A stretch of DNA of 64,000 bases. Source: Antedon mediterranea. Its lineage: Eukaryota; Animalia; Echinodermata. The notes beneath the pieces are model-generated. The model saw only the letters and a program-made list of their open reading frames with translations. It was not told where the DNA came from and did not search any database. Within the stretch, counting starts at the first letter, position 1, and each line of letters opens with the position of its first letter. Shown piece after piece: positions 1-64,000 of this stretch. Location: the NCBI RefSeq assembly GCF_964355755.1, contig NC_092674.1, positions 15,562,001 to 15,626,000 of the forward strand, written 5' to 3'. Position numbers and translations under genes: made by a program.

Positions 1-394
1 CGTTAGGACCGAGATGTCTGCCCATGTTGCAAGTCTTCTTTCTTTCTTGGGCCCACACGGCAGTTAGTTTCAAAAGATGTTTAAATTAAATAATGTATTA
101 ATAATTATTAGGATGGTATTTATTTGAATAAACGCCTCTCCAATAAAACATCACTTTGAATAATAATCATTATACTATTTGTAGTAGAATTCATCGCACT
201 GTTATCTACAATTTACCAAGCATTTGTTATTTTTTTTTACCACTTTCTCATATCTATTGGAGGATTTCATTTGATTATAAATGTTACCATATTATTAAAA
301 CTAAAAAAAATCAAAAATTAACATATATCCCTCGAATAAGCACCCCTCTCAAATGAACTCCGCCTCCCCAATGGGCCCTACCAAACAATAAATA

Positions 395-850
395 TTACAA
401 CAAATATAAACGTCGTAGTGGTGTGTATCGTTATAAATGTACTATGTGTAATCACAAATGTTTAATTGATTAATTAAGTGTTTAATTTTATTGTTTATAA
501 AACATGAAAACCAATATTTCGTTATTGAGTAGATAAAAGAATATATTTTAAAATTGTTCCTCTTTGAACCCATCATTTTCCCCATCCCTGAAGCCGGCCC
601 TCAACCTGAATGTTACATACAAAACACAAATTGGGTTTGTTAAAATTTGACTAAAAAATGTTTGAGTCAAAGTTTTTCTTTTGAAAGTAACTACCAGGGT
701 GCTAATTTTAGTTGATTACCTACGAATCACCGTGTCTTTTTATTCATTCCTGTAAAAGACATGTATGTTATAGGCTTGCGGTAAATACAGTTTTTTACTA
801 AATTACTATGTGTATTCGAAAACCATCTTTGGGCACGATCTAGACAATTA
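395..850 (+). repeat. Dispersed non-coding repeat, copy A (related copies at ~54410-54895 and ~61030-61510)
   Basis: Shared blocks in the same order at all three loci: aaatataaacgtcgta, aaaattgttc, acaaaacacaaattgggtt, ccagggtgctaattttagtt. Confidence 0.75.
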
Positions 851-1040
851 AATGTATATCATACTATTTTCAGTGACAGAATATCGTAATCCCATAACTA
901 GCGGACTACCTTTACCGTTATAACAAATAATTATTGCAATTTTGAGCAATGATATCAACGGCTTATCATAAATAAGCTCATAAATAAAAAAATTAAAATA
1001 AAAAAATATATAAAATAATGATATATAACAAAATAATTCT

Positions 1041-1200
1041 ATGCGTTTAATATCATTAAATGTTAGAGGTATGGTTAGAATAACAGAAAGTTGATATTGC
1101 TTTGTTACAAGAAACTCACTTTAATAAAAAATCAATAAGTTTTAACAATATTCCACGGAGGGTAAAATGTTTTATAGTTTTGGAATAACGACTTGAGGTG
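1041..1200 (+). mobile_element. L1/Tx1-type APE endonuclease N-terminal relic
   Basis: Reads MRLISLNVRGM...DIALLQETHF, the first motifs of L1-clade endonucleases; broken by indels. Confidence 0.6.
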
Positions 1201-1319
1201 TATATTATTTAAGCCTAGTTTTGATACAAGAGATTACTTACATTCTTCTTACTTCAGCTCCCAGGTAGGCTTTCGCCAGTCAGTCAGTTAGTGTCTATCT
1301 AACTTGATTAAGCTGTCGG

Positions 1320-2490
1320 AGCTTAAATTGGCAAGTGAAGAAGTAATTAATATCATAATTAAAGGCTCATCTTCTAAAACCTGTGCACTTTATACCCACG
1401 GCTTTGATAAAAGCTAGTCCTGGAATCTTCATTCTTGTTATAACTCGAATTGTAAATAACACTATTATGAGTGGTTGTTTTCCCGATACTATGAAGGTTG
1501 CAAATATCCGTCAAACATTTAAGAAAACTAAAAAGTTATAGACCTATTTCAAACCTACGTTTTCTTTCTAAAATTGTTGACAAATTGTTTCAATCCGGTT
1601 GTTAGATCATTCCCTTCTGGATTCTTTCCAATCGGCTTATACAGAATTTCATAGTATACGGAAACAGCATTGCTTCGTATAAATAATGATATACTTTTTG
1701 CAATGGATAATGGTCATCTTACTGCTTTGGTGCTATTAGATTTAAGTGCTGCGTTTGACACAGATTTTGCTTAGTTATAGATTAAATATGTATATTGGCG
1801 TGGAAGGTTGTACACTGAAAGGTTCCTACCTGGATATCAATATGTTTGTATTGGAGACTTTACCTCAGAACCTAGTATATTGAATTTTTCTGTTCCACAA
1901 GGTTCTGTTCTTGGACCACTATTGTTCAACTAATTAAAGATATAATCAGTAAATACAATGTGTTATATCATGTATATTCGGATGAAACCAACATTTACGT
2001 TTCTTTCAAGCCGTCAACTACGTAACATGACATTTGTATACAATCACTAGAAAATTGTATTTCCGAGTTGTATGCTTGGATGAAACGTTTTATTTTAAAC
2101 TAAATGATGAAAAAACTGAGTATATACTTTTTGGGTCCGGAAAACAGCTTGAAAAACTGCCAAAGGTTCTATTTTCATTGATGAGTCTAAAATTGACTCT
2201 GCTATTACTGTCAGAAATCTTAAGGTCACCATGGATGCTAATATAAAAAATGAATAGTCATATTTCAACTATCATATCAGCATCATCATTTTGTTTTAGA
2301 AACATTAAGAGTATTGATATAATTATGTAACTCGCTGTTTTACGGATTACCAAATAAGCAAATCAAATGACTTCAGCTTATTCAAAATGCTTCTGCACGT
2401 CTAATATCACAAATGTAAACAGTTATCGCATATACTCTTACAGAGTTACATTGGCTTCATATTCAGCACCGTATTGTCTATAAAATATTG
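1320..2490 (+). mobile_element. Degenerate L2/Crack-type LINE reverse transcriptase
   Basis: Fragments FQSAY, LLDLSAAFDT, VPQGSVLGPLLF, LKLNDEKTE, LQLIQNASARLI, ELHWL; many frameshifts. Confidence 0.8.
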
Positions 2491-2529
2491 TAACTCTCAG
2501 TTCTACTTAGTATTTGTTTTAACCTTTGT

Positions 2530-3640
2530 TTAAAATACGGTACGGTCCCAAGAGGTATGACTCATGTCATTCTTGTACCTATCGTAAAATCTTAGTCAGG
2601 CGACATTACAAGCAAGGATAATTATAGACCGATTGCCCTAGTCTGTGTAATATCTAAGGTTTTAGAACATGTTCTTATCGAATTATCTGGTGATACTATA
2701 ACTTCTGATGACAGACAATTTGCCTTTAAATCTAACCATGGTACAGAAACTTGTATTTTTGTTTTTAAACAAATAGTTGATTACTACTATCGTAATGGTA
2801 GCCCTGTCTATGTATGCTACCTCGATGCTTCTAAAGCCTTTGATAGGGTGAACCATTGGAAACTGTTTAAGAAATTAATTATTAATGATACTCCATGTCC
2901 AATTGTTAGAGTACTAAAAGCTTGGTATAATATTCATCAGTGTTTTATTATTAAATGGGGTAAATCCTTTTCGGAGCCCTTTCATGTATCAAATGGTGTT
3001 AGACAGGAAGGAGTGATGTCTTCCCATCTGTATAATATGTATATAAATGATCTTATCATTAAGCTTAGCAACAGCAAAGAAGAGTGTGAGTTAAATAATA
3101 TTAAATTTAACAACCTATCGTATGCAGATGACATGGTGCTTATAACCTTCTGCATCAGGGTTGCAACATCTAATTAAAATTTCTGAATGCTTTGCGGCCA
3201 AAAATGATATTGTTTACAATGCTAAGAAATCATCTTGTATGATAATCTGTCCTAAGTCACGGAGGATTCAATTAAAACCTATTATTACCATTATTGGCAA
3301 AAGCTTAGAATATGTTGACTCAACCACATATCTTGGTCATGTTATCCTTGGATTTATGTGATGAGTTTGATATAAAGCGGCAATACAGATCTTTGTGTAT
3401 CCGAGCCAACTCCTTGGTCAGAAAATTTAGTATGTGTTCTATCAATGTGAAATGTGTTTTATTTAGAACATATTGTGTAAATGTGTATTGTGCTACATTA
3501 TGGTGCAACTAAAATCAAGGTACCTTGCGATCTCTCCAGGTATGCTACAATAATGGTTTAAGAATGTTGTTGCAAAGGCCTCGACATTGCAGTGCCAGCT
3601 TCATGTTTACGGAATGTAGAATTCCCTCTTTTTATGAATT
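2530..3640 (+). mobile_element. Degenerate non-LTR retrotransposon RT (RTE-X-like)
   Basis: YRPIALVCVISKVLE, QFAFKSNHGT, YLDASKAFDRVNH, NGVRQEGVMS, YADDMVL; ORFs 2848-3512 are frameshifted pieces. The clade call is tentative. Confidence 0.8.
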
Positions 3641-4459
3641 GTTATCGTTACAAAAATTATTAAAAACTCATCCTTTTGCCCAGGCTTGCTCATAGGTCTA
3701 ATCCTTTCCATTATGAATTCTACATTGAAAATGTCTTGTTTTCAAAACGCGTCCTAATCTTACAGAGGCATGGACTGTATATGCTTTTTAATGCTCTTCC
3801 TAATCTTGCAGTGATACAATATTCATATTACATACATTTCCACAGCTTTTCCCTTGGTATGGAATCGAAAGCTTTGACTGTAAAAAAGATACAGAATGCA
3901 AATATATTGAAGAAGAGGGTAGAATTATTACCCTTAGTGTAAAACACAATAATACGTACAACTTAAAAATACATGCCCTTAACTTAATAATAAAGAAAGT
4001 GCATTGTTGTTGTTTTTAATTAATACATTGTGTAATACAAACGAGAAATACATCATTATTGGAAGAAGGCATGTATATTATATATATAAAGAGTATTCTT
4101 CACTGGTTTAAAAAAATGCATGGCTAAACATGGAGGGAAAAATATTATGTTAGTAGAAGATGTATCATCCAGGTGCAATACTTTTTTGGACATTTCCAAA
4201 AGCGTTTGATTCTCTATAGAAATGTAATGTTTTTATGTCGATATATAAACCTAAATATGGGTTTGGGCTATTAACTTGATAAACACTATGTAAACAGATA
4301 TCTGATACATAGTAATCCACAATGGTTGGATATCTGCAGAACTAGAAAGGTTTATTATGAGATGTTGTTTAAGACAAGGGTATCCTTTGTATGCTTTATT
4401 TATTTTGTTATTATTCTTTGAGATAAAATGGCAACTAATATTAGAAAACACATTATGTA

Positions 4460-5760
4460 GGCCTAAAGGAATAGAATTACCTACATTTGAGAATGAAGAT
4501 CATATTGTTTAAAATAGTTCAACTATTTGACGATATTGTAATATTTACAAAAGATGAAAGTAAATTAGATCACATTCTGCGTGAAATTGAAATGCTTTGT
4601 TCAATATCAGTTTTAAGGGTAAATAAAATAAATCGAAAGGAATTTAGATTGGCGCAAATAAAAATTAACGAACATCGCCATTTAATATCAAATAAACAAA
4701 AGAACCAGTGAATTTCTTGGAATCTACGCAGGGTATGATAAACCCTACAGTGTTTTTGGGAAATTGGGATGATACCGTTCTAAAATTTAGATAATACTCT
4801 AAAACTATGGAAAAATGGAACTTTACGTTTTGGCAAGGTAACGATAATACAATCGTAAAGAATAATACATAATACAGCGTAAAGCTACCAAATACATTTT
4901 GAATTACCCCGATCAAGATTACAAAGAAAGTCTAACATTGCTCAATTTACTGACCCTATCATATAGAAGAGAATATATGGATGTTAACTTCTTCCATCAA
5001 TGCTTGCTTAACATGAAATCAAGGATTTCGTTACATTTTCCGGAGACAATAATGGTCGTGCAACAAGATCATCTGTTGATGACCTCAATCTTACTGTTAG
5101 AAATGGTCATACTGAATCACATAAATTGATATATTTCCAACGCATTGTTCCCATGTGGAATCAGTTAGATCAAGATACTAGAGAAGCACCTACATCTTGC
5201 AGGTTTAAGCTAGGGGTAAGAAATATTTATTATTATTTACCAATACGTATGAGACAGGCAATATGTGCACATAGGTGTCCTGTTGTCACTGCTTTAAATG
5301 TCGGCCAACTTAGTTTAATCTTAAATAATACCAATTTATTAATTACTATTATATTTAAATATTTATTATAAAGTTATAAACCTTTTCATTACTCATTGTG
5401 CAATTTGGGATTGGACCGTTCTAGAGGTGTTTACCACCTGTTGGTCCCATCCTTCACTGAATGTACTCTGTTCTTTTTATATGTATGTCTTTTTCTTTCT
5501 TTGTATGTACATTTTGAAATTAATATACAATGCTTGTATAATTAACATATCTTTCCAAAAGTTGACAAATTATTATATAGATTTTTGTGGGGAAGGAAAC
5601 GGGTGAATGTTCAAAGAAAACACATTATATAAAGGTGGTATAAATATGGTGAATTTTAATGTCTTACTTGACTCTTTAAAGTTGAGTTGGGTTAAGAGAC
5701 TCCTAAACCCTAACCCAGGTATTTGGAAATGTATTCAAAATTACTTTTAATTTATCGTTT
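4460..5760 (+). mobile_element. Tx1/L1 RT relic (4460-4858 and 5540-5760) interrupted by the 3' end of a CR1/L2 element (~4870-5520)
   Basis: Tx1 parts: KGIEL...QLFDDIVIF, FGKVTIIQS, YRFLWG, LKLSWVKRLL. Insert: IQRKATKYILNYP...LNLLTLSYRR, YFQRIVPMWNQL plus 3' UTR. Confidence 0.65.
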
Positions 5761-6192
5761 ACGACGGGCGTACACCAATCTCAAAATAATAACCATAAAA
5801 GTATGGCAATTGGTTTGTATGATGCGTCAAGCGGTGTCGGTGGTGTCGATGCTGATGGGTTTCGACAGTCTTGGAGAGCGACCAAACGTAAACGTTCTAA
5901 GATAAAGCGTGTTTTAGGCTAATATTTTAATATTGGCCTAAAAGCGAGACAACTTTTAATATGTACCTGGGAAAATGAACCCGGGTACAAGTAGAAGATA
6001 TTAAGAACCATCTCCGTACTAAGTCAATAGATGCAAATTGCATCGCTACCAAGTAAAAGGGATGATAGTTCTTTGTTCAAGAGAAGTTGTGATTTTAATA
6101 GTAGTCGTTCGTAAAGCCTTTTTACCTGTCGATCGTTGAGTTACGTTTATTAGTTGCGTTGAATTGACAGGATTCAACGATTTTACAGGAAA

Positions 6193-6480
6193 AGAGCACT
6201 GTGGCGCAATTGTTAGGGCATTGGACTTGCAATAAAGAGATTGCCGGCAGTGTTTAGTCCTTGAGCAAGATTCTTTATCCACACTGTTCCTCCCCACCCA
6301 GGTGATAGAAATGGGTACCGGTATGTAAAAAGTACTGGAAAAGTAAATCAGACCCGTTTGTGCGAGAGGAGTAGCGTACCCTCACAAACATACACACTTA
6401 ATGGAGTCTGGCCCAAACGCTAAAGAAATTGAGATGGGCACCACGGCCATTAGCTTTAGCTTAGGTTTCGACAGGAAAAG
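6193..6480 (+). mobile_element. tRNA-derived SINE
   Basis: A-box-like gtggcgcaattgttagggcattggactt followed by a conserved SINE core gtccttgagcaagattctttat...ccacccaggtg...aaatgggtaccgg. Confidence 0.65.
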
Positions 6481-6575
6481 AATAGGTACACGCTGACAAT
6501 TCTCTAATTTTGACAAACTGCCTCCAGTAGTATATTTTATTGAATTCGCATTTTAACCAGTGTATTGTAACTCAT

Positions 6576-8544
6576 TTATGTTGACAAGCTGCTGTTTAAT
6601 ATATCTATATACATACACAACTTGCAGTCAATTCGTTTCCATATAACAACATACCTGTGAAGAAACACAATTATTTGTTTTACAACCGTTTTTGGATCAA
6701 TGAAATATTTAATTAATATAGTAGTGTAATATTTTTTTTTCGAATGTATTTGTCATTATTGGGAAACGTCTTACTTTCCAGTATCTTTGTTAGTACCATC
6801 ATCACCAATCAATCGATAGTGCCCCCGCTCAAATACATATTCACCGCCAGATGGACCAACCTCGTCTACTTCTAATGATAATTCTGGTGAATTTTTCCAC
6901 ATGTCTTCTAACATCTTTTCTGCCACTAATAGTCAATAAAACATTGTTAATAAAGCAGCTGACAAAACAAACGACAACCTCCAAACCCATAGAAGGTTTC
7001 TCAAAACATTGCAATAAAATGCAACCATAATTATGGTGATATAACATAGGAGAGTCACATGGATACTCACTGGCTCTGCCTTCTAATGTTTCATGGTTTG
7101 CTAACATTATTTTACAGTCAGGTGCATAGTTTTCAGCAGCTTTCTTAAAGTTGCCTGCTTTGAACATGGCTTGAAATTCTGCATTGCGCCGTTGGACTTC
7201 ACTCTTTAATTCTGCAGTTTAAATATATAACAAAACAACAATTATTATTCATTCATTCATTTTAAAACGTTTGCTCAAAGCCTCAAAATATAACAAACTT
7301 TCTTTAATATTGTTGTTACTTTTCAGGCCAAGCTGCTCATTGCATTCAGAAAATAATATTCGATTTTGTCTCATGTTTTTCTTAATTTTGTTATCTCTCT
7401 TTCTATAGTATCCATAGGGCACAGGAAATGATGTTTTATAGTGTTGGTTGTTGTTTACGAGATAACGTTATAATGCCTATTTATTGCTATATTTTAGCAG
7501 TATACAGTAGTTAGTGGACATGCGCATGTAGCTGCGGATTGATAAGCTTTAAGAGTAAGCTAAATTATCGCCATTTGTCAATATTGATTATGTGTCGACT
7601 TGTTTACAAGTGGAGGAAAATTGCGCGCTCCAGGGGCGCAGTCAACGATAAAATCAGGGTCAAATATTTGGAGTACCGGACTTTACAAACGTGGCGAAAA
7701 CTGATAGCTACAGGGCACCGACAGCTTTTCACTTTCTAGGTAATTTCAATTGGTTTAAATAACTATGACAATTTGAACACAAATAAATGAAGTTAGAAAA
7801 AAAGAACCTTACTCAGTAAACTATTGCTGAGACTTTTAGTTTCAAGATGTAGGCCTATTAAATAATTTAAACAATATATTATTATTATTATTAATTTTAT
7901 CCAGGTAAGATCACCGGATTTCGTCTCAGATTTGTCTTAATTTTGTTATTTCAATTGACTCCTAGCAGCCACAGAATGTTTGTTATAATATTTCATGTTG
8001 GGATAATTCTTACAATACATTCTTAAAGAATACATGTGTCGTGTTGATTGATTATGTTTTTTTATTTTTCATTATTTACACATAATTATATCCGTACGGC
8101 GTACTGTATAGTTGTTGTATGCCATTAACGGTAATACTCATTTTTGTTTATGAAAAAAAAAAAGATCTCTACAAAATTAGGACAGCCACATGCCCCTTTT
8201 TATTCTTAAAACTGGAATGTTAAGTATTCAAACCTCGGTCAATGAAACTGGCTCACCCGTTTTGGCCACCGCTGATTTTAGTTTATCCGGCAAATGAATA
8301 TTATTTAAAAACAATAGCGGATTCAACAAACATAAGCCTCACTACAGTACTTTCCTGTGAATGTGAGCCGAGACTGACGGCTCACTATTCAATCCAGGAA
8401 ACTGACTTTCGTTATCAATTTTACAAAAACCAAACCAAAAAAAAACCCAAAAAAACAGAAAACCCCCAACATTAATGTTTGTGTCGAAAACACCAGAAAC
8501 AGGAGTTAAGGATACAAAAACACCGAATGGCACTTACCTGCCAT
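6576..8544 (-). CDS. NTF2-like / DUF4440 (SgcJ/EcaC, ketosteroid-isomerase-like) protein, 125 aa, 4 coding exons
   Basis: Exons 8544-8538, 7211-7071, 6925-6775, 6654-6576; all GT-AG and phase-consistent, 378 nt. Protein: MAELKSEVQRRNAEFQAMFKAGNFKKAAENYAPDCKIMLANHETLEGRAMAEKMLEDMWKNSPELSLEVDEVGPSGGEYVFERGHYRLIGDDGTNKDTGKYVVIWKRIDCKLCMYIDILNSSLST. The Y.PD, GR, ERGHY and GKYVVIWKR motifs fit the family. Confidence 0.85.
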
Positions 8545-9000
8545 TGTTGCAAACACGTCTGCCCACAAATGAAGAACGATATGCATATGTTTTCACAATC
8601 AAAACACAACACAAAGCGATCAAAACTTTAATCACACAATTGTTATCGTAGGGCATATGGTCGATAATCTATGCAAGTGCAAACAGAGGTTATGAAAAAC
8701 ATTACAATGAACATTCTGAACAGTGATTTGAAACGCCGAAATAGGATTTGAATCAATCTGGGACCGCCGATAATGTCCACCTGACACACATTGTGTTAAG
8801 AAGTGGAAACAATTCTTGTGCGGGTAAATTGAGTAGGTCAAATGTTATTTAGAGCTATGACACATTGAAATATATTAATGTTTACTACAGAATACATAAA
8901 TGTTACTTTAAAAGCTAGTTGTCGATATTGCAAAGTTAATATTGCACAATCATAAATTATATGTACACTTTTATTTTACAGTATGTATTATGGTTCTAGG

Positions 9001-9122
9001 CTGGTTACCCGGACGTTTACCCCGGTATTTCCCCCCGGACGTTTACCCCGGTATTTCCCCCCGGACGTTTCTCCCATCCCCGTTACATTCCTCCGGACTA
9101 TCTCTGGACATTTCCCCCCACC
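9001..9122 (+). repeat. GC-rich short tandem array (cggacgtttaccccggtatttccccc), probable MITE terminus truncated by the adjacent LINE
   Basis: Two near-perfect ~27-bp units plus degenerate cggac units in otherwise AT-rich DNA. Confidence 0.6.
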
Positions 9123-9134
9123 ACATCATTATTC

Positions 9135-12100
9135 CACATTTATTTAGTCATCAATTACAGTACATCATAATTACAGTACAACTGAGAACAGGGATCCTGC
9201 ATAAAAAAGCTGTAGCTTCGTTTTTTTGTAGGACCCTTTTACATAAGAACAAGTATATAGAACTTAAATAAACAAAGGTGTTGTTAATCAGCATATAGTG
9301 ATAAAAAGTATTTTTTAACCTATTTTTTTATACATTTATTTTGTTTCTTTAAGATAACCGGTTTATTACCACCATTACAAGTGAATTCTTTCCACAATTT
9401 TGGTCCATATATGTGTATAAACTGTTGACTGCAAGTTAGTCTTGTGAAGGGAATTTCGAATTCAGTTTCTGTTCTGAGGTTATGAGTAGGCCTAATACTG
9501 TCACAGTATTTAAAAATATTTAAAATGTGATGTGGTAATTCATTGAATTTTACGTTTGCCATAAATCCTATGACGTTTACTTTGTAAATATCATAAACGT
9601 TTAATATTTTTAGTTTCTTAAACAGTGGCTCTGAGGCTTGTCTGGATTTAGAGAAGGTAATGCATTTTACAGCTCTCTTTTGGAGTTTTAGTATTAATTC
9701 TAACGTGCTCTTGTATGTATTTCCCCATATTAAGTTACCATACTGAAGGTGAGGTAATACTAAGGTGTTATAAAGACTAATACGGACTTTATGAGGAAAG
9801 AATTCTCTTAATTTTAAAAGTATACCAATTGCCCTAGACATTTTTTTCCTAATAAGCTGTATGTGATGTTTCCAGTTAAGATTTTCGTTTAAAATTACAC
9901 CTAGAAATGTCACATTTTCTTTTCTATGTAATAACACATTATTCATTTTTATTTTAAACTGGTTTTTGTCAAAGTTCTTTTGGTTAGTTCTAAAAACAAC
10001 GTAATTAGTTTTGCTGACATTCAGTAACAGCTTATTTGCTTTAAGCCATACGTTTATTTTTTCTAGTTCAATATTCATAGTATGGTTTAACATTGTAGGG
10101 TCATCTCCCCTTGTTATACAAGTTGTGTCGTCAGCAAAACTAATTATATCAATTTGACTACTTGCTCGACTTATATCATTGATGTAAATTAAAAACAAAA
10201 GTGGTCCTAAAACAGAACCCTGTGGCACCCCTATATTGGTGTCTTTTAAACATGATGATCTACCGTTGGCATAAACATATTGTTTGCGGCCACTTAAATA
10301 GTTTCTAAACCACATTAAAACGATGCCTCTTATACCATAATGCGCCCATTTGCTCAACAGAATACTGTGATCGATAATGTCAAACGCTTTTGACAAATCC
10401 ATAAAGGTAGTAAGTGCATATTCCTTTTTTTCAAATGCATTTAATATTTTATGGACCAAGTCGATCATAGCATGAGAAGTTGAGTGTTTGTTTCTAAATC
10501 CATATTGATTGTTGCTTAACACTTTACATTTTGTAAGATAATTGTATAATTGATTATGGATAATCTTTTCAAAAACTTTCGAAAAATGGGCAACAGCGAT
10601 ATGGGACGATAGTTTGAGGCCAAATGGCGGTCCCCTTTTTTATGTATGGGAACTACTTTGGAAATTTTCAACTTCCCTGGTATTAGTCCAGTTTGAAGTG
10701 ATAAATTAAAAATATATGTCAGCGGCTTTAAAATATTGTATTTTACTTCCTTTACAACTTTTGCTGAAATATCATCAAATCCGGGGGCTTTGTTTGAATC
10801 GAGAGATTCAATAACTTTTAGTACCTCCTCCTCATCAACATAGCAAAAAAACATTGAGTTGCGTTGTTTGTTTGTGAGGTATTCAGAATATTTTGTCGTA
10901 GTAGACTCAATATTGTCTCGAACCTTACAACCTACATTAATAAAATAATCATTAATATGATTTACAACATTTTCGCAACCATATATAGTTTCATTGCTAT
11001 GTGTAAAAGAAGATGGAACTTTAGTTTTTCCTTTATTCGGATCAATTACATCATTTATAACATTCCATGTTTTTTTAATATTACCATTTGTTCGATTGAA
11101 AAGATTTTCATAATACATCTTTTTGGCGATTTTGCACGTGCGTGCAAAAGCTTTTTTAAATTCTTTATACGTATTTTTGTTTTTTTACAGTAGGGTGTTT
11201 TATGAACCTTTTATACAGTACATGCTTTCTTTTACTTGACCTTAGTAACCCAAAACTCATCCAGGGCTGCTTGAATTTGTCATACTGTTTTGATGACTTT
11301 GCAGTTTTTTTAAGGTGTTTGTTATATAGAAACTTAAAATTATCCAGAAAATCATTATAAGCGATTTCTGGATCAGTCGCTTCATATACTCCAAGCCACT
11401 CTGCACTTAATAAATCACTATTTAGTTTCATAATATTTCTATTGTTAACTATATACGTGTCACATGAGACTGAGGTGCCTTTATTCATGTGCGTGTTTAC
11501 GTGGGAAGACGAAGCAGAGTGAGTTATTTGATATACTGGTAAATGGTCGGAAATGTCCGAGATTAGTATACCAGATAGAACTTTTTCGGAAATTGTATTT
11601 GAAAATATGTTGTCAATTAGTGTTACTGACTGATCTTGTATTCTAGTTGGTCTAGATATAGATGGATAAAACGAGTGAGACATCATTATTTCAATAAAAT
11701 CATTTACATCACTGCATGTTACATGTTTAAGCAGATTGATATTAAAATCTCCCATGATATAACATGGTTTACCTTCTTTGTCTATAGCAGTGAGGACATC
11801 TTCAAGTGAATCATTAAAAACATCTATTTTCATGTCTGGTGGTCTGTAGACAGTACCAACAATTGCATTTTTACACTTTTTTTCAATTATCTCAATAAAC
11901 AGACATTCACAGAAATTAATTTTCAAATCGGTTCTTGTTTTGACCTCTATAGTATTTGAAATAAACAAGCCAACACCACCTCCTTTTCGATTTTCCCTGT
12001 CTAGAGCATGGAAATCGTAGTTTGGTAAGTATGGTCTAGGTGATGTTTCTTTAAGCCATGTTTCTGATATGCCAATTACAGTGAATGGGTGTTTAATGCC

Positions 12101-12440
12101 GTTTAAACAAGTAATTAATTCATCTAAGTGTTTGTTAATACTTCTGATATTATAGTGTAAAAATGAGTAGCTGATATTATTTATTTTATTAACAGAGTCA
12201 TTTAACTGGTCTGTGCTCATATACGAGCATGTCTCTATCGTACATATTTTATTGCTAAGACTATGATCAGTTAGTTCATCCTGTTCGTCAAAGTTGTTAC
12301 ATAGAGTAATAGGATTGAATAATATATCAGTTTGATTTGATAGATTGTCATTGTTTATACTTGTTGCGCTTTCATATATTAATGTTATCATTATTCTAAC
12401 AAATTTAGAGTAATACATATTTACACAACTCAAATACTAT
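9135..12440 (-). mobile_element. CR1/L2-group (Crack/Daphne-like) LINE with near-complete ORF2 (APE endonuclease + RT) split by two frameshifts
   Basis: ORF 11165-12433 (NIRS, ISETWL, YRPP, GDFN, TLIDNIF, SDHLP), ORF 10516-11118 (NYRPISLL), ORF 9320-10522 (QYGFR, DLSKAFD, GVPQGSVLGP, FADDT); 3' UTR stem-loop at ~9191-9236. Confidence 0.93.
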
Positions 12441-12446
12441 AATAGT

Positions 12447-13060
12447 ATTTTTAGTCGCGTGCAACGCGACTCTACAGCTCACTATGTCGGTCGGTCGGTA
12501 AACACTAACTTGTCTTGATCAGTTTCTAGCTAAGTCAATTTTTCAGAGTATATTCCTTATGGCCAGGAATCGATGTGGTTATGTTTTCACGGCGCGCAAT
12601 CAAAAATTACGCGGTCTACGCACGATTTAACAAAATCACGTTTGTAATCATATCTTCACAAGCATGAACCACAATTTAATAAAATTTGGTATTCATAAAT
12701 TTCAAGGCATAAATCATCATTATTTTGGCAATACAATTACGTGCGTAGCTTAAAATTTTCAATTTTGTTCTCGATGAAATAAGACAACGTTTCAGGCAAT
12801 TTTAAGCGTTTAAAAAATTGCCATGAGTGCGCAGATTTTTGCAAATGTTAATATGCACTCTTTTTGCCCGATTTCTGTTTTACAACCTTTCTTTAATAAT
12901 ATCATCCTATTTGATTTACATTTCAACTCGAAATTACGTTATACGAGCACGTCAAAAGTGACAGGCTACGCACGTATAAATTTATAAATACATTTTTAAA
13001 CGGGCATGTGATTCATAATTAAAGAACTATCTTTGATTTGTATGTATTTTTGGGATTAAA
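12447..13060 (+). mobile_element. Possible Helentron-associated non-autonomous element (HINE/DINE-1-like)
   Basis: Starts in a T run, then palindrome agtcgcgtgcaacgcgact and a (gtcg)n microsatellite, as in DINE-1/HINE elements. The right boundary is uncertain. Confidence 0.45.
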
Positions 13061-13189
13061 GGACATCTTTTTAATAATTAATCATAAATAGCCTATATCT
13101 GAAGAAAGAACAATGCTTAATTTTAAAATGTTGAGCAGCGTTTTTTGTAAGAAATATTTCATATAATACATATATCTTTATCATAGCTA

Positions 13190-13524
13190 CCTAAAAATTT
13201 GATTGGTTCTTGTGTCCATGTGATATTGAAAGGGGTATCATTACATTCCTTCATTGAACCTATTTACATTCCTTTTATTTTTATTTAATTTTAGGCTGGA
13301 CATTTTACAAAATCGTTCAAATTCATTAAAGAAATGTTAAACTTGTTTCTTGTAAAAATGACTTTGTAGTCTGCTAATTGAGCAATTTTTACAGTGTTCT
13401 TATGAACGTTTTCTGTTCTTGGTAGAACAATCCCTTTACATTTTGGATTATTCCTAATGCTTACAGCTATTATTTCTACCGCAACTATAAAAAGTAAAGC
13501 GGATAATGGGCATCCTTGTCCCAC
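13190..13524 (-). mobile_element. Tx1/L1 RT fragment
   Basis: GQGCPLSALLFIVAVE...KGI...IAQLADY, i.e. RT motifs 4-5 of the L1/Tx1 clade. Confidence 0.75.
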
Positions 13525-13636
13525 GTTCCCATAGAATAACTTTGCGTATCCCTATTGCTCGACGTGCGAGGCGCCCTTAAAATTGAGTCCCATTAGTTAA
13601 TAGAGTGGCTCGCGTGCTTTTTATTTGATAATCTAT

Positions 13637-16600
13637 ATAGTCCAGTCAAAAATCACCCTCACCATGGTATAAGAACGTACCCTAATAAAATTTCATCCGT
13701 AGGTTCTATGTATATAGGTAATAACATTTCTTGATGTTGCGTCTTGCAAAACTTGGGATTTTACGAGAAAATTAGACTTTTATACCCAATTTATAACCGC
13801 CTCATGTCGTATTATTGTGTACAGCGAATTCGACGAAGCGTGACTAAAATTACGAGACGCCGTTAGCGCCCGTTGAAAAACGCATTAACAAAGCTAAAAA
13901 CCTACAAAATTAATAGTTTATACAATAATTTAAATATAGTTTACAATAAATTGTATAATAAAATACATAACATATCAAGAAAACCCAAGTATAATCTCAA
14001 ATATTTACAGATATGTGTTTAAAAATGTACAAATCAAAATGGCCTTCCATAAAATAAAGTGCGCCCTCACTCGTCATACTTTTATCGGACTTGTATGGAT
14101 GGTTATACAAGGCATTAATATGAAACACGATGCGGTTTGTTAGTTATTGCCTCTGCAAGAGGCAGAATATTATATTTTCACAAATATATTTCTAGTTTTT
14201 ATCATGGAAAAAAAGAATTGTATATATTTAAACACATTACAACCTCCAGTATACCATCATGATGGATTAAGTGTATATTTGTATATCTGCTGAAGCGTAA
14301 TGATCTACTAGTTTTGCTGGTTTTATTTTTAGACATTCTTTTTTTTTCACACCATTACTTGCGTGGATATCACAATGCATTGCATATTTTGAACTATCAT
14401 TCGCGATTATGATCTTAATTAGATCAAGAACCAATCATTTAAGGATAATCCATTTCGTGTAGGCCTATACGAAATATGCTAGGCCCTACCTCAAGTAGCC
14501 CTACTTTCACTTTCCAACAATTATTAAGAGCGTATCAAAGGGGCTGGTTGGCATTCGTCTGAATCAACATTTATCATTTTTCCCTTTCACCCGCCCATGC
14601 CCCCACTGCCAATGGGGAGGAGGAGCCGGTTTGATCCTCTCTGAATCCGTCTGGCCTTCACATCGTACCGATGTGTGAAGTTTGAGCCAATAAACGTCAT
14701 TCATGACGATTCTTTAAGTTCGAAGTCGTCTTCCAGAATTCAAAGCATTCTAAATTTAAAGTATTTTCCCGTTTTTCCACCGTTCACATTTCACTAAATA
14801 AAAGAAAGTGAGAATGTTGGAGTGTGATTCGCGAGAAACGACATACTGTATTACCCAATTCTCCCAATTTTTTAAGACGTGACGTATATTAAATACATTC
14901 TAATATAAAGTGTTTTGGTTGAGAGTAGTCCTACAATTATTATTGGACATTTTATACACGTACACAAAAGCTTCTTATAAACGATCGGTTCACCTCCACG
15001 GCCTGAAAGTTCTCACTTGGGACAAAAAAAGTAAAGTCCAGAACAAAAGTTTTATATGCATTTATTTCAAATATTGTTATCCGCATTTTAATGCATTTAA
15101 ATAAAATTTAAAAAGCTTGGGAGAACACAGTAGTTTAATTTGTTGGCTTATTCAAATGCTTATAAATGACGTTTTAAACCTAAAAGATGTAGGCTATTTT
15201 TCCCAAAAGTGAAGATGAACACATTAATTAATTAATTAAATGTAAAAGAATAACACAGTTATCCGTCAGAAGTCTTCGAACAGATAGAATCTTCGGTGGC
15301 AGGATTACATTTTCTAAAACACGAAATTGTCTCACACATCATACGATATGGATGCCAATAAACAATTCAAAGAAAATTAAACAAAACTAACAATCACAAG
15401 GATTCTTTGTTGCGGATAACCAATGAGAAAATATTTCAGAGTACTTTATTAATTTAAATCTTTATTATATCGTATACGCGAAATGGACTGTCATTTAAAA
15501 ATGATTCTTACTCAAATTAATATTGACTATAATCGCGAATAAACAAATGCATTGTGATATCCACGCAAGTAATGCTGTGAAAAAAAGAATGTCCAGAATA
15601 TTATACAGATATTGACTGCTTAGAGGTTAAATATAAGATTTGACATCCCCGAGGGAATGATATTAAGTTCGAGGGAATATATATTTCCCGAAGCGCCAGC
15701 TGAGGGAAATATATATTCCCCGAGAACTTAATATCATTCCCGAGGGGATGTCAAATCTTATATTTAACCGATATAAAAGGCAATATCTGTTATATTATAT
15801 AGCCAAGAACAAGTCTGCTGGGTTGGGTGAAGCTAGGCTAGCTATAGGCCTCCTTATAGTATTTGTATTGTATTTAAAACAAGCCTGCCTAGACACCTTA
15901 CCTTGCGAAGAATAATATACAGATAATTACTAATTAATGATTCCTTGGCAATAAAATATTCACTTAGGCCTAGGTCGTTTAAATTAACAGAAGAATTTCC
16001 ATCAATAAGCCTATTAATAATAATATTATAATCAGGTAGGCCGAATAAACAATTCGTCGTCTTCTCGATCTTCGAGGAGCCGAATCACCGGATGTTCAGC
16101 GCGTACTAGTTACTAGGTTACTACCGTGAGTTTTGACCAATCATAAACGGTGTTTCATCACATTTAGGGTGGACTTATAACAAATGAGGGCGCTATGTAT
16201 GCATAGCTTAAATAGTTTAGAAGATTAATTTCTTCAAGCAAATTCCGTGGCCCAGCGGATGAAACGTCGTCTTGCGATGGAGTGACAATTCCACCCGAGT
16301 TCAAGATCGAGTAGATGACTTTTGTTTATTTATCGGCAAACTCGAGTGTTGCACACGAAAATTACACAGTCAATATCATCGTACTCGAGAATTTATATGA
16401 TTAATGACAGGGGACACGATTATTACGCGAAAATTACACAGTCAATATCATCGTTCTCGAGGATATATACGATTTACGATCCTCGCAGCGGTAGTCATGT
16501 GATGCAGTTTCAACCAATCACGTTCGCGTATTTACATAGGCTATGTAATATAACCAGATAACTAGAAGATCATTACGCTATAGCATATACAATACGGCGC

Positions 16601-17173
16601 TTCACTTAATCCACCATGATGGTAGACTGGAGGTTGTAATGTGTTTAAATATATACAATTCTTTTTTTCCATGATAAAAACTAGAAATATATTTGTGAAA
16701 ATATAATATTCTGCCTCTTGCAGAGGCAATAACTAACAAGTGAGGGCGCACTTTATTTTATGGAAGGCCATTTTGATTTGTAGATTTTTAAACACATATC
16801 TGTAAATATTTGAGATTATACTTGAGTTTTCTTTATATGTTATGTATTTTATTATACAATTTATTGTAAACTATATTTAAATTATTGTATAAACTATTAA
16901 TTTTGTAGGTTTTTAGCTTTGTTAATGCATTTTTCAACGGGCGCAAACGGCGTCTCGTAATTTCAGTCACGCTTCGTCGCATTCGCTGTACACAATAATA
17001 CGACATGAGGTAGTTATAAATTGGGTATAAAAGTCAAATTTTCTCGTAAAATCTCAAGTTTTGCAAGACGCAACATCAAGAAATGTTATTACCTATATAC
17101 ATAGAACCTACGGATGAAATTTTATTAGGGTACGTTCTTATACCATGGTGAGGGTGATTTTTGACTGGACTAT
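13637..17173. mobile_element. Foldback-type non-autonomous DNA element with ~770-bp terminal inverted arms
   Basis: 13637-~14410 is the reverse complement of ~15528-15600 plus 16549-17173 (termini atagtccagtcaaaaatcaccctc / gagggtgatttttgactggactat). The right arm carries a 948-bp insertion and a ~65-bp deletion. No ORF inside. Confidence 0.9.
15601..16548 (+). mobile_element. TA-flanked non-autonomous hairpin element, copy 1
   Basis: Interrupts the foldback arm and is flanked by TA on both sides; ends TTATACAG...TTACATAGGCTATGTAA; ~185-nt hairpin at 15605-15790; second copy at 41128-41962. Confidence 0.85.
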
Positions 17174-18174
17174 CTTTGGGCAAAGAATATATATCACAAG
17201 AATGAGTATTCCGCGATTTTCCCTGTAACAGTAATATTGTCCATGTGGTAGGGCGCCGCCATGAGTGAGGATCTGGGATGTATACAACTTTTTGTGACGG
17301 TTTCACTAATCAAAGGCTGGACCACCGGTAGTATTTTCATGATAAAAAATGTTATCAACTACATGCCAACATCATGTTAAATGCTATTTGGATATTTAAT
17401 TATTCGTTTTATTCAATTTATTTAGTAAAAACTGCCGTATAAACAGTTTTATCAACCGGGCGCTACGATAGCGTGACCGGGCGTGTTGGTGTTTACGCGT
17501 TTTCACGAAGGATAGTTTAATAATATTCCTATATTTAACTTGTTTCTGGTAAAACAAATAAATGTTAATGACATTTAACATTTTGTCCTATTAATAACAT
17601 TTATTTTATACTAATTTATATCATAAAAACAATACTTAATTTACCGGGTGTAGAGTAGTACGCGCCGCAATGGTAAAGAATAGGCCAGTGCTGAGTAACG
17701 ATTTGTTGATGTTGGTGTTGCTGTGTTAGGCCTTTTTTGTGAACTAATTTAGCATGTTAGTAAATAATTGTCTGTAAAAGTGAATGTACACTAGTTTGTT
17801 AATAAATTTGTATTATAAAATAGTTTACAATTGCGAAATATATTATCATAATTCTATTTAATGTGACATGTATAATATCTATTAAATCAAGTCTTATTTA
17901 GTATGTATACATCCGCCCTCATAAGGGCATCACTCTCTGGAGCTCTCTGTTACAAATTTTTCATGCAAAAATCGCGGAATACTCATAAATTATATCAAAG
18001 ATCTTATATACTAAAGATGTGACACTTCCCGCGTTTACGCGTAACACTTTAGAAGCGTCAAATTATAGTGCGCCCCCTCGCTTAAACGAGTAACGAACTT
18101 TTGCGTGACGATCGCAGTATTCTTAAGAAAATGGGATTGAGGAGTCGCGCCAAAGTTTGTATGGTTAAGAAACA

Positions 18175-20458
18175 ATGAATGAAAAGAGAAAAAGTGGAGG
18201 GATATACTGTGCTGCAATTAATTGTAAAAGCAATTCAAAGGCCAACCCAGAACTTAAGTTTTACAATTTTCCCAAAGACAAGAACAGGTAAATTTATGTA
18301 ATTAAATAAGTAGCCTACATCTTAACATAGGCCTATGCTATGTAGGGACTAACCTTACTTTACTGTGTATTCAATTTATACATATATTAATAAACTAGGC
18401 TAGGTAGGCCTATTATTAATAATTATTATTTAAACGTAGGTATGAAATGATTATTATTATCATTATTAGGCTACTACTAGTACATTAATTATATAACAAT
18501 GAACTTACACTAATTTCTTCACTGTTCCCTGGTTATATTACTTTATCCTTTAAAATTTAGTACCTTAAACAACTTTTAAAACTTTCAATTCAAGAAACAT
18601 TTATTGACCAAATATTATATCATTACAATTGTTGGCATATAAGTAAAAATTTGGTCGAAAGACTACAAGAAGCCCAATTGGCATGTCGCTGTAGTCCCTC
18701 TTTTTACATTATACAAATAATAATAAATAATAATAATACTTAATATAAACAAATTGTGATCTTAATTATTTCATGCTTTCCGTCTCATGGTTAATATTTG
18801 CTTTCTGTCTCATGGTTATTTTATTTTGTTTAATTTAACTAGCCGTTACGTACATTACAGTATATTAACGCATGGAATGATTATTATTATCATTATTAGG
18901 CTAGGACATTAGTTATAATAACAGTGAAATTACACTATTTTGATTGTTCCCTGGTTATATTACTTATCCGTTGAGTAGCCCTAACAAACAATTTTTAATT
19001 GAATCTTATACTTAATATTTATGAAATTCAACCGTTAGTTAGTTAGTGGTTTTAGGTTAGGCTTAAGTATTTGACTTTAGGCCCTAACCAATTTGAAAAT
19101 CAATTAGCATGCACGCAGACGTCCTATAATTACGTAAACGTTAATTATAATAAAGCAAAAACTCACCAGACAATTATTAATTTACAGGTGTGCAAAATGG
19201 GCCCAGAACACACGACGCGCGAATTTGAGAAGGAAACCAAGTTCCTATTTACATCGTAATTGCCGCTTGTGCAATATTCATTTCGAAGAATCTCAAATAC
19301 TGATGGTCACAAGAAGACTTGTATGGAATGCAGTCCCTACAATATTTGATGTCCCAAATCCACCACACCAAGTAACAGTGCGGCGTAAATTACCCACAAG
19401 ACACTCGGAGGCAACACCAACTCCAGAAAACAATGTTCGAACGTTACAGACTGTTCACAGTGAAACAAGTAAGTGAATATAGTACTAGTGTACTAATAAA
19501 ATACATTACAATAATTAGATTGTGAAAGTTCTTATTTTCTTCCTGATACAAACATATCGTTCATTAATGTTCTCTTTTTATACTTACCGTATTTGGCCTG
19601 TCAAAAAAAGTTATGTTGGCATTTAATATTTCGTTGTGTGACGTGGTACTTATTCTTAATTGTTGTTTTTGTGTAGGGGCTCCCCGTCATCATTCTGATC
19701 ATAACTATGCTATGACGTCTACCGTGACTCCTTCAACACAAGACAGGACTGAAGATGAGTGCAAAGTTCCAAGTAAGCATTATATACCCTATACACAAAA
19801 TGTTATTTATTAAAGTCTAGATTGACTGATTGGATAACTGACTGACTGATTCCAACTACTACTATTATTAATATTATAATAATAATTATTATTATTATCA
19901 TTCTCAATCACAGATGCATGTGTTCCCTTTTTATTTCCAGATATACCGATACCCTTAAATGAGACGCCGGCTAGACAATCATGTCCGTCAACTTCAAGAC
20001 ATGCCAGTACTTTGAAATATCGAGTGAGGGTATGCCGACTTAAAGCAAAAATGAAGAAGATACAGTCTACCATCATTGAACTAGCAGGTGGTGATCAAAT
20101 CGAAAGTATAATTCAGAAAGCTAAAACCTACATGAGTACTAATGCCTTAGATTTCTTTGCCGGTCAACTACGAATTGGCAAGAAGAAACCAAAGGGCCGT
20201 CGTTATACAGTGAAAGACCGCTTGTTTTCAATGGCGTTACATTTCCAAGGTCCCAGGGCTTACAGGTTTTGTAGAAAGATGTTTGTCCTTCCACACCCAA
20301 GATCACTGAAAAGGTGGCTACAACGGGTCGAAGTGAAACCAGGATTTAATGATGCCACTTTTTCATCATTAAAAATTAGATGTGCAACATTCAACGAACG
20401 TGAACGTGTGGTGGCTGTGTCCCTTGATGAAATGTCCCTGAAACCTGCCATCAAATGA
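18175..20458 (+). CDS. Truncated P-element (THAP9-like) transposase, 335 aa: THAP finger, DHNY motif, coiled coil/HTH region, ending just after the first catalytic Asp
   Basis: Exons 18175-18287, 19188-19468, 19677-19772, 19941-20458 (GT-AG, 1008 nt, open frame). Motifs CAAINC...FPKD...W...CNIHF...AVPTIF, DHNY, GPRAYRFCR...LPHPRSLKRW, SLDEMSLK. Confidence 0.8.
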
Positions 20459-20459
20459 G

Positions 20460-20942
20460 ATGACTCAGCTAAATACTTTAGTATATGTAGCCGGTTACGT
20501 CGTCAAGAAAGTAAGTGTAAAGCACAACTGCGATATCTGTAACAGTGCGATGCGAGAAACCAATCAAAAACTGGAAGACCCAAGGCAGTTCCTAACACAT
20601 TTTAAGTCTTATATGCCCATCAACCAGTACAACGACTTCGGAGGATTAATTATGCCTACTGACAATGTAGTTAATGTCCTATCTATATGTGAAAAGATTT
20701 TTGTTTCTAATTTTAACAAATACTTACATACATCAAACATCATCAGAAAAATAAAGTTAAAAATCGCTACCATGTTACATAGATTTGGTATGAAGTTGAA
20801 TCTTTGTTCACCATCAATTGAAACATTGCTAATTGAAACGTACGTAAACCTACGCATATTCTATGCTGTTAAATTCTTCAACAGAGACATAATCAGTGAT
20901 AAGAAGAAGAGTAAAAAATTAATTAAAGTATCACATTTATGA
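20460..20942 (+). pseudogene. C-terminal domain of the P transposase, out of frame after the internal deletion
   Basis: LVYVAGYVVKK...CDIC...GGLIMP...LRI is the typical C-terminal region of P/THAP9 transposases. Confidence 0.75.
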
Positions 20943-21837
20943 GGTATGGTAAAGTTGTAGGAGGTCTGTACGCGCCCCGGTCTGTGCATTATCGGCTACA
21001 AATGATGATCATTACGACGGTCTGGTATGATGATTGAATAATTGTAAATATGATGATTTTATTTCAATGTTTCTACATTTTTTATATTTCCTCTGGGTGG
21101 CCCGTGCATCATTTTGCAATAGTTATTGAGTTAATTTTAAACTGAGACTATACTATAACATAACTAATTGCTATCTCAGGTTTTAAATAAATTATAATAA
21201 CAAATGAATGTCATGGCGAATGATGGGTACATAATGCAGTAGTCCTAGTATGAATTGTCTCAGAATTGACTATCATAATTTGTTTCATGTCATGACTGTA
21301 GGCTTAAGCCTATGATTGTTTATAAATATATTCCTAAAAATTACTGCAATAAAATAGTCGAAGTAGTGATTTTAAAAAGTGACTTCTTGTTCTTTTTTAA
21401 TTGTTTATAACACACTATTTGACTAATATATTTTCCTAATATGCACTGTTTTGCTGCTGGATGAAAAGTAGTATATAAGATCTTTGGAATAAACCAAAGA
21501 TCATATACTATTATTGTGATGAAAAAAATTGAGTATTCAGTTACAATACAGTAGACATATCTGATCCATAAATCTACTCGTTTGAGCGAGAGGGCGCCCT
21601 ATAAAATGAGCTCCATGTGTGTTACATGAATTGCACGTAAAATTCCGAGAGTGTCCTATCTTTAGTATAAGATCTTTGATATTCTTTGCTTTTGGGGGCA
21701 GCAGATATAAACATGACGTAGAGAGAGAGACTTAGCATGCAGTAGGCAAGAGAAAACAAGGCCTAAACTAAGAAGAGCCTAGGCCTAAACTTACATTACA
21801 ATACAAGTTGACAATAATGGTTATAAGCGCCAAGTAA

Positions 21838-22835
21838 TAGTTTCATTAAAAGTAAGTAGCCTACCTAGGCCTAGCTAGACTGGGGTGCCACTCAGCCCAG
21901 CCCGGAAAGAAAGTGTCTGAATGCCTACTCCAGGACCAGGGCCTACTACTGCATGCATGCTATGATGAATTACTAGTTTCATTAAAAGTAAGTAGCCTGC
22001 CTAGCTAGACTGGGGTGTGTGGAGCCGTGAAATGTGCAAAAAGTCACATTTGTGCAAACAACCACATTTGTGTAAACATTTTACCTTCAAATGTGCAAAC
22101 AACCACATTTGTGCAAACATTTTACCTTCAAATGTGCAAATCTGTTAAAATTCATAACCCGCAAATGTGCAAACATCACGCCGTTAAATGTAAAAACGAT
22201 CAGTTTTGACGTTAAATGTGCAAAAGGTATTCTACAAATGTGCAAAGCATTCTTCAACCAAGCTCCTATTCCATTTTATATTTTTGGTTCGTAGGTCTTT
22301 CAGAGTAGAAATAACAATAGGAAAAAGAGTATAATAAAATGTTCAATATCATAACTAATTATACTGTTGTATTTTATTATAATCAAAGGCTCCAAATCGC
22401 CTCGGCTAAATTCAAGTCGGCCCCAAGTCAACTCGCCCTGAAGTCAACTCGGCCTCAAGTCAACTCGGCCAAAAACTAATCGGTCAACTAACATTCATAT
22501 TCATTCTAATATTCATCCCTATAACATGCGCACTTCGTTTTTATTATTTTTCTTCTGTTCAGTAGACTTATTTTGTCCCATTCATTTGCACTTTTTGCGT
22601 TTCATTTGCAGGTTATACATTTTTACAGATTTGCACATTTGAAGGTAAAATGTTTGCACAAATGTGGTTGTTTGCACATTTGAAGGTAAAATGTTTGCAC
22701 AAATGTGGTTGTTTGCACAAATGTGACTTTTTGCACATTTCACGGCTCCACAGGGTGCCACTCAGCCCAGCCCGGAAAGAAAAGTGTCTGAATGCCTACT
22801 CCAGGTCTACTGCATGCATGCTATGATGACTTACT
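21838..22835 (+). repeat. ~135-bp tandem duplication; the second copy is split by the MITE at 22018-22752
   Basis: tagtttcattaaaagtaagtagcct...ggggtgccactcagcccagcccggaaagaaa...tgcatgcatgctatgatga occurs twice. Confidence 0.85.
22018..22752. mobile_element. MITE with TGT...ACA termini, ~130-150-bp TIRs and 5-bp TSD GGGTG (Ginger-like)
   Basis: tgtggagccgtgaaatgtgcaaaaagtcac / gtgactttttgcacatttcacggctccaca; gggtg on both sides; the empty site survives in the sister duplicate near 21881-21895. Confidence 0.85.
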
Positions 22836-23538
22836 GACCACCTCTACTCTATATAGCTGGCTAGGCCTAATATATTTATATATAATGATATAATTTATTA
22901 AGTTTTAAAAGATTTGTTGAAACTAAACTTTCTAATTCAATCATTAAAGAGAATGTGCTGGCCTGTGGCTGTGCTGCGGTTTACAACTCCCTGATGAATG
23001 CGATTAATTATAATTGATTGGTAGCCAACAAATAGTGCTATTTTTTTTAAAGATTATTAGTTGAACTTTTATGAATTATAATTTTATATATAGGCCTATA
23101 CATATAATCCGACAAAAACCCAAATATTTTTTTCTAGCCTAAAAAATACATTTTCTCATTTTTTACTGAATTTTGCTAAAAACTGAATTTACAAACAAAA
23201 GTAAATTAATTTTTCATTTTTCTAACATAAGGGCAATTTATTTGAATGTTTACAAAAAAAATTATAATTAATATTATAATTTTTCCCTAGAAATTAAAAA
23301 ATGCCGGCTGTGCCAAATTGTAGGTGTGTACATATCCATAACAAAATTACAACAAATCATTTTTTCTTAGTTGCTTCTTCGATATTGTCTATGGAGGCAT
23401 AACCAACTTTGACTTTATTTGAGGGAAAATTTAATATTTTTAATAGTAGAGTGTTTAAACTTCCTATCAATTAATATTTCCTATAAATTTATATTGTATT
23501 TTAGTATCCCAAACAGACCAGTACTTGCCAACTAGACA

Positions 23539-26500
23539 ATGCAAATCAATGTCTTTGATCCGTTAACCAATTCAAGTGTCGATGTTCCTCTACGAAAGAC
23601 GCCTTCTTCAGGCTTTGTAGTGTCTCTGAGAACACTTGGTAAGTATCAAGGGTCACCTTACTTTATTATCATCCTAAATCACCCAATGGGACATTCTGTG
23701 TCACTTTGAGGTCTCCACTCAATATTTCTAATCAAATGTTCAAGTCTTAGCAACATGATTAGTAAAACTTGAATACAACTAAATTCAATTCACATTTATT
23801 CAGCAATATATATATATATATATATATTTTCTTTGTAGTTCACCACCACCTTTTTATTCATTCAATATTTCAGTAAATAATTTCTAAACATTTTCTACCT
23901 TTGTTTGTTTGTTTCCTTTTTTTGCCCAAATTAATATCATAATGTTAACCTTTAGTATCAATCATACTGTACCATTAGTAAAAATGATTTTTGTTAAATC
24001 ACATTCATTTATATTTCATTTAACATTTTTGTTTTCTGTATAATTACTATACATTAATACAAGTATTTATTTGGTTAAATCATCTATTTGCAAAACCAAT
24101 TGTATATTAATCAAAATTACAGTCTTTGTTACTCATTTAACTGTGCTTTTATACTACAGTAACTACATACAGTAGATTAAATGCATTGTATGGTGTGTGC
24201 ACTGATAGTATTAAGTATTAACCTGCACACCTACATACAAACATGTAAACATACACAATCATTACATAAGTTTGCACCTTTAGTATATCATTATTATGAA
24301 TTACCGTAAATATTTAAATACGTTTACTTATTATAAACACTTTAAATATAATGTAATACATAAATACTTATTATAAACACTTTAAATATAATGTAATACA
24401 TAAATACTTATTATAAACACTTTAAATATAATGTAATACATAAATACTTATTATAAACACTTTAAATATAATGTCATTTATTATAAAATATTGCATTCTT
24501 GTCTCCATTTTAGTACATAGAATACAATATTAATTAATAGAGCATTTTTTTTTTATTAAAAAAAATATTTAAGTATTTTTACATGTTTAAACATAAATAT
24601 ATATTTACATTGCTACATACACTTATTGCAGGAATCTTTTAAGACCCTTTGAAAAAAAATAAAAAAATCACAAAGAAAATCATTAAATAAAATTTCATAC
24701 TGTACAAGTTGAGAAACATAAAGAAACATCTTGATGGATTTAAGGCAAAATTCATTACAATTGATGACATGATACAGAATGATAACATTTTGAATTATAA
24801 TATAATAGATGTTTACTACTATTTTATTTGAAAGGCATCTACTTTGATGGTGCAGTAGGACTTAGCTATCGAGTTGGTGGTGATGGAAAGGAGAGAAAAG
24901 TTGTATGCACATCAGAAGATGGTAAACATTTAGTTGAACCAATAAATGGCTGGGCCAACCATTCTTCCTATGAACTTATTAGCAGTGCTCCAGGTAATAT
25001 TCTTTAATTTAATAGATATTCTGCAACAGTAAGAAGCTGATACAGAATGTTGGGAGAGAGAAACGCCACTTGGAGGGTTCCCAATCAACTTTTCAACTCA
25101 TTAATTTGGACGAGTATAATGTATGTGAATATTGTTATGTTAGTTTGGTTTATATTTAAAGGGGGATTCTGGGTTTAAAATTGCTTTTAAATATCGTTTA
25201 TTTATTAAATAAAAAATATTATAACAATATAGACATGTCAGAATGAAAAAGTAATAACGAGAAATAAAAAAAAAATTAAATTTCATATACATTTTAGGGT
25301 AAATTCATAGAAAGTCTGTTTTTCAGCAGCTTAGGGAAGCTCATTAATATTCATGAGATATTTACAAAATCACATCACCAGTGGATTCCAAACTCGCGAC
25401 GTCATGTACGTTGTCTTTGTCAACTAATTTACATCTCTCTCCCCTGTCAAACGACGACCACCCGATCATTGTGAAATACATTTTTTGTAGATTTTCTAAG
25501 CTAGGCCTAAAGTGTAATAATAACAGTAGTAGCATATATTTATTTGACATTTAATGAAATACAAAATTTAGTACAGATTACGGAGTCATAAATTATACTA
25601 TTTTTATACCTCTATAGTACAGATCGTATTATCGGCTTCACGTACAATACTACTCGAGGCCTAGCCTAATGGGCGAGAGCCATTCTGACTAGGGATTCCA
25701 TGCCACGATGGCTACGTTAAAACAGTGGGGCCCATAGCCCTAGCTAGCCTACTACTAGACGATTGGCCCATAAATAACAAAACCCATCCTATCAACCAAA
25801 CTCATAAACAATCTAAACCTAAAACGTTCTACAAAATCGGCTGTAAATATTGAAGCAAAACAAGGTCCGATCGCCGTCCACACGTATGGTTTCCCGATCG
25901 TCTAAAATAAAATAGGCTTAGTTTACTCTCCAAAAAAGCGGATACTCATGCATCAAGCAAGTACAGTACTGTAGACCAGGTAGTAGGAAGGAGACCTAGC
26001 CGATCCGGCCCAGTTAAAAATTGCGCTAGCTAGTGTAGTAGACCCTATGCGAATTGATACTACCAGGCCTTTTACTATAGGCTGCACTACAAAAATATTC
26101 CAACTCTCTCATTCGAGCTATATTATCTATACCATTCCGGTAGGTCGAGTCGACCTTCAATCAAATACTGTATATCGTTCATGTTGTGATTATAGACGGG
26201 GTATACTCGACCCGACCAGTTTGGTATTGTTGTATCTGCTTATCACGTGACGATGCCAGGCATGCCGGGCAGCAGAGAGAGCATGTGTATCGTCGTCTCG
26301 CTCGATCCGATCCTCAGCAGGAATGTACAGTATACGTTACGCTTCATTGATTTTGATTTTTCCCTAAGTCGGTGCGAAAATCGGCAAACGTAAAGTGCAA
26401 ACATATCTAATTTTTCACTATTTTGATGAATTTTCATAAAAAATTTACTTTATAAATGGGAAGACCGACTAAAATTACATCAGATAAGTATAATTTTACA

Positions 26501-29500
26501 AAAGTAATTGATATGGTTAATGATAACGAGTCGTCGGAAGACGGACCATTTCACGAATTTCCTATTTTGTAACCATAGTGTGATTTTGCCGTAGCTGCAC
26601 TTGTAATCTGGCCTGATTTCACAGCCTTCGTTCTGCTTCACTGGGCGCTTATATAAATTGAAACTTTTACCGTTCAAGAGACAAACAAATATATTTTACA
26701 TTTTTTACTATTCATTTTAAATCCGGAACCCCCCTTTAAACAATCCCAGTCTTGAGCCTACTGTGTTGTTCTTTGATACCAACAGCAATTCAAATGATTT
26801 TAAATCTAAATTTAAAAAGGCTAAAGGACAATGTCAAACATTTTTATATACACGTTTTGCTAATTATGTGGTTTTTTAAAAACCGTTATTGCAGTACCAT
26901 CTATTGAAGTTATGGATGATTATCCTTCTAAATCACAGACAGACATAGAGACAGAAAAACCATCTTGTGATGTACCTCAAATAGACAGTATTATTGACAA
27001 GCAAGAGGTAAGGAAACATTTAAAACTAAGGTGAGAACATGCATAGCAAAATGTTTTTGCATTATCCGGTACCTAATGATGTAATGCAAAATCTAAAAAT
27101 TACACTACAGGAAGTTGATAAAGACAGCACTGCAAAGATGAAGAAGAATATATAGATAATGAGTTTATAAAACAACCTATAAAAATACAGCATCTTACCA
27201 TTTACAAATGGAATACAATACAATTTCGTTACAATAATTGGTGTAATAAATAATAATAAATTATATAAATATTTATTGATGATATATATATATTGATGAT
27301 ATAATCATCAAAAGTTACTATTAAGAAAGCTTTACAATTGACACCTATATGACATTCTGAAAAGTAGACAAGCGTTTCAAAAACGTATTGATGAAATTTG
27401 CCACCAATGTGATACAGTCTGACTCATGAACTATAATTGATGTTCTAGAAACTACCTTTTTTGGTTCTTCACTTTGGAACAGTCTCCATTTAAGAGAAAA
27501 AAGAGTGGATGGATTAAAACTGGTACTAAACAGCACACTTATGATGGATAGCTTTTTTTCTTAGAATTCAACAAATTATGAAGTAATTGAACTGAAGGAA
27601 GGATATTCTTACACTGACGAAGAAGGAAATCAAAGAGCGGATGGATCAATAACGCTTATCAAGGGACAAATGAACATAGTGGTGGACACGGGTAATGCAT
27701 GGGACAGGCAAGTCATTCTGGATGGTTAGTCATTTTGTATTATTGTTTAAACTCAATTACAGGATATTTTAAAAACAAACAATTTCTACATGTCATGGCA
27801 GTTCTATCATGGCTATTCTACAGATGTGCAACTGTCATGTATTTTTTTCGTTTGGTCAACATGCAATTAAAAAAAGTCAACTGATATAGATGCAATTCTG
27901 CACATCATTCAATTTTGTAATAAGATTTTCCAATTTTCCTACAGTACAGTGTCAACAAGTTTCTGGTTGAATTTGACCTTTTATTTTGTATTTTCATAAA
28001 GTAAACAGTGATTATTTTTTTATATTTTTTTTTTCTATGGAAATGCATTAACTTTAATAAAACTCTAAAATGACCTATTCAAAATATTTTTTTATTAATC
28101 CTTTATTTTGTTATGTTTTTGGGGCACAATACATCATTAAGTTTTAATGTAATGTTTCTTTCTAGGACTGTCAACACATAATTTAGAGCCAGACCAAATT
28201 CAGTATGTTGTTTGTACTCATGGTCATTGTGATCATGTAGGAAACCTGAACCTATTTCTGAAAGCAACACAAATTGTTGGATTTGATATCTGCATTGAGG
28301 ATAAATATGTTGATCATCCATTTGCATTGGTCAGTACATCGCTTATAAATTAATTTAAAATTGTAATATTTTGTAATTAATTTGAGGTAATTCAAATTAA
28401 AACTAGAATCAGCCTAGTTTTTTTATATATAGGCTGTAAAGAAAAAAAAATGCTATAATTTTATGTATTCTGATAATATCAGCAATTCATGATTTTTTTT
28501 GTATAATAGCTCTTCATGGGGTAGGGAGCCACATACATTTAGGCAATAAAAGAATTATCAAACTCAGAAATCCACTCTTACAACACTAGGGCCTCGCACG
28601 CCCTTCATCTTCCTTTAATCAAACTTACTTTAATTCAACACAATGTCCGATATAGTGACTTTATATTATTTAATGTACTTCCTAAGGATATTACATCTAC
28701 CCTAAATTTATTTAAGTGTATGATATCATTTATTTAATGATGATGTTTTATAAAGTCTGTGTACATTTGCTTGTTTGAAAAGCGATACAATTTCTAATGC
28801 GAAAATCACGGATTGCTAATTTGTCTGACATTTGTTTTATTATTACCACCTCCAGCTTATTCTGTTGCCACTTTCCAACCAACTAAGAATGAACAACATT
28901 TTCAATTCATATGATTCAAAACACTTTCTACTACTGAAATACTACTATATGCTTTCAATAATTAATTCTTCTATTTTAGGGTGAACCCTTTATAATAGAT
29001 GATGACATAGAAGTTATAGCAACTCCTGGTCACACACATAATGATGTTAGTGTTGTGGTTAAGAAGACTATCAAAGGAACTGTTGTAGTTGCAGGTAACA
29101 GTACTATTATTTATGGTTTTTGGAATACACAATGATGTTAACCATATCACCCTGATTAAAATAATATTATATAGACATATTACATAAAGAACAAGGTTGG
29201 CTCAAACGTAAAATTAAAGAATCAATCAGCATAAAGAAACAAGATAAAGTGATGAATAAAACCAAGAAAGCCAAAACAAATATATGCATGAAGTAGAAAC
29301 ACACTACCAAAATTGGAGTGCTTGTGGACTTTGCTTTTTGCACCCAATGGAAAATAACATGCATGTTTCTGTTTTTGAGAGATAGATTTTGCTTTACTAC
29401 AAATTTGGATAAAAAACTTCCAAGATAATCACAAATGACGAAGACTGATGCTCACCAACCCCACTCTAAAAAACAAATGTTTAAAGTGGACAAAAAGGAA

Positions 29501-30157
29501 GGAGAGAAAAGGCTCAACTTTCAGTAAAAAAAAGAAATAACATTTCTTTTAGATGATATCAAACAAACAATTTCAATGTACATTAGTGAAATAGTTTATG
29601 AGAATTTATAGTTGCTCTGCTTTTCTAACAAAATCTTTGACCTTAGTTTTAAAAGGTGAAGAATGGTAAATGAAGATGCAATTGTGAATCTGTCAAAAAG
29701 TTGTATTAATTGATTGTTTTCTATGGCAGCCAAAACATAAATTATTATTGTGTCCTCCACATACAATATATTTGATTATTTTATTACAAAATGTATTACT
29801 AATTAAGTTTTCAGAGAATGAGAACAATACAAGGTTTGTCAGTAAATAAATATATTACAGTACACATATCTAGTTTGTATTTGAAATATGATTGTTTACC
29901 CTTTATTCGACACACATCTATTTTTAAAAAACAAGGTATTTATATACTGTATTTTGTTGTTTTTTAAAGGTGATTTATTTGAGAAAATGGAAGATTTAAT
30001 AAATGCCGAGTACTGGATGTGCAACAGTGAAGATGAAAAGTTGCAAGAAAAGAGTAGAAATATAGTATTAGGCGTAGCAAATTACATAATACCAGGACAT
30101 GGGCCAGGATTTAAAGTGCCAATAAAAACAACAGAAGCTGACACAAATAAAACCTGA
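23539..30157 (+). CDS. MBLAC1: Metallo-beta-lactamase domain-containing protein 1 with an N-terminal TDP-43-NTD-like domain, 332 aa, 7 coding exons
   Basis: Exons 23539-23638, 24835-24993, 26895-27007, 27565-27724, 28166-28329, 28980-29094, 29970-30157; all GT-AG, phase-consistent, 999 nt. MBL motifs RADGSITL, VVDTG..W, THGHCDHVGNLNLF, TPGHT, AGDLFE, IIPGHG. Exons 4-7 are secure; joining exons 1-3 is a prediction. Confidence 0.9.
24325..24474 (+). repeat. 40-bp minisatellite, ~3.75 copies, in MBLAC1 coding intron 1
   Basis: Unit tacttattataaacactttaaatataatgtaatacataaa repeated perfectly. Confidence 0.95.
25160..26735. mobile_element. Non-autonomous Kolobok-like DNA transposon (TTAA TSD) in MBLAC1 coding intron 2
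   Basis: ttaa|agggggattctgggtttaaaat ... attttaaatccggaacccccct|ttaa; TIR 19/22; RR...YY termini. Confidence 0.8.
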
Positions 30158-30856
30158 AGCTTATAAATTAGAATGTTGATGAAGCCTTTAAAATATCAAA
30201 TACCTTTTGGAAAATTATCTATGTACATGCTACTGTACATGATAATACATAAAAACAGTATAGCAACAAGTAAAACACATATACTGAAGAATTCCACAAT
30301 AAAACTTAATAGCTAAAGAAATAGTTAGGTTTAATTAAATTTGCTATTTTTTTCAAAGAACTATTTTCTTCAAATGCATTGGCATGCTAGCCTACCTAAA
30401 TTTGTTATTAAAACGCTTAGTTATTCTGACAAAAATAACAGTCTGAAATGTGTTGGTTCCTTCTTAAAGTTACAGTATATATATAATATTTCAGAAATGG
30501 TTGTTCATTAACTTGGACATTATTTAAAAACGTTAACATTTCCTGTAAGTCTAATAAGAGCCTTTCTTTTTAATAAAATCTAATAATTGTATTTTTTTTT
30601 TAATGAAGCATATGAAAATAGAACTATCCTGTCCAGTAGACAGCAATAACAAGAAGAATAAGCATACCTATTACTGTATTACTCTCTTTACTCATTTTGA
30701 CAAGATTTGAATAAACATTTTTCATTATGTGAATTATAAGCCTATGATCTCAACTATTCAGGTTAATAGAATGATATGAAATCGTGCATTTACGGTACAT
30801 CAATGTGCAAACGTAACTGCGCCTATATGCAAGGCCATATACAAGGCTGCAGTCGC

Positions 30857-32298
30857 GGGTTGGTGAACATCAGTCCAAAATACGCAGAATTTTTTTCAAA
30901 ATACGTCAACTTGAGGGCGCTATACTAATCCAAAATACGTAAGTATTTCCAAAATACGTCAACTTGAGGGCGCTATAAATTATCCAAAATACGTGAATTG
31001 TCCAAAATACGTCAAATTAAGGGTGCTATTCATTTTTACAAAATACGCGATTTGTCCAAAAATACGTCAAGTTGGGACCGCTAGTAATTTTCCAAAATAC
31101 ATCAAAATGAGGGCGGCAAACTTTTCAAAAATACGAGAGCCTTTCAAAATGTATCATTAATATTGAGAGTGTAAGGTTTACAGTTTAATTTATTAGAAAA
31201 AGTTTAAGTTATAAATGAAATTTTTGGAAGGCAGAATTGTTTGTAAATAAAATGCCATAGAGTAGCCAATTTTTATTTTTCAATGTAATCATTTATTACT
31301 TGATAAAAACAAATATGTTCCAACATCAGTCAATAGGCAGTACCTATAATATACATTAATAATGTCTGCACGATGTAAGATTGCATTGCCAGACGTAGCT
31401 AGTTTAAATGAGGCATAAACCAGCTACAAAAAGAGCATGTGACAATTATAGTCATAATATGTATGTGTTATATATTTGGTGATCTACAAAATTGATATTT
31501 TTCCCGAGCTCGACAGACCTAAATCGCTTTCAATTTAATGTACTTATGGTCTAATACAAGTTACCTAATTTGAAATCTACCATAATAGTTATTTCATATA
31601 ATATAATAATAAAAAGCATAATGGTATTGTAATTCAAATAATATCAATAATTGGTTAGAAGAAGTACTAGTAATTATTTTTTTACACGAAAATGTTGGCA
31701 AAATAGCCATTGTTAAAACAGTTTAAAATGCTTCGGTTGAGCGAGAGAGATCTAAATGTAACAATATTATGATCCTCAAACTATAATATCATCTTAAATC
31801 TTGATAAAAAATAAATAATAATAATTAAAAACCATTATCGCTAACTTTCTTATTGTAGAAAATTAATAGCGTTACAAAATTTGTTTAAGTTGAATAATTT
31901 TCCTACTTTAGAAAATTAATAGTGACCTCAAGTTGAAGTATTTCAAAACAAGTTCCTCAAAAACTATTTTGGAGAAATTGCGTATTTAGGAAATTGAATA
32001 GCGCCCTCAAGTTGACGTATTTTGGAAAGACGTGACCCACGTATTTTGGATTAGTATGGCGCCCTCAAGTTGACGTATTTTAGAAAAATTCTGTGTATTT
32101 TGGATTTGATAGTGCCCTCAATTTGACGTATTTTGGACAATTCCCGTATTTTGGACAATTCCCGTATTTTGGAAAATGAATAGCGCCCTCAATTTGACGT
32201 ATTTTGGAAAGACTCGCTTTTTTTATTAGTATAGCGCCGTCAAGTTGACGTATTTTTGAAAAAAATTCTGCATATTTTGGACTGAATTTCACCAACCC
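30857..32298. mobile_element. Non-autonomous TIR element with subterminal arrays of aaaatacgtcaacttgagggcgctat
   Basis: gggttggtgaacatcagtccaaaatacgcagaatttt is mirrored at ~32262-32298; repeat arrays point inward at both ends; related fragment at ~38725-38940. No clear TSD. Confidence 0.8.
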
Positions 32299-33939
32299 TA
32301 TTGCTTTTGTTTGAATTTAATCAGTAATTTGGTCATTTTATAAAGGAAGACTTTGTTTTTTTTCCCGTTTTTTTGCTACGGAAGTGAATAATATTAAATC
32401 TACAAAATAACCTATTGAAAGTCTGATTTTATTAATCTTCATTTTTTATGTTTTTTGGAGACAATACATTTTTAAAGGTTGTTTCTACATTAGCTTGTAA
32501 CACGGTTCTTGATTTTGTATCTGCTATATTGTATTTGAAGTTAAAGTTAATAAATAATAGATAAGATAATATGTCACCTTTAACCGTACGATTACAAACG
32601 GCGCTTCGTACATTATTACACTGCCGACCCAGTTTCTTCCAATTGTATGTAAATCAGTTATTAATTAAATATACAGTATGGTTAGGCCTAAACACCAATA
32701 ATCTGAGTTGTAGGCCTACTAACATGAATGGACATTGTGGTGATTTTAGTGCCACTTATATGGTGAGTAGACCTATTAGCTGTGTAGTTAAATGATAGGA
32801 ATCCAGTCCAGTTACCATTACCATTATAGCCTGATTAAAAACCTCCTCGTTCTGTTGTTTTTATTCTGTTCACTTTAGGAGAGGCAGTATTAATCCAGTT
32901 AATCATTAATAATATACCCACCATATTGCAGTAGTATTTTTGAATTCCATATAAAGTTCAGAATGACATACTAAAAGTCATCGAAAATCCAAGCATTGGA
33001 TAAAGGGGTCAGATGTTCATAAAGGTCATTTTAAGTCAAAATTTATATGGACCATTAATTACATAAATCGAACCATTTGTAATACATTGTATACGAGTGT
33101 GCTTCATGTCATGTTAAAGCTTATTAAATTTCCTTTCCAGTGATATTATTATTGTCATAGCATTTTTTAGAAAACACAACAAATGAGTCAATTTCGCTGT
33201 AAATAACAATGTGAAACACACCCGCGTACGCATTTTCATTCCACAGAGCGATACACATGACTAGCTCAAGATGTAATAGGAGTGACATCGCCTTTATTGT
33301 TGCTTCTGGATGATCTACATTCTATTTTTTTCAGATGGCATTTTTGTTGCCATGGTTTATATTTGGAGGTATAAGTATAATATTTTGTAAGTTTTAACTA
33401 GTAGAAATACAAAGCAGTTTGATAACATCCATGTTGTAGGCCTATAATGTTACTGGGCTGAATTTTCAACAGACCCGGTGATTGAAGAGGTTCCTATGAG
33501 AAGCTTCAAAGACAACCAGAGGTTTGACAAGAGGCAGAGGAATGAGTACTTCAGACCACCAAATCATCGCTGAAATGAATGTAATGTATCAGGGCGTTAC
33601 TCCACCAGTGACAAACATAAGGACGGCCACACGTCAAAAGGAACACAATGACAATTTGGTTACGACTCGGAATCTTCATAGCATTGACACAAGAGTTAAT
33701 GCAGGTGACTCGTTAATATTGACCATGTGGTAACTGATACTGGTTTAGGTAACCGTCTACATAGAGACATCTGGTAACCATTGACATAAATTTGGCATTT
33801 AGAATAATGCTACTTTAAGTGTACCAATAAATTATACAAAGTAGTCAGTGATATAAAAGGTTGGAACTCATAGACTTGCATTTTATTCTTGGGCCTCAAG
33901 TTTAACGGGAAACTGAGGAAATATGGATTAAGCCCTTAA

Positions 33940-34190
33940 CGGACCCACGGCAGCCAGCAGTGCAGCAATAACCAGATCAGCACACCGGGAGAGACGATCC
34001 CCTATTATTTTTTCGAACAGTTCTTCAACAATCTATATATACAGTACACGGGACCAACGGCTTTACATCCCATACGAAGGACGAGGCAATGAGAGTATCT
34101 TAACTAAGGATGCAATCAATATGGTACAGATAGGCTCGAACCCATGCCTATCACATGCTAGTCCGATATTATCATTACATCATCACTCCT
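33940..34190 (-). mobile_element. tRNA-derived SINE
   Basis: Minus strand shows B-box gggttcgagcc, then a degenerate core (tccttagttaagatactc) and the block cgtccttcgtatgggatgtaaagccgttggtcccgtgt typical of invertebrate SINE bodies. Confidence 0.65.
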
Positions 34191-34196
34191 CGGTAT

Positions 34197-34302
34197 ACAC
34201 AACACCCGCTAGTTACAGACGGTCTACCACCTAGAATGCAACCGGACCCAACGTTGCTTAACTTCGGTAATCTGACGAGAACAGGGGTTTCAACGCAGTA
34301 TG
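34197..34302 (-). pseudogene. 5S rRNA-derived sequence (pseudogene or SINE head)
   Basis: Reverse complement catactgcgttgaaacccctgttctcgtcagattaccgaagttaagcaacgttgggtccggtt...gaccgtctg...cgggtgttgt follows animal 5S rRNA; the 5' end is missing and the 3' half is diverged. Confidence 0.85.
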
Positions 34303-35149
34303 AAAATTGACTTGTTTGCACAACTCTATCAAGCACTGATGCTATCTTCAGACATCGTTGTTTATTCGGTGTTGTGTAAGCATTGACTATTTTGAATGGT
34401 ATGTTAGGCCAGAAGATCTTGCAATGTATTCAAGGTCCTGGCAATAAAGTAATCTATACATACATACAGGTAATTAGACTTTCTGCATTGACCCTACTGT
34501 TCTAGCGCCTGATTACCACAAGAACAACAAGGAAGTTTTTGAACATGTGAACTTTGTTAACCAACAGCACTTTTTAAAACTACCAACATACTACTTTTGG
34601 AAAATTAACTGTACTGAACTGTAGAGAGTCCACACCCACTCAGCCCCACCATAGTTGGATGTAAGTTGAGGCGATTTTGAAAATATGGCACATCTATGGT
34701 CGGAAATGGCTCTTATTATAAATAGCCTATTAAAAGAGGGCAATTCCCCTATTATTTTGACCAGGAGCGGATCCAGCCTTTTAGTAAAAACGGGGTGGGG
34801 TGGGGGGGGGGGATGCGTGTGTAAAAACACGCGATTAGGGATAACATTGTTTGCGTTCAATGCGAACGTCAGTAGGACGTCCACGATTAAGGTAATTCCG
34901 GTACGGTCTACTTTTAACATTTAAAAAAGTGACGTGACTTCAAAGTTATCATGTTGGCCTAGTTATGTTAAATAATATACATACATATTAACACTTGCAT
35001 TTGTGATGCACCCCCAGTACGTATAACGTATGACAGAATGACGAATAGTTTTAACTTACCCACGCGAAATCAAGATAAGGCTAGGTAAAAAAGTGGTAAA
35101 AAAAGGGGAAATTATGTTACGGATTAGAAAAAGGGAAAAATAAGACACC

Positions 35150-37400
35150 CGCACCAACCATCATACTTGGAAATGTTTGTTCAATACAAAATATTTCTGA
35201 CTATAGCTACCACATACAAATTTGAGTGCAGGGATGCTAACATAATGTATTTTTCTGAAACATGGTTGAATGAACAAATACTGGACAGCGTAGTAAGCAT
35301 TGATAACTTTACCTTAACACGAGGTGATCGCAATACAAATTCGGGTAACACGAAAGAAGGAGGGATTTGCATCCATTTGAATGATATGTGATGCAATAAC
35401 TATTCTATTTTTTCTCTTTTGTGAGTGTAGCCCATTTTTTATCATGTTTTCATTCCGTGACAAAGATATAAAAAATTAAAAAAACAAAACAAACAAAACA
35501 TTTGTTGAAAAAACAACATATGTTTGTAACATATGTACTATAATATAATTAAAAAGATAGATTATATCTTTTTAAAACATAACAAAATTAGTTATATTGG
35601 CACATACCCTCTTATAAAATTTGGCCAACGTGTTGAAGCGTTGTTTTTTTGATCTATACATTTTCTTTCTTTCTTTCTTTTTCATCTTTTTGTTTTATAG
35701 ATAGAATACGATAAGTGTTAAAAAGTATTACAAAAATTAATTCAATATATCTGATTCATATTCATTAATTTCTCTTTTACAGCTGCCCTTTTATTTACAT
35801 TACAAGCATATTGATTAGCTATTAAATTCTAATTCTAATCGGAACAAGCTCCAAATCATTATTGATCTTTCTGCGGATTTAATATATTTAGATTTATAAT
35901 ACAATGTAAACAATAAATTAATTCATTTACATTCTTACTTTTTTTTTATGTGGGTTTATCCCACTTTTATTTCCATGCATATGTTCCTATCTCTTTACAT
36001 ATATTTTTCTCTAAACACATTTTCATTTCAATACACTATACATAAACAATGTTCTATAGACAGAATACATCAAATTGAAACAGAATCGCCCGATTCAATG
36101 AAATTAGTTATGTGAGATTTTAACAAATGCGATTTAAAATATGTGAATTAATTCAATATATTGAGAGAGTGGAAACCATCTTGGATAAATGCTATGGAAA
36201 CTTTAAGGAAAAATACAACGTTAAGGTATATACTCTCTGATCACAAAACCCATTTTTTGTTACATAGCTACAGATAATAATTGAAACAAAAGAAATCGAG
36301 TAGCATAAGTTATCGTACTTGGTCTATCAATTCTGTTGTTGCACACTGCGTGGATGACTCGAAAGCTCAAACTGCAACGTTTTTCTTGAAAATGATATGG
36401 ACAAGCATTTGCTGGTGCTAAATTCTTACATTGACTTCTATCTGTGTCAACTCCATTGCTCCTGAAAAAAAAAAGATTTTATCCTAACAAACCATGGATG
36501 ACAGCCAAATTCAAATTGTTAATTAACGAAAAACAGAAGACATTTGCTAACAAAAATACGGAAGTATTCAAACAAAAGCAAAAAGAAGCAAAAACCTAAA
36601 TACGGAAAAGTACTCGATGATAAAATTAGGGAAAATAACAGCAGAGGTGCCAAACATTTTATCCTTTATTTCAATTTTTTTTAACAAAACGACCGCAAAT
36701 CAATTAGAAGAACTAACAGTTCAGGAACCCGACAAGGATGTGTGTTTTCCCCAATCCTTTTCTGTTTGTACACATATGATTGCAGAAGCACATTTGAGAA
36801 TTGTTTAATAATTATATATGCAGACGATACTGTTATAACTGGATGTTTAAATTATGATGATATTATATATCTTAATGAAAGTGATAACTTTGTATTATTT
36901 AGAAATCAACATGAAAAAAACCAAAGAGATGATAATTGATTTCCGCAAGGTACAAAATAGTTTAGAATCTCTTAGAATTAAAGATGAAATTATTGAGGAA
37001 GTTAACGAATACAAATATATAATAGTTACTACTATAGACAAAAAATTCAATTTTACAACAGAAATTACACCACGTAAAGCAAATCAGTGATTGTATTTCA
37101 AAAGAAAACTATTTTAACGTAGATAAAACGATTTTAATAAATAAATCTGTTGTCCTTGGAATTTTAACTTTGGATCTATTTTAGATTGTTTTAATTGTAT
37201 GGTCACATGACGAAAAAGAACAAAAATAAACTTAAACGTACAATTAAAGCCGCTAAACGTATAAAGGAGAGGGCGTTGTTTTTGAAACCTAAGAAACAAT
37301 TTATACCAGCCGAACTAAAAAGAAAGTTATTAAGATTATTAAAGAAAAAAAAAAACCATATTAATTCATTATATCAATATAATAGATGATCAGGTTGAAC
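35150..37400 (+). mobile_element. Highly degenerate Rex1/Babar-type LINE
   Basis: FSETWL...TRGDR..SG..KEGGICI, LDKCYGN, SPILFCLYTYDC, YADDTVITG, KKTKEMIIDFRK; scattered with deletions and an AT-rich insertion. Confidence 0.75.
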
Positions 37401-39249
37401 GGTGGTAATTTTATCACTTAACTCATTTGTATTTTATTATTTTTAATGTTTTATGTATGTTAACTTTATTTATGAGCTCTGTATTTTAATGTGTCAATGC
37501 CAAGCAAAGCAATTACGAATACATATCTTATCTTATATCTTATATATATATATATCTGAGCGTGTTTTACGGCTGTAGGAGGCCTAAATGTCGTAATTGT
37601 GAGACAACAGATATGGCTACCTCTGAATTAGCACGGCGCTGAAACAATGTGTTTTAATCAAAATTGAAAGTACTTTACTTTTACTCCTATTCCCCAATTT
37701 GTTTTCCCTTATGTAGAATAGTTTTTTCACCAGATTTATTGGGGGCGGGGGGGGGGGAGGTTGGTATGGAGTTTGTGCGCCCCTCTAGATCCGTCACTGA
37801 CCTTCTGTTTGCTCATGCGATACTGGTGACACTACATCCAGAGACTTCTAAATTTTAAAAAAGTGACTCTATAAAAGCTTGTCATACTTATTTCTGGCAA
37901 TAGGCTGTAGACTTCAGATGCAAACAAGCTACAAAGGACACATCGTGTTAGTTAGAGAAAATGCTTTATAATTAGTATGTCTGTACAATAGACGACCTGG
38001 ATAAACGTGGAATGCCTTTGACTTCTTCACTTATATCGCCAACTTCAGAGTGGAGTTTATATGTGTACCAAAGATTGAGGATGGAAGATCAGTGATGGAA
38101 ACATGGTTTCTCTACACAGACTTAGACGGTACCTGAGTATATCCTTGAAGCAATCAGGTGTAACTAGAACTACATGTGGTGAATTGTACTAATGTGAATC
38201 TACCCGAACAAGAAGTGGTACTGATGACATATACATGAATCCTTTTCTATTTGAATGATTAAACAATCTATAGGCTATACAAGTTGATACTAAAATCATC
38301 TAGTAAATCAACAACCCCAAAAAATGTTAATTCAAAATTATCAAGACTCATTAATGAATAACAATAATACATGCCGCCGGTAATGGATTTTAATGTTCTT
38401 TTTCTCCTGTAGCTAGCATAATTGTTCCTATTCCATGACGATAAGTGCAGGAAAAGCATTATTTGTACCAAATACATCCCTACATCCACAATTATGGCAT
38501 AAAACATTACAGTAAATCATTTTTTTATGAAAACATTTAAGTTTTTGTAAAAGGTCAATGACCTTTTGACCTCTAGTTACTTAAATAACTGTAGGCGTCC
38601 TACCCTATGGAAAATATTACTGTTACAGAGAAAACTGCGGATTCATCACCTTTGATATATATTCTTTGCTAGTACGTAGTTAAATGATAGGAATCCTCTG
38701 GCCTCTGGCCACTAGGTACGTAATTTTGAAGGCGCTATTCATTTTTTTAAATACGCAATCTGTCCAAAATACGTCAACTTGAGGCCCTATTAATTTTTTA
38801 AAATTGGAAAATTATCCAACTTAAAACACTATTAGTTTTTTTTAAAGTTATCCGACATACCTCTAACTTGAAGGCACTTTAGTTTTCATAAAAACACGCA
38901 AATTTTCCAAAAAATATTCGAACCTTTTTTTCCAAAATACTATAAAGGATTGTATCTTCATCATTGAAAAAGTTAAAACTCATAGAAAGTAAGTGTCGTC
39001 TTTAGTTTTCGTAGTCCACCAGATGAAGATACCATCATTTTTTCATTATGTGGTAAGGATTTACACAGGGAATCTACCTGGTAATGCTTCTGTGCCCCTC
39101 TTTACCAGAACATATCATTCTTATATAGGCTGTATTTTAACGTGTGGTTTGACCAGTGTTTGTTAGTGCGGTTTTAAATTGGTTTAAATTTTGAGATTCA
39201 ATCACATTTTTTGGCAAAAAGTTCCAACAATTTATAGTTTCTGCAGAAC

Positions 39250-39760
39250 TAGGCAATAGCCAAAATCTTCACAGAATAGTGTCTGGAAATTGTGAAACAT
39301 ATGCGCTTTATAACAAAAGTCAGATAATTCACGACGTAAATCCGTAACTACCTGTGAACAACGGCGTACGTGTTCTTGTGAAAGACGTACCAATTTCTGT
39401 GCACAACGACGAAATCAGAAACTGCCTTCAAAAATTAGGATGCACAATAATCGGAACAATTCAGTATGTAAAATGTCATATAAATGGAAAACTATATGAA
39501 ATAAGTTGAATGCTTTAAAGGAAGCCTATCACGGGTCACTAAAATCAATGGCTTTGCTGCAAGGCTCTTTCACAAAGAACAGATGCTCCCAATGTAAGGA
39601 AATTGGGCATAAAGAAGTAAACTCCTGCCTTGATATCAAGTCATACACTTCCACAAAGAAGGTCACGTTGCTAAATATTGCCAAGAAACAAAAATTCCTG
39701 ACAAACAATCTTCAGTTTTGAGCAATGACGAAAGTGAAGATGAAACAACGGTGATTTTTT
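39250..39760 (+). mobile_element. Tx1/L1 ORF1 (gag-like) relic
   Basis: VRVLVKDVPISVHNDEIRNCLQKLGC and a zinc-knuckle remnant RCSQCKEIGH. Confidence 0.5.
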
Positions 39761-41127
39761 ACCAACGTCTGGTGAACAGTTCATACACAAATTGTCGAAG
39801 AACCTCATTGACTTAAGAATAAAGATCTAAGTTGGAGCCTTGGCGATAGCGATGAAAGTGATAACTAAACCAATACTAGTGGCAAAGAAGATATCAGTGA
39901 TGTTGTACGTAGAGAAGAGGCTGTAGTCGAAAATAGCAATATTTCCAACGGTTGCAGTGTCCTGACAAAAGATAAAGTAAAGTATTAAGACTTTCATAGG
40001 CCTGCAGCTTCCCGAGCTGCTAACGCCCAAGAACGCCACAATCAAACAAAGACTACAACATGCAATGTGAAATTAGGTAAACGCCATATTTAAACTTCAA
40101 ATTAGGCATATATGTAAGTATGAACAAAAATATATGCAGAGAACATTTATATCTTTACTTATGATAATTTGACTCAAACAATTGTTAAGGTTTTACAATC
40201 AGTAAGTATATCATCTAAATCATTCCATTCCATTCCTTCCTGAGAAGGTTATACAGTATTTAGATTTGGGTGATCTAACAAGTGGTACAAGCATCTTACG
40301 TGGATTTCTAAAAATCGCCCATAAAAGAAAAAAAGTCTGATAATCATTTCTTTTGGAATCATTTTAATGATAGCAATGCAAGAATACGTCCTTTTGTTGC
40401 ACAGGCTGCGCACAGGATAGTGTTTGAATTATCCAGAAAATCATGGATGGGTTTCACTGGGCTGGTATGTACATATCACGTGGATGTACTAGTTGAACTA
40501 CTATGTTCTGTTTGCGTTGAGGATGAAAAAGTGCTAACCAATAATAGTAAGATTTGTTAGATGCGCATCCACCAAAGTGGTCAAGGCCTGTGAAAACCCA
40601 ATCGAAAAATAATCCGTAAACTTAAAAAAACTATTAAATCTAGATAAAAACCACATAATTGTATTTTATTTACCAGTTAAGGTGCACAGACTGGCTGCCA
40701 CATATCTAGTTATTCTCAATGAGCTGAATACATAATAAATAAAACAAAAATGATTGCCAAGCCAACATAAAGAAGCAGATCAAATCAGATATTTTATTGC
40801 CTCAAAATTAAAATTGCAGGAGCTCTGCAACCATGCTCTAACCAATATTTGCAAATATTAATTTTAAAAGGTGTTATAACTTTTGCTTTTAATCATTTAT
40901 ATTATTTAAGGTCAATAAAGTGACTAATTACAGTATTATAATCATACATAATCACAATTATATGAAATAACATAACTTTACTGATCAAATAATGTGATTA
41001 CTACCTAATATGCATATTGAAATGTTGATGTCAACTGAAGAAATGATAGAGTGTTCTTTAATTGCGTATGATTGATTAGAATAAAACATTAAATTTTATG
41101 TTAAATGTTAGTTTTTATTTCGTTTTA

Positions 41128-41962
41128 TTATACAGATATTGACTGCTTAGAGGTTAAATATAAGATTTGACATCCCCGAGGGAATGATATTAAGTAATAA
41201 TATCATTCCCGAGGAGATGTCAAATCTTATATTTAACCGATATAAAAGGCAATATCTGTTATATTATATAGCCAAGAACAAGTCTGCTGGGTTGGGTGAA
41301 GCTAGGCTAGGCCTCCTATATTTGTATTGTATTTAAACAAGCCTGCCTAGACACCTTACCTTGCGAAGAATAATATACAGATAATTACTAATTAATGATT
41401 CCTTGGCAATAAAATATTTACTTAGGCCTAGGTCGTTTAAATTAACAGAAGAATTTCCATCAATAAGCCTATTAATAATAATATTATAATCAGGTAGGCC
41501 GAATAAAAATTCGTCTTCTTAACTTCTCTTCGACCGAGGAGCCGAATCACCGGATGTTCAGCGCGTACTAGTTACTAGGTTAGGGTGGACTAATAACAAA
41601 TGAGGGCGCTATGTATGCATAGCTTAAATAGTTTAGAAGATTAATTTCTTCAAGCAAGTTCAGTGGCGCAGGGGTTGAAGCGTTGTCTTGCGATGGAGTG
41701 ACAATTCCACCCGAGTTCAAGATTGAGTTGATGACTTTTGTTTATTTATCGGCAACGCGAGTGTTGGCACACGAAAATTACACAGTCAATATCATCGAAC
41801 TCGAGAATCTATATGTTTAATGACAGGGGACACGATAATTACGCGAAAATTACAGTCAATATCATCGTTCTCGAGGATATATACGATTTACGATCCTCGC
41901 AGCAGTAGTCATGTGATGCAGTTTCAACCAATCACGTTCGCGTATTTACATAGGCTATGTAA
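41128..41962 (+). mobile_element. TA-flanked hairpin element, copy 2 (centre of hairpin deleted)
   Basis: Colinear and nearly identical to 15601-16548, with the same termini and TA flanks. Confidence 0.85.
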
Positions 41963-42302
41963 TATAGTTAGTTAGTGACCCCACAACCAATAAATGGTAC
42001 GATAACACCATTGTATGATTAGTGACTAATGTGCCATTTGTGGGGTCACTGACGAATACGTAACTATAGTATGATGGTACTCAGAGAGCGCAGACCATTA
42101 CATATGAAAATGTAATGGCTTGTTCCCATACAGCTATGAAACCATCTGATATTAAAAAAACTTTAGAGTATCCTTTTACACACAGAAGTTTAGAAATTAT
42201 CGACTTGTTTATAACAATTTCATTTGCAGAGTTCCAAAGGATATGACAAAGGCGGCCTATATCAATAACTGGGTTTAACTTTGTGTGGAAACTTGCTTAA
42301 CA

Positions 42303-45300
42303 ATGGAAAAGACGAACAAATCTCAAGATACGTTCGACTGTATTGTAATTGGCGCAGGAATCATCGGCTCATCAACAGCATACTCCCTGGTTAAACAGAC
42401 TAAACACGTTATGTTACTTGATCAGGTAAGAAAATGGTAGTGTACTCAGCTACATACTGTAATTCCTTTGACAATGTATGCTCTGCAGTATGCAATTTTT
42501 GTGAAGTAAACGCTACAATATAACCCTCCTTTAGGAAATATAATGTAACACTACAGTCAACCCCTACTCAAGGCACACCTCTATTAAGGGGACACTTTTA
42601 GGCGTGCCAAATGTTTGATTCAACCGGTTTTTCATCATAAAAAAAAAACAATTTGTTGGGTGTCCCGAAGGTTTCCCCTAATATATTCTCTACTGTAATT
42701 TGCAAGGTAATGTATCTAGCCATGATGACATAATCCATGGTACCGTATATTATGTCAACAGAAATAAGAATATTGTGTCGACTTGACAATATAAATTGTC
42801 TTGACAAGTCGTCAAGTGTATGGCACTTCGACGCTTCCGTATACTGATGATTTAATACAATAAATTCCGTGTCGAATTGTAGTCAGGTCAATTCTTATTT
42901 ACGTCACACTACTTATGTACGACAAAAGTCGCGCCTAAATTTGGATCGGAATCTTGAGAACATATCGTGGAAAATGGGTTCAGTGGTAAAGCATAGAATC
43001 GTTCACACCAAAATCGTACGATTTGAATACGTACTTGATTCGGAATCTGAATTCGGAGCGATGGATTAAGAAGCCATTTGTTTCCTAAAATCGTACTATT
43101 GTTTTTTCAATCAACAGTGAGCATGAATGACCTCGCTTGACACCGTATAACCAAATTCGTTCGTTATTCGTGTGAAAAAGCACACTTAATGCTCGCGCTA
43201 TTTTCTCATTGCGCCGGACCAAATCACACTGAGCCCAGATTCTGGCCCTGGTCCATGGAGAAATTATTTGGATATAATGTAGGGCCTAATTCCTAATAAT
43301 TTATATGTACTGCACATGTTGATTAAAAACTTCGCATCATCATTATTTTTTCTCATTAGAGTAACGTTTCCACTACGTTATATTATTGTTAGGTATTAAA
43401 CGTTATGATTTATTTACTCATCGTTTATAAATATTCATTCATTCAATCTTTTATTTCGGAATCTCTGGTCCATAGAAAGGAAAAAGTACATATAAATAAA
43501 ATAAAATAAACAAGACTAATTACTACTACTCATCTTAGGATGGCATTCCATCTGGAGAGCATCTTCGACTTAACTAAGACATTGCTCATAATCGTTGAGA
43601 CTAAAACATTTTCCTTTGCATTTAGTCTACCCATCAGGCCATATATTATATATATATATAAACTTTATTTAGACACGAGACTGATGTGCAGTACAACTCG
43701 TTCAATCAATATTGATTGTTTTTACACAAGTTCGTGATACTGTATTACAACAAAAAAATCAACACCATATAAATACGACAGAAAGAAACAAAATTACAGC
43801 AGAATCCCCTTCATCTGACACCTCTATTTAGGGTACACCATACCGGTACTTCCCGTGTAAACGGGAACCTTTATCGTAGTGTATAATTTATGGGGATTCT
43901 ACTGTAATACATAATACATCTTTTTGATTTCATTTACCTTAAAATAAATTAGTGATAAAACACACATTTTATATAGTATTTAGCCATTTTAAAAGTTGGA
44001 TGTACAAAATCGTAGATTACCATACCATTAGGTTTTACAATGCATTTTTCAGATACGTTTTAAATAACTTAACTGAATTTGGAAGGGTATCAACTATCCC
44101 ATATAATTGCTCCACGATAAGACAGACTTCGTTTTTTAAAATCGGTTTTTGGCTTCGGGATGAATAGATGTGTATCACTGTGCCTTAGATTATAATTTAT
44201 ATCATTGTATGTAAATACATTATTTAGGTAAGGTGGGGCATTATCTGTCAAAACCTTATATATAACCATACAACATTCATATCTATCTTGATAAAATAAA
44301 GGTGACCAATTAATTTGTCTTAGTGCCTCACTACTAGGTGTGTCCCATGTTAGACCACACACGATTCGAGCTGTTCTGTTTTGGATAGTTTGAACTCTTT
44401 TCATTAGAGTTTGACTACTATTTCCCCAAATTATGTTACAATAGCTCAAGTAAGGTATTACAATAGAGTTTGCAATATGTTTTAATATGTTTTGTGGAAA
44501 ATCATAGCTACATCGTCTGAGCATACCCAATCCATTTAGAGCTTTACCTCGAATGTATTCAATCTGATTTTTCCATGATAAATGTTCGTCTATTATGATA
44601 CCGAGATGTTTGCAATATCGAACGCGTGGTACAACATCGTTATCTATATTAACTGATCTATTTTTTTCTTTGGTGGTTGCCAATCGGTTTGTCGATCCGA
44701 TCAACATGAACTCGGATTTAGAGACATTTAGACTCAATTTATTATTTTTTAGCCAATCGTCGATTTGTATAAGTTCTTCATTTATACTTTGGTATATTTC
44801 ATTTTCATTTTTTGAAGAACAATAAATTATAGTATCGTCAGCATACATACTTATTTTACATTTGTTTGCAACTTTCGATAGGTCATTTATATTTAAGAGG
44901 AAAGCAAGTGGGCCCACGATTGACCCCTGAGGCACTCCACATTGGATGTGTGTATAGTCAGACAATGTATTATTTACATTTGTGAATTGCTTTCGCTCAG
45001 ACAGATAGCTCTCGAACCATTTTAAAACATATTTACTTAAACCATAAAGTCTCAATTTGCTTAATAGTATGTTATGGTTTACCGTATCAAAGGCCTTTTT
45101 AAAATCTAGTAAACAGATTCCGACCAGCTTACCCTCGTCTATTGCACTATACCAGTCTTCCGTCACTTTTGTAAGTGCAGTAGATGTTGAGTATGATGGT
45201 CGAAAACCTGATTGATTTATACATAACAGATTATTATTATTCAAAAAAGCATAAAGTTGATTAAAAACGACTCGTTCAATTATTTTTTAAAGTATAGGTA

Positions 45301-48300
45301 GGACGGAAATGGGACGATAATTATTAAGGTTAGTTTTTTCACCATTCTTAAAAATTGGCGTGACCTTTGCTATTTTCCACGTATTTGGGAATTTACATGT
45401 TGTGAAGGAGTGATTTATGATTCTTGTAATTGTTGGGGATATAATCGGGGCAGACAGTTTTAGAATGCCCGGTGGTAAGTTATCATGACCAGTGGCTTTG
45501 TTTTTTGAAAGATTACTTAAGTATTTATATACAAATTCACATGTGATGTGTTCGAATTCAAAATTATTTTCGGTGAAAGCATCGATTTCATCATAATTTA
45601 TATCATTTATCGGCTCATGTATTTGTGATGCAAGATTTGAACCTATATTTGAGAAAAATGTATTAATTTCATTTGCGATGTCCTTAGCTTTATAGAGGAC
45701 ATCGCCATTATCATTGCAAATTGTTTGAATAGTTTGAGTTTTCTTTTTTGACGATAAAATATATCTTATGGTATCCCATGTTTTTTTTACATGTTTTTAT
45801 TTTCTTTTATACTTTCTTGAATAAAATTAGCTTTACTTTTACGTATTAATTTATTGCACATATTTCTATACTTTCTGTACCTTTTCCAGAGTGATTCATT
45901 TTTAGAATGTTTACATTCTCTTTTGAGTTTATCTCTTTCTCTCATATTTCCAATTACATCATCAGAGAGCCAAGGAGCTGTTTTTTTTACGTACCCTGTG
46001 TTTTTTCCAAGGAGCATGTTTATCTAAAATGTTGGTTAGTGTAGTTTCGAGAAGTTTGGCACTCTGACTTACGTCGCCACTGGCGGTAATACCATTCCAA
46101 TTTACCATTAATAAATCGTTTAAAAAACTGTCTTCATTAAATTTTTTAAAGTTTCGTGTCATTTTATAATTATGATCCTGTTTAATAATTTTATTTGTTT
46201 TATTGGAATCTTTAATATTTTTCGCCCTTTTTCCCATTATAGCGATTGGCATTGAGTGGTCACTTAAGCCGACGTGGATAACTCCAGACTTTAATATTTT
46301 AGAAACATTTGAGAAATACATAACATCTATTAATGTAGAGGAATGTTTTTCTATACGTGTTGGTTCTTCAATGATCTGTTTTAGATTAAAATTTTCACTT
46401 AATTCAATTAGTTTCTTTGTGTAGCAATGTGGATTGTCAGACATAACGTCACAGTTTAAATCTCCCATCATCATAACATCTTTGTGTTCCAGTTCAATCT
46501 TTTGAAATATATTTTGTAAATATTCAAAAAGAACTGCTGTAGTATTTGGAGGTCTATACCACAATAGAACAATTAGATTTTTACATTTATCACGTACTAT
46601 TTCAATAGATAGGAGTTCGAGTTCATTACACATTAGATCATTCCTAATTTTGTGGTTGGTTTTTAGGTTTATATAGAGTGCTACACCTCCACCTTTTTTA
46701 GTTTTACGTCTAGTCTGTGTAATATATAATTGTCAACATGAAAATCTTCATCAATAAATGTATTGTCTAGAAATGTTTCGCTTAAACCAAAAACATTGAA
46801 ATTGTTGTTATTTAGAATACGTTGCAATTCATCAAAATGTAAGTCTAGGCTACGTATATTTAAATGTGCAAATATAAAACCCTTTTGATTTAGTTCCTCA
46901 AATATATGAGGATCTTTTTTTACTATTTGGTTTATATCTGTTATTGTATTATTCCTATCATTTATTACATATGAGTGGTTATCATTAATTAATACATCAT
47001 CTATGGCCTGGGAACATTCAGTACTATTGTTAGTCTCTTTTTCGGACTGTGACTTTAATGTACTTCTTAGACTCTTTGGTCAATTTTTTCGTTCGTAATA
47101 ATAATGATCATAATTATGTACATTACCACAATATCTTGCTTTATGACCATATTGACCACACGATTTACATGTTAACTGTTCTTGATAGTAGCATTCGTAA
47201 GCTTGATGGTTGTTTAGTCCACATTTCCAGCATGGTTCATACATATAGTTTGACTCTTTGGAGCCATAACTAAAGTGTTGGTAACTGTCATTTCTTCCTT
47301 GTTGATTATAATAACCATGTCTATTTCGTTTCCAGGGGCTTGTATTTTGATTTCTGTTTGTCTGACATTCTTGAGCATGTTGCCTGGATGATGATTTCTC
47401 TGTATATAGAAATTGGAGATCATCAATATTTTCATAGAATAGTTTAGCTAGTCGTATGGATCCTGTTATGTTGAAATGTAAGCCATCAATGAATAGGGAT
47501 TCATCAACTGAGCCACATTGGTACACAAATTTTGAAGAGATGTTTATGAAGCCAGTATCCAGCCGTGTACTGAGATCGCTAAGTGCTGTATTTACACTTT
47601 GAATATCATCCATATGATTTGGGCGTGGAGGAATTGCTGATATATAAAGCTTCGATGTTGGTGACTTCATCATGACCATCGTGATTATTTTTTTCCATTG
47701 ATTCTTGGATTTCTGTTACCACCTTACCATTTGAGACATCATTTGTTCCTACCTGTATAATATAATATATCTCATGATTTTCTTAACAATTCATAGAAAG
47801 AAGGAATTCTACATTCCGTAAACATAAGGCTGGCACTGCAATGTCGAGGCCTTTGTAGCAACATTATTAAACCATTATCTATATATAAATTTACGTAAGG
47901 GCAAAATTCGGTAAATCGCGCGTTATTTCTAGAATGTTTACTCGATGGTATATAAAGTTGGTTCGTACTTTCGGTACTGATTTTAACCACCTGATGTAAC
48001 CCTGTTTACTAATTAAATTGAGTTCGATAATTAGTTATTGACGATTAAAACGAATTTAGGTTCAACGATTTGCCCCAAATAGGGGTGTTTTTCGATGGTG
48101 GTATACACTGTCTAATGGATGTCCGTCTTGAAAAATACCCGCAGACAATAATACGAGGATGCTTCGCATTTTCCTATCTCCTCCTACGATAATTGTTTTT
48201 AATGGCTGAAAACCGGTTGAACAGCTCGAGTATAGCATCATAATGTTGAAGACAGGCCGATTTTCTTTAAAAAATACTATTTTGATAGATTTAATATACG

Positions 48301-51300
48301 TTTATACAAATGTATTGATTTGCGATGAATGGAACATTCCAATCTCTGTTCCACAAGTGTCTATTCCTTCAGGCGTCGTAAAGGCATACATTTGTATATA
48401 ATTATTAAATAATAAAAAAAAAAGTCATGACAAAAACAGTTTGAAGTATTGTAACATACTTGAAGAGATCGCAAGGTACCTTGATTATAGTTGCACCATA
48501 ATGTAGCACAATACATATTTACACAATATGTTCTAAATAAAACACATTTTACATTGATATAGTTTCATAATATAAATGATGATCAACTGTCGTCTGTAGG
48601 TTATAGTTAATATTATTAATCGTTTTTTTCTGAAACATATATATAACAACATCATCAGCGTATATACATATAAGATGCATTTGTTACAGATAGTGATATG
48701 TCGTTAATGAAGATCTAAAAGAGTACTGGGCCGAGAACACTTCACAATTGTTGAGTAATCTTTTCTAAATGTATATTGGTCTATATTTATGAAGTTGAAT
48801 TGCCAAATACCGAAATTTGTCTATAGTTACTTTAAATATGTTTGTTCCTTGAGATGGTTTTTGCAATTTTCTAATCTCTCCTTTCATTAACGAAAATATT
48901 ACATAATACATTGCATGTTTCTGAAGATGCAATTTTTAACAGTTTACTATTAAAGTCAATGTATTGCCATTGCAAAGTAACACCCATTATGAATGATATT
49001 TTCAGTTAAAATTAATGGCATATGGGTTCTCAGCCATATAAGCATTATTAAACCTATATTTATCAGTATTCTGATATTTTGAATTTCAAAATGGCAGCCA
49101 TTTAAACAAAAATGGATTAAATTTCTTTGCAAGTTATAACATTGATTCAAGTCAAATACACTGATATGCCTATGAAAACAACAAGTGATTAACGCAAAAT
49201 AGCGGTAATTCAAAATGGCTGCTATTTTGTGTTAATCACCATGTTGTTTAAAATAGGTTAAATTTCTTATTAAGATGTGTTTAAATTAAATTGAAATTAC
49301 ACAAAATAATAGGCCTTCACCTATGACAACAACATGGTGATTAAACACAAAATGGTGACCATCAGGAGTACACTTCTTCCTAACCCTAACCCTTCTCATA
49401 AACTAACTCTGCCGAAGTATTTCTAATAAGTGAGCTGTCTTGAATGTGATACAGTAAATTATCCTTCCTTTTGTTCTCCACTATTGTATCCATCAACTTC
49501 TACTAGTACCGAACCAGAGTTAGTATGTGCTTCTGTGACGTCCATTATAGATGTTTTCCATTTAGGATATTTGTGTCACTGTTGTAGGTAATACAAGTTC
49601 AGTTTCAACAAAAGCACTGGCCCAATGCTACATGTTTAAAAGCCATAATATAGCTCGCTGGGTTGAAATTAAGAATTGCTTCGTTCTTGATGTCCTCTCT
49701 GTGCACCTCCACTAATGTCGGTCAAGAGTCATCATTAGGCATTATCTTGCCTTTCCCTATTACATGAGTTGTTATACCAAAACCATGTGTAATAGTAGTC
49801 CATCTGCAGTGTGTATCTAATTTATTCGGTAGAGATTGTAGAATTTGACTGTGAGAAGTCGGAGTTAATGCTTCCTATGAAGCTTGTGAATGAGCTGTAT
49901 CTTTATTTCCTTCAACCTGCGGCCAAAGGTGGTCATGTTGAAAACTTACAATCCATACTGGTGACTATGGGCCTGAAGGTTCAGGCATTTAATTACATGG
50001 CAATAACTCATTTATTATTTCACATTAGGTATAAATACACTTGTTTTATATTGTGGTCCTGTCTTAGATACAAACACTGAAATAACAGTTTCAGCTTTAT
50101 GAAAGGAAATGAGATCTATAATTAAGAATTAGAAGTAATTGTTGTCAATTTGTAAGTTGTTCAGATGAATTCATTTAAGGGTCATGTGGGGTATTATATA
50201 TCTATTATTATAGAGAACATTGACATCTTAAACAGCCTAATATTCGCCAATCCTATGAGAAGTGACTATTTTAGATCATTGTATACAAACAATTATGCAC
50301 ACATATTTATAAAAATAATAATAAATTTAATTTTTAGTGGTGGCCATTTTAAAATCCAAGATGGCTGACAAATTATCGCTTTACATAGATTGTATAATAT
50401 AATATGGTATTTTAATAATACCATAAAAACCGACTTTTAATTAGGGTTTATTTGAATGTTGGCGGCCATCTTGAATTTTGTCCTATAAATGTCTTTAGAA
50501 AAAATGGCAACATATTTTTTTTCATTCCTTATAACATATGAAATAAAGTCAAAGTTTGCTTTTAACAAAAAATATACACGAAATTCCTATAAATGACATA
50601 TCAGCCTACACTACTATTAGATATTTTATACAGGTGAGGAAGCAAGCTGACATATCAGCCTACACTACTATTAGATATTTTATACAGGTGAGGAAGCAAG
50701 CTGACATATCAGCCTACACTACTATTAGATATTTTATACAGGTGAGGAAGCAAGCTGATTGGTGTGTAATTTGTAACATCCTTTTTGTCTTTCTTGAATA
50801 TAAGAATTCATTTGGCTTCATCCCACTGGTGAGGGATTTCCTCTTCTAGTATGATCTTGTTGAATAGATCCGTGACTATAGTAATTGCCTCTTCATGCCC
50901 CAGGCAGATTATGTCAGATGTTAGCTGGTCTTCACCTGTTGCCTTTCCATTTTTTATTTTCTTAATGGCATGGCGCACTTCACCCGGTATGATAGGAGGA
51001 CAACCATCAGCAACCAATTTTCATTCTCTCTCCAGTCCGATTGGTTGCTATTATAAAGAGTCTTATAGAAGTCCTTTAAAACTTTATTGATTTGCTGTTT
51101 GTCTTTTGTTTCATTTCTATCTGAGTCCTTCAAACAAGTTATTTGTTTTCCAGTTTGCATTTTTCTGTTGATAAACCCTGGCCCCTTGTGCTTTTCAAGA
51201 ACCTCTTGAACCATTTTGATCTATCCCTTCGTTAAAGATTGGTGTTACCTTTTAATGAAAGAAAAACATGAACCTGATAATAAATGATTATACCACAATT

Positions 51301-54300
51301 GACAATTATATGGAAGCTCCCCTTACCTGTGTAGGAGGAATGTTGTCCATTGTCCGTGCCTTTCTTGAAAAAAAGATCTTGTGTCTTAGCTTAGTAACAC
51401 TTCTTAAAGTACTTGTCTTGTCGTATAGATGACATGTAAACTCCTCTAGCAACTGGAATTGAGATGAGTTGACTCCTAGAGATTTGAAAGGGTGATGTGC
51501 CATGAAAAAAAGGCTTCTGTGACTGCTGGAAATGAGTTCCACGTCTCCCATGCGGAGTGTTTTGCTTTTCCGAAGAACTGGGATGTAGTATCGGACCCAG
51601 TAAATGCATGAAAAACTTGCAGCCCTCTTGACTTATCCTCTCCTAGGTTATGGCAGATGGTATTTATATTAAAATATTGGAAGTGCTTACTCATGCCAAA
51701 TGCGACCCAGATACACGTACCAGGATAACAGGCTATTATATTGCAGAAAATACCAACCAGGATAACAATGACATCAGTATCAACTGTACGCACCAAAATA
51801 ACCCTGCTACCTTTCTTTAAGGCATCAGCAATGTGAATGCACATCCTGGAGTCGGCCTCTTCATGGTCGCAGATTGACATAGGTTGAGTAGATGTCCGGG
51901 ATACAACAGACTCGCCTACAGGACATATATCAAGAATTACTTACTAATTTAATATGCCTTTTTAATTAATTATTGGTACGAAACTGTATAAGTAAATTAA
52001 TCGTTTGGTTACAAACAAAATAAATTAGTATGTATCATAATAAAACTTACCTGATGTAATGTAAGTTTGAAATTGTTTCGTGTAGCCTGTTGACCTAAAC
52101 TTTAAATGTTTCTTGGGTAGAGAGTCCTTGTTCTCGTTGCTGAAAGTCATTCGGATCATCAACCATGAACTGACTCTCGAACTCTGTAATCAATCTTGCT
52201 TGTTCTGGCCCCACCACCATCCACCTCCTAAACGCTGTTGGATTTTCAGTAAGTCCGACTGCACCCAGTTCCTTTTACTAATTCGTTGTTCTGCTCATGA
52301 GATTGGTCAATGGGCATACAGGAGAACTTTCTTGTGGTTTTTGGAATAACCCAGAACTTCTTAAAATCTTCTTTGATGTTTAAAGGTAGTGTTTTCATGT
52401 CCCTAATGTGGATGGGAATCCATCGGGCATAGTTGGGACGATCCATAGCAAAACAAACAGGGTACCAGAGCTTCCAGTGACTCTACATATATCCCATGTG
52501 CGGTGGGCACGAACGAACATCAGAACAGTTAATTCAAATTCTAGAATAATATCCCAGTACTGAAAGGTTGGACTTTCCTTAATCATTTCCTGTCTCCACA
52601 CATCAAAACTTTGAGATTCATTGAAGTGCCAAGCATCTCGTTGCATGCATACATTGGCTGCTTTTATTTTTTTAAGTAAGGATCATTTTTATAATTAGAC
52701 AGCAGAATAGTTTTTTTATTCTCACAATAATTATGATAATTTGCAGAGATAAACCTGTCCATGTGAAGGTGAGATAAACCTGTCCATGTGAAGGGAAATA
52801 ACCTTTATTAACCCTTAGATAGTCTCTGGAGATAATGTAGTGTATGACAATCTACATGTCATAAGCTTTAATTTAATACCAAACATGACATGTCTATATG
52901 AAAGCTTTATTTTCACATAAATTACGTAATACTAAAAAAAGGGCGTGGTCCAAATGACGTCGTTAAATTGTTCAGATTTTTGGGCACCCCTTCTAGGATT
53001 GTTAGATATACCCCTAAAGAAGGTTTGTGCCAAATTTGGTGCTTTTGTCACAAAATGCACAATCTTCATAAAAAAATGGAAGTTAGCAACCCTGCTATTT
53101 CTTCCTTATAGTATTGTTGAGTTCTGTATATTCTACTTGGTGTAGAACAGAGTATTGCCTATGGGGTTTCAGTGCTTTCTCTTTCTAGTTCATTTGTCTG
53201 ATTTCTGCCATCTTTTTGTTATCTATTGTAACATGTGTTGCTTCTTCTTTTGCTAGTTTCTCAGCAGCTTCACGTGTAGTCTGGACGATTTGGTCGTAAC
53301 TTTCGGTTACTGTTTGGTAATCCATCTGATCGTGTAATGATGCAAATCTGTTTTTAAATTCTAATCTGAATTCGATACTTTGTTCTGATAGTTTATTGAT
53401 GTTGATCCTTCTCTTCCCAGTTGACGACGTGAAAGCGAGGACCAAATTAGTACGATGTTCCAAGTACGACTTAATCTATTGTAAAGCCTCGTCTTTGATA
53501 TAAGGATGCTGTAGTCAAAAGGTATGGCGTGATCTATCGAAGGAAGCACTGATATTGAACATAACTTGGACAACAATTATGGCCTTTGTCCAATAACGCT
53601 AACAGGACAGTCTCATCTATATATACATTTACGGGCAAAATTCGGTAAATCTCGCCTTACTTATAGAATGTTCACTCGATGGTATATAAAGTTGGTTCGT
53701 AATTTCGGTACTGATTTTAACCACCTGATGTAACCCTGTTTACTAATTAAATTGAGTTAGATAATTAGTTATTGACAATTAAAACGAATTTAGGTTCAAT
53801 GATTTGCCCCAAATAGGGGTGTTTTCCGATCGTGGTATACACTTTCTAATGGAGGTCTATCTTGAAAAATACCCGCACACAATAATACGAGGATGCTTCG
53901 CATTTTCCTATCTCCTCCTACGATAATTGTTTTTAATAGCTGAAAACCGGTTGAACAGCTCGATTACAGCATCATAATGTTGAAGACAGGCCTATTTTGT
54001 TTAAAAAATACTATTTTGATAGATTTAATATACGTTTATACAAATGTATTGATTTGCGATGGATAGAACATTCCAATCTCTCAGACTCCCAGTTTGTTGG
54101 TAAATTGATGAGCCCTTGGCTTAACACAAGTAGGTAAATATATGGGCCCTTGGAGAATAAACTTACAACTGAGATAAGTATTGCAATACTTTGACAATAT
54201 TGTAGATACGTTTTTGGTCGCCATTTGAATCGAAATTTTCTTATTGTGAATGTGGTTATTGTTAGATATTATATAAACACATATACAAAGAACATTTATT

Positions 54301-57300
54301 ACTGTGACTGTGGGTAGGCTCTACTGCTGGATATTTAAACACCTAATATACAAAAGAAAAGTTTATTACTGACAATTGTTTCTCAAAGTTTGTATTAATT
54401 AATAATTATAAAAAATATAAACGTCGTATCGTTACATGTACTTTACTATTTCAATCTACTATAACAGGGACAGTTTAAAGTATTAAATCGTAAATGTTTT
54501 ACTGTTTTTAGTGGTATATTATTGATAGGCCTATAAAACATTTAAAACAATATTTCGTTACTAAGTGGATAAAGAATATATTTAAAAATTGTTCTTCCCA
54601 TCCTCTTCCCCATCCCTCAACTGTAATGTAGTATACAAAACACAAATTGGGTTTGTTTAAATGAGTTCAAATAAAAAATTTGGAATCTTTTTTAGGACCA
54701 GTTTCTCCTTCGGAAGTAGGTCTAATTCCCAGGGTGCTAATTTTAGTTAACTACATTAATCATGGTGTCTATCTATTCGTTTCTGAAAACGACAATGTAT
54801 TTATAGTCCTGCGGTACGTACATTTGAAATGGCCAGTTTTTTGTTACGCTGAAATTACTGTGTATTCGAGAACAATCTGTGGACACGACCTAGATGGTAC
54901 GCGAGCGAAGCTTATAATATACCTTTAATTATAACATCATTAAAAATATTGTTTATACACTTAAAACATAAAAAATACAACATTAAAAAATATGACAAAT
55001 TAGATTATAATAAACATTTTGTCACAACCTTTTAAAAAATACCATTATTATATAAATCGTTACAATTTAAAATACAGTTTATATATTTTAATATAAAAAA
55101 TACAACATTTAAACGTAAGAAAAATAGATTTCTTAAAAATCATTAAATCATTAAAAATACTATTTATATATTTATATTGTTTATTTATTATAATTTTTAA
55201 TTATCAAAATACAGCATTATAAAACATTACAGTATCACAAAAATAAATAAATATATAAGTTTACTGATCGTTACTATAGTACATGACAAAAAGGTGTGTT
55301 TTCAATAATGTTTTAAAAATGCTCAAAGAAGCAGCAGTACAACGTAACTCAAAGGGCAAAGTGTTCCAGAAAGTTGGCGCAGCCTTTAAAAAAACATCTA
55401 TCTCCGTAGGATCTCGTTTTGATCTTAGGAACGCGTAACGCGTTAGAGTATTTTGAACGAAGAGGTCTGTTTGACAATGACTGTATTATTGACTTAATAG
55501 AGTCAACTGTGAGAAAGCGACGAATGTGAGAAATATTCCGTAGCTGCATATAACACTGCCTTGAGATTGAAAGAATATTTTCTTAAAAGTGCTTATCAAA
55601 AATAATACACAGATTTTTCGCATTTGGTGTAGATTCAATTACAGCATTATCAATAGTTCGCTCAATATTATGTTCGATTTTATATTTCTTATGACGTGGA
55701 GAAAACAAAACAATTTCACTTTTGGCATCATTTAGTTTCAGCAAATTTACCATCGTCCACATGTTAGCAGAGACGGAGTGTATGTTTTGGTCCAAGGACC
55801 GATCCTTGCGGAACACCATACTTAAGATGAAGTGGGTTCGAGCGTGAGCCATTTATTGAAAACGACTGGTAACGATCACTCAAATAAGAAGCTATCCATG
55901 CGTTAGCATTACCGTGTATTCCAAAGTGATTGTGCAGCCGCTGAAGTAAAGCTATGTGGTCAATCGTGTCGAACGCGGCCGGAAGATCTTGCACGACCAG
56001 TGCAACAGCATGACCTTTATCCAAGGACAAATGATATCGCTGTGTACCTTTAACAGCACCGTCTCTGTTAAAGATTAATTTACTGGATATTATTAAATGA
56101 AATATGCTCATCCAATGAATGTCGATGCCAAAAAATACACGCAAAAATAATCATTTACCTATCTCGTACTACGATAATTGTTTTTAATAGCTAAAAAACA
56201 GCTCGAGAACAGCATCATAATGTTGAAGACAAGCCGATTGTCTTTAAAAAATACTATTTAGATTAATTAAATATAGGCCTACGTTTATACAAACGTATTG
56301 CTTGGCAAAAAATGGTCTCTTCCACAAGTGTATATTCTCTCAGGCGTAATAACACAAAGGCAAGTACACTCGGAACAGAATTTCGATCCATTAAAAAAAA
56401 AATCTGTGACTGCAGAGGTCGGATATATAGGTATTGTTTTTACAGATATAGCTTTTTCAGTCGCCGTCTATATCCGTACAATCGACTTTATTATTGCGGT
56501 TCAACCACCAACACCCACACCACGACCTCTCCCCTCAATGTCATGATTTACATTTAAAAAAAGATCAGACCGTTAAAATATATGATTTATGCTAATAATA
56601 CCAGTAGATGTATGAGTAATATACAACAAATATTTATTGTATATAATATTTCTTAACTACAAGACGATGTTGTAAGAAAACAATCCATGTTTGAATTTTA
56701 CAAATTTGAAGATACCACTCCATCTTTAACAGGCCGATACCATGCAATATACAGACAATTCAAGCCCCCAGCGGGGGATGATTCGATACCTCATCTAGGC
56801 CTATGTGGTAGTTGTAGTAAAGCTGTTGACAATCAATCAGTAACGTGTGGCATGTGTGGGTTTTGTTTTCATTGTTCATGTCAAGACGTAGGAAAGTCTT
56901 TATTTGATGTTATTTCATTGGTATTGTCGTACCTGTAATAAGTCTGCTTGTGGTTTTTTGAAAGCGTTGTCGACGATCGGTAAAACACAAGAAAATATTC
57001 TCAAAGACATAAAACGTATAGATGAAACTATCACACGAAATTCAAGTGATATTGCTGATCTCAAGGCTAAGGATTCAACTGATAAGATTGATTTGTTAAC
57101 AGCAATAAATGAGAGATTTGAAGATGAAGCTGAGAAGGAAAGAAGAAGGTGTAACCTAATGTTATATAATATTGAGGAAAATACAAGTAGTGATCCCATG
57201 ATCCGCAAACAACATGACTTATCTGTTATCCGTTCTTTTTGTAACGGTTCAGTTGATATCGACGCCGAAATGAAAGTTATCTATCGTGTTGGAAAAGCTG

Positions 57301-60300
57301 AGAAGGATATTAAGAGGCCTTTGAAATTAGTTTTCAGAAAGGAGTCTATTAAACGTCAAGTTTTTTCTCTAGCAATTCAAAAGGGTTTTGCTGTTAGTAA
57401 TGATAGAACCATGAAAGAAAGAGAAGCATTCACTAAGTTAAAAGGTGAATTAAAAACGCGATTAGATGCAGGTGAGAAAGACATAGTTATCCGAAGTGGG
57501 AAGATTGTGAAGCTTTTTCGTTCCCAATAAAGAAAATAAAAACAGAAAGTTCTCTAATTTAAAAGAAAGTACGTTTTCCAATCAGAAATTTAACTTTTGG
57601 TACTCAAATTGTGATGGTTTTCTAAATAAGAAGTCAGAGTTACTTTCCCGTTTGGTTTCAGAAAAAGTTGATTTTATTGCATTGACAGAGATTTTACCAA
57701 AGCATTGTTTGTACCCGCCACTGATAAATGAATTTCGTGTCCAAGGTTACCAAGCATTTTTTTTCGAATGAGGATTTTACTTCTGGTCGTGGTGTTTTAA
57801 TTTATGTCAGAAATGGAATTTCAGTTTCTCAAATTTTCTTTAAGAAGAATAAGTTTGAAGAGTCAGTTTGGGTTAGAGTAAAAGAAGTAAAAACGGATCT
57901 TTTATTAGGTTGTGTTTACCGTAGCCCGACTTGTAGTATGGATAATAATATCAAGCTGAACTCATTGTTCCGTGAAATATATAAATCATCTTTTTCTGAT
58001 TTAATCGTTGTCGGCGATTTTAACTATAAAAGTATTAACTGGGAATTAAATTGTGTGTCTTCGGAAGATGGAGATTCCAGCAGACATTTCTTTGACACCA
58101 TCAACGATCTATTTTTAATTCAACACGTTATGGAACCTACTAGATACAGAGAAGGCGAAACACCCAATGTTTTGGATCTGGTTTTTACAGACAAAGAGAA
58201 TACTATAAATGGCATTATGCAGTCTCCACCACTGGGTAAAAGCGACCATATGATGTTACAATTTTCATTGGATCTTGTAAGAGATGACAGAATTGAACCA
58301 AATATTCGAAGTTACAGGCATGGTAACTATGATTTGCTGCGCGAGAAAATTGGTTTGGTAGATTGGGATGTGGTTTTCAATGACAAATCAGGTATTCAAT
58401 CGTGGGACGAATTCGAGCATATTCTTGCGAAGAATATTGATGAGTGTATCCCGATGAGGAAGGTTTGCCACGGAAGAAAACCTCTTTGGATGAACAAAAA
58501 AATTGAAAAGCAGATTGCCAAAAAGAATAAATGTTGGAAACAGTATATAAAGGCCAAGAGAAAACAAAAAGTATGTGTGTCAGCAAAATGGTCGAAGTTT
58601 GTCCAAGTAAGAAATCAAACAGTAGATCTGATTCGATGTAGTAAATCTGACTTCGAAAATAAATAGCAATTGAGATCAAATCTAATGAAAAGTCTTTTTG
58701 GAGGTATCTCAGTTCTCAGATCAATATAAAGTCTGGTATACCCAACTTAACTGATAGTAATGGAAGGCATGTGTCTGATGACAAGGATAAGGCTGAGTTG
58801 CTAAACACGTTTTTTAGTAGTGTATTTGTCGATGAAAATTTTTCGAATTTACCGGCTATTGATGACATTTCAGAGGATTTTTTATCTCAAGTTGACTTTC
58901 CTTGTGACGAAATCTTAAATATTTTATCAACGTTGAATATTACTAAAACAGCTGGACCTGATGGTATTCACCCACGCATCTTAGTCGAACTAAAGGATAT
59001 CATTTGCTACCCCCTCCATATTATTTTTACGAAATTGTTTCAAGAAGGAGCCGTCCCTAATAGTTGGAAACGGGCTACAGTGGTACCGATTTTTAAAAAA
59101 GGAGTGAAGTCTGACCCAAGCAACTATAGACCTGTGAGTTTAACTTCGGTAGTTGGTAAAATTATGGAGAGAATTATCAGGAAGGAATTACTGGACTTTC
59201 TTGAACATCACTCACTTATTTGTTATGAGCAATTTGGTTTCCGGCAAGGTCGTTCCTGTGCTTTACAATTACTTGATGTTCTTGAAAACTGGTTTTCTTA
59301 TTTTGATAATCAGGATTGTTTTGATTGTATCTACCTTGACTACAAGAAGGCTTTCGATAGTGTGCCTCATCATAGACTCCTTCTGAAAATGAGTGCATTG
59401 GGTATTAGAGGTAAACTTCTAAACTGGTTTCGATACTAAATTGTATAGAGTAGTTAACACTGTGAATGATGCTCAAGTTCTACAAGAAGATTTAGAGAAA
59501 GCATGTGACTGGTCTGACAAATGGCAATTACCTTTTAACGAGGGTAAGTGCAAAGTAATGCACTTTGGGAAGAAAAACAACAAACATCTGTATGCCATGC
59601 GTGGTTTCTTATTGAATGAAGTTAATCATGAAAAAGACCTCGGTGTTACTATTGACTCTAAACTTGTTTTTAATGTACATGTGGCAGATGTAGCAATGAG
59701 AGCAAATCGGAAGTTGGGCATGGTATATCGAGCTTTCAAGTTTTTAAATATGGATGGGTTTCTTCGTTTATATAAAGCTATTATTCGTCCGACCTTGGAA
59801 TACTGCAACGTTGTTTTTAACTCGCTACATTGTAAGGAGGAAGACCTATTGGAAAAAGTCCAAGAACGTGCCACCAAGCTTATTTTTTCCATTCGTCATT
59901 TACCTTATTCAGAAAGGCTGAAAATTCTCAACCTACCTACTCTCGCATACAGAAGGCAAAGAGCTCATTTGATACAGATTTTTAAAATTTTACATGGAGT
60001 GGATAGTATTTCTGCTGATTCTTTTTTTGAGCGTGATGAAGATGTTAGAACACGTGGTCATTCTTTTAAATTAAAATTTAAGTTCTCACGCACAAATTGG
60101 ATGAGGGACTCATTTGGTCGAAAAGCTATTATATTATGGAATTCGTTATCGGAGGATGTAGTAGCTTCAAGATCAACCAATCAATTTAAGTCTGGTCTTG
60201 AACGGGCATGGTCCAACCACCCTCTTAAATTTGCGCCATATTCAAGAGTTGATGTAATTATCAAGAGGGGCTTATAGGCATAGCCTAGCCTCGACTCCGG

Positions 60301-62974
60301 ACCCAGCATTGCTGAGCTCCGGAAACAAGTAAACAAGTAAATAAAGTTTGTTTTTCATTTTAAAATTCTCATTACATCGTGTTTGACTGTGTTCATTCGC
60401 CCTGTCTTCATTTTTTACAATTTCCAGTTATTAACGCCAACGTTCTTGTATTCGAGAGCCATCTGGGCAATTGAAAGAGCGTATGTATACATTTACGTAA
60501 GGACGTAGGTTTTTTTAGGACGTATTGTTTTATTCATATTCGTATTAAGGACATTTCAGTAAATCGCCCGTAACCCTTTTCTCAATGCTTAATAAAGTGG
60601 GTTCATACTTTCCGTACTAAATTGTACTAGCAATTGAAAACCATTATGCCTACAAATTAAGTTGAGTTATATAATTATTTATTGATGATTAAAGCGAATT
60701 TAGGTTAAACGATTTGTCCCGAGAGGTGCTTTTACCAAAACCACTGTCTCCCAAAACTTTCTAAGTGCCCGTTTAGGCATTAGTTATTTAGCCGACTTGA
60801 GCATAATAACAATACAAAGGATCACATGCCCTAACGCAAAAAACTTTGGTATGTAGGAAAAAAAATTAAGTATAAATTGGCAATTGAAAACCATTATGCT
60901 AACTAATTTATTTGATTTAAATAATTATTTTAAAGCGAATTTATGATTTTGTTCTACATTATATAAACACAATCAACTTTATTACTGTTAGTTGCTTCTC
61001 AACGTTTGTATTAATTAATACTGTAATTACAAAAAATATAAACGTCGTAGTGGTGTATCGTTACATGTTTTTTACTATTTCAATCGACTATTTGTGTAAA
61101 TTTGACTCAAATATTTGAACTCATTTTGTTACTCTTTTGGAATAATTCTACAGTTCCAACACAGTATTAAATGTTTTACTGTGTTAAGTGGTATATTATT
61201 TGTAAAACATGAAAACGATTAATGTTTCGTTACTGAATGGATAAAGTATATATTTAAAAATTGTTCCTCTTTGCACCATCCATTTCCCCATCCCCCAACC
61301 CTAATGTTACAAACAAAACACAAATTGGGTTATAATTTGACTCAAACATTTTGACTCATTGCGACTTTCTCTTTCGGAAGTACTTCCCAGGGTGCTAATT
61401 TTAGTTGACTTTTCATTATGTATAGTTTCTTATTGTCCTGCAGTACGTACATTTTAAATCGTCAGTTTTTTACGCTGATTATACTAGTATTCAAAAACCA
61501 TCTATTGCATGGCAATTATTGTACACGTGACACCCGCAGTGTTTTTCAATTTGATCTAAGATGAAGCCAAGTGGCATTCGTGGACATTTGGCGCCAATAA
61601 TGTGTTAATTAAATAACATGAATTAGTATACTGTTCTATTCCCTGATTAGAATAAAAGCACACGAGTTGTTCTTTATTGGCAGTAGTTTCTGTGTCCTTT
61701 CTGTAATATTTCCCGAGCTCAAGATCCATGTTACAATGGATTCAATATGTTATGCTCCTATCCGTCTTCAAAGACTGCTTTAAGTGGAAGAGGAACAATG
61801 TGAACTTTGAGGTTGTCACGATTATCGAACCAGAATTTCATCAACAAAATCACTCTAAGAGTATGATTTTGTAGATGGTTATGCATTTAAAACACTTAAA
61901 AAATATATCTTATTTTCTAAACAACATGTAAGATACACAAACTAGGAGATACTTTAAATTACATTTCATCAACAACATCATTGTAGCCTCCAAGCTAGGC
62001 AGGCTCAGTTATAAATGTACTAAATCAGAATATTTTTTCTTAGTTTTGTTTACCTCATACGAGGGGTAGCTCACATGGACACACCAGAGTAACTCGCTAT
62101 GCATATTACGAAGATCAATATATGAAGATGATGCCAGAGAATTATAGACGTTGGAAAATACTAGAACACGAAGTGGGAAAAGAATTATATATGTGAGTTT
62201 TTATTATGAACAGTATACTAATGAATGTTTATAATGAAGTTATTATTGGCATTCATTAGAAAATTCTGGACTGGTATAATGTTTTGTTAGACGAGTTATC
62301 AACGAATGAAAATATATTTAATTTTAATACGTGTAAGTCTCACGCTAATTATCTATTTTATTACGATTATTAGAAAACGTGGCATGCTTCAAATAGAAAA
62401 TAAAGATGGAGTGGAATTTCAGCAAACTCGCAATCTAATGAAAGTAAATAATTTACCGTTTCATGATATGACCCCGTTTGAGGTTTGTAAGAAGTGGCCA
62501 TCTATAAATTTCAGCACCGAATTTAACATATTCATGGATGAAGATGCTGGAGTTTTAAGGGCTGATCGGTGTCTTACTGCTTTTCAAGTAAGTGCTCATT
62601 CGTTTGTTCAATACAGGTAGCCCTGGTCATACAAGTTTTTACGTTCACTAATATGTGGCAAAACATAAGTAATAATAAAATAAATAAATATAAGTTCGTT
62701 TTTTGTCTTTAAAAATGTAATAGGACCATGCTGAATGACAGGACTTATGAATTAACATAATTACTTGGTAAACGTATTTGTATTGTCACAGAAAATATTT
62801 GAAAAACTTGGTGGTGTCATAAAAGAAAATGAGCAGGTGATAACGATTCTTCCGGGAAAAGAAGTGACAGTTGTAACTTCACATAACAGGTACAAAGCAA
62901 AGAGCATTGTTATTACACCAGGTGCTTGGGCTTCTAAAGTTCTTCGACCTCTTGGAATTGATATTCCTCTTAAG
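42303..62974 (+). CDS. PIPOX: Peroxisomal sarcosine / L-pipecolate oxidase-like flavoprotein, coding exons 1-4 (continues beyond the window)
   Basis: Exons 42303-42425 (FDCIVIGAGIIGSSTAY...LLDQ, FAD Rossmann motif), 62044-62192 (FCLPHTRGSSHGHTR), 62374-62587 (DAGVLRADRCL), 62792-62974 (AKSIVITPGAW); GT-AG and phase-consistent. It could be one of several paralogues. Confidence 0.9.
42552..42697. mobile_element. Degenerate Tc1/pogo-type MITE
   Basis: ta|cagtcaaccct...ctctactg|ta with internal inverted ggggacac / gtgtccc. Confidence 0.55.
43435..47770 (-). mobile_element. CR1/L2-group LINE: ORF1 remnant (SGNH esterase + two CCHC knuckles) and frameshifted ORF2 (APE + RT)
   Basis: ORF1 VGTNDV...DGLHFN, CWKCGLNNHQAYEC, CKSCGQYGHKARYC; ORF2 YRPP, GDLN, SDHS, QSGFR, DFKKAFD, GVPQGS, YADDT; (gaat)n tail at ~43435. 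Confidence 0.92.
43797..43904. mobile_element. Tc1/pogo-type MITE inserted in the LINE 3' UTR
   Basis: ta|cagcagaatcccc ... ggggattctactg|ta. Confidence 0.7.
47883..48345 (+). repeat. ~460-bp dispersed repeat (near-identical copy 53620-54081; partial 56155-56350; diverged 60480-60720)
   Basis: Direct colinear match from gggcaaaattcggtaaatc to aacattccaatctct. Confidence 0.9.
48960..50616. mobile_element. Non-autonomous Academ-like element; right terminus at ~50616, left boundary uncertain
   Basis: Ends in gcctacactacta (= TAGTAGTGTAGGC, an Academ-type terminus) preceded by repeated aaaatggc/gccatt(c)tt subterminal motifs. Confidence 0.5.
50594..50758 (+). repeat. Perfect 54-bp tandem triplication
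   Basis: Unit tgacatatcagcctacactactattagatattttatacaggtgaggaagcaagc starts at 50594, 50648 and 50702. Confidence 0.97.
50725..51215 (-). mobile_element. RTE-clade LINE fragment (upstream part at ~53100-53465)
   Basis: PPIIPGEVRHAIKKIKNGKATGEDQL, IPHQWDEA, NYTPISLLPHLYKI; upstream piece FRLEFKNRFASL. Confidence 0.7.
51250..53097 (-). mobile_element. Academ (XPG-type) DNA transposon relic with intron-containing transposase
   Basis: DRPNYARW...DQSHEQNN (transposase core); CDHEEADSR...DTDV...FHAFTGSDTTSQF.G..K (XPG/PIN-like); TAG terminus at 53097 with subterminal gtgccaaatttggtgct; GT-AG intron at ~51917-52050. Confidence 0.75.
53620..54895 (+). repeat. Composite dispersed repeat (460-bp module followed by the copy-A module); same order at 60480-61510
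   Basis: Direct similarity to 47883-48345 and to 395-850. Confidence 0.75.
55330..56040 (-). mobile_element. Degenerate L2/Crack RT fragment
   Basis: DLPAAFDTIDH, YGVPQGSVLGP, LKLNDAKSE, QLRNISHIRRFL, YGDRCF. Confidence 0.8.
56690..60345 (+). mobile_element. Near full-length CR1 LINE: ORF1 (PHD finger + coiled coil), ORF2 (APE + RT) with frameshifts and an internal RT deletion
   Basis: PHD CGSC...CGMC...HCSC...WYCRTC; YRSP, GDFN, LDLVFT, SDH; NYRPVSLTS, DYKKAFDSVPH; RTRGH; 3' hairpin and 8-bp repeat tail (gtaaacaa). Confidence 0.93.
60480..61510 (+). repeat. Diverged copy of the composite dispersed repeat
   Basis: Shares blocks with 53620-54895 and 395-850. Confidence 0.7.
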
Positions 62975-64000
62975 GTAATTTGCATGTTTCAGTTTGGTTG
63001 CCTCCGCATTACAAATTTATGTTTTCACATGTTATGTATTTAATCTGTGTGCCCCCAAAGAATACTAGAGGTGTTGAATCCACAATAACCTCATTCATGC
63101 ATACATATATATCTAGAGATTATTTACTGAATAGCCATCTTTAAATTACAGGAGTGAATTTAACATAGGCCTATTCATGGAGGAAGATTAATAATAATTA
63201 AGAGTAGTTTTCTATAAATATCGACCTTTAGGTGGCCAAGTAAAAAAAAAGATTTTCTTTAAAATGTGTACAATGAAAGAGGTTTGGTTGAAACATGCAC
63301 AGATAAAATTATTTTTGATATCTGTATCTTGTTGCTATTGTAACGGCCATTGTTAAAAACTACAGCTTTTTCTTGTAATTTTTGCTATTATTTCACTGTC
63401 AAATAAGGTAAACGTTGATTTTAATAACTCTTTCACGGATTGTTGAAATTTAATTTAATTTTTAAGAAAAGTTGATGAAAGACTTATGAACAAACTGAAA
63501 TCAAAAAATTGTTGGTCGGGCATGGATACCATTTATTTTCAATAGGGGTGTTTTTACTTGTGGTAAAAAATCCAATTTTGACCAAAGTTTGGAGCTTCAC
63601 ACTTGAATCTTGATTATATATATTCTATGGACCTTGTGTAAATGGATAAAAGGCAAACAATCATTTAATAGTTATCCACTTTGACCAAAACTTGGATTAA
63701 AAAAAAATTTATTTTGTCATTTTTATTTTTTTTTCAATTGATTAACTTGATTAAAGCTACTATTCAAAGTCTGATGTAATTAATCTTTATGTCCTTTTCT
63801 TACGTCATTAATTATCTAATTACAATCAACTAACATCAGAATAAAGAGACATTGCTTTATACATTGATACCAAAAATTATGAGCAAGGAAAACAGATACA
63901 GATATTTGTGTTCCCTACCTAAAAACTGTTCAAAATGTGGAACTGATTGGTATAATTAGAAATGCGTTAAAATCCCACCGTAGGTATGAGAATATTTAAT

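What the first reader, a model, noticed from the sequence alone, without database searches (positions are those of the whole stretch)
23539..30157. MBLAC1 nuclease fused to a TDP-43 N-terminal-domain-like module
Seen: two exons absent from the ORF track (23539-23638, 24835-24993) splice in phase to encode MQINVFDPLTNSSVDVPLRKTPSSGFVVSLRTLGIYFDGAVGLSYRVGGDGKERKVVCTSEDGKHLVEPINGWANHSSYELISSAP. An acidic linker exon (26895-27007) then joins them in frame to an MBLAC1 domain with all metal ligands (HxHxDH, H, D, H). Known: the TDP-43 NTD (human sequence recalled from memory: ...IEIP...VLLSTV...FPGACGLRYR...RGV...GILHAPDAGWGNLVY) is a ubiquitin/DIX-like fold that polymerises head-to-tail; human MBLAC1 is a single-domain MBL endoribonuclease linked to histone pre-mRNA 3' processing. 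By eye, V.L.T, F.GA.GL.YR, R.V and L..P..GW.N..Y all align, and the positions matching interface residues E17 and R52 are D and R. Inference: a self-polymerising or TDP-43-docking ribonuclease, which could physically link TDP-43 assemblies to RNA cleavage. I do not know of a description of this architecture but cannot exclude one.
Basis: partly seen in the sequence, partly recalled or inferred. Interest (0 to 1): 0.85.

Follow-up and report, generated by a model that had tools for sequence, protein, structure and literature searches.

The report
Feather-star RNase borrows TDP-43 domain
In feather stars a spliced gene joins MBLAC1 (an RNA-cutting enzyme in humans) to a strongly conserved, diverged copy of the assembly domain of the ALS protein TDP-43, whose binding surfaces have changed so much that it likely clusters the enzyme with itself rather than docking it on TDP-43.

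Summary
The fusion is real. Seven GT-AG exons give a 332-aa protein identical to RefSeq XP_071949472.1 of Antedon mediterranea, and one contig of run X1 joins all six junctions. [quoted passage not shown] Anneissia japonica has the same fusion, and the module is better conserved (79/84) than the enzyme (160/192). Only 4 of 152 MBLAC1-type proteins held carry it, all crinoid. All seven metal ligands are intact. Docking on TDP-43 is therefore unlikely (about 0.1); a rewired self-association module is my best guess (about 0.4), untested. A phase-1 intron closes the module about one codon from where TARDBP genes have one, suggesting exon shuffling. No description found in the papers searched; no look-alike among this scan's notes.

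The parts
21758..21851 (+). 5' untranslated exon (start inferred from the 94-nt loose end; donor GTAAGT at 21852); holds a 6-codon upstream ORF at 21817-21837
23505..23538 (+). untranslated part of coding exon 1, with in-frame TAG at 23533-23535
23539..23638 (+). coding exon 1: residues 1-34, first half of the TDP-43-NTD-like module (strands 1-2, start of the helix; D15, P17, R19, R31); ends in phase 1
24835..24993 (+). coding exon 2: residues 34-87, second half of the module (F37, G39, G42, L43, Y45, R46, D50, R54, V57, W73, Y79); ends in phase 1
   Evidence: (TDP-43_N E 2.6e-4 on this exon alone)
26895..27007 (+). coding exon 3: acidic, poorly conserved linker (residues 87-124; residues 85-127 hold 10 D/E and are 21/43 identical to Anneissia)
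27565..27724 (+). coding exon 4: start of the MBLAC1 domain (residues 125-178)
28166..28329 (+). coding exon 5: HxHxDH motif (H196, H198, D200, H201)
28980..29094 (+). coding exon 6: ligand H250
29970..30157 (+). coding exon 7: ligands D272 and H314, stop codon
30158..30663 (+). 3' untranslated region as far as contig 4 of run X1 reaches

Best explanation
This is the crinoid MBLAC1 gene, transcribed and spliced with two extra coding exons for a diverged TDP-43 N-terminal domain that likely came from TARDBP by exon shuffling and likely works as a rewired self-association module that would cluster the predicted metal-dependent ribonuclease without joining TDP-43 polymers. Shown: gene structure, splicing, conservation in two crinoids, intact ligands, sequence homology. 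Predicted: the fold. Inferred: (1) origin from the TARDBP exon that encodes the domain; (2) RNase activity like human MBLAC1, which cuts histone pre-mRNA and is proposed to be active as a dimer; (3) head-to-tail contact through the kept D15-R54 pair plus new residues on both faces (R19, R31, I35, Y36 on the tail; V41, V47, D50, E53, K55, V57 on the head), so that a dimeric enzyme with two sticky modules on 40-residue linkers would reach higher local concentration or form small clusters.
For: Splicing: one contig joins all six junctions. Constraint: module 79/84 identical between Antedon and Anneissia against 160/192 for the enzyme and 21/43 for the linker (Fisher p 0.02); of 23 contact positions listed from the NMR dimer paper only residue 85 differs between the two species, and V47I is the one change among 13 crystal-interface positions, so both faces are constrained. 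Homology: Pfam E 3.8e-5, hhalign probability 74%, E 2.7e-5, Atlas features 0.94 with 182 of 256 shared and Atlas structure TM 0.80, 0.76, 0.77, 0.77 to TDP-43 clusters against 0.67 or less for rows of other families. The E21-R55 salt bridge of TDP-43 (PMC5491494, passages) is changed on both sides (R19, V57), S29, which packs on V54-L56 (PMC5830921, passages), is Arg, and A33, Q34, C39, N45, R55 have become Ile, Tyr, Val, Val, Val: a pattern that fits a remodelled rather than a one-sided interface. Electrostatics are reported not to be the main force in NTD polymers. MBLAC1 dimer proposed as the active form (PMC6303110, passages). Origin: 19 of 20 genomic-looking TARDBP loci have a phase-1 GT donor in codon 80; the crinoid phase-1 intron lies in the codon aligned to 81.
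Against: Only 2 of 10 conserved interface positions are kept (2 of 8 after removing positions fixed by my search motif; 5 of 10 non-interface positions by the same correction, a difference too small to test well). Asp at the S48 position resembles the S48E change that disrupts polymerisation, and would face D15. Y4, whose change to Arg disrupts assembly, has no aromatic counterpart. High conservation fits any binding partner equally well. The confident AlphaFold model (pLDDT 79; Z 11.7, rmsd 1.9 over 78 residues to 6B1G) was built on an alignment holding 31 TDP-43 rows and is not independent. The intron match is one codon off, phase 1 is common, and the crinoid's internal intron at residue 34 was not matched in TARDBP loci. 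Only two crinoid species were available, and orthology to MBLAC1 is unresolved on the tree.
Confidence: 0.4

Rival explanations
1. The module no longer self-associates and is an adaptor for another crinoid protein (for example a histone-mRNA processing or localisation factor), using the ubiquitin-like fold as a docking surface.
For: Most TDP-43 interface residues are changed while the module is 94% conserved; ubiquitin-like, PB1, RA and FERM domains, common adaptors, are the next structural neighbours at Z 5-6.
Against: No partner is known; both faces are conserved and the D15/R54 pair is kept at the positions of the central TDP-43 salt bridge.
Confidence: 0.27
2. The module docks on, or caps, host TDP-43 polymers and brings a nuclease to TDP-43-bound RNA.
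For: D15, P17, T32, G42, L43, R54, V56 match TDP-43 contact positions and the head segment is still basic (+2 against +1 to +4). With a neutral tail it would end a chain rather than extend it. Cytoplasmic TDP-43 is linked to faulty histone 3' processing in mice, though indirectly (PMC4624943, passages).
Against: Head face: R55 is Val, G53 Lys, N45 Val, S48 Asp; tail face: E21 Arg, E14 Ser, Q34 Tyr, net charge 0 against -7 to -10 in 31 of 31 TDP-43 domains. Two-residue changes on one face abolish binding in human TDP-43. Identity to TDP-43 domains is 23-32% while these are 44-99% identical to each other. The crinoid's own TDP-43 was not retrieved, so its surface is assumed from other animals.
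Confidence: 0.1
3. The module acts within its own molecule: it binds the RNA substrate or folds back on the MBL domain to regulate it.
For: It has gained basic residues (R19, K20, R31, K52, K55) and lost the acidic patch; MBLAC1 lacks the accessory domain of CPSF73-type nucleases (recalled).
Against: Net charge of the module is still about -1; the linker is long, acidic and poorly conserved, which argues against a fixed fold-back geometry.
Confidence: 0.15
4. The module is not derived from TDP-43 but is another ubiquitin-like domain, or comes from a separate old lineage of TDP-43_N-like domains.
For: Below the Pfam cut-off; no TDP-43 chain found by phmmer or hmmsearch of the PDB or among 1.84 billion representatives at E 0.001; the Atlas lists short TDP-43_N-like clusters, one mostly Mucoromycota.
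Against: Pfam, hhalign, a shuffled control and the Atlas agree on TDP-43_N ahead of all other ubiquitin-like families; the best Atlas structural rows are TDP-43 proteins with RRMs; the phase-1 intron lies next to the TARDBP one.
Confidence: 0.08

Closest known systems
Human MBLAC1 (PDB 4V0H; PMC6303110) and its invertebrate relatives, including C. elegans SWIP-10 (PMC11441482, abstract seen)
   Same: Best solved match, E 9.6e-41 over residues 129-329; all seven metal ligands kept; RefSeq names the protein MBLAC1-like.
   Different: An extra 84-residue folded module and a 40-residue acidic linker at the N-terminus; absent from 148 of 152 MBLAC1-type proteins held, including sea cucumber, two hemichordates and amphioxus. 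Activity not tested.
TDP-43 N-terminal domain (Pfam PF18694; PDB 5MDI, 6B1G)
   Same: Predicted fold (TM 0.80), 9 of 16 residues invariant in 31 TDP-43 domains (9 of the 16 were fixed by my search motif), E17/R52-equivalent D15/R54, N-terminal position, phase-1 intron at its end.
   Different: 23-32% identity; under the Pfam cut-off; acidic tail lost; E21R, S48D, G53K, R55V, Q34Y, N45V; followed by a nuclease domain instead of RRMs and a low-complexity tail.
DIX-domain proteins (Dishevelled, Axin, SOSEKI; PMC7042713, passages)
   Same: A portable head-to-tail polymerising ubiquitin-like module fused to unrelated effectors; TDP-43 NTD is described as a DIX relative. This is what the crinoid module may work like.
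   Different: No DIX family match in Pfam; polymerisation of the crinoid module is untested.
Amphioxus Death-domain MBLAC1 model XP_078581665.1 (P0006)
   Same: An MBLAC1 domain behind an N-terminal homotypic interaction domain and a low-complexity linker.
   Different: Death fold, not TDP-43_N; single record, splicing not checked.

Membership tests
TDP-43_N (PF18694) | Score at or above Pfam's gathering cut-off (27.1 bits) | tested here: not met
   23.9 bits (Antedon), 21.3 bits (Anneissia). So it is called a diverged homologue, not filed as a formal member.
TDP-43_N (PF18694) | Significant, full-length profile match ahead of any other family | tested here: met
   E 3.8e-5, profile positions 3-69 of 74, only family on this stretch; 14.3 bits against at most 5.8 in 2000 shuffles; hhalign 74%.
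TDP-43_N (PF18694) | Fold: five-stranded sheet, one helix, extra hairpin | tested here: met
   By prediction only: Atlas model TM 0.80 over 79 residues; AlphaFold model on a TDP-43-rich alignment gives Z 11.7, rmsd 1.9, 78 aligned to 6B1G, next family Z 6.0 (not independent).
TDP-43_N (PF18694) | Conserved acidic tail (E14, E17, E21) and basic head (R52, R55) interface | tested here: not met
   S, D, R and R, V at these positions; tail charge 0 against -7 to -10 (residues from PMC5491494).
TDP-43_N (PF18694) | Head-to-tail polymerisation | not testable with these tools
   Needs SEC-MALS, AUC or NMR on the purified module.
TDP-43 (TARDBP product) | Two RRMs after the N-terminal domain | tested here: not met
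   No RRM family on P0001 or P0002, whereas control TDP-43s show them. The gene is not a TARDBP paralogue.
MBLAC1 | Seven metal ligands (HxHxDH, H, D, H) | tested here: met
   H196, H198, D200, H201, H250, D272, H314 aligned to 4V0H (ligand list from PMC6303110).
MBLAC1 | Closer to MBLAC1 than to other MBL-fold proteins | tested here: met
   4V0H E 9.6e-41, next PDB chain E 3.2e-6; up to 61% identity to other animal MBLAC1 proteins.
MBLAC1 | One-to-one orthology with vertebrate MBLAC1 | tested here: inconclusive
   The two crinoid rows group at 100/99 but sit on an unresolved fork in a tree of 33 rows (34 given, one without the motif dropped); a second crinoid copy was not seen among the 120 listed of 639 hits.
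MBLAC1 | Endoribonuclease activity on histone pre-mRNA; dimer | not testable with these tools
   Known for the human enzyme (PMC6303110, passages).

The most novel reading that the evidence does not exclude
Crinoids have turned the TDP-43 assembly domain into a targeting or chain-capping module on a ribonuclease: with a basic head and a neutral tail it would bind the acidic tail of host TDP-43, end the polymer and cut the RNA held there, physically linking TDP-43 to histone-mRNA 3' processing.
Probability: 0.1. Interest if true: 0.8.

Novelty: new variant of a known kind. Interest (0 to 1): 0.52.

Why it matters
[quoted passage not shown] Here it is re-used, under stronger constraint than the enzyme it is attached to, on a nuclease tied to histone mRNA processing and, in worms, to neuronal survival. 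That shows the domain can travel as a module, like DIX. The natural changes fall on the very residues that laboratories mutate to switch TDP-43 assembly off (E21, S48, R55), so the crinoid domain is a ready test of whether this interface can be rewired into an orthogonal polymer or a cap. The limits: it is confined to crinoids so far, the protein is already in RefSeq (without the domain named in the precomputed Pfam column), and no function is shown.

Tried and rejected
Complex prediction with two copies of the module gave no verdict (score 0.00 in both runs, alignment not used, controls not folded): no evidence either way. AlphaFold on the two crinoid rows alone gave pLDDT 41 and a fold search with that model gave nothing above Z 3.7: uninformative. 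phmmer and hmmsearch of the module against the PDB found no TDP-43 chain at E 10. The search of 1.84 billion representatives returned 10 proteins: P0001 and 9 repeat proteins that score by summing short stretches (four read); rejected as relatives, and TDP-43 itself was not reached. A search for TDP-43-like domains in proteins of 754-2150 residues gave 1 of 53 candidates, a partial TDP-43: weak evidence on other fusions. A second Atlas query for TDP-43_N clusters without RRMs did not complete, so how often the domain occurs in other architectures stays open. No run is on record as RNA; the evidence for splicing is the joints themselves. The three other runs (one sample) showed no exon joint among the 15 joints listed, 54 more not shown. 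Considered and rejected: annotation artefact (joined contig; second species); start at the exon-3 Met (exons 1-2 are the best conserved part); an N-terminal extension as in Anneissia isoforms X1/X2 (in-frame TAG in Antedon); a shared internal intron with TARDBP (locus L035 has a break near residue 33 but one codon away). Paper searches that showed no description of this fusion in their listings: (MBLAC1 with TDP-43: 1 paper, ALS proteomics, one mention); subscription journals are mostly not covered. The alignments in the supplements of PMC5491494 and PMC5830921 were not seen and may bear on which interface residues vary naturally.
Full report
Observation. A search with exon 2 alone returned 2 of 34 candidates: P0001, identical to this product and named MBLAC1-like protein of Antedon mediterranea (XP_071949472.1, XP_071949473.1), and P0002 of Anneissia japonica. 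All four Anneissia records (three sequences) carry the same N-terminal module.

Splicing. Five runs hold the stretch, none on record as RNA. In run X1 one contig of 967 letters skips all six introns at GT..AG, covers exons 1-5 with two differences (both in exon 5) and reaches exon 7; most unique intron bins have little or no cover. Its 94-letter loose 5' end maps, by its last 30 letters, to 21822-21851, followed by GTAAGT. An in-frame TAG just before the ATG fixes the start at 23539. This is one run of one study; RefSeq's identical model is a second, probably not independent, line.

Conservation. Antedon against Anneissia: module 79 of 84 identical, linker 21 of 43, MBL domain 160 of 192 (Fisher p 0.02 for module against enzyme). 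The module is therefore translated and constrained. Among 152 MBLAC1-type proteins held, a profile of TDP-43 domains marks 4, all crinoid (E 0.001-0.005; next 0.4). Sea cucumber (195-207 aa), two hemichordates (200, 212 aa) and amphioxus (205-245 aa) lack it. Only the best 120 of 639 hits were seen, and sea urchin, sea star and brittle star proteins were not among them, so the fusion is dated only to before the Antedon-Anneissia split.

The enzyme. Residues 129-329 match human MBLAC1 (4V0H) at E 9.6e-41; the next chain is at 3.2e-6. The seven ligands listed for the human enzyme (PMC6303110, passages) correspond to H196, H198, D200, H201, H250, D272 and H314. The same paper reports cleavage of histone pre-mRNA, presence in cytosol and S-phase nuclei, and proposes the dimer as the active form. 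On a tree of 33 MBL domains the crinoid pair is firm (100/99) but its position is open. RNase activity is inferred, not shown.

The module is a TDP-43 N-terminal domain homologue. Pfam: TDP-43_N is the only family on residues 4-77, E 3.8e-5, 23.9 bits, under the cut-off of 27.1; exon 2 alone gives E 2.6e-4. ESM Atlas: the two best feature hits are TDP-43_N clusters (0.94 and 0.93; 182 and 181 of 256 features shared) and the Atlas's own model matches TDP-43 proteins at TM 0.80, 0.76, 0.77, 0.77 (the two searches count as one source). To get a real alignment I scanned metagenome contigs with a short TDP-43 motif: 50 loci, of which 5 chance hits and 4 truncated domains were dropped, 9 were duplicates, leaving 32; one with a long insertion was left out of the alignments, leaving 31. 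Six were checked and are TDP-43_N above the cut-off, five with RRMs. Against the 32-row profile the module scores 14.3 bits, the best of 2000 shuffles 5.8; hhalign gives 74%, E 2.7e-5. AlphaFold on the joint alignment gives pLDDT 79 (five models 46-79), and that model finds 5MDI, 6T4B and 6B1G first (Z 11.7, rmsd 1.9, 78 aligned, next family 6.0), but this is partly circular. Against: single-sequence searches do not reach TDP-43, and identity to TDP-43 domains is only 23-32%, against 44-99% among them.

The interface is not the TDP-43 interface. The crystal paper names E14, E17, E21, Q34 on the acidic tail and N45, S48, R52, R55, N76 on the basic head, with salt bridges E17-R52 and E21-R55, and shows that two changes on one face abolish polymerisation (PMC5491494, passages); E17R and R52E are the standard switches (PMC12905282, passages). 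The crinoid has S12, D15, R19, Y36 and V47, D50, R54, V57, I82. Ten interface positions are at least 90% conserved in the 31 TDP-43 rows; 2 are kept (P19, R52) and E17 is Asp. Seventeen such non-interface positions give 11 kept. Nine positions were fixed by my motif; without them the counts are 2 of 8 and 5 of 10, too few to separate. The tail segment has net charge -7 to -10 in all 31 rows and 0 in both crinoids; the head is +1 to +4 against +2. S48 is Ser or Thr in 31 of 31 rows and Asp here; S48E disrupts polymerisation, as does Y4R, and Y4 has no aromatic counterpart (PMC5830921, passages).

Mechanism. Co-assembly with TDP-43 needs one intact face and neither is intact, so I put docking at 0.1. 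Both faces are nevertheless nearly unchanged between the two crinoids, the E21-R55 pair has changed on both sides, S29, which contacts V54-L56 in the NMR dimer, has become Arg where R55 has become Val, and A33, Q34, C39, N45 have become Ile, Tyr, Val, Val. The NMR paper also finds that salt does not weaken NTD polymers. I read this as a remodelled, more hydrophobic head-to-tail surface, specific for itself (0.4). On an enzyme whose human relative is proposed to act as a dimer, two such modules per dimer on 40-residue acidic linkers would raise local concentration or cross-link clusters, as DIX domains do for their effectors (PMC7042713, passages; the cross-linking analogy is recalled). An adaptor role for another protein (0.27) and a role in RNA binding or self-regulation (0.15) fit the data almost as well.

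Origin. In 35 loci where the end of the TDP-43 domain could be placed, 20 have a frame that closes within 78 codons (genomic-looking) and 19 of these have GT after the first base of codon 80; 15 run on as transcripts, 2 of them with GT by codon content. The crinoid's phase-1 intron lies in codon 87, aligned to 81. This fits capture of the TARDBP exon followed by gain of an internal intron, but the match is one codon off and phase 1 is common. A P-element/THAP9-like relic lies about 800 bases before the untranslated exon; no role for it is shown.

Novelty. Seven paper searches showed no description of this fusion in their listings; most subscription papers are outside the library. The scan's own notes hold no look-alike. 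The Atlas lists short TDP-43_N clusters of 68-131 residues, and related ones mostly from Mucoromycota, which may be fragments or free-standing domains; from memory, domain databases also list TDP-43_N in some other architectures, which I could not check. A single amphioxus record has a Death domain in front of MBLAC1, a possible parallel. A mouse study links cytoplasmic TDP-43 to faulty histone 3' processing indirectly (PMC4624943, passages), and worm SWIP-10 ties this enzyme family to neuron survival (PMC11441482, abstract); neither bears on crinoids directly. A preprint notes that the domain is conserved across animals and self-associates (10.1101/134072, passages).

Verdict. Observation confirmed; interpretation partly supported. 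A new variant of MBLAC1 with a real, expressed, strongly conserved, diverged TDP-43 N-terminal domain whose interface has been rewired. Interest 0.52; the TDP-43-capping reading has probability 0.1 and would deserve 0.8.

Noticed in passing
P0006 (XP_078581665.1, Branchiostoma hybrid), residues 48-122: MBLAC1 domain behind a Death domain (E 1.9e-13); a single record apart from the ordinary amphioxus MBLAC1 cluster. Either a second, independent gain of a homotypic interaction module or a fused gene model.
   Followed up: partly
P0005 (Biomphalaria), P0007 (Tegillarca), P0024 (Haliotis isoform X2): Mollusc MBLAC1 models hold a duplicated active-site exon: one copy with HxHxDH and one with changed ligands (for example Asn and Lys in place of the first and last His); an abalone isoform has only the changed copy. 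Suggests mutually exclusive exons that switch the metal site, in gastropods and bivalves.
   Followed up: no
window 19138-20942 +: Broken P-element/THAP9-like transposase (THAP E 6.8e-8, Tnp_P_element E 6.8e-13, THAP9_C E 0.011) just upstream of the gene; multi-copy by depth.
   Followed up: partly
window 21817-21837 +: Six-codon upstream ORF in the 5' untranslated exon.
   Followed up: no
window 21837-22000 and 22755-22835: The donor region of the untranslated exon is repeated about 140 bases downstream, and the stretch near 21883-21975 recurs near 22755-22835 (seen by eye): a local duplication that may offer alternative first exons.
   Followed up: no
window 23505-23538 +: Reads in frame like the end of the 27-residue N-terminal extension of Anneissia isoforms X1/X2 but with a TAG two codons before the ATG; the extension is probably not functional.
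   Followed up: yes
window 24327-24480: Tandem repeat of about 40 bases, about four copies, in intron 1 (seen by eye).
   Followed up: no
window 28295-28296: Run X1 differs at two adjacent bases, changing Ile221 to Lys; no differences in exons 1-3.
   Followed up: no
ESM Atlas rows: Short TDP-43_N or TDP-43_N-like clusters (67-131 aa), two mostly Mucoromycota among members with a recorded phylum: the domain may exist outside animal TDP-43.
   Followed up: no
window 62756-63043 +; 9320-12436 -, 44090-47715 -, 57728-60277 +: An exon of an FAD-dependent oxidoreductase (DAO E 2e-5) and several LINE-like endonuclease/reverse-transcriptase relics read from the six-frame list (the LINE label is by eye).
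   Followed up: no
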